Shown here: in pieces, positions 1 through 64,000 of the stretch | Layout of the letters: each line of letters begins with the position of its first letter | How positions within the stretch are numbered: position 1 is the first letter of the stretch | Origin: Eledone cirrhosa | Taxonomy: Eukaryota | Assembly (NCBI GenBank): GCA_964016885.1 | Contig: CAXHJY010000001.1 | Span: 372,001 to 436,000, forward strand | Direction of reading: 5' to 3' | DNA: 64,000 nt | Notes under the pieces: generated by a model | Told to the model about the DNA's origin: nothing | The model's database searches: none | The model's input: the letters and a program-made list of their open reading frames with translations, nothing else | Position numbers and translations under genes: made by a program

Positions 1-2360
1 CTGTAGACACACAGACATTGTAGACACAGACACTGTAGACACACAGACACTGTAGACACACAGTCACTGTAGACACACAGACATTGTAGACACACAGACA
101 TTGTAGACACACAGACATTGTAGACACACAGACACTGTAGACACACAGACACTGTAGACACAGACACTGTAGACACACAGACACTGTAGACACAGACACT
201 GTAGACACACAGACACTGTAGACACACAGACACTGTAGACACACAGACACTGTAGACACACAGACATTGTAGACACACAGACATTGTAGACACACAGACA
301 TTGTAGACACACAGACATTGTAGACACACAGACATTGTAGACACACAGACATTGTAGACACACAGACATTGTAGACACACAGACACTGTAAACACACAGA
401 CACTGTAGACACAGACACTGTAGACACACAGACATTGTAGACACAGGCACTGTAGACACACAGACACTGTAGACACAGTCATTTTAGACACAGAGACACT
501 GTAGACACAGACATTGTAGACACACAGACACTGTAGACACAGACACTGTAGACACAGACATTGTAGACACACAGACATTGTAGACACACATTGTAGACAC
601 ACAGACACTGTAGACACACAGTCACTGTAGACACACAGACACTGTAGACACACAGACACTGTAGACACAGACACTGTAGACACACAGACACTGTAGACAC
701 ACAGACATTGTAGACACACAGTCACTGTATACACAGACATTTTAGACACACAGACACTGTAGACACAGACATTGTAGACACACAGACACTGTAGACACAG
801 GCATTGTAGACACACAGACACTGTAGACACACAGACACTGTAGACACACAGACACTGTAGACACACACAGACATTGCAGACACACAGACATTGTAGACAC
901 ACAGACACTGTAGACACACAGACATTGTAGACACACAGACACTGTAGACACACAGTCACTGTAGACACAGACATTTTAGACACACAGACACTGTAGACAC
1001 AGACATTGTAGACACACAGACACTATAGACACAGACATTGTAGACACACAGACACTGTAGACACACAGAAACTGTAGACACAGACATTTTAGACACACAG
1101 ACACTGTAGACACACAGTCACTGTAGACACACAGACATTGTAGACACAGACACTGTAGACACACAGACACTGTAGACACACAGTCACTGTAGACACACAG
1201 ACATTGTAGACACACAGACATTGTAGACACACAGACATTGTAGACACACATACATTGTAGACACACAGACACTGTAGACACACAGACACTGTAGACACAG
1301 ACACTGTAGACACACAGACACTGTAGACACAGACACTGTAGACACACAGACACTGTAGACACACAGACACTGTAGACACACAGACACTGTAGACACACAG
1401 ACACTGTAGACACACAGACATTGTAGACACACAGACATTGTAGACACACAGACATTGTAGACACACAGACATTGTAGACACAGACACTGTAGACACACAG
1501 ACACTGTAGACACACAGACATTGTAGACACACAGACATTGTAGACACACAGACATTGTAGACACACAGACACTGTAAACACACAGACACTGTAGACACAG
1601 ACACTGTAGACACACAGACATTGTAGACACAGGCACTGTAGACACACAGACACTGTAGACACACAGTCACTGTAGACACAGTCATTTTAGACACAGAGAC
1701 ACTGTAGACACAGACATTGTAGACACACAGACACTGTAGACACAGACACTGTAGACACAGACACTGTAGACACAGACATTGTAGACACACAGACATTGTA
1801 GACACACATTGTAGACACACAGACACTGTAGACACACAGTCACTGTAGACACACAGACACTGTAGACACACAGACACTGTAGACACACAGACACTGTAGA
1901 CACACAGACACTGTAGACACACAGACACTGTAGACACACAGATACTGTAGACACACAGACACTGTAGACACAGACACTGTAGACACACAGACATTGTAGA
2001 CACACAGATACTGTAGACACAGACACTGTAGACACAGACACTGTAGACACACACTGTAGACACACAGACACTGTAGACACACAGACATTGTAGACACACA
2101 GACACTGTAGACACACAGATATTGTAGACACAGACATTGTAGACACAGACACTGTAGACACACACACTGTAGACACACAGACACTGTAGACACAGGCACT
2201 GTAGACACACAGACATTGTAGACACACAGATATTGTAGACACACTGTCACTGTAGACACACAGACACTGTAGACACACAGACACTGTAGACACACAGAGA
2301 TTGTAGCCACACAGGCTCTGTAGACATGCAGACATTGTAGCCACACAGGCTCTGTAGACA
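1..2360. repeat. Minisatellite/satellite array of 15- and 17-bp units CTGTAGACAC(AC)AGACA, upstream of the first visible FAS1 exon (probably intronic)
   Basis: Continuous tandem units with CACT/CATT variants that decay into a CA/TA-rich tract at about 2360-2630. Same family and orientation as 48209-64000. Confidence 0.97.
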
Positions 2361-2682
2361 CGCTCACTCACAGACACATATATACTTAGACACACATACA
2401 TACTCACACATTCACATATACATGGAGACACATAAACGTAGACACATAGACACACACACATAGACACACAACACACATAGACACATACGCACACACACAC
2501 ACACACAAATATACATATGCACACAGATACATATTCTTGTTGACACACATAAACACATGTACACATGCGCACATATACATATAGACACTCATATGCACAC
2601 ACACTCACACATTCGTACACATACACACGTGTTAAAACATTGCTAAGACTTTATTGTTGTTTTATAATTTCTGTCTCCACAG

Positions 2683-2833
2683 ATCGTTATGTTGATGGTG
2701 CCGGTGTCCAAGCTAAACTAATTACTGCAGACATTGGTTGTACTAACGGCCTCATTCAAAAGATTGATAAAGTATTTGGCATTCCTGATTTGGATATACC
2801 CAGTCTCATCTATAATCACCCTTGGCTTCAAAT
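2683..2833 (+). CDS. Fasciclin (FAS1)-domain protein, internal exon (end of one FAS1 repeat)
   Basis: Pyrimidine tract and acceptor ctgtctccacAG at 2681-82, donor GT at 2834. Encodes DRYVDGAGVQAKLITADIGCTNGLIQKIDKVFGIP, matching the FAS1 H2 motif DIxxTNGxI(H/Q)xIDxV. Ends in phase 2 (AT), compatible with the next exon. Confidence 0.88.
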
Positions 2834-2989
2834 GTAAAATTTTTTTTTTTTTTTCATTTATTTTTGACTAATTCGTTAAAATTAGTCATTTATTTTTACA
2901 TTTATTTTTACATTTCTTAGTGTCAAAATTTTCATTGCATATTTTATGACCGTGTCACTGACACAGTCACTGATAGTGAGGCTCTATCA

Positions 2990-3330
2990 ATGACATGGTC
3001 ACCTGCCAGACATATACACACCAACACAGTCTCGGATCAACTCACCTGCCAGACATGTACAACACACTCAGATCAAGTCACTTGTCAGACATGTACAACA
3101 CAGTCTCAGATCAAGTCATATGTCAGACATGTACAACATAGTCTCAGATCAATCATCTGGTATACATGTACAACACAGTCTCAGAATCAAGTCATCTGCC
3201 AGACATGTACAACACAGTCTCAGATCAAGTCAACTGCCAGACATGTACAACAGTCTCAGATCAAGTCATCTGCCAGACATGTACAACACAGTCTCAGATC
3301 AAGACATCTGCTAGACAAGTACAACTCTGA
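2990..3330. repeat. Intronic ~38-bp minisatellite (CAGACATGTACAACACAGTCTCAGATCAAGTCATCTGC), about 8 diverged copies
   Basis: Tandem units read directly from the sequence. Confidence 0.9.
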
Positions 3331-3988
3331 AATATTAATCAATCTAATGTTTTCTTTTACTTGTTTTGTCATATCTCCCTCATTTTCTTATTGTTGTAGT
3401 TGTTGACATCATTTTTTGTCTCTAATATTTTTGACATCTGATGATTTTTAGCTTTAAAAGCAATGCATAATAAAGACAATATTGTCTTCAGTCATGTGTC
3501 TCTTCAGACCATTTACAGGTTTACCACAACATTTATATAGATGTCGCTTCTCAGTTAAATGCAATTGAGAATCAAGATAAATGTATGCTACATGAGCCAA
3601 CATATGGTCCTTGAATGAGCTGTTATTAACTTACCTTAGTTCATGTAGCCATGAGTGGTTAACAAGACCAGCTTTAGAACAAAGAGTATTCTCGTGTGAA
3701 ATAAGGAAAATATATCATTTTTATATCCTCACAAATTGTAATATGTTTATAGTATCTAGTAGTGTTATTTTCAGCATATTATATATATTTGTCATGGGAC
3801 TTTACTTATGTATCTGTATTGTTTTTTAAATCATTCCCTATTACTAGGGGAATTGTTTGTTTTCAACATCCATATTCAGCTTATTTCTGTCTCCAAATCT
3901 TTATATTTGATTAATTTCTCAGTTTCTTTGAGAGTTATATTGTTGTTTGTGCAGGACAGGTATTAGTATTACTATTACTACTACCACA

Positions 3989-4180
3989 GGGCAGTGGATT
4001 GGCAGAATCGGTAGAGTGTCGGATAACATGCTTAGCGGCATAGTTACAGCCCTTTACGTTCTGAGCTCAAATCCCACCGAGATTAGCTTTGCCTTTCATC
4101 CTTATGGTGTAAATTTAATGAACTTTCCCATTCCCCCAAATTGTTGGCCTTGTGCTTAAATCAGAAACCATTATTATTAT
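3989..4180 (+). mobile_element. tRNA-derived SINE with (ATT)n tail
   Basis: A-box-like TTGGCAGAATCGGTAGA, B-box-like GAGCTCAAATCCC, body CTTTGCCTTTCATCCTT and tail GAAACCATTATTATT. Related copies on the - strand at about 14950-15198 and 16930-17098. Confidence 0.75.
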
Positions 4181-4187
4181 TTGTTAG

Positions 4188-4413
4188 GCAACCATTTTCT
4201 GCTTTACGTGTAACTGGACTACAACATGAACTGACTGATGATAAAACTTCAAACAGCCACAATAGCCAGGCTTATCTGCCCAAAGATTATGCACAGTGTG
4301 GCTTCCAGAAATGTGATTACACCATATTGATTCCTAATGGAACTGCTATAGAGATAATGATGAGACATAATATCGGCAAGGAGATTTGGAGCAATGTCAA
4401 TGTACTTACACAT
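4188..4413 (+). CDS. FAS1-domain protein, internal exon
   Basis: Acceptor ttgttAG at 4186-87 and donor GTAAGT at 4414. AT+G forms Met across the junction. Encodes QPFSALRVTGLQHEL...CDYTILIPNGTAI (FAS1 H1-like motif YTxxxPxxxA). Ends in phase 0. Confidence 0.85.
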
Positions 4414-4534
4414 GTAAGTATAGCTTAATGTATATATGTTCTGGGAGCTTCTCTCTTGACAATGAATGGTTTCTCTCTACATAGGAAAGAGAGGTTGTAT
4501 GTTACCTACATATGAAATCTGATGTTGTATAACC

Positions 4535-4810
4535 ACGGCTTAGTGCTTAGAGTGTTGGGCTTGCAATTGAGAGATTGTGAGTTCAATTCTCAGACTGAGT
4601 TTATTTCACATTGCTCCAGTTTACTCAGCTGTAAATGAGTTGCGACGTCACTGGTGCCAAGCTGTCTCAACCATTGCCTTTGCCTTGGACATCATCGGTG
4701 GCATGGAGAAGGGAGGCTGGTATGCATGGGCGACTGCTGGTCTTCCACAAACAAACCTTGCCCAGGCTTATTCCTTGGAGGGAAACTTTCTAGGTACAAA
4801 ACCATGATCA
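4535..4810 (+). mobile_element. tRNA-derived SINE with partial CORE-like segment
   Basis: Head GGCTTAGTGCTTAGAG...GAGTTCAATTC followed by TTTCACATTGCTCCAGTTTACTCAGCTGTAAATGAG, which is shared with the 6361-6690 family. Confidence 0.7.
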
Positions 4811-4869
4811 TTAGAGACTGATGGGGGCCTTTATAACCATGGAGAATTGTCAGTGAATGATGGCTGTAT

Positions 4870-5300
4870 AATGTTGTATGGTCGGTAGGCTGTATTCTGG
4901 CTAAATACAAAGTATGGTGCTGCATGTAATGAGACATGGGCAGTAAATAGAGAAGATATGCAATGTCTGAAGAGAAATGAGTCAAACATGTTCTAATGGA
5001 TGTGTGATGTTAATGTGCATGGAAGGCAAAGCTCAGATGAGCTGAAATAATAATTAGATATGAGGATTCAGATGTAGTGTTCTCTGCTGGTATGGACATG
5101 TGATGCATATGGATGATGATTGTTGGGTGAAGAAGTGCCAAGAGATCTCGATGGAAAGAAGTAGAGGAAGACTTGGGCAGATGAGATGGAGTTGAACCTC
5201 ACAGAGATCACTAAGGAACTGTGGAGGGAAACTCTGCTAGATAAGATCCATTCAATCCCTGCAAACATTTAAAAAAATGAACATATAATGACGATAAATG
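4870..5300 (+). mobile_element. Highly degraded RTE LINE 3' fragment
   Basis: Residual similarity to the C-terminal coding region of 23933-27052 (tggtatggacatgtgatgcatatggatgatga; gaagacttgg). Confidence 0.6.
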
Positions 5301-5689
5301 TAAGAATTTATTCTCATGAAATTTTATGTATCTTAACCAGGGCACATTTTTTCATATTGTTTTTCATTAAAACAGCTGAGAAATCGCCTCTGAGATAGAA
5401 CCATGTAGGGGATCAGCTAAACTAACACATGTGAGCTGTAACAACTTGACTGGGGCCTCTATCATTAAAAGTCTCTTATGAGATAGAACTTTAACAGCTC
5501 ATCATTTTGTGCTTCTGGGGTTCCCCTAAACCAGCTCCCCCACTAGACCCTGGTTTGGTAGGGGAACTGTTTTAGTCACCACCTACTCTACCATGAAGCA
5601 GGTTGTACTGAGTTATAAGGTACCAGTAGCAAGCAGAAACCTGACCTGACCTAGCTACACATGACCTAGCAACTGTGCTGTTTTCTGAC

Positions 5690-5985
5690 TTTGTTAGCAT
5701 GTCCACGTGTGTTAGACACATGGAATTCAAAAAGGTGCTCGGGGTTGTTGTTGGTAAGATGGTTAATAATTTTGTGGATGTTTACCAAGTCAGTTGCCAG
5801 ATGTCGGAGCTTCAATGTATCCATGCCAGGGGTTCAGAGTATTGTAGATGACTGATGGAGGGTATTCGCTTGGTTGCATGTTTTTGAACAGTCTCCAGGA
5901 GGTCAATATTCTGAGCAAGACAGGAGTGTCAGACTGGTGATGCAAATTCTAAGTGTAGCTGCACCATAGCTCTACGTAACACACC
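5690..5985 (-). mobile_element. CR1-clade LINE ORF2 C-terminal fragment (decayed)
   Basis: Minus-strand translation RAMVQLHLEFASPV*..NIDLLETVQKHATKRIP..TLKLRHLATDLVNIHKII resembles the CR1 consensus LVRPHLEYA..LE.VQRRATK..LE.RR...DLI..YKI. Confidence 0.6.
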
Positions 5986-6033
5986 AGCACAACACATATG
6001 TAATATTTGTCGTAGAGTTTATGGGTCTCATAA

Positions 6034-6075
6034 AGTGACAGGCATGTACATCCAATGATGTACATGCCTGTCACT
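6034..6075. repeat. Perfect 19-bp inverted repeat with 4-nt loop
   Basis: AGTGACAGGCATGTACATC-CAAT-GATGTACATGCCTGTCACT. Confidence 0.9.
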
Positions 6076-6360
6076 GACTTCCATGAGCAAGATTACAAAG
6101 AAATATATATTTCTTTGTACACATGCATGCGTATGTGAGTGTCTATGTGTGTCTGTGAGTCTATATGTAGTTTGTCTACAACTATAAAATCTCTATATTA
6201 TAATCTCTCTCTCTGTCTATCATATATATACTGTATATATATAGTAATAATAATAAATGTGAAGACTAAAATCCAAAGAGGGCTCGATAAGGATAAATAT
6301 ATATCAAATATATAAGAACCCTAGCGCAAATATTTATTTATCTATACATATATATATATT

Positions 6361-6690
6361 TCCATTTCATGTCCGCTTTTTCCCTGCTTGCAAGGGTGGG
6401 ATGGGAACTGATTCTGGCTTGATTTCTACAGCTGGATGCCCTTCCTAACACCAACCCCATTTACCATTGAGTGCTGGGTGCTTTTTTGCCGTGGCACCTC
6501 CACGACCACTTTGCAGTGGAATGATATGGACCCCAGTCCCTATCATCTCATTTCTACAACTGAGTAAACTGGAGCAATGTGAAATAAATTGTCTTGCTCA
6601 AGGAAACAACACATCACCCAGTCTGAGAATTGAACTCACAACCTTTCGATTGCAAGGCCAATGCTCTAACCACTAAGCCATGTGCCTCCA
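6361..6690 (-). mobile_element. Full-length tRNA-head, CORE-like SINE with a 3' tail derived from the RTE LINE
   Basis: Minus strand reads TGGAGGCACATGGCTTAGTGGTTAGAG (A box)...GAGTTCAATTC (B box), then CORE-like CCTTGAGCAAGACA..CAGTTTACTCAGTTGTAGAAATGAG. The 3' half matches the RTE 3'UTR at 27090-27348. Confidence 0.82.
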
Positions 6691-6709
6691 TATTTATATA
6701 TATAAGTAG

Positions 6710-7432
6710 TTCGACAACAGTTAATTCACCATTTCCGAAAACAATTTGTTTCACCTAAGTTGGATCATTAGCTCAGTTCAAATGAGATTATATGGAAAGG
6801 GAGACAATTATACAAATACACATGTGCAGAAGTTCTTCTCAAAGGGAAGGCAACTCACATTAGAGGCAACAGCGAAAGCTCAGAATACAATAAGTTATTT
6901 ATGGTATTCGGTCTAGAAGTTACATCCAGTAGTCAGTTTGGAGCTTTTAAATTCTTGAATTTAGACAAGCACTATTACGTAACTACTCAGGATATTGATT
7001 CTTTCTTCAATGCACAGCCCACAAGACGAATCCCATTTCCGTATAGACTCAGTAATAACTTTCCATTGAATGGAGTAATCCACGCCTGCGTCTTGAGAGA
7101 CCACATGTGACTTGTGAGCTTCGTGGACGATCGTTTGTCCAGGTGTCTGAATGTCGACAGTTGATTCAGGAAGCATTCTTTAAACTGGCCCTCCGCCATA
7201 CCTACATAGGATTTAACCTCTTGTTATTGATTTGGTCGGTTAGAAGTGACTAAGGCTTCGTAAATTACAGTGTGAGTTGCTTCCCCTTTGAAAAGAACTT
7301 CTTCTGTGTATGTGTACTTGTATAATTGTTTATAATTGTAAACCCATGCTCGCGTGGAAGATAGACGTTAAACGACAATGATGATAATGATGTTTCCCTT
7401 TTCATATAATCTCATTTAAACCGAGCTGATGG
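6710..7432 (-). mobile_element. Penelope-like element 3' fragment (GIY-YIG endonuclease end) with an inverted copy of its 3' region
   Basis: Minus strand gives VIYEALVTS..SYVGMAEGQFKE..KLTSHMWSLK and YSIQWKVI..CGLCIEER (frameshifted). 6768-6860 is repeated inverted at about 7270-7430. Confidence 0.78.
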
Positions 7433-7496
7433 ACTGAGTGTTCTACTACTACGGATATAACTAGTGTTATACTATTATATATATAAATATATATAT

Positions 7497-7554
7497 ATGT
7501 AAGTATGTGTGTATACGTACATACATATATGTATACAGACGTACAGTAGCATGC

Positions 7555-7585
<31 letters not shown>

Positions 7586-7832
7586 TACAGGTACACATAC
7601 ATATATGCACGTATCAGTTTAGCGGACGCTTATTATAACGCCGCTTTGTTCATTTGTAAACAAACTGAACAGCCTGAATTTTATGCCGTATGGTGTTAAG
7701 GCAGTGTTGAACAAAAAGGTGACGTGGTTGCCTTAACACCATACGGCATAAAATTCAGGCTGTTCAGTTTGTTTACAAATGAACAAAGTGGCGTTATAAT
7801 AAGCGTCCGCTAAACTGATACGTGCATGTATA

Positions 7833-7867
<35 letters not shown>

Positions 7868-7925
7868 GCATGCTACTGTACGTCTGTATACATATATGTA
7901 TGTACGTATACACACATACTTACAT
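7497..7925. repeat. Near-perfect ~200-bp-arm inverted repeat (MITE/foldback-like) with 25-nt loop
   Basis: Arm 7497-7703 is the reverse complement of 7729-7925 apart from the microsatellite portion and about one substitution. Confidence 0.9.
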
Positions 7926-7984
7926 TTAAGTAAGTGCCGTACTAAGAGTGAGAAATGAAATTTCGTTTTCATTTTATTTCAACT

Positions 7985-8050
<66 letters not shown>

Positions 8051-8760
8051 TATTTATTAAAATAACAGATTAAAGTTTAAGCAAAGAATCGCTGCTTTCA
8101 CCCCTAACAGGATCTTCTGAAACTAAAAAATCAATCTGTGAACGCAGAAGTAAATATTTCGAAAAACGTTGCAACTGAAAGAAGACAGGAAGACGATACT
8201 TTGGTTCATGGAAACGTTCCCTGGCAAAGAACAGAAAAAACGAAGATAATACGTCATTATTTGGAGTGGTGAGAAAAATTACATGCACAGACAAAACCAT
8301 GTTTATGGTATAAATGAAGTCGTAGACTAATATTCTATTAGGTGGTTCGTGGAGACGTTCTCTGGCAATGAACGGAAAAAACGAAGATAATACGTCATTA
8401 TGAGGAGCACTGAGAACAATTGCACGCAAAGAAAAAACCACGTAAATGGTATAACTGAAGTCGTAGACTAAAATTTTATTTAGGAAACCGAATGATTCTC
8501 GGTTTCAGAGTTAAGAATAATGTAAATAAATTAGAGGTAATTGAAATCAACAAAAATTAAATATATACATGCACGCATACAAATACGTACATACACATGC
8601 ATATGCAAAAACACCCGCCATGGGTATGCAAATACAAGCAGGTACACAAAAAAAAACAAAACCCATGCACATACAGAACCCACACAACACCTGTACCCGC
8701 ACACATATGAACGTATACACCAAATACACATAAAAATATATATAAAATATATATATATAT
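8051..8760. repeat. Main part of the left arm of a long inverted repeat; contains two ~141-bp direct subrepeats
   Basis: Reverse complement of about 10950-11676: track ORF 8070..8441(-) equals ORF 11280..11516(+). Subrepeats at about 8203-8343 and 8344-8484. Confidence 0.88.
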
Positions 8761-9179
8761 ATGTGTGTGTGTGCGTGTATACGTATAATTATATAAACGT
8801 ATATAAATATACACACGTAAATACGTATATAACGCGTGCACACACATACCTACATGTAAATACACATGTTCGTTAAATGTACGTCAACCAAAACACAAAG
8901 TACACATATACACACCCTACATACGTACGAACCCGCATATTCACACAGCCGCAAAACTCACGTATACACATAACCATATGCACATGTACCAGTATATATA
9001 ATATAATATATACGCCTATAACATACATAAGCAAATATACGTACGAGAAATTATACGTACCTTCACAAAACATACAGGCAATATACACTTACCTATAAAA
9101 ATAACTAATGGTATAAACATAACATATACTTAGCTACCACATCAAGACGTAAAATATCCGCGCATAGTTCGTACTATCC

Positions 9180-10920
9180 GTTAGGGGCTGTAATACAAGA
9201 AAGTTTTGTGCAATTTATGTTTACAAGCCGAAATTGCCTCAGATTTTTTGTTTAAGATGTGGTCATTGGCATAGAGTATTTCCAGGGCTTCAGCTGCGCA
9301 GAGGTCACATGGTCTTTTATTTCCGTTATACGATCTAGCTTTAGCTAGGATCTCCCAGTGTAACTTATATTGGGTGTGGTTGTCTTTTAGACATAAGCTG
9401 AAAGTGACGGCATATTCCTTCTTAAAGGGTTAAGAAAAGAATGGGTATGCATGTAAAGACGCTGCTTGAATCTATTGGCGGTTAACCCTATGTAGGCCCT
9501 ACGGGACGTGGGTGTTTCAACCTTACATTTGTAGACAATGTTACCAGAGAGGCATTTCCCGGATAGGGGGCAGTCAACCTGATTCCTACAATTACAGTTA
9601 GTACTAGCTACAGGGTTGCACGTGTTCCTACGGCTAGGTAATTTAGCTAAATTTGAAGCTGTGATGTTATGTGCAAGGTTAGGAGTTGTAGAGTAAGAAA
9701 TTTTAATGGTATTTCTATTAAAAATTTTACTATATTTATGTGGTAGGGGTAAATGCTTCATAATAAGGGAGAGAAAGATCTTAGCTAATGGTGTGGCCAC
9801 CTCCATATTATATGGTGGGTTATACCATATAATGGGATCTATTTTTCGTAGGTCTATTCTCATACTCTGTATATGCTACCTTATCGACAAATCCACTCCG
9901 AGCAAGAGCTTCATTGTAATATGTGCAATGGTCATTGAAAATATGCTCGTTAGTAGATAGACGGGAAAGCCTCAAAGAAACGTTTCTTACCAGGTTCTTG
10001 GTTATGTTGGCAGGATGGTTAGAATGTTTACTTATGTAATTATGCATATCATTCGGCTTTCTATACGGGTAGTGCAAGCCATTCGACAAATTGAGGGTAA
10101 CGTCAAGGTAATTAACGACCGAGAGTTAGGCCTCAACCTGTATGGAGAGGTTGAAGCCCTTAAAGAAGGCTGTGAGTTCTTTTCTGAACCTGTCGCAAGC
10201 GCGTGGGCCGCACTTTGTTATGGCCAAAAGACCGTCATCACGCTACAAACCACCGCCCATGTTGGGGGATTCTTCCTTGATAGAGAAAAGACGGAAAAGG
10301 CCGATAAGATCAGTAACCTCCGCAGAATCGCTGGCGCCCATACTCACGTCCAAATAGGGTCGTCGAAATTAATCACCGACTTACGGGCATTGAGGATGAC
10401 ATCAACTTCGAAATCCTTAACCACTGTGAGCAAAATTGATAGCTCTAAGAAGAAGTGGTAAAGTGATGGAGGAGTAGTAATTATTGATGTCGAATTGCAT
10501 AAAACGGTAATGTTCCTTGTTGCATATATTGTTGAACCAATCACTGCGAAAGAATTGTTCCACAGTGCAAGAGGGGCCAAGCTTCTAATTTCAGGTATAA
10601 TTCTATCTAAAATCCCTTTACTAAGTCTACCTAAATCGGACTTTGTAGGGTTAATAAGCCGAATAGAGGGCTTGTTCTGGAAATTAGATTTGTGATCCTT
10701 CAGGGTCAAGTGGGGAGAAATAGGGTCCAGAGGTTCAGTCCGGTCCAAGATGTTGAGATCAGAGGTGATTTTAAACCCAGCATCGTTGATGTCATTAATG
10801 ACGCTCCGATTAGTTTTACGGTAATCCTTAGTTACAGCATTATGTAACAGTTGATGGTAAGTACTGTGCTCCACTTGATATAGATTGCCAGTTTTGTCGG
10901 AGTGGACGTGCACGGCATTA
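9180..10920 (-). mobile_element. Penelope-like retroelement (RT + GIY-YIG), 5'-truncated, with stops and frameshifts
   Basis: SDKTGNLY, TLKDHKSNFQNKPSIRLINPTKSDLG, GL*RDDG (YRDD motif disrupted), PYRKPNDMHNYISKHSNHP, IIWYNPPY, KIFNRNTIKISYS, CNCRNQVDCPLSGKC, IVYKC..AYIGLT and CDLC. Confidence 0.92.
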
Positions 10921-10949
10921 GAATCCTTAATAGAATGAATTTATATTAT

Positions 10950-11765
10950 TTATATCTATACACACACACACACGCATATAAAAATATATATGTGTATTTG
11001 GTGTTTACGTTCGTATGTGTGTGGGTACAGGCGTTGCGTGGGTTCTGTATGTGCGTGCGTGTTTTTTTTTTGTATATGTGCTTGTATTTGCATATTCATA
11101 GCGGGTGTTTTCGCGTATGCATGTCTGTGTACGTATTTGGATGCGTGCATGTATATATTTAATTTTTGTTGATTTCAATTACCTCTGTAATTTATTTACA
11201 TTATTCTTAACTCTGAAGCCGAGAATCATTCGGTTTCCTAAATAGAATTTTAGTCTATGACTTCAGTTATACCATTTACGTGGTTTTTTCTTTGCGTGCA
11301 ATTGTTCTCACTGCTCCACATAATGACGTATTATCTTCATTTTTTCCGTTCATTGCCAGAGAACGTCTCCACGAACCACCTAATAGAATATTAGTCTACG
11401 ACTTCATTTATACCATAAACATGGTTTTGTCTTTGCGTGTAATTTTTCTCACCGCTCCAAATAATGACGTATTATCTTCGTTTTTTTCTGTTCTTTGCCA
11501 GGGAACGATTCCATGAACCAAAGTATCGTCTTCCTGTCTTCTTTCGGTTGCAACGTTTTTTGGAAATATTTACTTCTGCGTTCACAGATTGATTTTTTTT
11601 TTAGTTTCAGAAGATCCCGTTAAGGGTGAAAGCAGCGATTCTTTGCTTAAACTTTAATTTGTTATTTTAATAAATATTTGCTCTATGGTTCTTATATATT
11701 TGATATATATTTATCCTTATTGAGCCCTCTTTGGATTTTAGTCTTCAAATTTATTATTATTACTA
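10950..11765. repeat. Right arm of the long inverted repeat
   Basis: 10950-11676 pairs with 8051-8760 and 11676-11765 pairs with 6240-6339. Confidence 0.88.
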
Positions 11766-12060
11766 TATATATATATATATAGGAAAAGAGTCAGGACCCC
11801 GATGGCTAAGCACCAGCTATATATATATATATAGTGACAATAACTGAAGTCAGATTTGCAGCGTGTGTAGAAGATTTATTTACATATTCCAATTGTTTCA
11901 ATATCAATAAGCTGAGGTGTGATGAAGGTTATTGAAGCCTGACTCTTCTTTGGCATCCTCTCTGATAGGTGAGGTTACATGTGTGATCTAGACTCGAGCA
12001 GTGTGCTGCAAGTAACAGCAAATTACTCACTTAAATAACTTATATATATATATATATATA

Positions 12061-12738
12061 AATGAACTGAGAGAGAAACTAGACATAAAAGGAATTAAAT
12101 GCTGTGTGAAAGAGAGGAGACTGTGTTGGTGTGGACATGTGATGTGTATGAAAGATGACAGCTGTATAAAAAAGTGCAGAGCACTCAAAGTTAATAGAAG
12201 CCATGGTGTGGGGAGACTCAGGAAGACTTGGGATGAGGTGATAAAAGCTGCCCTGCACCTCTCAAAGGCGATGACACAGGACCAAGATCTCTGGCATTAT
12301 GCAATAATACAGAAGAGCTGCCTCCCCATGAGCACAGGCTGAAGCATACATACAGTATGCACCATTGTCACCTCCCTTCCATACATACACTTCTACATCC
12401 AAACACTCTGCCCCTCACATATGCCCATACACCCACCTCCCTGATCTCACACATCTCCCACCAAAGTCTCCAGTCCACACTGTAATGTGGTTGTATAGAT
12501 TTCACAACAAAAAGCACCCAGTACTCACTGTGAAGTGGTCAGGTAGGTGTTATGACAAAAAGCACCCAGCCTACATTGTAAAGTGGTTGGTGTTAGGAAG
12601 TGGTTGGTGTTAGAAACCAAGCCAAAATCAGTTCTGTATGAGCCAGACATGGTCATCTGACCTGGCTTATCTCACATTGGGACAACTTGTCTAAGCCATG
12701 CTAGCATGAAAAAATGTACATTAAATGGTGATGATGAT
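12061..12738 (+). mobile_element. RTE LINE 3' fragment with 3'UTR and (GAT)n tail
   Basis: KERRLCWCGHVMCMKDDSCIKKC..GRLRKTWDEVIK, homologous to the end of 23933-27052. Confidence 0.85.
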
Positions 12739-12778
12739 ATATATATCTATCTATCTTTCTATCTCTCTCTCTAAACAG

Positions 12779-12896
12779 GTCTTAAAGAGAATGATATTTC
12801 AAAATCAGTGTATCATTATGGAATCTATGTCTGATGGCACCCAAAATATTGTCTCATCTGTTGGAGAACCAATACTGTTCCAGAAAAGTGGACGCT
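12779..12896 (+). CDS. FAS1-domain protein, internal exon (118 nt, too short for the ORF track)
   Basis: Pyrimidine tract with aaacAG at 12777-78 and donor GTAAGT at 12897. Open frame VLKRMIFQNQCIIMESMSDGTQNIVSSVGEPILFQKSGR. Phase 0 in and phase 1 out, matching both neighbouring exons. Confidence 0.78.
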
Positions 12897-13334
12897 GTAA
12901 GTAGCAGCCCTTAGACATTTCTTTAGCCTCTCTCCTTCAAATGCCACATCTTTTTCTTTTCATTTGTCAAAAATATTTTCATATATTTTGGTGAGCGCCA
13001 TGTCCGAATATTGCCAAAAATCGTTAAACACACTTTTTGGTTTGGTTTTTGCTTCAATATATATATATTTTTTATTGATTGGTCAATCAAAAGATGAAGC
13101 ATATATATAATATGCACCACCCCACCCACTACCATACATACATCCAGTCCACACTGTAAAGTAGTCATGTAGGTGTCACAGCAAAAAGCACCCAGTCCAC
13201 ACTGTAAATGTGTTGCATCCAGCTGTAAAAACCAAGCCAAAATTGGTTCTGACCTAACATTTCTCACAACAGGATAACTCGTCTAACCCGTGCCAATGTG
13301 GAAAAATGGACATTAAATTATAATTAAAAAAATA

Positions 13335-14468
13335 TGTAGAGAAGAAATTCCAAACTTGGAAGCAGGGACTAGAAAGAAAGGGTCTCAAAGTCAACCTAAC
13401 AAAGACTAAGGTCCTTGTAAGTAGACGAGAAAACAGAATCCAGATCCCCTCAGGGAAATTGCCTTGCTCAGTATGTAGGAAAGGTGTAGGTAGGAACTCC
13501 ATTCTCTGCCCCAAATGCAAACAATGGGTACACAAGAGATGTAGCGGGATCTCCGGAAGCTTAACTAAGAATGTAGGCTTCACATGTAGCAGCTGTGCTG
13601 GGACAGCAAGCAGCAAACAGCCACAGGAAACAAGCACCACCAAACTCTGGGAGGGCTCTGTAGAAACAGTAGACAGCTTCTGCTACCTAGGTGACCGAAT
13701 TAGCAGCGGAGGTGGGTGTTCTGAAAGTACAATAACTAGGGTAAGAACGGGATGGAAGAAGTTCAGAGAGCTACTGCTAGCTGCACAAGGCTTTTCCCTC
13801 AAAATGAAAGACAGACTGTATGATGCGTGTATACGAACAGCAATGTTACATGGTAGTGAGACCTGGGCGCTGTCTGTGGAAGACTTGCGTAGATTAGAAA
13901 GAAACGAAGCCTGCATGCTCCGATGGATGTGTAATAGTAATATTCGCGAATGGCAAAGCATAAACGAATTGAGAGAGAGACTGAGCATAAGAGGAATCAA
14001 ATGTTGTGTGCAGGAGAGGCGGTTGCGTTGGTATGGACATGTGATGCGTATGAAGGATGACAGCTGCATAAAAAGGTGCAGAGCACTAGAAGTCGATGGA
14101 AACCGCGGAGTGGGGAGACCCAAGAAGACCTGGGATGAGGTGATAAAAGCCAACCTTACCCAATTACACCTCTCAAAGGCGATGACACATGACCATGACC
14201 TCTGGCATCACACAGTAATACAGAAGACCCGACACCCCACGGGTACAAGCCAAAGCTGAAGCATATAGACAATATGCCCCAACACCCTCCCACTGCAAAG
14301 TGGTCGTGGAGGTGTCACAAAAAAAAAAGCACTCAGCCTACACTGTAAAGTGGATGTGTAGGCGCCACGGAAAAAAAGCACCGGACACTGCCCACAACAG
14401 GACAACCCGTCTAACCCATGCTAGCATGAAAGAACGGACGTAAAATGGTGATGATGATGGCGATGATG
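13335..14468 (+). mobile_element. 5'-truncated copy of the PHD-containing RTE LINE
   Basis: ORF 13459..14259 is nearly identical to the C-terminus of the 1039-aa ORF. 3'UTR and (GAT)n tail are present. Confidence 0.93.
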
Positions 14469-14949
14469 TACTGAAGCGAAAACCAAACTAAACTGAGTGT
14501 GTTTTACTATTTCTGGTAATATAATTTCTGTTTTAACACACAATTTCATATCGAAAACCTTGCAAAACAAAATAATATTTTCATTATAGACATTATACCC
14601 ATTGCTTATGTTTATATTTTCTGCCTTCTATGTACCTTTTTTTCCACTTTGTTATAAATTCTCATATTTACACACACAGCACACAGTGTTATATTTTGAT
14701 AGGGTCATGTTACCAATAAGAACACATGCACTATAGAGTTTTAATATTAGTTAAGTAACAATAAAGAAAACATTAGTTAGGTACCAAATCCACTTGTCAT
14801 TTGTTAAAGCTCTTTCGTCACACTAGGACCTTCACTTTCTCTCTTCTCTGTCTCCTCTTTCATTTAATTCATTAAAGTCATAGTCACATAATGTGAAAGA
14901 GCTTTGATAATTAAAACTGGTTATTAAACTAATCAAGGATTTGTTACCC

Positions 14950-15198
14950 AACTAATAATACTTTTTGATTTAGACATAAGGTCAAAAATTTTGGGAGAGG
15001 GGAAAGTTAATTAAATTAATCTTAGTGCATTACTTCTACTTTATTTTATTGACCCTATAAGGATGAAAGGCAAAGCTAACCTTGGCAGGATTTGAACTCA
15101 AATCAGAAAGAGCCGTAACTTTATGCCATAAAGCATGTTGTCCCTGTAACTTTATGCCATAAAGCATGTTGTCCGATGCTCTACCAAACCACTGCCCT
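14950..15198 (-). mobile_element. tRNA-derived SINE (family of 3989-4180) with an internal ~31-bp duplication
   Basis: AAGGATGAAAGGCAAAG..GGATTTGAACTC..GTCCGATGCTCTACC is the reverse complement of the family head and body. Confidence 0.7.
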
Positions 15199-15765
15199 TG
15201 TTACCAAACTAATAATAAAACCAAACTGAAACAAAGGTGCACATGTTTTTAGTGGCAACATGACTCTCCCAGATTATAACAATATGTGTTTCAATATATG
15301 ATTTTAAAACATCTTGCAAAACAAATACAAATGAAATTTGTATATGCATGTTAGTGAAAGATGGCAGTAAGTGTAGAGGCTGTGTGGAGCCTAGAAAGGA
15401 ATGAAGCAAGTATCAATAGACTGAGAGAAAAACTGGGTATAAGAGGAATCAAATGTAGTGTACAAAGGAGAAGACTACTGATACAGAGATATGATGCATA
15501 TGGATGTTGTTGGGTGAAGAATGACCAGGAATTGCCAGTGGAAGAAAACTGCAGTAGAAGAAGGCTGATATCTGAAAGATACGAAGTTTGATGCTTGTAG
15601 CGACTACTGGAACCTTACTTTTCCATGACTAGCGGTCTTTACCCTATTCTATAAGCTATTTTATAACAACTAGTTGTGCCTAAGGTTATTTTCTCTGCTT
15701 CAACATCCTATATTTTCTATAAACTTTATATATAAATATATTGATTGATTGTTTTATCTTTCCAG

Positions 15766-15986
15766 CTCTAACAGTCGGATTTGGCGGAAGAGTTGCCAAA
15801 ATATTACACTCTGACCTAGCAGCTACAAATGGTGTTGTTCACATCATTGATCGAGTTCTCTGGACAAATAATGACCTCGAAGATTTTAGCAATACTGTTG
15901 CTCATTTGCTTCAGCCATCTGCTCCATTAATGACCCTCTCTAGTATTCTATGTTTCAACATGCTCTCCTCACCAAACTTCTATTAG
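15766..15986 (+). CDS. FAS1-domain protein, terminal coding exon with hydrophobic C-terminal tail
   Basis: Acceptor ttttatctttccAG at 15764-65. T+CT forms Ser, then LTVGFGGRVAKILHSDLAATNGVVHIIDRVLW (canonical FAS1 H2 motif). Stop TAG at 15984-86. Confidence 0.9.
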
Positions 15987-16042
15987 TGACCCTCTCTAGT
16001 ATTCTATGTTTCAACATGCTCTCCTCACCAAACTTCTATTAG
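15931..16042 (+). repeat. Exact 56-bp tandem duplication covering the last codons and stop of the FAS1 gene
   Basis: TGACCCTCTCTAGTATTC...AAACTTCTATTAG occurs at 15931-15986 and 15987-16042. Confidence 0.93.
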
Positions 16043-16230
16043 TGAAACATGAACAAAAATTCAAATAGAATAATTTTATATTGTAAAAAGTGTGAATGCA
16101 AGTCTAAAATATTATAAGATAATCTCAGTGTGTTTGTGTATTTTATGTATGTGTGTGTGTACATGCTTGTGTGTGGTTGTTTGTATGCACACACATTTCA
16201 TTCCAGGAGATCCTCCATCAACTTCATTAA

Positions 16231-16427
16231 CCCTTTAGCTTTCACATTACTCTATATATACTATTATATTTTCATGGTAAATGCTTTATCTCACATAATA
16301 TCGAATCTATGAGATTTTGAAAGTATTTATTTTGAGAACAATACCTTAACATCAGTTTGAGTGACCAGTTACAGCCAGTTTCAACAGAAAAAGGTAAAGA
16401 ACTCTGGCCGGTTTGAACATTAAAGGG
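16231..16427. mobile_element. piggyBac-type MITE
   Basis: TTAA (16227-30) + CCCTTTA ... TAAAGGG + TTAA (16428-31). A TTAA target duplication with CCCT termini is the piggyBac signature. Confidence 0.72.
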
Positions 16428-16929
16428 TTAAAGTTCTTGAAACAAGTTTGTTTCATTGAGTAGTTTGATGAACTCAGATATTGATAACACTTCTTTGCCT
16501 CATCAACAGTTCAGAATTTTTGTATATTTTTACCATGGATCCCGATATCTTCTGCTTCATTTGGCAAACAATAATTTCTTTTAACATCCATATGTTCATT
16601 ATACTTGATGTGCATAGATGAAGTTTCATAAGAGAGAAGCTTTGACAATATCTTCTATTTCTATGTTTGTCTATTGTATCCTCCATCATGATTAACTCCA
16701 ACCCCCTTTAAACATCTGAGTGTGTATTCCTGCATGTGTACCCTTCTATATTCTCTTTTCACTATTTAAGGCATTGAATTGACTTTCCTGAATGCTTTTG
16801 GGGGCAATGGTTTACAGCTAGATGTCAATATTCAGGGATTCAATGAACCTATTTTAAACAAATACTCATTAAACATGGCTGAAGAAAAATGGAAAAGTTG
16901 AAAGACAAGAAAATATCCAAATGAACAAA

Positions 16930-17098
16930 ATAATTGTTTCTACTTTAGGCACAAGGCCAGCAATTACCCAGTGCATTACTGGTACTTTATTTTATCGACC
17001 CCGTAAGGATGAAAGGCAAAGTCAACCTCGTAAAGGGACGTAACTATGCTGTAAAGCATGGCATCCGACGCTCTACCGATACTGCCAATCCACCGCCC
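16930..17098 (-). mobile_element. tRNA-derived SINE fragment (family of 3989-4180)
   Basis: TCGACCCCGTAAGGATGAAAGGCAAAGTCAACC..CCGACGCTCTACCGATACTGCCAATCCACCGCC. Confidence 0.7.
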
Positions 17099-17119
17099 TC
17101 AATGAACAAAATAATGATT

Positions 17120-17211
17120 GAGTGTAAAGGATTTAATGTATGGAGGAGTGTAAAGGATTTAATGTATGGAGGAGTGTAAAGGATATAATGTATGGAGGAG
17201 TGTAAAGGATT
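17120..17211. repeat. 26-bp tandem repeat, about 3.5 copies
   Basis: GAGTGTAAAGGATTTAATGTATGGAG repeated. Confidence 0.85.
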
Positions 17212-17904
17212 TTTGTAAAAAATATCTAAAAAAAAACAAGCCAATCAACCAAAATATTCAACAAAATCTTTTTTCTGTCACTTTTAATAATACCAAAATT
17301 TATTAATAAAAAAAAACAAAAAAACTACAGGCTTTGACCCGCTTATGATGGAGCTTGACCTGCTAGAAATAGCAGCCCTCAAACCACACCATTCTTTCTA
17401 ATTTTTCCCAACCACTGAGCAAAACATTTCATGTTTTGAGCAAAAATATTTAAATTCAAAGTTACTGAGTGAAGTAAAACAATCTTTTGACAGCATGTGT
17501 AATATAGAATAGACTGATGTCTGCTGAACAACAACCAAAGGTTAGAGTTCACGTCACAGCCTACAACAACAACCAAGGGTTAGTGAGAGTTCACAGCCAA
17601 CAATAACAACCAGGGGCACATTAGAGAACATAGAGATAAAAATTATATCCACACACAGAAAAGATGCAATGCTCAGACAAATCACAGAGGAAACAAACAT
17701 AAAGAAACTCCAACCAAAATTAAACAGAAAACATGGGTGGAATGGCAACATCACAACTAGTAATTAAGGACAAAATGAAGACATACAGACACACAAAAAC
17801 CAAACTAACAAAACAAATCAGACACACACAGATAGAACAAACAACCAGCTAGTGACAAGTAAATAAACACCTGTTCTTCTAGCCCTTACCAGCCCCAACA
17901 AACT

Positions 17905-18540
17905 CTGCCATTATTGCTACTACTGACCTAGCCCTGAATTCTTTTACCATTATGTATGGATGAGCTGAGCATTAATGGAGTGACCCCGAATTAATAAATG
18001 AATATGAATCCACGAGTTACTAAGCACCCATGCGAAGCTTTAATTCAGAGACAGGAAGCATACACCCAAAAATTCACCATTTTCCACGAATGATGGCAAA
18101 TGCCCAAAACTCTGAGTTGGAACCATCAATGTAAGCACAATGAAAGGAAGAGCAGGAGAAATCGTAGAGATGCTAGAGCGAAAGGAAATTGACGTATGCC
18201 GTGTGCAAGAAACTAGATGGAGAGAAGAGTCTGCTAGTTTTTGTAGGCAAAAATCAGTGCTACAAATTTTTCTGGGTGGGAAATGACAATGGGAGGGTTG
18301 GTGTACAAATATTATTAGCTGACAAATGGGTAGATAAGGTAATCTCAGGAGACTTTAACGAACACATTGGGAAACACCATGATGGCTTCTATAGAGTCCA
18401 TGGAGGCTCCGGGGTTGGCACAAGAAATGAAGATGGCTTCAGGCTTCTAGAATTCTGCAACACCAATGACATGTCGATATGCAACCCAAACTTTAAAAAA
18501 CCCGACAATCATCTGATCAGGGGAGCATTCTAGTCAGATA
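17905..18540 (+). mobile_element. Degraded 5' fragment (5'UTR + AP endonuclease) of the PHD-RTE family
   Basis: Aligns with 23830-24635 (GGKCPKL.VGTINV, YKFFWVGND, GDFNEHIG, NFKKPDNHLI) with an internal deletion. Confidence 0.85.
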
Positions 18541-18589
18541 GATAGCCGGCGGGTGGATCAGTGAGGGCATCCTCTTTGGGGATCACCTG

Positions 18590-18812
18590 AACCTGGCGAA
18601 GAATGGACCGCATGTCCAAGATGGAGACTGCAAAGCTTGCAGCATCGAGGCTGACATTCACCACCTCCGACTTGGCCGAGTTGACCTGGAGGCCGATTCC
18701 CGCCAGGGCAGGAATGGCCGATTGAAGGTCATGACCGATTGAAGGTCATGGCAGACCGTCCGTACGGGCCCACCCAATGTAGCATCATCCAGATACCAAA
18801 CGTTGAGAGGGA
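18590..18812 (-). mobile_element. CRE-clade-like non-LTR RT fragment
   Basis: Minus strand gives PLNVWYLDDATLGGPVRTVCHDL..LAGIGLQVNSAKSE. The WYLDD..LGG pattern is typical of CRE-like RTs. Confidence 0.6.
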
Positions 18813-19340
18813 ATGGTGTTCTTCATGGTCTTCAAGGATTGTCAACACAGTATCTATCTCAGATATCGCACTTCCGGCAAGCTGTTTAACCATAGGCATC
18901 TCATTGCCAACACTAAGGTACTGAGTACGTTGATCAGGGAATTTTTATATGCAGATGATTGTGATCTCTTTGCACACTCCCAGAGTGACGTGCAACACCT
19001 TATGAATTCTTTTTCCAATGCGTGCAGTGCTTTGGGACTGACAATCAGTCTGAAGAAGATTGCCGTCATGTACCAACCTGCTCCGGATAAATTTTTCAAT
19101 GAACCATCCATACACGTATATGGTCAAAAGCTGAAGGCTGCTGACACATTTGTGTATTTGGGGAGTACTCTGAGTGTGACCTGCTCTCTGGATGCAGAAG
19201 TTGGTCTACGTGTTAGTAAGGCAAGTAAGTCATTTGGAAGGCTCAACGACCGTCTTTGGTGCAGGCAAGGAATCACAATGAGGACCAAGGTGAGAATGTA
19301 TGCTGCATGTGTACTGTCAGCTTTGCTGTATGCTGCTGCT
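18812..19340 (+). mobile_element. RTE/BovB-like RT fragment
   Basis: YLRYRTSGKLFN..REFLYADDC..FVYLGS..ASKSFGRL, paralogous to the 27349-29880 and 22078-23091 element. Confidence 0.9.
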
Positions 19341-19344
19341 TGCC

Positions 19345-20200
19345 ATGACCTGAGGTAACTAGTGATGCTCGTGAGGGCGCTTGGCTGTTGCAGGACCTCT
19401 GTCTCGCCATCACCTGAGGTAACTAGTAATGCTCCTCGTGAGGGCGCTTGGATGTTTCCGGATCTCAACCATGCCATCACCCGAGGTAACTGGTGATGTT
19501 TATGAAGGCGTGTGGTTGTTGCAACAACTCAGCTTCGCCATCACCGAGGTATTTGGTCATGCTCCTCGTCAGGGCGCTTGGATATTGCAGCACCTCAGCC
19601 TCACCATCACCTGAGGTAACTGGTGATGTTCACGTGAGGGCGCTTGGCTGTTGCCAGAGCTCACCCTTGCCATCACCCGAGGTAACTGGTGATGCTCCTG
19701 AAGGCGCTGGGCTTTTCCAGCACCTTAGTCTCGCTATCACCCGAGGTATCATCACCAGTTACCTCGGGTGATGGCGAGGGTTAGATCCTGCAGCAGCCAA
19801 GCGCCCCTACGAAGAACATCACCTGTTACCTCGGGTGTTGACGCGGCTGGAGTGCTCGGATAGCCAAGTACCCTCACGAGCATTACCAGTTACCTTGGGT
19901 GATAGCGAGACTGAGGTGCTGCAATAGCCAAGCGCCCACACGAGCATCACCATTTACCTCGAGGGTGAGATCTGGCAACAGCCATGCATCCTCACGAGGA
20001 GCATCACCAGTTACTTCTGCTGATGACAAGGCTGAGATGCTGGAATAGCCAAGTGCTATCACGAGGAGCATCACCAGTTACCTCGGGTGATGGCGAGGCT
20101 GAGGTGCTGGAATAGCCAAACGCCCTGATGAGGAGCATGACCAGTTACCTCGGTGATGGCGTTGTAACAGCCAAGCGCTCTCACAGGCATCACCAGTTAC
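19345..20200. repeat. GC-rich ~63-67-bp minisatellite arranged as a palindrome that switches orientation at about 19749
   Basis: About 6 units of CATCACC(C/T)GAGGTAACTGGTGATGCTCCTCGTGAGGGCGCTTGGCT.. followed by about 7 reverse-complement units. Confidence 0.88.
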
Positions 20201-20312
20201 CATCTTTCATGTATACCGACTGTTACGCCGGTTCGTATAAGTAGTTTCACTTCCCTTCACATTGCTCCAGTACACCTAGTTACACATAGACAGATACATA
20301 CATACACATATA

Positions 20313-20912
20313 TGGTGGCTGCCAACTCGTTTTCGAGTACGGCCACTACTTTATATCCATGTAGGAGAACTCCTACCGATACGCTGAACGAGTGTGACTT
20401 TTTAGTCCAGCCAGCGACTTGAAAACTCTGGTACAGACACTACACTTGTGACAATTATTGACACATAGTGCTGGGCCCATGGTACCATGTGACGACAAGG
20501 GCAGAGAGATCTCCAGATATAAAGCAATGCCTGTGCCGTGAAAATTTTATAGTGAGCAAAGGCACTGCACAAAGCCAATCCCACTCTCTTAACCAAGATG
20601 ATATTTACCAAAAAGAAGAACAAGTCAACATCATTGGATACCATCAGGGTTGCAGGTGTTATATCAGAGTTTTCCTTCTCCTAGAATTCTGCCTTGACAA
20701 AGGCTAAGGGGTAATCTCTTTTGGATGGCCATTGACTCTTAAGAGCTCCTTTGCCCTTTGACAGGTTTTGTTTTTAGTCCTGCAGGATGTCCAAAGTCAC
20801 CCTCCTCACCAAGAAAGCTTGGTGGGGTTGCCAGTTTAGTCGCCAACGACCAGACCATGAGACAGGTTGTACTGGGATACATGTTACCAGTAGCAACAAC
20901 TGGTGACCTGAC
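20313..20912 (-). mobile_element. Bipartite non-autonomous RTE element (5'UTR joined to zinc-finger/3' end), copy 1
   Basis: The 5' part resembles the RTE 5'UTR at 29975-30210. The 3' part encodes CHKCSVCTRVFKSLAGLKSH, like the terminal finger CRLCARHFRSLAGLKSH of 22078-23091. Confidence 0.75.
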
Positions 20913-21015
20913 ATATACATACATACATACATGCATACATATACACATACATACATATATACATGCATACACACATACATATATATACATATACACATAT
21001 ACATACATATACACA

Positions 21016-21554
21016 TGGTGGCTGCCAACTCGTTTTCGAGTACGGCCACTACTTTATATCCATGTAGGAGAACCCCTACCGAAGCGCTGAACGAGTGACT
21101 TTTTAGTCCAGCCAGCGACTTGAAAACTCTGGTACAAACACTACACTTGTGACAATTATTGACACATAGTGCTGGGCCCATGGTACCATGTGAGGACAAG
21201 TGCAGAGAGATCTCCAGATATAAAGCAATGCTTGTGCCGTGAAGCTTTTATAGTGAGCAAAGGCACTGCACAAAGCCAGTCCCACTCTCTTAACCAAGAT
21301 GATATTTACCAAAAAGAAGAACAAGTCAACATCATTGGATACCATCAGGGTTGCAGGTGTTATATCAGAGTTTTCCTTCTCCTAGAATTCTGCCTTGACA
21401 AAGGCTAAGGGGTCATCTCTCCCGGTGATTTTGGATGGCCATTGACTCTTAAGAGCTCCTTTGCCCTTTGACAGGTTTTGTTTTTAGTCCTGCAGGATGT
21501 CCAAAGTCACCCTCCTCACCAAGAAACCTTGGTGGGGTTGCCAGTTTAGTCGCC
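21016..21554 (-). mobile_element. Bipartite non-autonomous RTE element, copy 2 (tandem)
   Basis: Near-identical to 20313-20850; compare track ORFs 20402..20644 and 21103..21345. Confidence 0.75.
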
Positions 21555-21913
21555 ACATATACACATACATGACATGATGGCTGCCCCCTCGTTATCGAGT
21601 ATGGCCATTGCACAATAAAAAAAAAAAAAATAAAAAAAAAATAAAAAAAATAAAAAAAAAAAATAAAAAAAAATAAAAAAATAATAATAATAATAATAAT
21701 AATAATAGTAATAATAATAAATAAATAAATTTAAAAAAAAAAAAAAAAAAAAAAAGGGGAAAAGATATATATATATATATATACACACATATATATACAC
21801 ATATATATATATACACACATATATACACACACACATACATACATATACATACATATATACACACACATACATACACATACACTCACACATATATACACAC
21901 ATACATTAATAAC

Positions 21914-21950
<37 letters not shown>

Positions 21951-22029
21951 GCAATAATAATAATAACGACAACAACAATAATAATATACATATTCATATA
22001 TATATACACACACACGCACGCACATAAGC

Positions 22030-22069
<40 letters not shown>

Positions 22070-22077
22070 GATAGCAA

Positions 22078-23091
22078 CTAACAGTGCTGCGATCGAATGT
22101 GGCTTTTTAGCCCAGCCAATGATCTAAAATGTCTTGCACAGAGTCGGCAACCAAAACATTTACTGGGAATAGTCGGCTGTGGTTGGAGTTCGTGTACTTT
22201 TGCATGTCGCTTGAGTCCTCCTGCTGATTTACATTCTCTACCACATGTTTGGCAAGCATGATGAGTAGCATCTCCAACAGCAGCCTGGTAGTCAACCACT
22301 GGTCTTACTTTATGACTGCGAAGATGACTTTCGAGTCCAGCTTTGCTTAGGCAGAGTCTCGCACAGACGCTGCATGTCAGAAACATAGGAGGACCCTCGC
22401 CGTCTGGAAGTGCAACAGCAATACCCTTCCTCACGTCCCGCTTTACTTTCTCGTGTGCGATTCGAGATGCCTCAAAGGCAACTTTTCCCTCATATACAGT
22501 CTTTCTCCATTTATTACGATCAGCAGCAATATTTTCCCACGTATCAGCAGAGATGTTAGCGTCTTTCAGAGAGGCTTTCAAGGAATCCTTATACCTCTTT
22601 TTTGGTTTATGTGGCGGTCGTTTTCCTTTAACCAACTCTCCATAGAAGATTTGTTTTGGTATTCTAGAATCCTTCATCCTGGCAAGGTGACCACTCCAAC
22701 GGAGTCGCTGCTTAAGCACAAGAGCTTCTATACTGTCACACATAGAGCTTTCCAAAATCTCGACATCACTGATGTGGTCCCTCCAGCGAACGCCATGTAT
22801 CCGTCTGAGACACATCTGATGGAAACGCTCCAATTGCTTAAGGTGGCGTCGATATGTGACCCAGGTCTCGCAGGCATAAAGAAGACAAGAGAGTACACAT
22901 GCCCTGTACACCTTTACCTTTGTCCTCCTGCATATGTCTCGCCGACCCCAGAGTCGCCTTTCTAGCTTTCCGAAAGCATCACTTGCTTTCCTAATCCTAA
23001 GTGAGATTTCACCGTCAAGGTTGCCGTATCGATTGACAGTGCTTCCCAGGTAGACAAACTGATCAACCACTCCAAGTCGTTTGCCATACAC
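22078..23091 (-). CDS. Host RTE ORF, 3' part: RT thumb plus three C2H2 zinc fingers
   Basis: FVYLGS, KASDAFGKL, LLYACETW, LRWSGHLARM, RIPKQIFYGEL. Fingers CSVC..HLRSH, CQTC..HAKVH and CRLC..HIRSQH. Confidence 0.93.
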   Translation of the reverse strand: MYGKRLGVVDQFVYLGSTVNRYGNLDGEISLRIRKASDAFGKLERRLWGRRDICRRTKVKVYRACVLSCLLYACETWVTYRRHLKQLERFHQMCLRRIHGVRWRDHISDVEILESSMCDSIEALVLKQRLRWSGHLARMKDSRIPKQIFYGELVKGKRPPHKPKKRYKDSLKASLKDANISADTWENIAADRNKWRKTVYEGKVAFEASRIAHEKVKRDVRKGIAVALPDGEGPPMFLTCSVCARLCLSKAGLESHLRSHKVRPVVDYQAAVGDATHHACQTCGRECKSAGGLKRHAKVHELQPQPTIPSKCFGCRLCARHFRSLAGLKSHIRSQHC

Positions 23092-23625
23092 AGGGTTTCT
23101 CTTAGTAGCTTTTTCATGTCGTTAATATTATGATGTTCCCTGCTGTATTAGCGTTAAATTTTCCCTGCTGTATTAGCGATAAATTTTCGAGGGTTTCTCT
23201 TAGTAGCTTTTTCATGTCGTTAATATTATGATGTTCCCTGCTGTATTAGCGTTAAATTTTCCCTGCTGTATTAGCGATAAATTTTCGAGGGTTTCTCTTA
23301 GTAGCTTTTTCATGTCGTTAATATTATGATGTTCCCTGCTGTATTAGCGTTAAATTTTCCCTGCTGTATTAGCGATAAATTTTCGAGGGTTTCTCTTAGT
23401 AGCTTTTTCATGTCGTTAATATTATATTATGATGTTCCCTGCTGTATTAGCGTTAAATTTTCCCTGCTGTATTAGCGATAAATTTTCGAGGGTTTCTCTT
23501 AGTAGCTTTTTCATGTCGTTAATATTATGATGTTCCCTGCTGTATTAGCGTTAAATTTTCCCTGCTGTATTAGCGATAAATTTTCGAGGGTTTCTCTTAG
23601 TAGCTTTTTTCATGACGTTATTATT
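23092..23625 (+). repeat. 98-bp tandem monomer array (5 full copies + 1 partial) at the 5' end of the guest LINE
   Basis: Units start at 23092, 23190, 23288, 23386, 23489 and 23587. They are near-identical and each holds two copies of TTCCCTGCTGTATTAGCG(T/A)TAAATTTT. Confidence 0.93.
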
Positions 23626-23932
23626 GTTAATTTTACTGATGTAGTATTAACTTGGATATTTACCATGCGACCCTCAGCTCCTACCTCACAATTTCCCTCC
23701 CCCCCCACCCCCACACACCACCATAGTCTATTCGACCAATCAAACCTAGCATGCCATTTCCACTGCTGCTGCTGCTGCTACTACCTGCCTAACTAACTCT
23801 CTCCTCCTCTGGCGCATCCCAACACACCCTGCCATTACCCCACCACCACTGTCCTTCTAGCCCTCAATTTTCCCACCGTTAGGGATGGATGAGCTGGGAA
23901 TACACGAGCAACTCTGAATCAATAGATGAAAT

Positions 23933-26900
23933 ATGAATCTGCGAGCTACCAAGCACCCACGTGAAGCGCCAACCCAGAGACCCTCCCCTACGAGTGTCGA
24001 CAAATGCCCAAAACTCCGAGTTGGTACCATCAATGTAGGCTCAATGAAAGGAAGAGCAGGAGAAATCGTAGAAATGCTAGAGCGAAAGGAAGTTGATGTA
24101 TGCTGTGTGCAAGAGACTAGATGGAGAGGAGGGTCTGCTAGAGTCCTTGTAGGAAAAAGCCAGTGCTACAAATTTTTCTGGGTGGGAAATGACGATGGGA
24201 TGGGTGGTGTAGGTATACTATTAGCTGACAAGTGGGTAGATAAAGTAATCTCAGTGTACAGGGTAAATGCAAGAATCATTAAACTCAGACTAGTCCTGAA
24301 TAAGACAATTACCACAATAATATCAGCTTACGCACCCCAATCGGGGCTGCCAGACGAACTTAAGGATAGGTTTTACGAGTCCCTAATACACACTACTGCT
24401 CTAACAGACGACAAGGACTTCCTAATCATTGCAGGAGATTTTAACGGACACGTAGGTAAACACTGCGACGGCTTCAATAGAGTACATGGAGGCCATGGAG
24501 TTGGCACAAGGAATGAGGAAGGATTCAGACTTCTAGAATTCTGCGACGCCAATGACATGTCGATATGTAACACAAACTTTAAAAAACCCGACAACCACCT
24601 GATCACCTATAGATCAGGGGAGCACTCTAGTCAGTTAGATTTTATCCTCATCAGAGGACGTGACAGATGGACGGTCGTAAACACAAAAGCCTTCCCTAGT
24701 GAGGAATGTACATCCCAACATAGCTTAGTTGTCAGCGACCTCACGGTCAGAACTAGACGAGCCCTGAAACAGAGGCCAACCTGGAGAAGAAAGATCTGGA
24801 AGCTGAAAGTCCCCTCAACCAGTAACAGATTTAAAGATATTTTACTCAACGCCTACGACAGTAAAGAAGAACAGATAGAGACATTTAACGTAGAAGAGAA
24901 CTGGGAGTTCCTAAAAAATAACTTACTAGAGGCGACGGATGAGGTTTGTGGCTGGAGTAAGACCTCAAGCAGGAGGAGAGTGACTTGGTGGTGGAACAAT
25001 AAGGTAGATGAAGCAGTCAAGGCCAAGAGACAGGCATGGAAAGAATGGAAGAACGGGGGGAGCAGGGTACATTACATAGAGACCAAGAGGGAAGCTAGGC
25101 GACAAGTATACTTAGCTAGGAGGGAAGCAGAGGATAGAAAATTCAAGCATGTTTTACAACGTGAGGACCAGAAACAGGAGGTATTCAAGATTGCGAGGCA
25201 GTGTGTCAGAGATAGTTGTGATGTCATTGGAGAGAAGTGTATCCGGAATGATAAAGGTGAGCTTGCCCTCACAAGTGCTGAGAAGAAAGATGCATGGAAG
25301 AGTCATTATGATAGATTACTAAATGAGGAGAATGCATGGGAAGAAGAGACCCTACCCCACGTAGACCCTATAGAGGGACCAGCAGTACAAGTCAGCGGCA
25401 GCGTAGTAAGTAAGGCAATCAGAGATATGAAGATAGGGAAGGCAACCGGTCCATCGGGTATAGCTGCCGAGATGCTGAAGGCATCTGGGTCTGTAGGTCA
25501 CACTATAACCACACGTATCGTTAACCAGGTAATACTAGAGGGGGCCATACCAAAAGATTGGTGCAGTAGCATCATTGTCAACTGCTACAAAGGTAAAGGC
25601 GATGCACTAGATAGAGGAAACTATAGAGGTATAAAGTTGATGGACCAGGTCATGAAAGTAACAGAAAGAGTTATAGCACAGCTGATTAGGGACCGGGTGA
25701 ATATAGACGAGATGCAATTTGGGTTTGTTCCAGGGAAAGGCACCACTGATGCGCTCTTCCTTGTGAGGCAATTACAGGAAAAGTACCTAGCTAAAAGTAA
25801 GCCACTCTACTTGGCATTTGTCGACCTTGAGAAAGCCTTTGACAGAGTTCCACGTGCAGTAATCTGGTGGGCTCTTAGAAAACTAGGAGTAGATGAATGG
25901 CTTGTGAAAGCGGTACAAGCCATGTATAGGGGAGCAGTCAGCAAAGTTAGGATTGGCAATGAGTATAGCGAGGAATTTAGCGTACAGGTTGGGGTCCACC
26001 AGGGCTCTGTTCTTAGCCCTCTCCTGTTCATCATAGTCCTGCAGGCAATAACGGAGGAGTTTAAGACCGGATGCCCATGGGAACTCCTGTATGCTGATGA
26101 CCTCGCACTCATAGCTGAATCTATGGTAGAACTAGAGAATAAATTCCAAACCTGGAAGCAGGGACTAGAGAGAAAGGGCCTCAAAGTCAACATGACAAAG
26201 ACTAAGGTCCTTATAAGTAGACGAGAAAACAGAACCCAGATCCCCTCAGGGAAATGGCCTTGCTCAGTATGTAGGAAAGGTGTAGGTAGGAACTCCATTC
26301 TTTGCCCCAAATGCAAACAATGGGTACACAAGAGATGTAGCGGGATCTCAGGAAGCTTAATTAAGAATGTAGGATTCACATGCAGCAGCTGTGCTGAAAC
26401 AGCAAGCAAACAGCCACAGGAAACAAGTACCACCAATCTCTGGGAGGGCCCTGTAGAAACAGTAGACAGCTTCTGCTACCTAGGTGACCGAATTAGCAAC
26501 GGAGGTGGGTGCTCAGAAAGTACAATAACTAGGGTAAGAACGGGATGGAAGAAGTTTAGGGAACTACTACCACTGCTAGCTGCAAAAGGCTTCTCCCTCA
26601 GAATGAAAGGCAGACTGTATGATGCGTGTATCCGAACAGCGATGTTGCATGGTAGTGAGACCTGGGCGCTGAAGGTGGAAGACTTACGTAGATTAGAGAG
26701 AAACGAAGCCTGCATGCTCCGATGGATGTGTAACAGTAATATACGTGAACGACAAAGCATAAATGAATTGAGAGAGAGACTGAGCATAAGAGGAATCAAA
26801 TGCTGCGTGCAGGAGAGGCGGTTACGCTGGTATGGACATGTGATGCGTATGAAGGATGACAGCTGCATAAAAAGGTGCAGAGCACTAGAAGTTGATGGAA

Positions 26901-27052
26901 ACCGCGGAGTGGGGAGACCCAAGATGACTTGGGATGAGGTGATAAAAGCCGACCTTACCCAACTACACCTCTCAAAGTCAATGACACACGACCGTGACTT
27001 CTGGCGTCACGCAGTAATACAGGGTACCCGACCTCCCATGGGTACATGCTGA
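23933..27052 (+). CDS. RTE LINE protein: AP endonuclease + RT with an inserted C4HC3 (PHD-type) finger
   Basis: INVGSM, VQETRW, AYAPQ, GDFNGHVG, LDF, SQHSLV. NYRGIKL, QFGF, FVDLEKAFD, GVHQGSVLSP, LLYADD. CSVC-CPKC-HKRC-CSSC. FCYLG, LHGSETW, LRWYGHV. No stops. Confidence 0.96.
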   Translation: MNLRATKHPREAPTQRPSPTSVDKCPKLRVGTINVGSMKGRAGEIVEMLERKEVDVCCVQETRWRGGSARVLVGKSQCYKFFWVGNDDGMGGVGILLADKWVDKVISVYRVNARIIKLRLVLNKTITTIISAYAPQSGLPDELKDRFYESLIHTTALTDDKDFLIIAGDFNGHVGKHCDGFNRVHGGHGVGTRNEEGFRLLEFCDANDMSICNTNFKKPDNHLITYRSGEHSSQLDFILIRGRDRWTVVNTKAFPSEECTSQHSLVVSDLTVRTRRALKQRPTWRRKIWKLKVPSTSNRFKDILLNAYDSKEEQIETFNVEENWEFLKNNLLEATDEVCGWSKTSSRRRVTWWWNNKVDEAVKAKRQAWKEWKNGGSRVHYIETKREARRQVYLARREAEDRKFKHVLQREDQKQEVFKIARQCVRDSCDVIGEKCIRNDKGELALTSAEKKDAWKSHYDRLLNEENAWEEETLPHVDPIEGPAVQVSGSVVSKAIRDMKIGKATGPSGIAAEMLKASGSVGHTITTRIVNQVILEGAIPKDWCSSIIVNCYKGKGDALDRGNYRGIKLMDQVMKVTERVIAQLIRDRVNIDEMQFGFVPGKGTTDALFLVRQLQEKYLAKSKPLYLAFVDLEKAFDRVPRAVIWWALRKLGVDEWLVKAVQAMYRGAVSKVRIGNEYSEEFSVQVGVHQGSVLSPLLFIIVLQAITEEFKTGCPWELLYADDLALIAESMVELENKFQTWKQGLERKGLKVNMTKTKVLISRRENRTQIPSGKWPCSVCRKGVGRNSILCPKCKQWVHKRCSGISGSLIKNVGFTCSSCAETASKQPQETSTTNLWEGPVETVDSFCYLGDRISNGGGCSESTITRVRTGWKKFRELLPLLAAKGFSLRMKGRLYDACIRTAMLHGSETWALKVEDLRRLERNEACMLRWMCNSNIRERQSINELRERLSIRGIKCCVQERRLRWYGHVMRMKDDSCIKRCRALEVDGNRGVGRPKMTWDEVIKADLTQLHLSKSMTHDRDFWRHAVIQGTRPPMGTC

Positions 27053-27348
27053 AGCATATAAACAATATGCCCCCCCCCCCCCACCGCAAGGTGGTCGTGG
27101 AGGTGCCACGGCAAAAAAGCACCCAGCCCACACTGTAAAGTGGACGTGTAGGCGCCACGAAAAAGCACCCAGCACTCACTGTAAATGAGGTTGGTGTTAG
27201 GAAGGGCATCCAGCTGTAGAAATCAAGCCAGATCAGTTCCTGTATGAGCAAGGCATGGTCAGCCGACCAGACACTGCCCACAACAGGACAACCCGTCTAA
27301 CCCATGCTAGCGTGGAAGAACGGACGTAAAACGGTGATGATGATGATG

Positions 27349-29880
27349 ATAGATGTTTGGTTCAGTGTACTGCCTACCAGGTGCAGGTTGGTACATGACG
27401 ACGGTTTTCTTGAGACTGACAGTCAAACCCAGGGCAGTGCAAGCGTCAGAAAATACATTCAAAATGTGCTGCATATCACTCTCTGTGTGCGCTACAAGAT
27501 CGCAATCATCTGCATACAAGAGGTCTCTTATGACTGATGTAAATACTTTTGTCTTCGCAGCAAAGCGCCTGATGTTAAATATGCTGCCTGAGGTTCGATA
27601 TCGGATGTAAACACCATGCTCGCAATTCCTGAATGCAATACAGAAAACCATTGCAAAGTATATGGCAAACAGGGTCGGTGCTGGAATATCCCCCTGTTTC
27701 ACTCCATTTTTTACTGAGATAGGCTCCGACATGTTACCTCCGACATTAACCCAAGCCTTCATGTCGTCATGGAAAGACCTAACTAAAGCAAGGAACTTAT
27801 CAGGGCAACCAAGTTTCTGGAGAACCTTCCATAATGCATCTCTGTTGACAGTATCGAAAGCCTTTGTCAGATCGACAAAAACCTGATACAGATCCAAGCC
27901 CTGTTCAATGCACTTCTCCTGGAGCTGTCTAGCTGAGAAGATCATATCAGTAGTGCCGCGTCCAACACGAAAACCAGATTGACTTTCAGGAAGGACACAA
28001 TCTGCAATGTGTGTCAGCAGACGGTCCAGAAGCACCCTACATAAAACTTTCCCCACAACAGAAAGCAATGATATACCTCTGTAGTTCCCACAATCATTCC
28101 TGTTACCCTTTCCCTTGTACAAGACCACCATTACTGCATCTCTCCAGTCCTCAGGCACGGATTCATTAGCCCATATCCTTCCAAACAGAGAGTGAAGATG
28201 TTGCAGGAGTCTCTCACCACCATATTGTAGGAGCTCAGCATGTATGCCATCCATACCTGGAGATCTTCCACTGTTCAGCTTCGAAATAGCCACTGCAACC
28301 TCCACAAGTGTCGGAGGTTCTGCGAGAGCTACTTTCACAGGACTTTCCGGAATGAGATTGAGGAAATCTTCACTGACGACAGATGGCTGATTCAAAAGAT
28401 CATCAAAGTGCTCTCGCCACCTTCGTAGAATTCCCTGTGAGTCACGAAGAAGTTCTTTGCCATCCTTGCGGCGAATCGGTGTCACCAGAGAAGAAGACGG
28501 TCCATAAACCTCACGCAAGAGACTGTACAACAGCTTTGTGTTATTGCAATCAGACGCAGTTTGTATCTCACCAGCCTTCTCACTCCACCACTGATCCTTC
28601 ATCTGAGAAAGACTCCGCCTAACACGTGATTTTACATCCCTGAGCTCCTCATGCAACGTATTCCTCTCCTGTGGCTTTGCCGTCAAGTAGCGTGACAGAG
28701 CGCGCCTCTTATCAGCCAACAAGTCATCTATATGCACATCTTTCTCATTAAACCAGTCCTGATGTTTTCTCTGCACCAATCCCAGAACACGTCTGCCTAC
28801 ATCATAAACCGACTTTTTAAGGGTCGGCCAATCCTCACCAAGATCTGCAGCCTGCATCTCTTCTTCCAATGTTCTCTTCACATTTTTATCCTTAAGACGA
28901 GCAGCATTCAATCTTTTGGGCAGGGTAACACCAGGAGCCCGGATTTTACGTTTGGTGATTAGATTCACTTTTGCGCGTACCAGGCGGTGGTCCGTCCAGC
29001 ACTCAGCTCCACGAAGAACACGAACACACTGCACATCCTGTCTGTCACGCATCCTGACTAGGACGTAGTCCAAAAGATGCCATTCCCTAGATGCAGGATG
29101 CATCCATGTGGTCTTGAATTTGTTCTTTTGTTGGAACATGGTGTTGGTAACACACAGATCCAGCTCCTCACACATCTGCAGCAAGAGCATACCATTGCTG
29201 TTACACTTTCCCACCCCATGCCTTCCGATTACATTCCATGTGTTAAAATCCCTACCCACTCTAGCATTAAAGTCACCAAGCACGATGACTTTGTCTGCCT
29301 GAGGGATATTTCTTAAAACACCTTTCAAGGCATGGTAAAAGGACAGTTTTTCTTCATCGACAGAATTCATAGTTGGAGCATACACACTCACCAGGGTAGC
29401 ATATCTTCCCTTGTCCAGCGGAACTCTCATGGACATAAGACGCTCACTAATCCCCACTGGGAATTCTTCTAATTTATTCACCAGTACAGTCTTAACAGCA
29501 AATCCTACCCCAGCCTCTCTTCTGGTTCCTTCATCTCTTCCTTTCCAGAAGAATGTATATTCTCCACAAAATTCCGTAAGATGACCATCCCCAGCTAACC
29601 TCGTCTCAGACAAAGCCACGATGTCAAGATCGTAACGTCGAAGCTCCTTTGCAACAAGAGCGGTCCTTCGTTCAGGACGCTCCAAAGAATCCCTGTCAAG
29701 CAGCGTCCGTACGTTCCAGCAGCCAAGACTAAATGCCCTGTTTGGCTCTATTACAATGGCACGATGACGGGCGGGCCCAGGTTGTGATAACTTGGGGCCC
29801 CTGCCCTTATTGCCAATGATCTCTTTTGTTCCAGAACCCAAATTGGCAATTATCTCGTTTACATTGTTCTGGAACATCAT
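27349..29880 (-). CDS. Host RTE ORF, 5' part: AP endonuclease + reverse transcriptase
   Basis: WNVRTL, LSETR, VYAPT, LGDFNARVG, LDY, TDHRLV (APE). NYRGISLL, QSGFR, FVDLTKAFD, GVKQG, LLYADD (RT). Uninterrupted up to the insertion point (..TEPNIY). Confidence 0.95.
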
Positions 29881-29918
29881 TGAATTGGGAAAAAAAAAAA
29901 AAAAAAAAAATAATAATA

Positions 29919-29953
<35 letters not shown>

Positions 29954-30612
29954 ACACTATTAATAATTATTAATGCACTCGTGCAATGCCTGTGCGTGAC
30001 GAATATTTTTAAAGTGAGGAAAGACTGTGCACTGAACCAATCCCACTCTCTGAGCGACAGTAGCTATAACCCGAAAAGAAGAAAAGATCAACATCATCGG
30101 TAACTACTGAGCCGCAGGTTTTATATCGGAGTTAACCCAGTTTCCTGAGATGCCTTCTCCTAGAAGAATACCCTGACATGGGCTAGGGGTTCTTCACTCC
30201 CAGTGGTTTAACTGCGCGATCGGGCATCCAGCCCGATTATTTCTATGTCCCCGCGCAAAAAAAAAAAAAAAAAAAAATAAATTACTTATTGACACTTATA
30301 CGTACGACATACACACACACGCATACATATGCGTGCACACAGCAACACTCACACATACAACAAACACACACACACGCTACTCTACTGACTTACACGCACA
30401 CACACACATATATATATATATATTACCGTCATTACTGATACAAGATTACCAGATTATGTCAACTGTTGACTTTCAAGAGTTTGTATAGTTGAAGCCGATC
30501 GTATTACAGTCCAGTATTACTATAATTGCTTTACAGCATAGAGTTATGGCTCTCCACATACATACATACATACATACATACATACATACATACATACATA
30601 CATACATACATA

Positions 30613-33600
30613 ATATGGCGACCGTTGTGGTCAGTGTCCGATAATCGGACGTGTGTAATTACGGCTTACATGAAGGCAACATACCATATATTGGAAAAAT
30701 TTGAGCTACATTACGCGGTAAGATTACATACAATAATTCTACATAAGTGTTTGAACTGTAAGTGTGTTGTAAAACACCTATTTATATGAACGATACATAC
30801 ACTTATGATATATGAACGATACATACACTTTAACATATAAATGCAACGTTGTTATATTACATTTATAAAGAAATATTACATTTATATAAAACACAGCTGT
30901 AGAATTAAAAACTAACTGAAAAGAAATATTACTCAAGCTGTGAATAACTTTAAATTTGATTCTGACAGAACTTTGTCGTAACTTTTAAAGAAGATCATCG
31001 ACTATTTTGAAAAATAAATACGAAATATTAGTGAATAGACGAACTCATCATGGCAAAAAGTACAAGTCTCCTTCGACCAAATCGCAATTACAACCGTTGT
31101 ATACAGTGGACCTACGAGCTTAACAAAGTATTATATGAAGCATACAAACAATCTGAACCCCAAAAGTTCGGTTTTATGCAAAGGCTAAAAACTTTATGGA
31201 ACTCCAAACACCCAGAATTAGACTTTTCTCCAAAGCATTTAAATGAACACGCAAAACGTATCATTAGATGTAAATTGATACATCTAACGGAATCGAGTGA
31301 TACTACAAATACAGCCCTTGTAGACAACCACCCCACCTCCACTGACAGACAAAGGGAATGGCCAGCTAAATCTAACAGTGAACAGCTCACCAACAATTTT
31401 GCTGAAATTCATCCCACTTCCACTGAAGAACAGCGAGAAAGGTCAGCTGACTCTAGTAGTAATTGTCACCACATCAACAACGAGGCTGAAATTCATGACT
31501 CTACTGAACAAACAGAGCACCAAAAACTTGTGGGCTCCCTACAAGTGATATGGAATGATATGTTTCAAGAGATACACAGCCTTAATGTGAGTGACAGACC
31601 ATACAACACTAGAGTCAGTAAAGAACCCACTAAATTGGAATTGGAAGCGGTGAACGAAATAGCTGGCAATTATCTGAAGGCTATACGATCTAAAGGTGTA
31701 GAAACGACATTTGAAACGCTTAATGTTTTGTTATATGTTTCAGCTGTCACATTGCTAGCATATAACACACATCTAAAACCACGCAATCAAGATACAAACA
31801 GAAAGCCTGAACCAGCGTGGATGCGAAATTTAGAAACCAAAATTTTGTCCCTGAGACGAAGTATCTCACACATCGCAGTCGTTATGAAATGCAACATAGA
31901 GAGCAACTTCACACAACACCAGGAAGACCTAAAGAAAAAGTTAGAGAGAAGATTTGGAGATACAAAATTTAAAACTTTGAACTCCAAATTACACCAGTTG
32001 AAACAACAACTCACAGCTACAACAGAAAGACTAAAATATAAGTCAACAGCACATAAACGACAAGTGCTAAATAGATTGTTTGCCAGAGATCCTAAATCAG
32101 TTTATCGCAGCTTCGGTGGCAAAAGCTCAATCTCTGTAAATGACACCCCTTCAAAAGAACAGGTTGAGAGCTACTGGAGATCTGTATGGGAAACGGATGA
32201 CGGATTCAACAGACAAGCTAATTGGCTAAAAGAACTGGAACAGGACTACTGCCAACATGTCCAGACAAAACAATATGACATAGATGGGTCAATACTGGAA
32301 ACAGCTCTACAGAAAATGTCGAATAGGAAATCGCCAGGCCCAGACCTCATTACAGGATACTGGTTGAAGAATTTCACTTTCTATCGGCAAGATCTCATAC
32401 GGCTGTTTACAGAAACCATTAAGGGCACACAAGAACTGCCCAGATGGTTATCAACTGCCTCTACTCTCCTCATTCCCAAAAATAGCCAAACCACCCTTGC
32501 TAAAAATTACCGCCCAATTGCCTGCCAAAACATCATGTATAAATTATATACTGGGTGCCTTAACCTGTTCTTACAGGATCACTGTGCTACCAACAACATC
32601 ATAACACCTGAGCAAGCTGGTGGAAAGAGGGAGGTGTGGGGTTGCATAGATCACCTACTAACTAACAAAATGATTCAGGAAAAAACAACAAAGAATCGCA
32701 GAAACATGACTGTCGTGTGGCTGGACTATCAAAAAGCATTTGATAGTGTACCACATGGGTGGATTATTAAGGCTTTACAGTTAGCTAAAGTCCCACAACC
32801 ATTGGTAGCTGCTGTTGAACGCCTGACCAAGAACTGGTACACCAGTTTGATCCTTAGAGGTGAGAAGGAGCAGGTTAAGACTGATAAGATACATTACCAG
32901 AAGGGCATCTTTCAGGGTGATAGCTTGTCAGTGCTACTCTTCGTTCTCTCACTGAATCCACTATCTTACCTACTCAGGAAACAAGGTCGACAAAGAAGTG
33001 GGACCAGAAGTATCTCCCATCTTTTCTTTGTTGATGACCTGAAGTTGTATGGGCCAAATATCAATGACATCAAGAAACAATTGGACCTCATTACACAATT
33101 TTCAACAGACATCAAAATGAAATTTGGTGAGTCCAAGTGTGCATATTTGGCAGTAAAACGTGGAAGAGCTGTGCCCTCCTCTAGAAATCTAGAGATGAAC
33201 GGCCTGACAATACAACCTCTGCAGTCAGGTGACAACTACAGATATCTTGGACAGGATGAGAATGTCAGATATGATGGACCCATAAATAAGGAGAGAACCA
33301 GAACTGAATACCTCAGAAGAGTAAAGAAAATATGGTCATCAGAACTGTCAGCATACAACAAATACATTGCCCACAATACTTATGCTGTGCCAATTCTAAC
33401 GCCAACATTTGGCCTACTGAACTGGTCATTGCAAGAACTAAGTGAGATGGATGTTAGAACTCGAAAACTTCTCAGTGTTACTGGGAACTTTAACATCAAT
33501 GGTGATGTGGATAGGCTATACTTCTCACGCAAGGAAGGTGGCCGGGGTCTAAAATCAATATTAACAACATATGAGACCCGGATAGTGATACTGAAGCAAC

Positions 33601-34639
33601 ACCTTCAACAGAGGAAAAAGGTTGGCAACCATCTTGCCCAGGTTTATGACCATGAAAAAAGAAATATCATTAGAATAGCGACTGATCTGGAGGAGAGATA
33701 TGGAATAAAGCCCGATATAAATCTCTCACCCAGAGAAATCGGAAGATCCTATTCAATGTTCAAACAAGAAAAAAAAATTGACCAATTTACAGAAAAAGTT
33801 GTGCATGGATACTTGAGGCGTAAAACACAGACCATAGAGGGGATAAACCACTCAAAAAGCCTGGCATGGAGTTCCGACAAGTTTATGACATCACACCTTG
33901 AGGGATATCTCTATGCAATACAGGAACAAGAACTCCCTACCAAATATCTGCTGCACAAAAGAGGAGGGCCAGCAGCTGACAATAAATGTAGGCTATGTAA
34001 AACAAAGATCGAGGATGTAAGCCACATTGTTGCCAGCTGCGAAAGAATGTCATCTCGCTACTACCTCCCCATGAGACACGATGGGATAGCTAGAACCATC
34101 TGGAACGCACTTCGGAAAACAAAATCAACAACAAACGAGGAAGAATATATTGAGACAGATGGCACTAAGGAATACTGGTGGAACCTGAAAATAAAAACTG
34201 CCACCAAATTAAAGCACAACCGGCCTGATATTGTAGTTTGGGACCACACATTGAAAACGTGTTCTGTTGTGGAGATCAGCTGCCCACTTGATGTAAACGT
34301 TGTCAGAAAAATACAGGAGAAGGAGGACATCTACGGACCATTGATGAGGAGTTTACAAATCCAGTATCCAAGATACACCTTTAGCTTCATACCCATCATT
34401 ATTGGTGCTACGGGTTATATACCAACCCGCTTGGACCAAAGTATGACTGAACTTGGATTTGCGGACAAAAAGCGCAGCTCCCTAATTCATAGTCTACAAA
34501 TGGCTGCGATAGCTGGCACCTTCAAAATTTGCAAAACATTCTTGCGATTCAAGGGATGACAATTTCTTTTCTTTTACAACCTTGCCACCAGGAAGGTGGC
34601 CGGTCAAAAAATATACTCAAAATTAAGAGAAAGAGAAAA
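30613..34639 (+). mobile_element. Apparently full-length R4/Dong-like site-specific non-LTR retrotransposon embedded in (CATA)n
   Basis: (CATA)n at 30557-30612 and from 34640. About 440-bp 5'UTR, a single ORF and an 80-bp 3'UTR. Confidence 0.88.
31050..34559 (+). CDS. RT + CCHC knuckle + restriction-like (PD-D/ExK) endonuclease, 1169 aa, intact
   Basis: KSPGPD, NYRPIAC, WLDYQKAFDSVPH, GIFQGDSLS, HLFFVDDLK, YRYLG, EGGRGL, CRLC..HIVASC, RHD and RPDIVVWD..VVEIS. Confidence 0.95.
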   Translation: MAKSTSLLRPNRNYNRCIQWTYELNKVLYEAYKQSEPQKFGFMQRLKTLWNSKHPELDFSPKHLNEHAKRIIRCKLIHLTESSDTTNTALVDNHPTSTDRQREWPAKSNSEQLTNNFAEIHPTSTEEQRERSADSSSNCHHINNEAEIHDSTEQTEHQKLVGSLQVIWNDMFQEIHSLNVSDRPYNTRVSKEPTKLELEAVNEIAGNYLKAIRSKGVETTFETLNVLLYVSAVTLLAYNTHLKPRNQDTNRKPEPAWMRNLETKILSLRRSISHIAVVMKCNIESNFTQHQEDLKKKLERRFGDTKFKTLNSKLHQLKQQLTATTERLKYKSTAHKRQVLNRLFARDPKSVYRSFGGKSSISVNDTPSKEQVESYWRSVWETDDGFNRQANWLKELEQDYCQHVQTKQYDIDGSILETALQKMSNRKSPGPDLITGYWLKNFTFYRQDLIRLFTETIKGTQELPRWLSTASTLLIPKNSQTTLAKNYRPIACQNIMYKLYTGCLNLFLQDHCATNNIITPEQAGGKREVWGCIDHLLTNKMIQEKTTKNRRNMTVVWLDYQKAFDSVPHGWIIKALQLAKVPQPLVAAVERLTKNWYTSLILRGEKEQVKTDKIHYQKGIFQGDSLSVLLFVLSLNPLSYLLRKQGRQRSGTRSISHLFFVDDLKLYGPNINDIKKQLDLITQFSTDIKMKFGESKCAYLAVKRGRAVPSSRNLEMNGLTIQPLQSGDNYRYLGQDENVRYDGPINKERTRTEYLRRVKKIWSSELSAYNKYIAHNTYAVPILTPTFGLLNWSLQELSEMDVRTRKLLSVTGNFNINGDVDRLYFSRKEGGRGLKSILTTYETRIVILKQHLQQRKKVGNHLAQVYDHEKRNIIRIATDLEERYGIKPDINLSPREIGRSYSMFKQEKKIDQFTEKVVHGYLRRKTQTIEGINHSKSLAWSSDKFMTSHLEGYLYAIQEQELPTKYLLHKRGGPAADNKCRLCKTKIEDVSHIVASCERMSSRYYLPMRHDGIARTIWNALRKTKSTTNEEEYIETDGTKEYWWNLKIKTATKLKHNRPDIVVWDHTLKTCSVVEISCPLDVNVVRKIQEKEDIYGPLMRSLQIQYPRYTFSFIPIIIGATGYIPTRLDQSMTELGFADKKRSSLIHSLQMAAIAGTFKICKTFLRFKG

Positions 34640-34645
34640 CATACA

Positions 34646-34677
<32 letters not shown>

Positions 34678-34828
34678 CATATACATACATATACACACAT
34701 ACATATATACACATACACATACATATATACATATACACATATATACACATATACATATACATACACATATATACATACACATACATACATACATATATAT
34801 ACATACACATACATAGATATACAGATAC

Positions 34829-35105
34829 ATCATCATCATCATCATCATTTCGTATAAGTCCGCTTTTTCCCTGCTTGCAAGGGTGGGACGGGAACTGATT
34901 CTGGCCTGATTTCTACAGCTGGATGCCCTTCCTAACACCAACCTCATTTACAATGAGTGCTGGGTGCTTTTTTGCCGTGGCACCTCCACGACCACTTTGC
35001 AGTGGAATGATATTGACCCCAGTCCCTATCATCTCATTTCTACAGCTGAGTAAACTGGAGCAATGTGAAATAAAGTGTCTTGCCCAAGGAAACAACACAT
35101 CACCC
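34829..35105 (-). mobile_element. 5'-truncated CORE-like/RTE-tail SINE
   Basis: Matches 6361-6620; (GAT)n tail. Confidence 0.82.
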
Positions 35106-35154
35106 ATACATACATATATACATATACATACATACACACATATACATACATATA

Positions 35155-35358
35155 CTCTGGTACAAACACTACACCTGTGACAATTATTGACACATAGTGC
35201 TGGGCCCTTGGTACCATGTGACGACAAGTGCAGGGAGATCTCCAGATATAAAGCAATGCCTGTGCCGTGAAGCAAAGGCACTGCACAAAGCCAGTCCCAC
35301 TCTCTTAACCAAGATGATATTTACCAAAAAGAAGTACCAACCAACTGGTGACCTGACA
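35155..35358 (-). mobile_element. Deleted copy of the bipartite RTE element
   Basis: Matches 20425-20615, joined to the 20895-20912 terminus. Confidence 0.7.
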
Positions 35359-35562
35359 TACGTATATATACACATACATACATATATATACATATACATA
35401 CATACATACATATATATACATAATATTCATATACATACATACATACATACACATACATACATATACATAAGCATATACACATATACATAAGTATATATAC
35501 ATATACACAAGAATATATACATATACATACATACATATATACATATACATACATATATACAC

Positions 35563-35820
35563 ATCATCATCATCATTCATCATTTCATTTTACGCTCGCT
35601 TTTTCCCTGCTTGCAAGGGTGGGACGGGAACTGATGCTGGCTTAATTTCTACAGCTGGATGCCCTTCCTAACACCAACCTCATTTACAGTGAGTGCTGGG
35701 TGCTTTTTTGCCGTGGCACCTCCACGACCACTTTGCAGTGGAATGATAGGGACCCCTGTCCCTATCATCTCATTTCTACAGCTGAGTAAACTGGAGCAAT
35801 GTGAAATAAAGTGTCTTGCC
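35563..35820 (-). mobile_element. 5'-truncated CORE-like/RTE-tail SINE
   Basis: Matches 6361-6600. Confidence 0.82.
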
Positions 35821-35938
35821 CATACATACATATATATATATATACATATCAGTCCCCATACACATACATATATATACCAGTACTCATATATATATCAGTA
35901 CTTATACATTTGTACTTATATATCAGTATTTAAACATG

Positions 35939-35978
<40 letters not shown>

Positions 35979-36310
35979 AGTACTCATACATACACACATA
36001 TATTAGTATTCATATATTAGTACTTAAACATACATACATATATATACCAGTACTCATATACATATATATCAGTACTTATACACATACATATATATATCAG
36101 TACTTATACACATACACACATATCAGTACTCATACATATACACATATATATATATCAGTACCCATATTCACATACACATATACATATATATATATACCAG
36201 TACCTATATACATACACTTATCAGTACTCATACATATATATATACCAGTACTTATACACACACATATATATATATATATACATATACATCAGTATATATA
36301 TTATTTCATA

Positions 36311-36560
36311 TTACTCAGCTGTAGAAATGAGATGACAGGACCGGGGCCCCCACTGCAAAGTGGTCGTGGAGGTGCCACGGCAAAAAAGCACCCAGCCCAC
36401 ACTGTAAAGTTGACGTGGAGGTGTCATGGAAAAAAAAAGCACCCAGCACTCACTGCAAACGGGGTTGGCGCCAGGAAGGGTACCCAGCTGTAGAAACCAA
36501 TCCACAATCAGCTCCCGTCCCACCCTTGCAAGCATGGAAAAGCGGACGTATGATGAAGAT
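36311..36560 (+). mobile_element. 5'-truncated CORE-like/RTE-tail SINE
   Basis: TTACTCAGCTGTAGAAATGAG..GGCAAAAAAGCACCCAG..GCGGACGTATGATGA. Confidence 0.78.
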
Positions 36561-36667
36561 GATATATATATATATATTAGTATATATATGCACATACATA
36601 TGTACACATATACACATACATATATGTACATATATATACACACATATATATCAGTGTACATATATAT

Positions 36668-37359
36668 AAACATAAATTATCGAGATTCGCATTTCGGCCC
36701 ACGAAATAACGAAAAACAACCTCCGAGATGTGAGGCAAGTGCTCAATGGTTCAGATGAACCAGAGCTATAACAAACGTTAAACGCCAAACACACTGAGAC
36801 GATGGTTAAACAATCATTCGCATAGCCAAAAAAACGATCAAGTAATTCGGGTATTGAAAATTTACCCGGACCCCTGGAAGGTTGGTAAAATCCAGTATTT
36901 GGGTTTCTGCGGCTCCTAAATCAAGTACCGTCCGCTTACATAAATAATGTCAGGCTTCTGGTAAGATGATTGAACAAGGAAGCCACTTTCTCAATAGGTT
37001 TTAGTTCAATGTTAATACAAGGACTGACTATTGCTGACTCCACGTGGGGATCGGCAAGGGAGGCAGCCTCTATATCAGGCGAATAAATTCAGTTATGTAT
37101 ATTTTTGCAAGAATGCAAAAACATCACAAATCGAATAGAGTTCTCAACAGAAGGGTTAAAATTAACATAAGCTATTCATCAGTCAATAGAATCAACTAAA
37201 AAATCAAGAAAATTAACTGGTCAATAGCTAAGAGTCTGGAGATAAATACAAACATAAATTATCGAGATTCGCATTTCGGCCCACGAAATAATGAAAAACA
37301 ACCTCCGAGATGTGAGGCAAGTGCTCAATGGTTCAGTTGAACCAGAGCTATAACAAACG

Positions 37360-37360
<1 letters not shown>
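36668..37360. mobile_element. Unclassified non-coding element with 111-bp terminal direct repeats, in TA microsatellite
   Basis: 36668-36778 is repeated at 37250-37360 (offset 582, about 2 mismatches). No recognisable ORF inside. Confidence 0.65.
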
Positions 37361-37393
<33 letters not shown>

Positions 37394-37896
37394 AATGAAT
37401 ATTTATTCAATTTAAAGCGCCAATTATCTATATATAACAAGTTATCAATTTTTCTAGGGATAGGGAAATTTTCAGTTTGTTTTTATATTTTCACTTCATT
37501 TTTTACTTTCTATTTAATACAGTCTTTGGTCCAATATAATCCTGACACAGTATTTGAACCAGTTTACCTCATATATATGTATGCACACACAACACTCAAG
37601 TTTCCCCATCTACTGCCATTTCATTCATATTTATTGTTTAATTAACTCTGGTCTAATTCATCAACTATTGTTAATTATATTATTACGTAGATTTCTTATA
37701 AAATCTAGTGCTTATATACGTGTATATATACGCATATATATATACACGCAAGAGGGAGACACTGAAATATATGTAAAGAGAGGGGGAGAAATAAGAGGGA
37801 GATAGAGTTATAGAAGTAAAGAGAGGGGGAGAAATAAGCGGTAGATAGAGTAATAGATGTAAATAGAGGTAAAATGAGTAAGAGATAACTCGAGAA

Positions 37897-37983
37897 GTGC
37901 GGAGAGGGTGAGATTCGAACCATGTAAAGTCGTTGGCCCCTGAGGTTCGTAAGCAGGGCTGCTACTGACTGAGCAACGCGGGC
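37897..37983 (-). pseudogene. tRNA-like sequence (tRNA pseudogene or SINE head)
   Basis: Minus strand has A-box-like GTTGCTCAGTCAGTAG and B-box GGTTCGAATC with a long variable region. The acceptor stem does not pair, so it is not called a functional tRNA. Confidence 0.45.
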
Positions 37984-39044
37984 AGCAAGGCAAATCGATA
38001 TAAAATAACGCTTATATCGATAAAAAAAAACAAAAATTTCCATGTCGCCATCTTGTTTGTTGTTTTTATTTGACGTAAACATTTCGCTGCTCTAGCGTCT
38101 TATTTCCTATTAGATTACACTTAATTCCATTAAACATTCATTCTTGGTCTCGTGGTAAACTATTTCATCTATATTTATATCGCTGTTACAGCCTTTTATT
38201 TTTACATCTTTCACATATACCGGTCGTAAAAGTAGCTTTATAACAAGAAACGATGATATAACTCCGCAAAATGTGTTCTTGAGCAAGACACTTCACTTCA
38301 TATTGCTCCAGTACACCTAGTTACACATAGACAGATACATACACAGATAGAAATAAGAGGTAGATAGAGTGATAGATGTAAAGAGAGGGGGAGATGTAGT
38401 AATAGATGTAAAGAGAGGGGGAGAGATAAGAGGGAGATAGAGTAAAAGATGTAAAGAGAGGGGGAGAAGGACGAGTTAGATAGTGTAAAAGATTTAAAGA
38501 GAGGGTGAGAGTGTGACACACATTTATCTGTCTATCTCTCTCTATTTTAACACCGGTCGTATAATTAGTTTTATAACACCGCTATATTACCTACATGAAA
38601 GAGGTAAATAATTATTTCTTAAATGTATAGAACATGTTTCTCTTGTCTTCTTAAATGTATAGAACATGTTTCTTATTTATATTCTTAACATAGCTAGGAC
38701 CTTATCTCATTTACTGGTCTCTACTTTTAGGACTTTGCTGGTCTCACGTGCCCTCCATCAAGACACACTCGTCCCTTCTCTCATACTAATTACTACACAT
38801 ATGTATATATATTTATTTTAAGAAACCTTACTGACAAATAATATAAAGTGTTTGTAAAGTGGGGAAGAGTAGTTTTACGGTGGGGTTGTTATATAGATAT
38901 CGTTTTTGCAGTGGGGTTGTGACTGGCGTATAATAATGAGTCACTGTTGATGTATATACAAATCATATTTTGGATATAAGTGAAGTTATTTAAGAGATTT
39001 AGTTGTTTTGTATATATTCCAGTTGTTTTCTCCCTGTTTCTTCT

Positions 39045-39548
39045 ACAACAACTACAACAGTACGCGATGGGGCCCACCCACAGCCCCGGCGGACAGAATG
39101 GAGAAGGCGTTTCCCCGGAGCAAGGCAAGGGAGACGCGCTTTGGAAAAGCCACTCCAACTCGCGGGGCTCACACCTGCGGCTGGCCAGCTCAGCCCCTAT
39201 GGTGGTGAGTAAGGAGGTAACCCTGGGGCAGAGGACACCAGAAGTCTCCACTTCCAGGGGTACGACCGCAAACCTGTCGAAGAGCGACCGATATTTGAGG
39301 AGTTTGGCCCCCTCAGGCTGACGTGCAGCAGAACCTGGGCCAGTCGCAGACTTCACCAGCTGGGAAGGGAAGCCTGCAGCGTCCAAGCCATACTTAATGA
39401 CCTCGTTGAGGGCAGCATGGCGTGGATTGCGGCCGGCACTGTGGTGACGGGAAAGCGGGTGGAGGCCGAAAGAGCCCATGGTGGAACCGCAGCGACATTG
39501 GTGTGAGGCCGAGCCTCAGGGAAACGCCGATGCGCAGGCTATGGTTGT
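39045..39548 (-). mobile_element. CRE-clade-like non-LTR element 3' fragment (RLE domain, internally deleted)
   Basis: GRNPRHAALNEVIKYGLDAAGFPS, GSAARQPEGAKLLKYRSL..VPLEVETSG and WLFQ; GC-rich island. Confidence 0.68.
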
Positions 39549-39551
39549 CTA

Positions 39552-39846
39552 GAAGAACAAGTCAACATCATTGGATACCATCAGGGTTGCAGGTGTTATA
39601 TCAGAGTTTTCCTTCTCCTAGAATTCTGCCGCGACAAAGGCTAAGGGGTAATCTCTCCCGGTGATTTTGGATGGCCATTGACGCTTAAGAGCTCCTTTGC
39701 CCTTTGACAGGTTTTGTTTTTAGTCCTGCAGGATTTCCAAAGCCACCCTCCTCACCAAGGTGGGGTTTCCAGTTTAGTCGCCAACGACCTGACCATGAGA
39801 CAGGTTGTACTGGGATACATGTTACCAGTAGCAACAACTGGTGACA
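39552..39846 (-). mobile_element. 5' part of the bipartite RTE element family
   Basis: Matches 20615-20907. Confidence 0.75.
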
Positions 39847-39853
39847 TATACAT

Positions 39854-39900
<47 letters not shown>

Positions 39901-39953
39901 TACATACATACATACATACATACATACATACATACATACATACATACATACAT

Positions 39954-40736
39954 AGCCTGGCATGGAGTTCCGACAAGTTTATGACATCACACCTTGAGGG
40001 ATATCTCTATGCAATACAGGAACAAGAACTCCCTACCAAATATCTGCTGCACAAAGGAGGAGGGCCAGCAGCTGACAATAAATGTAGGCTATGTAAAACA
40101 AAGATCGAGGATGTAAGCCACATTGTTGCCAGCTGCGAAAGAATGTCATCTCGCTACTACCTCCCCATGAGACACGATGGGATAGCTAGAACTATCTGGA
40201 ACGCACTTCGGAAAACAAAATTAACAACAAACGAGGAAGAATATATTGAGACAGATGGCACTAAGGAATACTGGTGGAACCTGAAAATAAAAACTGCCAC
40301 CAAATTAAAGCACAACCGGCCTGATATTGTAGTTTGGGACCACACATTGAAAACGTGTTCTGTTGTGGAGATCAGCTGCCCACTTGATGTAAACGTTGTC
40401 AGAAAAATACAGGAGAAGGAGGACATCTACGGACCATTGATGAGGAGCTTACAAATCCAGTATCCAAGATACACCTTTAGCTTCATACCCATCATTATTG
40501 GTGCTACGGGTTATATACCAACCCGCTTGGACCAAAGTATGACCGAACTTGGATTTGCGGACAAAAAGCGCAGCTCCCTAATTCATAGTCTACAAATGGC
40601 TGCGATAGCTGGCACCTTCAAAATATGCAAAACATTCTTGCGATTCAAGGGATGACAATTTCTTTTCTTTTACAACCTTGCCACCAGGAAGGTGGCCGGT
40701 CAAAAAAATATACTCGAAATTAAGAGAAAGAGAAAA
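39954..40736 (+). mobile_element. 5'-truncated second copy of the R4/Dong-like element, flanked by CATA repeats
   Basis: Near-identical to 33858-34639, with the same 3' end GAGAAAGAGAAAA|CATACATA. Confidence 0.93.
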
Positions 40737-40899
40737 CATACATATACACATACATACATACATATATACATATACACATATACACACATATACACATATA
40801 CACATATATACATATACACATATACATATACATACACATATATACATACACATACATACATACACATACATACATATACACATACATACATCATCATCA

Positions 40900-43800
40900 T
40901 CTGTAACTCTAATAATCTAACTATCTGTAACACAAACTTTAAAAAACCAGACAATCACTTGATCACCTATAGATCAGGGGAAACACGCCAGTCAGATAGA
41001 TTATATCCTTACCAGAAGATGTGACAAAGTGTCTGTTGTAAACACTATTTCCCTCCCCCATGAAGAATTCACCTCCCAACATAGCTCATAGTTAGTGACC
41101 TCATAGTCAGGACGAGACGTATTCGACAACAGAGGAGGACTACCCTGAGAAGAAGAATATGAAAGTTAAAGGACCCCACAGCCAGTAACAAATTTAAAAG
41201 CATATTACTTGATGCTTTTGACAGTAAAGAAGAGCAATTAGAGACGTACAGTATAGAGGAACAGTGGGAATTCCTGAAAGCTAACCTGCTGAAGGCGACA
41301 GATGAAATCTGTGGCTGGAGCAGACCTATAGGCAGGAGGAGAGTAACATGATGGTGGAACAGTAAGGTGGAAGAGTCAATCAAGGCCAAAAAGAGAGCTT
41401 GGAAAGTATGGCGGGATGGGGGAAGTAGAGAAGACTATCAAGTGGCCAGGAGGGAAGCTAGGCGACAAGTGTACTTTGCAAGAAGGGAAGCAGAGGAAAT
41501 AAAGTTCAAGCATGTTCTACAACGCGAGGACCAAAAAGGTGAGGTGTTCAGGATTGCTAGGCAATGTGTCAAGGAAAACCGTGATATTGTCGGGGACAAG
41601 TGTGCCCGTAATGATGATGGTATACTTGTCATCACTAATACAGATAAGAAGGTAGCTTGGAAGTGTCATTACGAGAGGCTACTAAATGAGGAGAATAAAT
41701 GGGAAAAAGATAGTCTGCCCCAAATCGATCCAATAGAGGAACTAGCAGTGCAAGTTGAAGGTTGTATAATAAGTAAGGCAATCAAAGATATGGAGACAGG
41801 CAAAGCAGCTGGGCCTTCAGAGATAGTTGCTGAAATGTTGAAAGCATCTGGATCGGTGGGACACACTATGGTCACCCGGATAGTAAACCATGTCATACAG
41901 AATGCTACAAGGGTAAAGGGGAAACTATAGAGGCATTAAATTAATTGACCAGGTCATGAAGGTCACAGAAAGAGTTATAGCGTAATTAATAAGAGAGCGA
42001 ATTGATCTAGACGAAATGCAGTTTGGGTTTGTGTCAGGTAAAAGTACCACAGACGCTCTTTTCCTTGTACGACAACTACAGGAGAAGTACCTAGCTAAAA
42101 GTAAACCCCGATACCTAGCTTTTGTTGACTTGGAGAAAGCCTTTGACAGAGTCCCCTGCTCCATTATCTGGTGGACTCTTAGAAAACTAAGTGATGATGA
42201 ATTGCTTGTCAGAGCTATACAAGCCATGTATACAGAAATAGTCAGCAAGGTTAGAATTAACAACAAATCATCATCATTTTACGTCCGCTTTTCCCTGTTT
42301 GCAAGGGTGGGACGGGAACTGATTCTGGCTTGATTTCTACAGCTGGATGCTCTTCCTAACACCAACCTCATTTACAGTGAGTGCTGGGTGCTTTTTTCCG
42401 TGGCGCCTACACGTACACTTTACACTGTGGGCTGGGTGCTTTTTTGCCGTGGCACCTCCACGACCACTTTGCAGTGGAATGATAGGGACCCCTTTCCTAT
42501 CATCTCATTTCTACAGCTGAGTAAACTGGAGCAATGTCTTGCTCAAGGACACAACACATCACCCGGTCTGAGAATTGAACTCACAACGATTGCAAGGCCA
42601 ATGCTCTAACCACTAAGCCATGTGCCTCCATGAATATAGTGAAGAATTTAGTGTAAAAGTTGTTCATCAGGGCTCTGTCTTAGCCCCCTCCGATTTATTA
42701 TTTCCCTTCAGGCTATAACAGAGAAGTTCAAGCCCATGGGAACTCTTATAGCTAAAATTAACCTGTCTAAGACTAAAGTTCTAGTATGTAGGAATGAAAA
42801 TAGGGTACTGGTCCCATCTGGGAAATGGCCGTGCTCAGTGTGTAGGAAAGGAGTAGGCAGAAACTCCATTTTATGTCCCAAATGCAAAGTACGGGTGCAT
42901 AAAAGATGTAGTGGCGTCACAGGTAAGGTAACTAAGAATATAGATTATATATGTGGCCAGTGCTTAGGTGCAATAAGTAGCAGCAAGTGCCCACCGAATA
43001 CTAGCTCATTCCATTGCACAGATGGTTCTATAGAAATAGTGGACACCTTCCGTTACCTGGGTGACAAATTAAGCAGTGGTGGAGGGTGCTCTGAAAGTAC
43101 AGTAGCCAGAGTCAGAACGGGATGGAAAAAGTTCAGAGCGCTTATACCACTATTGGCCGCTAAAGGTTTCTCTCTAAAAATGAAAGGCAGGCTGTATGAT
43201 GCCTGCATACGAACAGCAATGTTGCATGGCAGTGAGACTTGGGCATTGTGTGCAGAGGATCTGAGCAGACTGGAGAGGAACGAAGCTTGCATGCTCCATT
43301 GGATGTGTAATAGTAAAATATGTGAACGGCAAAGCATAAATGAACTAAGTGAGAAATTAGGAATAAAAGGGATCAAATGCTGTTTACTCGAAAGAAGACT
43401 ACGTTGGTATGGTAACGTGATGCGCATGAAAGACGACAGCTGTATAAAAAAGTGCAGGGCGATCAAAATAGACGGTAGCCACAGAGTAGGCAGACCCAGA
43501 AAAACCTGGGACGACTTGATAAATTCCGACCTCACACACTTACACCTCTCCAAGACAATGTCACTGGACAGAGATCTTTGGCGCTACGCAGTAATACAGA
43601 AGACTCGCCTACAGAAGTGCAAAGCGAAACCTACAGTCAGTAGGCACCTCTTACCAAAATACACACCCGTCCCACTACGCCCACCCCATCCACACCACCC
43701 CCTTAAATGTGAAGTTGGTACCACAACATCCAGTCCAAAACAAATGAGGTCATGTAGGTGTCACGACAAAAAAACATCCAGTCCACGCTGTAATGTGGCC

Positions 43801-44135
43801 GTGTAGGTAACACGGTAAAAACCTCCCAGTACACACTGTAAACGTGGTTGGTGTTGGGAAGGGCACCCAGCCGTAGAAAACCCGCCACACGTGTAGGTGT
43901 CACGACAAAAAAACACACAGTCCACGCTGTAATATGGTCGTGTAGGTAACACGGTAAAAACTTCCCAATCCATACTGTAAACGTGGTTGGTGTTAGGAAG
44001 GGCATCCAGCCGTAGAAAACCCGCCAGACAGTCCTATACGAGCAGGACAACCAATCTTGCCTCAAGTGGGAAAACTCCCGTCCAGACCCATGCAAGCGTG
44101 GAAGATGGACGTTAAACGATGATGATGATGATGAT
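40900..44135 (+). mobile_element. Older degraded copy of a PHD-RTE subfamily with stops, deletions and a SINE insertion
   Basis: ORF pieces 41367..41930, 42016..42265 and 42736..43620 are homologous to 23933-27052 and include CSVC-CPKC-HKRC-CGQC. The YADD segment is deleted. (GAT)n tail at about 44118-44135. Confidence 0.9.
42268..42630 (-). mobile_element. Full-length CORE-like SINE inserted in the RT of the degraded RTE
   Basis: Same family as 6361-6690. It interrupts ..KVRIN|EYSEEFSV. Confidence 0.87.
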
Positions 44136-44329
44136 GTATATATATGTATGTATGTATATGTATATATGTATATGTATATATGTATGTATGTATATATAAT
44201 ATATGTATGTATATATGAATATGTATATATATATGTATACGTATATATATGTATTTATATGTATATATGTATGTATGTATATGTATATATATATATGTAT
44301 ATATATATGTATATATGTATGTATATCTA

Positions 44330-44832
44330 TGTTGGGTCACTCTTGAGTGCTACTGGTTACATGTAACCCAGTACAACCTGTCGCATGGTCGAGTCGTCGG
44401 CGACTAAACCGGTGAGGAGGGTGATTTTGGACACCCTGCAGGACAAAAAACAAAACCTGACAAAGGGTGAAAGAACTCATGAGAGTCGAGGGCCATCCAA
44501 AAGTGTGTAAATATGTATATACACATGTAAACCACTGGGAGTGAAGGACCCATAGCCTTTGTCAGGGCATTCTTCTAGGAGAAGGCAACTCAGGAAACTG
44601 GGATAACTCCGATATAAAACCTGATGCTCAGTAGTTACCGATGATGTTGATCTTCTCTTCTTTTCGGGTTATAGCTACTGTTACTCAGAGAGTGGGATTG
44701 GCTCTGTGCACAGTCTTTCCTCACTTTAAAAAATATCTTCACTCACAGGCATTGACGATAGAATTAGTTAATAATTATTAATAATGTTATATTGTGCAAT
44801 GGCCATATTCGATAACGAGGGGGCAGCTATCA
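44330..44832 (+). mobile_element. Bipartite non-autonomous derivative related to the host RTE (5'UTR + 3' terminus)
   Basis: 44530-44755 is the reverse-complement homolog of 29985-30210, and 44790-44832 is the homolog of 21575-21615. Confidence 0.78.
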
Positions 44833-44917
44833 TCTATGTATATGTATGTATATATGTATAGGTATGTATATGTATATATGTATGGTATATATGTATGTGC
44901 ATATATGTATACATATG

Positions 44918-44958
<41 letters not shown>

Positions 44959-45025
44959 TATGAAGAGAGAAGAAACATTTAGATATAATTAGTAATAAAA
45001 TGTATCATACCTAAACTGCTCCTAG

Positions 45026-45118
45026 ATTCCTCGACTACGTAGTTTCGTGGCATAAACAAAAACAATACATCATAAAGATATAGAGTCTTTGCGAGGTCTG
45101 CCGACTTATCAAGAGGAT
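45026..45118 (-). ncRNA. Degenerate type I hammerhead ribozyme
   Basis: Minus strand: UCCUC-UUGAUAA-GUCGGCA...UGCCAC-GAAAC-UACGUA-GUC-GAGGA. The stems pair, but the core has two transitions relative to CUGAUGA. Confidence 0.6.
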
Positions 45119-45221
45119 ACCTCATTTTACTAGCTTCAAGAACGCGTCTACACGACGTGAGAAAGAATCCCAAAAGGGGGAGATAGTCACGCGATAACGG
45201 TCGAGAAACAGAGCTAAGCCT

Positions 45222-45255
<34 letters not shown>

Positions 45256-45283
45256 ATCAAAAGATGGTTAAAGGAGTTCCATG

Positions 45284-45354
45284 TATTTTATTATGCGCAT
45301 TTCAAAAACAAACATCATCATGCAATAATATTTGTGTTTTCATCAGATAAAACA
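45284..45354 (-). ncRNA. Type I hammerhead ribozyme, catalytic core intact
   Basis: Minus strand: UGUUUUAU-CUGAUGA-[AAACACAAAUAUUAUUGCAUGAUGAUGUUUGUUUUU hairpin]-GAAA-UGCGCA-UA-AUAAAAUA. Stem I is 8 bp, the stem III loop is palindromic and the cleavage triplet is AUA. Confidence 0.8.
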
Positions 45355-46799
45355 GGAGAACATGATATGAAGGCTAAAAAACACTTGTGGATAGTGCATT
45401 TTTAAATCAACATATGAAAAGTAGTTTTAGATTGATGTGATATTGGGAAAAATATTTTATTTAGAGAGGGGGGGTGGAGAGGATGAAAAAAGGGGAGGAG
45501 ATGAGAGTGAAGGTGGAGAGGGAGAGATGGGTGATAGAGAGAAAGAGATAGTTTTTATAACTGAGAGAAGATATATTGTTTTACATAGAGAGGTTGAAAA
45601 CCGTTGGAAGATAATGTATAAATTAAAAGAATTTGAAAATTAACGAAGGGAAAAAATATGTACGAGGAAAGAGAGGGAGTTGATATGTATTGAGATTAAA
45701 AATTGAGATTAAAAAGTTTGAAGATAGAGAGAAAAAATAATAATTGCGGATGAATATTCTAACGTCAAAAAGGTGTATGTTTGTAAGTATTATGGCAATT
45801 TCAAAATTAATGAAGAGAAAAAATTATTAAGGTTTGCGTGTTGAAGGATTTGAGAAAAATAATGTGAAATTAAAGTTTGTATATTGAAGGAATTGATAAT
45901 ATGTGCGAAGAAAGAGTTAATATGTATTAAAAAATTATTAAGGTTTGTGTATTAGATGATTTGAGAAAAATAATGTGAAGTTAAGGTTTGTATATTGAAG
46001 GAATTGATAATATGTGCGAAGAAAGAGTTAATATGTATTAAGAATGAATATTCTAGCGTCAAAAGAAGGAGAGGGAGTTAATGTATTGAGATTAAAAAGT
46101 TTGATGATGGAGAGAAAAAAATAATAATTGCGGATGAATATTCTAACGTCAAAAAAACAAATGTATATGTTATGAAGGATTTTACAAGGTGGAGATAGAA
46201 TGGAGATGAACAAGTATTATAGAGTGTATAATGCCCTTTGAAGTAAGGTAGGAAGATGGGTATAATTTAAAGAGGTGTATGTATATGTGCCTTTGAGAAA
46301 AGATTTTAAATTGATAAAGAATTGAATATTAGCTGTATACTTTGTGAAAAGTCCTATGGAATTTATGCAGGCAGATAGAAAACAAATCTGTACGTCTATT
46401 TATTATAGAATCTAGATTAGAGATAATGGTAAATTTTTCATTTAGGCAGAGATTACAGATTTTAGATAGAGAGCTGTTGAAGTATGAGGACGCAGAAGAA
46501 ACCTTCTTCCAAAAGATGGTATATTTAATGTTTTTGTCTTTCAAGGACCATATGAGTTCTGAGAGAGCCGTGTTGGTTCTTTTAAGTTTGTATTTAAAAG
46601 ATATATATATATATGTATATACATGTATGTATATGTAGCACAACAATTAAGGGGCCGTATATATATATCCAAAATTAAATTAAATTAAGGGTGTCATGTC
46701 AGAGAGACATGCGCCATATCCACCCGCCATATGCTCCAAGATTCCAATGAATAGATCCGAGCATCTTATATCAACTACAAATTGATTGACATATACTGT

Positions 46800-48208
46800 A
46801 TAATTTAATTTAATTTAATTTAATTTAATTGAAATAAAATGAATTAAATTAAATTAAATTAAATTAAATTTGATTAAATTAAATTAAATTAAATTAAATA
46901 TAAATTAAATTAAATTATATATTTTTTTATTTTATTTATTTTTACTTTTTTATTAATTACTTTCATAATTAATTAATTATGTTAATTCATTTTATTTCAA
47001 TTTAATTTAATATAATTCATTTTATTTCAATTAAATTAGATTAAATTAAATTAAATTAAATTAATTTATATATTTTTTTATTTTATTTATTTTTACTTTT
47101 TTATTAATTACTTTCATAATTAATTAATTATGTTAATTCATTTTATTTTGAATTGAATTGATTTGGAGTGGATTGAATCGAGTCGAGTCGAGTCGAGTCG
47201 GGTCGGGTCGGGTCGGGTCGGGTCGGGTCGGCTCGGCTCGGCTCGGCTCGGCTCGGCTCGGCTCGGCTCGGCTCGGCTCGGCTCGGCTCGGCTCGGCTCG
47301 GCTCGGCTCGGCTCGGCTCGGCTCGGCTCGGCTCGGCTCGGCTCGGCTCGGCTCGGCTCGGCTCGGCTCGGCTCGGCTCGGCTCGGCTCGGCTCGGCTCG
47401 GCTCGGCTCGGCTCGGCTCGGCTCGGCTCGGCTCGGCTCGGCTCGGCTCGGCTCGGCTCGGCTCGGCTCGGCTCGGCTCGGCTCGGCTCGGCTCGGCTCG
47501 GCTCGGCTCGGCTCGGCTCGGCTCGGCTCGGCTCGGCTCGGCTCGGCTCGGCTCGGCTCGGCTCGGCTCGGCTCGGCTCGGCTCGGCTCGGCTCGGCTCG
47601 GCTCGGCTCGGCTCGGCTCGGCTCGGCTCGGCTCGGCTCGGCTCGGCTCGGCTCGGCTCGGCTCGGCTCGGCTCGGCTCGGCTCGGCTCGGCTCGGCTCG
47701 GCTCGGCTCGGCTCGGCTCGGCTCGGCTCGGCTCGGCTCGGCTCGGCTCGGCTCGGCTCGGCTCGGCTCGGCTCGGCTCGGCTCGGCTCGGCTCGGCTCG
47801 GCTCGGCTCGGCTCGGCTCGGCTCGGCTCGGCTCGGCTCGGCTCGGCTCGGCTCGGCTCGGCTCGGCTCGGCTCGGCTCGGCTCGGCTCGGCTCGGCTCG
47901 GCTCGGCTCGGCTCGGCTCGGCTCGGCTCGGCTCGGCTCGGCTCGGCTCGGCTCGGCTCGGCTCGGCTCGGCTCGGCTCGGCTCGGCTCGGCTCGGCTCG
48001 GCTCGGCTCGGCTCGGCTCGGCTCGGCTCGGCTCGGCTCGGCTCGGCTCGGCTCGGCTCGGCTCGGCTCGGCTCGGCCCGGCCCGGCTCGGCTCGGCTCG
48101 GCTCGGCCCGGCCCGGCCCGGCCCGGCCCGGCCCGGCCCGGCCCGGCCCGGCCCGGCCCGGCCCGCACCGCACCGCACCGCACCGCACCGCACCGCACCG
48201 CACCGCAC
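46800..48208. repeat. Compound pentanucleotide array: TTTAA/TTAAA > TTGAA > TCGAG > TCGGG > (TCGGC) x170 > CCGGC > CCGCA
   Basis: TCGAG from 47178, TCGGG from 47198, perfect TCGGC at 47228-48077, CCGGC to about 48162 and CCGCA x9 at 48163-48207. Confidence 0.95.
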
Positions 48209-51200
48209 CTGTAGACACTCAGAGGCATTGTAGACTAAGACACCCAGACACAGACATTGTAGACTAAGACACACAGACATTGTAGACTAAGACACACAGA
48301 CACAGACATTGTAGACTAAGACACACAGACACAGACATTGTAGACTAAGACACACAGACATTGTAGACTAAGACACACAGACATTGTAGACTAAGACACA
48401 CAGACATTGTAGACTAAGACACACAGACACACAGACATTGTAGACACACAGACACTGTAGAGACTCAGACACTGTAGAGACTCAGACACTGTAGAGACTC
48501 AGACACTGTAGAGACTCAGACACTGTAGAGACTCAGACACTGTAGAGACTCAGACACTGTAGACACACAGACACTGTAGACTCAGACACTGTAGACACAC
48601 AGACACTGTAGACACACAGACACTGTAGACACACAGACACTATAGATACAGACATTGTAGACTCAGACACTGTAGATACAGACATTGTAGACTCAGACAC
48701 TGTAGATACAGACATTGTAGACTCAGACACTGTAGACACAGGCATTGTAGACACACAGACATTGTAGACACTGTAGACACACAGACATTGAAGACACACA
48801 GACACTGTAGACACAGACACTGTAGACACACAGACATTGTAGACACAGGCACTGTAGACACACAGGCATTGTAGACACAGAGACACTGTAGACACACAGA
48901 CATTTTAGACACACAGACACTGTAGACACACAGACATTTTAGACACACAGACACTGTAGACACACAGTCACTGTAGACACACAGACATTGTAGACACACA
49001 GACACTGTAGACACACAGACACTGTAGACACACAGACATTGTAGACACACAGACACTGTAGACACACAGACACTGTAGACACACAGACACACAGACACTG
49101 TAGACACAGACACTGTAGACACACAGACATTGTAGACACAGACACTGTAGATACACAGACACTGTAGACACACACAGACAGTGTAGACACAGACACTGTA
49201 GACACACACAGACATTGTAGACACACACAGACATTGTAGACACACACAGACACTGTAGACACAGACACTGTAGACACACATACACTGTAGACACACACAC
49301 TGTAGACACACAGACATTGTAGACTCAGACACTGTAGACTCAGACACTGTAGACACACAGACACTGTAGACACACAGACACTATAGATACAGACATTGTA
49401 GACACACAGACACTGTAGACTCAGACACTGTAGACTCAGACACTGTAGACTCAGACACTGTAGACTCAGACACTGTAGACACAGGCATTGTAGACACACA
49501 GACATTGTAGACTCAGACACAGACACTGTAGACACAGTAGACACAGATACTGTAGACACAGACACTGTAGACACTGTAGACACACAGACATTGAAGACAC
49601 ACAGACACTGTAGACACAGACACTGTAGACACACAGACATTGTAGACACAGGCACTGTAGACACAGGCATTGTAGACACAGAGACACTGTAGACACACAG
49701 ACATTTTAGACACAGAGACACTGTAGACACACAGACATTTTAGACACACAGACACTGTAGACACACAGTCACTGTAGACACACAGACATTGTAGACACAC
49801 AGACACTGTAGACACACAGACACTGTAGACACACAGACATTGTAGACACAGACACTGTAGACACACAGACACTGTAGATACAGACACTGTAGACACACAG
49901 ACACACAGACACTGTAGACACAGACACTGTAGACACACAGACATTGTAGACACAGACACTGTAGATACACAGACACTGTAGACACACACAGACAGTGTAG
50001 ACACAGACACTGTAGACACACACAGACATTGTAGACACACAGACACTGTAGACACACACAGACACTGTAGACACAGACACTGTAGACACACATACACTGT
50101 AGACACACAGACAATGTAGAGACACAGACAATGTAGAGACACAGACACTGTAGACACACAAACACTGTAGACACAGACAATGTAGAGACACAGACACTGT
50201 AGACACACAGACAATGTAGACACAGACACTGTAGACACACAAACACTGTAGACACAGAAAATGTAGAGACACAGACAATGTAGAGACACAGACAATGTAG
50301 ACACACAGACACTGTAGACACACAGACACTGTAGACACACAGACACTGTAGACACACAGACACTGTAGACACACAGACACTGTAGACACAGACACTGTAG
50401 ACACACAGACATTGTAGACACAGACACTGTAGAGACACAGACACTGTAGACACACAGACATTGTAGACACAGACACTGTAGACACACAGACACTGTAGAC
50501 ACACAGACACTGTAGACACACAGACACTGTAGACACACAGACACTGTAGACACACAGACAATGTAGAGACACAGACAATGTAGTGACACAGACAATGTAG
50601 ACACACAGACACTGTAGACACACAGACACTGTAGACACACAGACACTGTAGACACACAGACACTGTAGAACCACAGACACTGTAGACACACAGACAATGT
50701 AGAGACACAGACAATGTAGACACACAGACACTGTAGACACACAGACACTGTAGACACACAAACACTGTAGACACAGACAATGTAGAGACAGAGACAATGT
50801 AGACACACAGACAATGTAGACACACAGACAATGTAGACACACAGACACTGTAGACACACAGACACTGTAGACACACAGACACTGTAGACACACAGACATT
50901 GTAGACACAGACACTGTAGAGACACAGACAATGTAGAGACACAGACAATGTAGAGACACAGACAATGTAGACACACAGACACTGTAGACACACAGACTAC
51001 TGTAGAACCACAGACACTGTAGACACACAGACAATGTAGAGACACAGACACTGTAGACACACAGACACTGTAGACACACAGACACTGTAGACACACAGAC
51101 ACTGTAGACACACAGACACTGTAGACAGAGACACTGTAGACACACAGACACTGTAGACACACAGACGTAGACACACATACATTGTAGACACACATACATT

Positions 51201-54200
51201 GTAGATACACAGACACTGTAGACACACAGACACTGTAGACACACAGACAATGTAGAGACACAGACACTGTAGACACACATACACTGTAGACACACAGACG
51301 TAGACACACAGACACTGTAGACACACATACATTGTAGACACACAGACACTGTAGACACACAGACACTGTAGACACACAGACACTGTAGACACACAAACAC
51401 TGTAGACACACAAACACTGTAGACCGACAGACAGTGTAGACACACAGACAATGTAGAGACAGAGACAATGTAGAGACAGAGACAATGTAGACACACAGAC
51501 AATGTAGACACACAGACAATGTAGACACACAGACAATGTAGACACACAGACACTGTAGACACACAGACACTGTAGACACACAGACACTGTAGACACACAG
51601 ACACTGTAGACACAGACACTGTAGACACACAGACATTGTAGACACAGACACTGTAGACACAGACACTGTAGACACACAGACATTGTAGACACAGACACTG
51701 TAGAGACACAGACACTGTAGACACACAGACATTGTAGACACAGACACTGTAGACACACAGACACTGTAGACACAGACACTGTAGACACACAGACATTGTA
51801 GACACAGACACTGTAGACACACAGACACTGTAGAACCACAGACACTGTAGACACACAGACAATGTAGAGACACAGACAATGTAGAGACACAGACACTGTA
51901 GACACACAGACACTGTAGACACACAGACACTGTAGTGACACAGACACTGTAGACACACAGACATTGTAGACACACAGACACTGTAGAACCACAGACACTG
52001 TAGACACACAGACAATGTAGAGACACAGACACTGTAGACACACAGACACTGTAGACACACAGACACTGTAGACACACAGACACTGTAGACACAGACACTG
52101 TAGACACACAGACGTAGACACACAGACACTGTAGACACACATACATTGTAGACACACAGACACTGTAGACACACAGACACTGTAGACACACAAACACTGT
52201 AGACACACAAACACTGTAGACCGACAGACAGTGTAGACACACAGACACTGTAGACACAGACACTGTAGACACATATTGTAGACACACAGACACTGTAGAC
52301 ACACAGTCACTGTAGACACAGACACTGTAGACACACAGACACTGTAGACAGACACACAGACATTGTAGACACAGACACTGTAGCCACACAGACATTGTAG
52401 ACACAGACACTGTAGACACACAGACATTGTAGACTCAGACACTGTAGACACAGACACTGTAGACACACAGACACTGTAGACTCAGACACTGTAGACACAC
52501 AGACACTGTAGACTCAGGCATTGTAGGCACAGACACTGTAGACACACATACATTGTAGACTCAGACACTGTAGACACAGACACACAGACACTGTAGACTC
52601 AGGCATTGTAGACACAGACACTGTAGACACAGACACTGTAGACACAGACACTGTAGACACAGACACACGGACACTGTAGACACAGGCATTGTAGACACAC
52701 AGACATTGTAGACTCAGACACTGTAGACACAGACACTGTAGACACAGACACTGTACACACACAGACACTGTAGACACACAGACACTGTAGACACAGACAC
52801 TGTAGACACACAGACATTGTAGGCACACAGACACTGTAGAGACTGTAGACACACAGACACTGTAGACACAGACATTGTAGACACACTGTCACTGTAGACA
52901 CAGACACTGTAGACAAACAGACACTGTAGACAGACACACGGACACTGTAGACACAGACATTGTAGACACAGACACTGTAGACACACAGACATTGTAGACA
53001 CAGACACTGTAGACACACAGACATTGTAGACTCAGACACTGTAGACACAGACACTGTAGACACACAGACACTATAGACTCAGACACTGTAGACACAGACA
53101 CTGTAGACACACAGACACTGTAGACACACAGACACTGTAGACACACAGACACTGTAGACTCAGGCATTGTAGGCACAGACACTGTAGACACACATACATT
53201 GTAGACTCAGACACTGTAGACACACACAGACAGTGTAGACACAGACACTGTAGACACTCAGACATTGTAGACACACAGACACACAGACATTGTAGACACA
53301 CAGACACTGTAGACACACAGACACTGTAGACACACAGACACTGTAGACACAGACACTGTAGACACACATACACTGTAGACACACAGACACTGTAGACACA
53401 CATACACTGTAGACACACAGACACTGTAGACGCAGACACTGTAGACACACAAACACTGTAGACACAGACAATGTAGAGACACAGACAATGTAGAGACACA
53501 GACACTGTAGACACACAAACACTGTAGACACAGACAATGTAGAGACACAGACACTGTAGACACACAGACAATGTAGACACAGACACTGTAGACACACAAA
53601 CACTGTAGACACAGACAATGTAGAGACACAGACAATGTAGAGACACAGACAATGTAGAGACACAGACAATGTAGACACACAGACACTGTAGACACACAGA
53701 CACTGTAGACACACAGACACTGTAGACACACAGAAACTGTGGACACACAGACACTGTAGACACACAGACACTGTAGACACAGACACTGTAGACACACAGA
53801 CATTGTAGACACAGACACTGTAGAGACACAGACACTGTAGACACACAGACATTGTAGACACAGACACTGTAGACACACAGACACTGTAGACACACAGACA
53901 CTGTAGACACAGACACTGTAGACACACAGACAATGTAGAGACACAGACAATGTAGTGACACAGACAATGTAGACACACAGACACTGTAGACACACAGACA
54001 CTGTAGACACACAGACACTGTAGACACACAGACACTGTAGAACCACAGACACTGTAGACACACAGACAATGTAGAGACACAGACAATGTAGACACACAGA
54101 CACTGTAGACACACAGACACTGTAGACACACAAACACTGTAGACACAGACAATGTAGAGACAGAGACAATGTAGACACACAGACAATGTAGACACACAGA

Positions 54201-57200
54201 CAATGTAGACACACAGACACTGTAGACACACAGACACTGTAGACACAGACACTGTAGACACACAGACATTGTAGACACAGACACTGTAGAGACACAGACA
54301 ATGTAGAGACACAGACAATGTAGAGACACAGACAATGTAGACACACAGACACTGTAGACACACAGACTACTGTAGAACCACAGACACTGTAGACACACAG
54401 ACAATGTAGAGACACAGACACTGTAGACACACAGACACTGTAGACACACAGACACTGTAGACACACAGACACTGTAGACACACAGACACTGTAGACAGAG
54501 ACACTGTAGACACACAGACACTGTAGACACACAGACGTAGACACACATACATTGTAGACACACATACATTGTAGACACACAGACACTGTAGACACACAGA
54601 CACTGTAGACACACAGACAATGTAGAGACACAGACACTGTAGACACACAGACACTGTAGACACACAGACGTAGACACACAGACACTGTAGACACACATAC
54701 ATTGTAGACACACAGACACTGTAGACACACAGACACTGTAGACACACAAACACTGTAGACACACAAACACTGTAGACCGACAGACAGTGTAGACACACAG
54801 ACAATGTAGAGACAGAGACAATGTAGACACACAGACAATGTAGACACACAGACAATGTAGACACACAGACAATGTAGACACACAGACACTGTAGACACAC
54901 AGACACTGTAGACACACAGACACTGTAGACACACAGACACTGTAGACACAGACACTGTAGACACACAGACATTGTAGACACAGACACTGTAGACACAGAC
55001 ACTGTAGACACACAGACATTGTAGACACAGACACTGTAGAGACACAGACATTGTAGACACAGACACTGTAGACACAGACACTGTAGACACACAGACACTG
55101 TAGAGACACAGACACTGTAGACACACAGACATTGTAGACACAGACACTGTAGACACACAGACACTGTAGAACCACAGACACTGTAGACACACAGACAATG
55201 TAGAGACACAGACAATGTAGAGACACAGACACTGTAGACACACAGACACTGTAGACACACAGACACTGTAGTGACACAGACACTGTAGACACACAGACAT
55301 TGTAGACACACAGACACTGTAGAACCACAGACACTGTAGACACACAGACAATGTAGAGACACAGACACTGTAGACACACATACACTGTAGACACACAGAC
55401 ACTGTAGACACACAGACACTGTAGACACAGACACACAGGCATTGTAGACACAGACACTGTAGACACAGACACTGTAGACACAGGCATTGTAGACACACAG
55501 ACATTGTAGACTCAGACACAGACACTGTAGACACAGTAGACACAGATACTGTAGACACAGACACTGTAGACACACAGACACTGTAGACACACAGACACTG
55601 TAGGCACACAGACATTGAAGACACACAGACACTGTAGACACACAGACACTGTAGACACAGACACTGTAGACACACAGACATTGTAGACACAGGCACTGTA
55701 GACACAGGCATTGTAGACACAGAGACACTGTAGACACACAGACATTGTAGACACACAGACACTGTAGACACACAGAAACTGTAGACACAGACATTTTAGA
55801 CACACAGACACTGTAGACACACAGTCACTGTAGACACACAGACATTGTAGACACACAGACACTGTAGACACACAGACACTGTAGACACACAGACATTGTA
55901 GACACAGACACTGTAGACACACAGACACTGTAGATACAGACACTGTAGACACACAGACACTGTAGACACACAGACACTGTAGACACAGACACTGTAGACA
56001 CACAGACATTGTAGACACAGACACTGTAGATACACAGACACTGTAGACACACACAGACAGTGTAGACACAGACACTGTAGACACACACAGACATTGTAGA
56101 CACACAGACACTGTAGACACACAGACACTGTAGACACAGACACTGTAGACACACATACACTGTAGACACACAGACACTGTAGACGCAGACACTGTAGACA
56201 CACAAACACTGTAGACACAGACAATGTAGAGACACAGACAATGTAGAGACACAGACACTGTAGACACACAAACACTGTAGACACAGACAATGTAGAGACA
56301 CAGACACTGTAGACACACAGACAATGTAGACACAGACACTGTAGACACACAAACACTGTAGACACAGAAAATGTAGAGACACAGACAATGTAGAGACACA
56401 GACAATGTAGAGACACAGACAATGTAGACACACAGACACTGTAGACACACAGACACTGTAGACACACAGACACTGTAGACACACAGACACTGTAGACACA
56501 CAGACACTGTAGACACACAAACACTGTAGACACAGACACTGTAGACACACAGACATTGTAGACACAGACACTGTAGAGACACAGACACTGTAGACACACA
56601 GACATTGTAGACACAGACACTGTAGACACACAGACACTGTAGACACACAGACAATGTAGAGACACAGACAATGTAGTGACACAGACAATGTAGACACACA
56701 GACACTGTAGACACACAGACACTGTAGACACACAGACACTGTAGACACACAGACACTGTAGAACCACAGACACTGTAGACACACAGACAATGTAGAGACA
56801 CAGACAATGTAGACACACAGACACTGTAGACACACAGACACTGTAGACACACAAACACTGTAGACACAGACAATGTAGAGACAGAGACAATGTAGACACA
56901 CAGACAATGTAGACACACAGACAATGTAGACACACAGACACTGTAGACACACAGACACTGTAGACACAGACACTGTAGACACACAGACATTGTAGACACA
57001 GACACTGTAGAGACACAGACAATGTAGAGACACAGACAATGTAGAGACACAGACAATGTAGACACACAGACACTGTAGACACACAGACTACTGTAGAACC
57101 ACAGACACTGTAGACACACAGACAATGTAGAGACACAGACACTGTAGACACACAGACACTGTAGACACACAGACACTGTAGACACACAGACACTGTAGAC

Positions 57201-60200
57201 ACACAGACACTGTAGACAGAGACACTGTAGACACACAGACACTGTAGACACACAGACAATGTAGAGACACAGACACTGTAGACACACATACACTGTAGAC
57301 ACACAGACGTAGACACACAGACACTGTAGACACACATACATTGTAGACACACAGACACTGTAGACACACAGACACTGTAGACACACAAACACTGTAGACA
57401 CACAAACACTGTAGACCGACAGACAGTGTAGACACACAGACAATGTAGAGACAGAGACAATGTAGAGACAATGTAGACACACAGACAATGTAGACACACA
57501 GACAATGTAGACACACAGACACTGTAGACACACAGACACTGTAGACACACAGACACTGTAGACACAGACACTGTAGACACACAGACATTGTAGACACAGA
57601 CACTGTAGAGACACAGACACTGTAGACACACAGACATTGTAGACACAGACACTGTAGACACACAGACACTGTAGACACAGACACTGTAGACACACAGATT
57701 TGTAGACACAGACACTGTAGAAACACAGACACTGTAGAACCACAGACACTGTAGACACACAGACAATGTAGAGACACAGACAATGTAGAGACACAGACAC
57801 TGTAGACACACAGACACTGTAGACACACAGACACTGTAGTGACACAGACACTGTAGACACACAGACATTGTAGACACACAGACACTGTAGAACCACAGAC
57901 ACTGTAGACACACAGACAATGTAGAGACACAGACACTGTAGACACACATACACTGTAGACACACAGACACTGTAGACACACAGACACTGTAGACACACAG
58001 ACACTGTAGACACACAGACACTCTAGACACAGACACTGTAGACACACAGACAATGTAGAGACACAGACACTGTAGACACACAGACACTGTAGACACACAG
58101 ACGTAGACACACAGACACTGTAGACACACATACATTGTAGACACACAGACACTGTAGACACACAGACACTGTAGACACACAAACACTGTAGACACACAAA
58201 CACTGTAGACCGACAGACAGTGTAGACACACAGACACTGTAGACACAGACACTGTAGACACATATTGTAGACACACAGACACTGTAGACACACAGTCACT
58301 GTAGACACAGACACTGTAGACACACAGACACTGTAGAGAGACACACGGACACTGTAGACACAGACATTGTAGACACAGACACTGTAGCCACACAGACATT
58401 GTAGACACAGACACTGTAGACACACAGACATTGTAGACTCAGACACTGTAGACACAGACACTGTAGACACACAGACACTGTAGACTCAGACACTGTAGAC
58501 ACACAGACACTGTAGACTCAGGCATTGTAGGCACAGACACTGTAGACACACATACATTGTAGACTCAGACACTGTAGACACAGACACACAGACACTGTAG
58601 ACTCAGGCATTGTAGACACAGACACTGTAGATACAGACACTGTAGACACAGACACTGTAGACACAGACACACGGACACTGTAGACACAGGCATTGTAGAC
58701 ACACAGACATTGTAGACTCAGACACTGTAGACACAGACACTGTAGACACAGACACTGTACACACACAGACACTGTAGACACACAGACACTGTAGACACAG
58801 ACACTGTAGACACACAGACATTGTAGGCACACAGACACTGTAGAGACTGTAGACACACAGACACTGTAGACACAGACATTGTAGACACACTGTCACTGTA
58901 GACACAGACACTGTAGACAAACAGACACTGTAGACAGACACACGGACACTGTAGACACAGACATTGTAGACACAGACACTGTAGACACACAGACATTGTA
59001 GACACAGACACTGTAGACACACAGACATTGTAGACTCAGACACTGTAGACACAGACACTGTAGACACACAGACACTATAGACTCAGACACTGTAGACACA
59101 GACACTGTAGACACACAGACACTGTAGACACACAGACACTGTAGACACACAGACACTGTAGACTCAGGCATTGTAGGCACAGACACTGTAGACACACATA
59201 CATTGTAGACTCAGACACTGTAGACACACACAGACAGTGTAGACACAGACACTGTAGACACACAGACATTGTAGACACACAGACACACAGACATTGTAGA
59301 CACACAGACACTGTAGACACACAGACACTGTAGACACACAGACACTGTAGACACAGACACTGTAGACACACATACACTGTAGACACACAGACACTGTAGA
59401 CACACATACACTGTAGACACACAGACACTGTAGACGCAGACACTGTAGACACACAAACACTGTAGACACAGACAATGTAGAGACACAGACAATGTAGAGA
59501 CACAGACACTGTAGACACACAAACACTGTAGACACAGACAATGTAGAGACACAGACACTGTAGACACACAGACAATGTAGACACAGACACTGTAGACACA
59601 CAAACACTGTAGACACAGACAATGTAGAGACACAGACAATGTAGAGACACAGACAATGTAGAGACACAGACAATGTAGACACACAGACACTGTAGACACA
59701 CAGACACTGTAGACACACAGACACTGTAGACACACAGAAACTGTAGACACACAGACACTGTAGACACACAGACACTGTAGACACAGACACTGTAGACACA
59801 CAGACATTGTAGACACAGACACTGTAGAGACACAGACACTGTAGACACACAGACATTGTAGACACAGACACTGTAGACACACAGACACTGTAGACACACA
59901 GACACTGTAGACACAGACACTGTAGACACACAGACAATGTAGAGACACAGACAATGTAGTGACACAGACAATGTAGACACACAGACACTGTAGACACACA
60001 GACACTGTAGACACACAGACACTGTAGACACACAGACACTGTAGAACCACAGACACTGTAGACACACAGACAATGTAGAGACACAGACAATGTAGACACA
60101 CAGACACTGTAGCCACACAGACACTGTAGACACACAAACACTGTAGACACAGACAATGTAGAGACAGAGACAATGTAGACACACAGACAATGTAGACACA

Positions 60201-63200
60201 CAGAAAATGTAGACACACAGACACTGTAGACACACAGACACTGTAGACACAGACACTGTAGACACACAGACATTGTAGACACAGACACTGTAGAGACACA
60301 GACAATGTAGAGACACAGACAATGTAGACACAAAGACACTGTAGACACACAGACTACTGTAGAACCACAGACACTGTAGACACACAGACAATGTAGAGAC
60401 ACAGACACTGTAGACACACAGACACTGTAGACACACAGACACTGTAGACACACAGACACTGTAGACACACAGACACTGTAGACAGAGACACTGTAGACAC
60501 ACAGACACTGTAGAACCACAGACACTGTAGACACACAGACAATGTAGAGACACAGACAATGTAGAGACACAGACACTGTAGACACACAGACACTGTAGAC
60601 ACACAGACACTGTAGTGACACAGACACTGTAGACACACAGACATTGTAGACACACAGACACTGTAGAACCACAGACACTGTAGACACACAGACAATGTAG
60701 AGACACAGACACTGTAGACACACAGACACTGTAGACACACAGACACTGTAGACACACAGACACTGTAGACACAGACACTGTAGACACACAGACAATGTAG
60801 AGACACAGACACTGTAGACACACAGACACTGTAGACACACAGACGTAGACACACAGACACTGTAGACACACATACATTGTAGACACACAGACACTGTAGA
60901 CACACAGACACTGTAGACACACAAACACTGTAGACACACAAACACTGTAGACCGACAGACAGTGTAGACACACAGACACTGTAGACACAGACACTGTAGA
61001 CACATATTGTAGACACACAGACACTGTAGACACACAGTCACTGTAGACACAGACACTGTAGACACACAGACACTGTAGACAGACACACGGACACTGTAGA
61101 CACAGACATTGTAGACACAGACACTGTAGCCACACAGACATTGTAGACACAGACACTGTAGACACACAGACATTGTAGACTCAGACACTGTAGACACAGA
61201 CACTGTAGACACACAGACACTGTAGACTCAGACACTGTAGACACACAGACACTGTAGACTCAGGCATTGTAGGCACAGACACTGTAGACACACATACATT
61301 GTAGACTCAGACACTGTAGACACAGACACACAGACACTGTAGACTCAGGCATTGTAGACACAGACACTGTAGACACAGACACTGTAGACACAGACACTGT
61401 AGACACAGACACACGGACACTGTAGACACAGGCATTGTAGACACACAGACATTGTAGACTCAGACACTGTAGACACAGACACTGTAGACACAGACACTGT
61501 ACACACACAGACACTGTAGACACACAGACACTGTAGACACAGACACTGTAGACACACAGACATTGTAGGCACACAGACACTGTAGAGACTGTAGACACAC
61601 AGACACTGTAGACACAGACATTGTAGACACACTGTCACTGTAGACACAGACACTGTAGACAAACAGACACTGTAGACAGACACACGGACACTGTAGACAC
61701 AGACATTGTAGACACAGACACTGTAGACACACAGACATTGTAGACACAGACACTGTAGACACACAGACATTGTAGACTCAGACACTGTAGACACAGACAC
61801 TGTAGACACACAGACACTATAGACTCAGACACTGTAGACACAGACACTGTAGACACACAGACACTGTAGACACACAGACACTGTAGACACACAGACACTG
61901 TAGACTCAGGCATTGTAGGCACAGACACTGTAGACACACATACATTGTAGACTCAGACACTGTAGACACACACAGACAGTGTAGACACAGACACTGTAGA
62001 CACACAGAGATTGTAGACACACAGACACACAGACATTGTAGACACACAGACACTGTAGACACACAGACACTGTAGACACACAGACACTGTAGACACAGAC
62101 ACTGTAGACACACATACACTGTAGACACACAGACACTGTAGACACACATACACTGTAGACACACAGACACTGTAGACGCAGACACTGTAGACACACAAAC
62201 ACTGTAGACACAGACAATGTAGAGACACAGACAATGTAGAGACACAGACACTGTAGACACACAAACACTGTAGACACAGACAATGTAGAGACACAGACAC
62301 TGTAGACACACAGACAATGTAGACACAGACACTGTAGACACACAAACACTGTAGACACAGACAATGTAGAGACACAGACAATGTAGAGACACAGACAATG
62401 TAGAGACACAGACAATGTAGACACACAGACACTGTAGACACACAGACACTGTAGACACACAGACACTGTAGACACACAGAAACTGTGGACACACAGACAC
62501 TGTAGACACACAGACACTGTAGACACAGACACTGTAGACACACAGACATTGTAGACACAGACACTGTAGAGACACAGACACTGTAGACACACAGACATTG
62601 TAGACACAGACACTGTAGACACACAGACACTGTAGACACACAGACACTGTAGACACAGACACTGTAGACACACAGACAATGTAGAGACACAGACAATGTA
62701 GTGACACAGACAATGTAGACACACAGACACTGTAGACACACAGACACTGTAGACACACAGACACTGTAGACACACAGACACTGTAGAACCACAGACACTG
62801 TAGACACACAGACAATGTAGAGACACAGACAATGTAGACACACAGACACTGTAGACACACAGACACTGTAGACACACAAACACTGTAGACACAGACAATG
62901 TAGAGACAGAGACAATGTAGACACACAGACAATGTAGACACACAGACAATGTAGACACACAGACACTGTAGACACACAGACACTGTAGACACAGACACTG
63001 TAGACACACAGACATTGTAGACACAGACACTGTAGAGACACAGACAATGTAGAGACACAGACAATGTAGAGACACAGACAATGTAGACACACAGACACTG
63101 TAGACACACAGACTACTGTAGAACCACAGACACTGTAGACACACAGACAATGTAGAGACACAGACACTGTAGACACACAGACACTGTAGACACACAGACA

Positions 63201-64000
63201 CTGTAGACACACAGACACTGTAGACACACAGACACTGTAGACAGAGACACTGTAGACACACAGACACTGTAGACACACAGACGTAGACACACATACATTG
63301 TAGACACACATACATTGTAGACACACAGACACTGTAGACACACAGACACTGTAGACACACAGACAATGTAGAGACACAGACACTGTAGACACACAGACAC
63401 TGTAGACACACAGACGTAGACACACAGACACTGTAGACACACATACATTGTAGACACACAGACACTGTAGACACACAGACACTGTAGACACACAAACACT
63501 GTAGACACACAAACACTGTAGACCGACAGACAGTGTAGACACACAGACAATGTAGAGACAGAGACAATGTAGACACACAGACAATGTAGACACACAGACA
63601 ATGTAGACACACAGACAATGTAGACACACAGACACTGTAGACACACAGACACTGTAGACACACAGACACTGTAGACACACAGACACTGTAGACACAGACA
63701 CTGTAGACACACAGACATTGTAGACACAGACACTGTAGACACAGACACTGTAGACACACAGACATTGTAGACACAGACACTGTAGAGACACAGACATTGT
63801 AGACACAGACACTGTAGACACAGACACTGTAGACACACAGACACTGTAGAGACACAGACACTGTAGACACACAGACATTGTAGACACAGACACTGTAGAC
63901 ACACAGACACTGTAGAACCACAGACACTGTAGACACACAGACAATGTAGAGACACAGACAATGTAGAGACACAGACACTGTAGACACACAGACACTGTAG
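48209..64000. repeat. Large satellite array (>15.7 kb, runs off the window) of 15/17-bp CTGTAGACAC(AC)AGACA units with kb-scale higher-order duplications
   Basis: Continuous tandem units. Near-identical variant blocks recur at 52514, 58518 and 61260. Confidence 0.98.

What the first reader, a model, noticed from the sequence alone, without database searches (positions are those of the whole stretch)
30557..40760. Intact R4/Dong-like retrotransposon that appears to target (CATA)n microsatellites
Seen: a stop-free 1169-aa RT-CCHC-RLE ORF. The full-length copy (30613-34639) and a near-identical 5'-truncated copy (39954-40736) both have pure (CATA)n at the 5' junction and the same 3' register ...GAGAAAA|CATACATA. 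Established: RLE elements are often sequence-specific, and Dong (R4 clade) inserts in (TAA)n. Inference: a young, possibly active family with a tetranucleotide-repeat specificity I do not recognise as described. Such elements are of interest for targeted insertion.
Basis: partly seen in the sequence, partly recalled or inferred. Interest (0 to 1): 0.75.

Follow-up and report, generated by a model that had tools for sequence, protein, structure and literature searches.

The report
Dong-type retrotransposon targeting CATA repeats
Thousands of near-identical copies of a jumping gene in this animal genome sit inside runs of the four-letter repeat CATA, almost always at the same point of the repeat; the gene likely picks that repeat itself, and its relatives described in the papers we found use the three-letter repeat TAA instead.

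Summary
Confirmed, and it holds genome-wide. The window carries an intact 1169-aa R4/Dong-type non-LTR retrotransposon (Myb-like N-terminus, RT, CCHC, restriction-like endonuclease) and an independent 99%-identical truncated copy. The genome holds 4,102 exact 3' ends; 3,361 are directly followed by CATA. Of 131 copies with both junctions, 124 have CATACATA just upstream, including copies truncated at many different points (background 0.5%), so the repeat is a target and no tail. (TA)n is 17 times more abundant but is rarely used. One empty paralogous site already holds (CATA)16. A second family here (about 50% amino-acid identity) shares the target; a third uses TAA. Metagenome relatives flanked by (CATA)n or (CTTA)n form one well-supported clade apart from TAA/TTA users. 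Ten literature searches found only TAA for Dong; Repbase and two key papers could not be read. 5' runs are longer than 3' runs (52 vs 19 nt): most likely upstream binding plus a short duplication, less likely new repeat synthesis. Cutting is untested. Earlier scan notes describe TAA/AAT Dong trains, none on CATA. New variant of a known kind.

The parts
30557..30612 (+). (CATA)14, upstream half of the target tract of copy 1
30615..31049 (+). 5' UTR, short-UTR subfamily (about 206 nt of a long-UTR copy replaced by 10 nt at 30877-30886); holds a GGACGTG motif at 30647 also seen near the 5' end of L301, L305, L306
31050..34559 (+). Single intact ORF, 1169 aa
   Evidence: model pLDDT 84, closest solved folds are R2 proteins
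31074..31289 (+). N-terminal three-helix Myb/SANT-like domain (aa 9-80), candidate repeat reader; followed by a low-confidence linker, aa 80-150
32472..33227 (+). Reverse transcriptase (aa 475-726; FVDD at aa 660-663)
33987..34040 (+). CCHC zinc knuckle (aa 980-997)
34218..34556 (+). Restriction-like endonuclease region (PD aa 1059-1060, E1075, K..Y near aa 1091-1095)
   Evidence: fold match to R2
34560..34639 (+). 80-nt 3' UTR ending GAGAAAA; predicted hairpin with its T-rich start paired to the purine-rich end
34640..34830 (+). (CATA)9 then degenerate CATA/TA/CA, downstream half of the target tract
39551..39845 (-). Fragment of a ~605-bp RTE-derived non-autonomous element that shares these tracts in the opposite orientation
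39851..39954 (+). (CATA)5-(CA)13-(CATA)15 before copy 2
39954..40736 (+). 5'-truncated copy 2, 783 nt, 99% identical, independent insertion
40737..40891 (+). CATACATA then degenerate CATA/TA/CA tract

Best explanation
This is a young, high-copy R4/Dong-type non-LTR retrotransposon whose copies sit inside (CATA)n tracts in one orientation and one register, and which likely selects those tracts through its own protein. Shown: domain layout, copy number, CATA at both junctions, fixed 3' register, avoidance of commoner repeats, one empty paralog that already carries the tract. Inferred by analogy with R2: the Myb-like domain on its flexible linker and the RT body would bind several CATA units mostly upstream of the cut; the endonuclease would nick the TATG strand so that the element's 3' end joins in front of a C; reverse transcription would prime from that nick and usually stop early (4,102 3' ends, 332 5' ends); a second cut a few units downstream would duplicate roughly 12-18 nt, invisible in pure repeat except as a longer upstream run. 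Each insertion leaves usable target on both sides, which would explain the head-to-tail stacks.
For: 3,361 of 4,102 3' ends followed by CATA; 125 of 149 minus-strand full 5' ends preceded by CATACATA within 2-8 nt; 124 of 131 and 118 of 131 at 5' and 3' junctions; positional sample 57 of 62 and 53 of 62. Background (TA)n 3.48% of bases, (ACAT)n 0.20%, yet 105 of 131 3' flanks begin with 2 or more CATA units and 4 with a TA run. Empty paralog L405 (16 units) versus filled L233 (9 + copy + 10 + copy + 4; 96.7% flank identity). 38,788 tracts of 12 or more units exist (minus 107) and only 3 of the first 23 are directly followed by a Dong-type piece. Second family: 26 of 30 ends followed by CATA. 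L301 and L306 from metagenomes have CATA at both ends. Contigs of public run X2 show CATA at truncated 5' ends and at the 3' end.
Against: No biochemistry; no empty allele of the same locus; the empty paralog is a single case. 741 of 4,102 3' ends are not followed by exact CATA (in the sample mostly one-base variants). 7 of 131 copies lack CATACATA upstream; I read most as later deletions but did not test that. Duplications are seldom visible: 14 of 131 versus a shuffled mean of 6.7, maximum 11. Some copies sit in mixed TA/CATA tracts (L020, L223, L226, L230), so strictness beyond one CATA unit is loose. The Myb fold match is modest (best Z 6.0).
Confidence: 0.85

Rival explanations
1. The element needs only one or a few CATA units and writes the long pure upstream run itself while the 5' end is joined (repeated slippage on the target, or a template jump onto a CAUA-tailed RNA). 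It would then build the microsatellite as well as use it.
For: 5' runs longer than 3' runs, median 52 vs 19 nt, p 5e-8 (51.5 vs 16.5 in the positional sample). In 28 copies with a short 3' run, 22 have a 5' run of 31 nt or more. L061 shows an 18-nt duplication followed by (CATA)7, L022 a 56-nt duplication followed by about 13 units. Upstream duplications at L097 and L220.
Against: Long tracts are common without Dong neighbours. The empty paralog already has 16 units and two insertions add about 7. Copies in mixed tracts gain no pure run. Upstream binding plus a short duplication predicts the same asymmetry.
Confidence: 0.15
2. Targeting is RNA-assisted: transcripts run into the downstream repeat, and the CAUA tail pairs with nicked or unpaired TATG strand. 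The endonuclease itself is only weakly specific.
For: No poly(A) or other tail; the 3' end abuts the repeat. An unrelated RTE-derived element uses the same tracts. Family 2 has a short CATA/CATG stretch inside its 3' UTR.
Against: A sharp, family-wide 3' register and target choice that follows the protein tree (CATA, CTTA, TAA/TTA clades) fit protein read-out. The RTE-derived element is looser and often sits in pure TA. Not exclusive with the main model.
Confidence: 0.2
3. Insertion is near random and copies in CATA tracts are merely retained, or the pattern is an assembly artefact.
For: The flanks are repeat-rich: of 131 copies, 36 have an RTE-type piece upstream and 34 downstream.
Against: The youngest copies show the pattern; one strand and one register; commoner repeats are not used; seen in a public run's contigs and in unrelated metagenome contigs.
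Confidence: 0.02

Closest known systems
Dong (Bombyx mori), DongAg, DongBg, Darwinula Dong1/2 (R4/Dong clade)
   Same: Single ORF with RT and restriction-like endonuclease, divergent N-terminal SANT/Myb-like domain, no N-terminal zinc fingers, microsatellite target (PMC7998251, passages; PMC3812793, passages).
   Different: [quoted passage not shown] This family uses (CATA)n and lies in a separate clade with CTTA users; TAA/TTA-flanked homologs are 26-32% identical. Dong has a 5' HDV-like ribozyme (PMC3774820, passages); none was detected here.
Octopus Dong-R4 LINE families
   Same: O. vulgaris has 5 recently active Dong-R4 families with 1,129 insertions (PMC13282606, passages and its one supplement); a full-length Dong is noted in O. 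bimaculoides (PMC9115989, passages). The closest named protein is from the octopod Argonauta hians, 53-56% identical.
   Different: No target sequence appears in the passages or supplement seen. Whether one of those families is this one could not be checked.
R4 (28S/26S rDNA-specific)
   Same: Same clade and domain layout. Two metagenome relatives sit in 28S rDNA; L344 has a duplication of about 30 nt.
   Different: Target is rDNA. The R4 paper was not held; its 13-bp duplication is recalled, not checked.
R2 (R2Bm, R2Tg)
   Same: Closest solved structures (phmmer E 3e-29; Foldseek E 1.5e-33); source of the inferred mechanism.
   Different: R2 has N-terminal zinc fingers and a unique rDNA site; 16-19% structural identity only.
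Other microsatellite-specific non-LTR elements: Waldo, Mino (AC), Kibi (TC), Koshi (TTC), Togen (TG), some Hero
   Same: Microsatellite targets (PMC3812793, PMC4640811, passages).
   Different: Other clades; the listed targets seen are di- or trinucleotides, none CATA or CTTA.

Membership tests
RLE non-LTR retrotransposon | RT followed by CCHC knuckle and PD..D/E restriction-like endonuclease in one ORF | tested here: met
RLE non-LTR retrotransposon | Variable 5' truncation, fixed 3' end, no terminal repeats | tested here: met
   4,102 3' ends vs 332 5' ends; 54 truncation points in 56 copies
R4/Dong clade | Divergent N-terminal SANT/Myb-like domain and no N-terminal zinc finger | tested here: met
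   Three-helix model; profile hits c-Myb at E 0.001 and other Myb proteins; Myb/SANT chains fill most top rows but best Z is 6.0; Pfam Myb hits in 2 of 18 aligned members, not in the window protein. Met on combined, individually modest evidence.
R4/Dong clade | RT phylogeny groups it with reference R4 and Dong sequences | tested here: inconclusive
   No named R4 or Dong protein could be fetched. The tree (44 rows, midpoint root, no outgroup) holds it with TAA/TTA-flanked, rDNA-inserted and lepidopteran homologs that share the N-terminal domain.
R4/Dong clade | Sequence-specific insertion in a repeated target | tested here: met
R4/Dong clade | Short target-site duplication | tested here: inconclusive
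   14 of 131 vs shuffled mean 6.7; about 3.5 units per insertion from one paralog pair
R4/Dong clade | 5' HDV-like self-cleaving ribozyme | tested here: inconclusive
   No Rfam ribozyme hit in 5 loci; own descriptor found none in 4 5' ends but had no positive control
Dong in the narrow sense | (TAA)n target | tested here: not met
   0 of 131 3' flanks begin with a TAA run; a separate family in this genome does use TAA, 17 of 20 loci
R2 clade | N-terminal zinc fingers and 28S rDNA site | tested here: not met
   No N-terminal C2H2 motif in the ORF; flanks are CATA
any | Endonuclease and priming activity on the target | not testable with these tools
   needs purified protein or a cell assay

The most novel reading that the evidence does not exclude
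A widespread branch of R4/Dong elements has moved from three-base to four-base repeat read-out and switched between CATA and CTTA, and its members lengthen their own target by writing extra pure repeat units at the 5' junction, so that they manufacture the microsatellite habitat that they and RTE-derived hitch-hikers then colonise.
Probability: 0.15. Interest if true: 0.8.

Novelty: new variant of a known kind. Interest (0 to 1): 0.52.

Why it matters
How restriction-like-endonuclease retrotransposons change target is an open question, and R2 is the only one worked out structurally. Here intact proteins 43-50% identical read CATA or CTTA (one base apart), and a TAA reader lives in the same genome, all with a 70-residue Myb-like domain that can be swapped. 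That makes the source of specificity directly testable. It also gives a target for the Dong-R4 expansion reported in octopus genomes and links it to their microsatellite content. As an insertion tool the value is limited: the target is dispersed in tens of thousands of places, not one safe site.

Tried and rejected
Rfam search and an own HDV-like descriptor found no 5' ribozyme; the descriptor had no positive control. No RNA holder was listed among public runs; this says nothing on expression. An empty allele from public runs was not sought: all runs are contigs, which I expected not to span tracts of this length, and no candidate with unique flanks and short tracts turned up. A systematic search for empty homologous sites among fetched loci was swamped by repeat matches and its output was cut; the one good pair came up by chance. 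The idea that RTE-type tails seed the CATA tracts was dropped as a general explanation: many of 30 such ends sit in pure TA. The first tree run did not finish; FastTree was used instead; loci with ORFs under 600 aa (L317, L342) and family 2 (385-aa piece) were left out. Synonymous/non-synonymous counts among 9 intact copies (66/113) were not interpreted. No named R4 or Dong reference came out of three protein searches. Papers not held: PMC4400214, PMC309301, PMC307436 and the STITCHR paper (DOI recalled). Low-depth near-identical pieces in runs X8, X9, X10, X13 were not used as evidence.

Full report
Observation. The window holds a stop-free frame at 31035-34559; from the Met at 31050 it gives 1169 aa with an RT domain, a CCHC knuckle and a PD..E endonuclease motif that are conserved in 12 aligned homologs. 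The closest solved sequences and folds are R2 proteins (model pLDDT 84). A second copy at 39954-40736 is 98.98% identical. Both end GAGAAAA|CATACATA and both follow CATA runs. Their 5' flanks are unrelated, so they are separate insertions.

Genome-wide counts. The genome (3.0 Gb) holds 4,102 exact matches to a 24-nt 3'-end pattern, with 0 for the reversed control; 3,361 continue directly with CATA. A 22-nt 5'-end pattern has 332 matches; on the minus strand, where matches are not double-counted, 125 of 149 have CATACATA 2-8 nt upstream. I fetched copies with flanks and kept 131 with both junctions, dropping those whose 5' end lay beyond the fetched stretch, those without the 3' pattern, and exact duplicates; a few probable segmental duplicates remain (L230/L231, L085/L086). 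124 of 131 have CATACATA within 30 nt upstream and 118 of 131 continue with CATA. Part of this set was picked for youth or full length, so I also counted the 62 taken in positional order on contig C1: 57 and 53 of 62; among truncated ones 51 of 56, at 54 different truncation points; background 0.5%. In 200 kb sampled at fixed positions, TA repeats cover 3.48% of bases, AC 0.77%, ACAT 0.20%, AAT 0.08%. Yet 105 of 131 3' flanks start with two or more CATA units, 4 with a TA run, none with TAA, and none has TATGTATG in the first 30 nt. This is target selection with fixed strand and register. Contigs of public run X2 show the same junctions; that run may be of the same source, so it is weak independent support.

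Age. The window copy belongs to a subfamily with a shorter 5' UTR. Nineteen such copies are 98.3-99.75% identical to it; 9 of 22 short-UTR and 2 of 26 long-UTR near-full-length copies keep an unbroken ORF. Present-day activity is not shown.

Does the tract exist beforehand? Overlapping matches to 12 and 13 units (235,399 and 196,611) give 38,788 tracts of 12 or more units. Of the first 23 on C1, 3 are directly followed by a Dong-type truncated end and 2 more have one 90-170 nt later, so most long tracts are unoccupied. One of them, L405, is an empty paralog of the filled site L233: 96.7% identity over 640 nt of flank, 16 units empty versus 9 + copy + 10 + copy + 4 filled. If the ancestral tract had 16 units, each insertion added about 3.5 units; this is one pair, and tract lengths drift.

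The asymmetry. Pure runs are longer upstream than downstream (median 52 vs 19 nt, 86 versus 43 copies, p 5e-8; tolerant tracts 72 vs 43). Visible duplications of informative 3' sequence are only modestly enriched (14 of 131; shuffled mean 6.7, maximum 11). I prefer an upstream binding footprint plus a short duplication. New synthesis of repeat units at the 5' junction is not excluded: L061 has an 18-nt duplication followed by seven extra units.

Relatives. A second family in this genome (about 42-54% amino-acid identity in its C-terminal part; 5,167 exact 3' ends) is followed by CATA in 26 of 30 loci. A third, distant family has TAA runs at its 3' end in 17 of 20 loci. Among 80 metagenome loci I inspected 35: L301 and L306 (45-46% identical) have (CATA)n at both ends; L305 has (CTTA)n at both ends, L303 and L304 at the 5' end, L307 and L317 at the 3' end (L307's truncated 5' end follows TAA). 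More distant loci show TAA, TTA, AAAT or TTC runs, two sit in 28S rDNA, and about a dozen show no repeat. In a FastTree tree of 44 proteins, 725 columns, the CATA and CTTA elements form one clade (support 1.0), split into a CATA group with the window protein (0.975) and a CTTA group (0.83); the TAA/TTA-flanked elements, with this genome's own TAA family, lie elsewhere. Several proteins in the clade have no known flanks. The closest named relative is from the octopod Argonauta hians; that the host is an octopod is an inference.

Candidate reader. Residues 9-80 fold as three helices, then a low-confidence linker. A profile of 18 homologous N-termini hits c-Myb at E 0.001; structural comparison puts Zeste, TRF1 and other Myb/SANT domains on top but with Z at most 6.0, within the range of common folds. 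The CATA/CTTA clade shares an R-x-N-R-x-Y extension before the first Trp that TAA users lack. That this domain reads the repeat is inference; PMC7998251 argues the same for Dong.

What is known. [quoted passage not shown] PMC3812793 (passages) lists AC, TC, TTC and TAA targets. PMC4640811 (passages) adds TG for Togen and says some Hero families target microsatellites. PMC3774820 (passages) reports Dong's 5' ribozyme. PMC13282606 (passages and its one supplement), PMC8967140 and PMC9115989 (passages) report Dong-R4 in cephalopods without a target. PMC5035012, PMC13580325, PMC13708176, PMC12988792 and PMC3124438 (passages) added nothing on this. Ten searches returned no paper giving a CATA or CTTA target for such an element. 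Repbase, Dfam, Kojima and Fujiwara 2004 and the STITCHR survey were not available; any of them, or their supplements, could already list this target. I put that chance at about 35%.

Verdict. A real, young, sequence-specific R4/Dong-type family whose (CATA)n target is well supported, part of a wider branch with four-base targets. Microsatellite targeting is a known habit of the clade, so this is a new variant of a known kind; its worth lies in the near-matched proteins with different targets. Interest 0.52.

Noticed in passing
window 20314-20911, 21017-21555, 35154-35345, 39551-39845; L151-L210: A ~605-bp non-autonomous element made of an RTE-type 5' UTR and 3' end, with 21,478 and 9,057 exact end matches. 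It sits antisense in TA and CATA tracts, often beside the Dong copies.
   Followed up: partly
L271-L300: Second CATA-targeting Dong-type family, 5,167 exact 3' ends, with a short CATA/CATG stretch about 105-110 nt inside its 3' UTR. No full-length copy was fetched.
   Followed up: partly
L381-L400: TAA-flanked Dong-type family with many intact ~1141-aa frames.
   Followed up: partly
L303-L305, L307, L317: Close relatives flanked by (CTTA)n, one base from CATA.
   Followed up: partly
window 30647-30655; L301, L305, L306 5' ends: A GGACGTG motif 19-33 nt from the 5' end is shared across families whose UTRs otherwise differ. It resembles the downstream promoter element (consensus recalled), so it may be an internal promoter.
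   Followed up: no
L343, L344: Relatives inserted in 28S rDNA, with a more canonical Myb domain; L344 has a duplication of about 30 nt.
   Followed up: partly
runs X8, X9, X10, X13 laid on window 30613-34639: Near-identical, low-depth pieces in runs labelled as other organisms. Contamination, diet or transfer; not resolved.
   Followed up: no
L097, L220, L224, L254: 5' junctions with duplicated upstream flank or short extra pieces of the element's own 5' part, like template-jump products.
   Followed up: no
window 23930-27052 (+), 27307-30063 (-), 22078-23121 (-): Long APE/RT-type LINE frames, one of 1040 aa without a stop.
   Followed up: no
window 9387-10940 (-): Broken frames that look Penelope-like (GIY-YIG-type motif; judged by eye).
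   Followed up: no
window 1-2361, 47198-48209, 48394-64000: Large 17-bp satellite arrays and a (TCGGC)193 pentamer array, as near a chromosome end or other satellite block.
   Followed up: no
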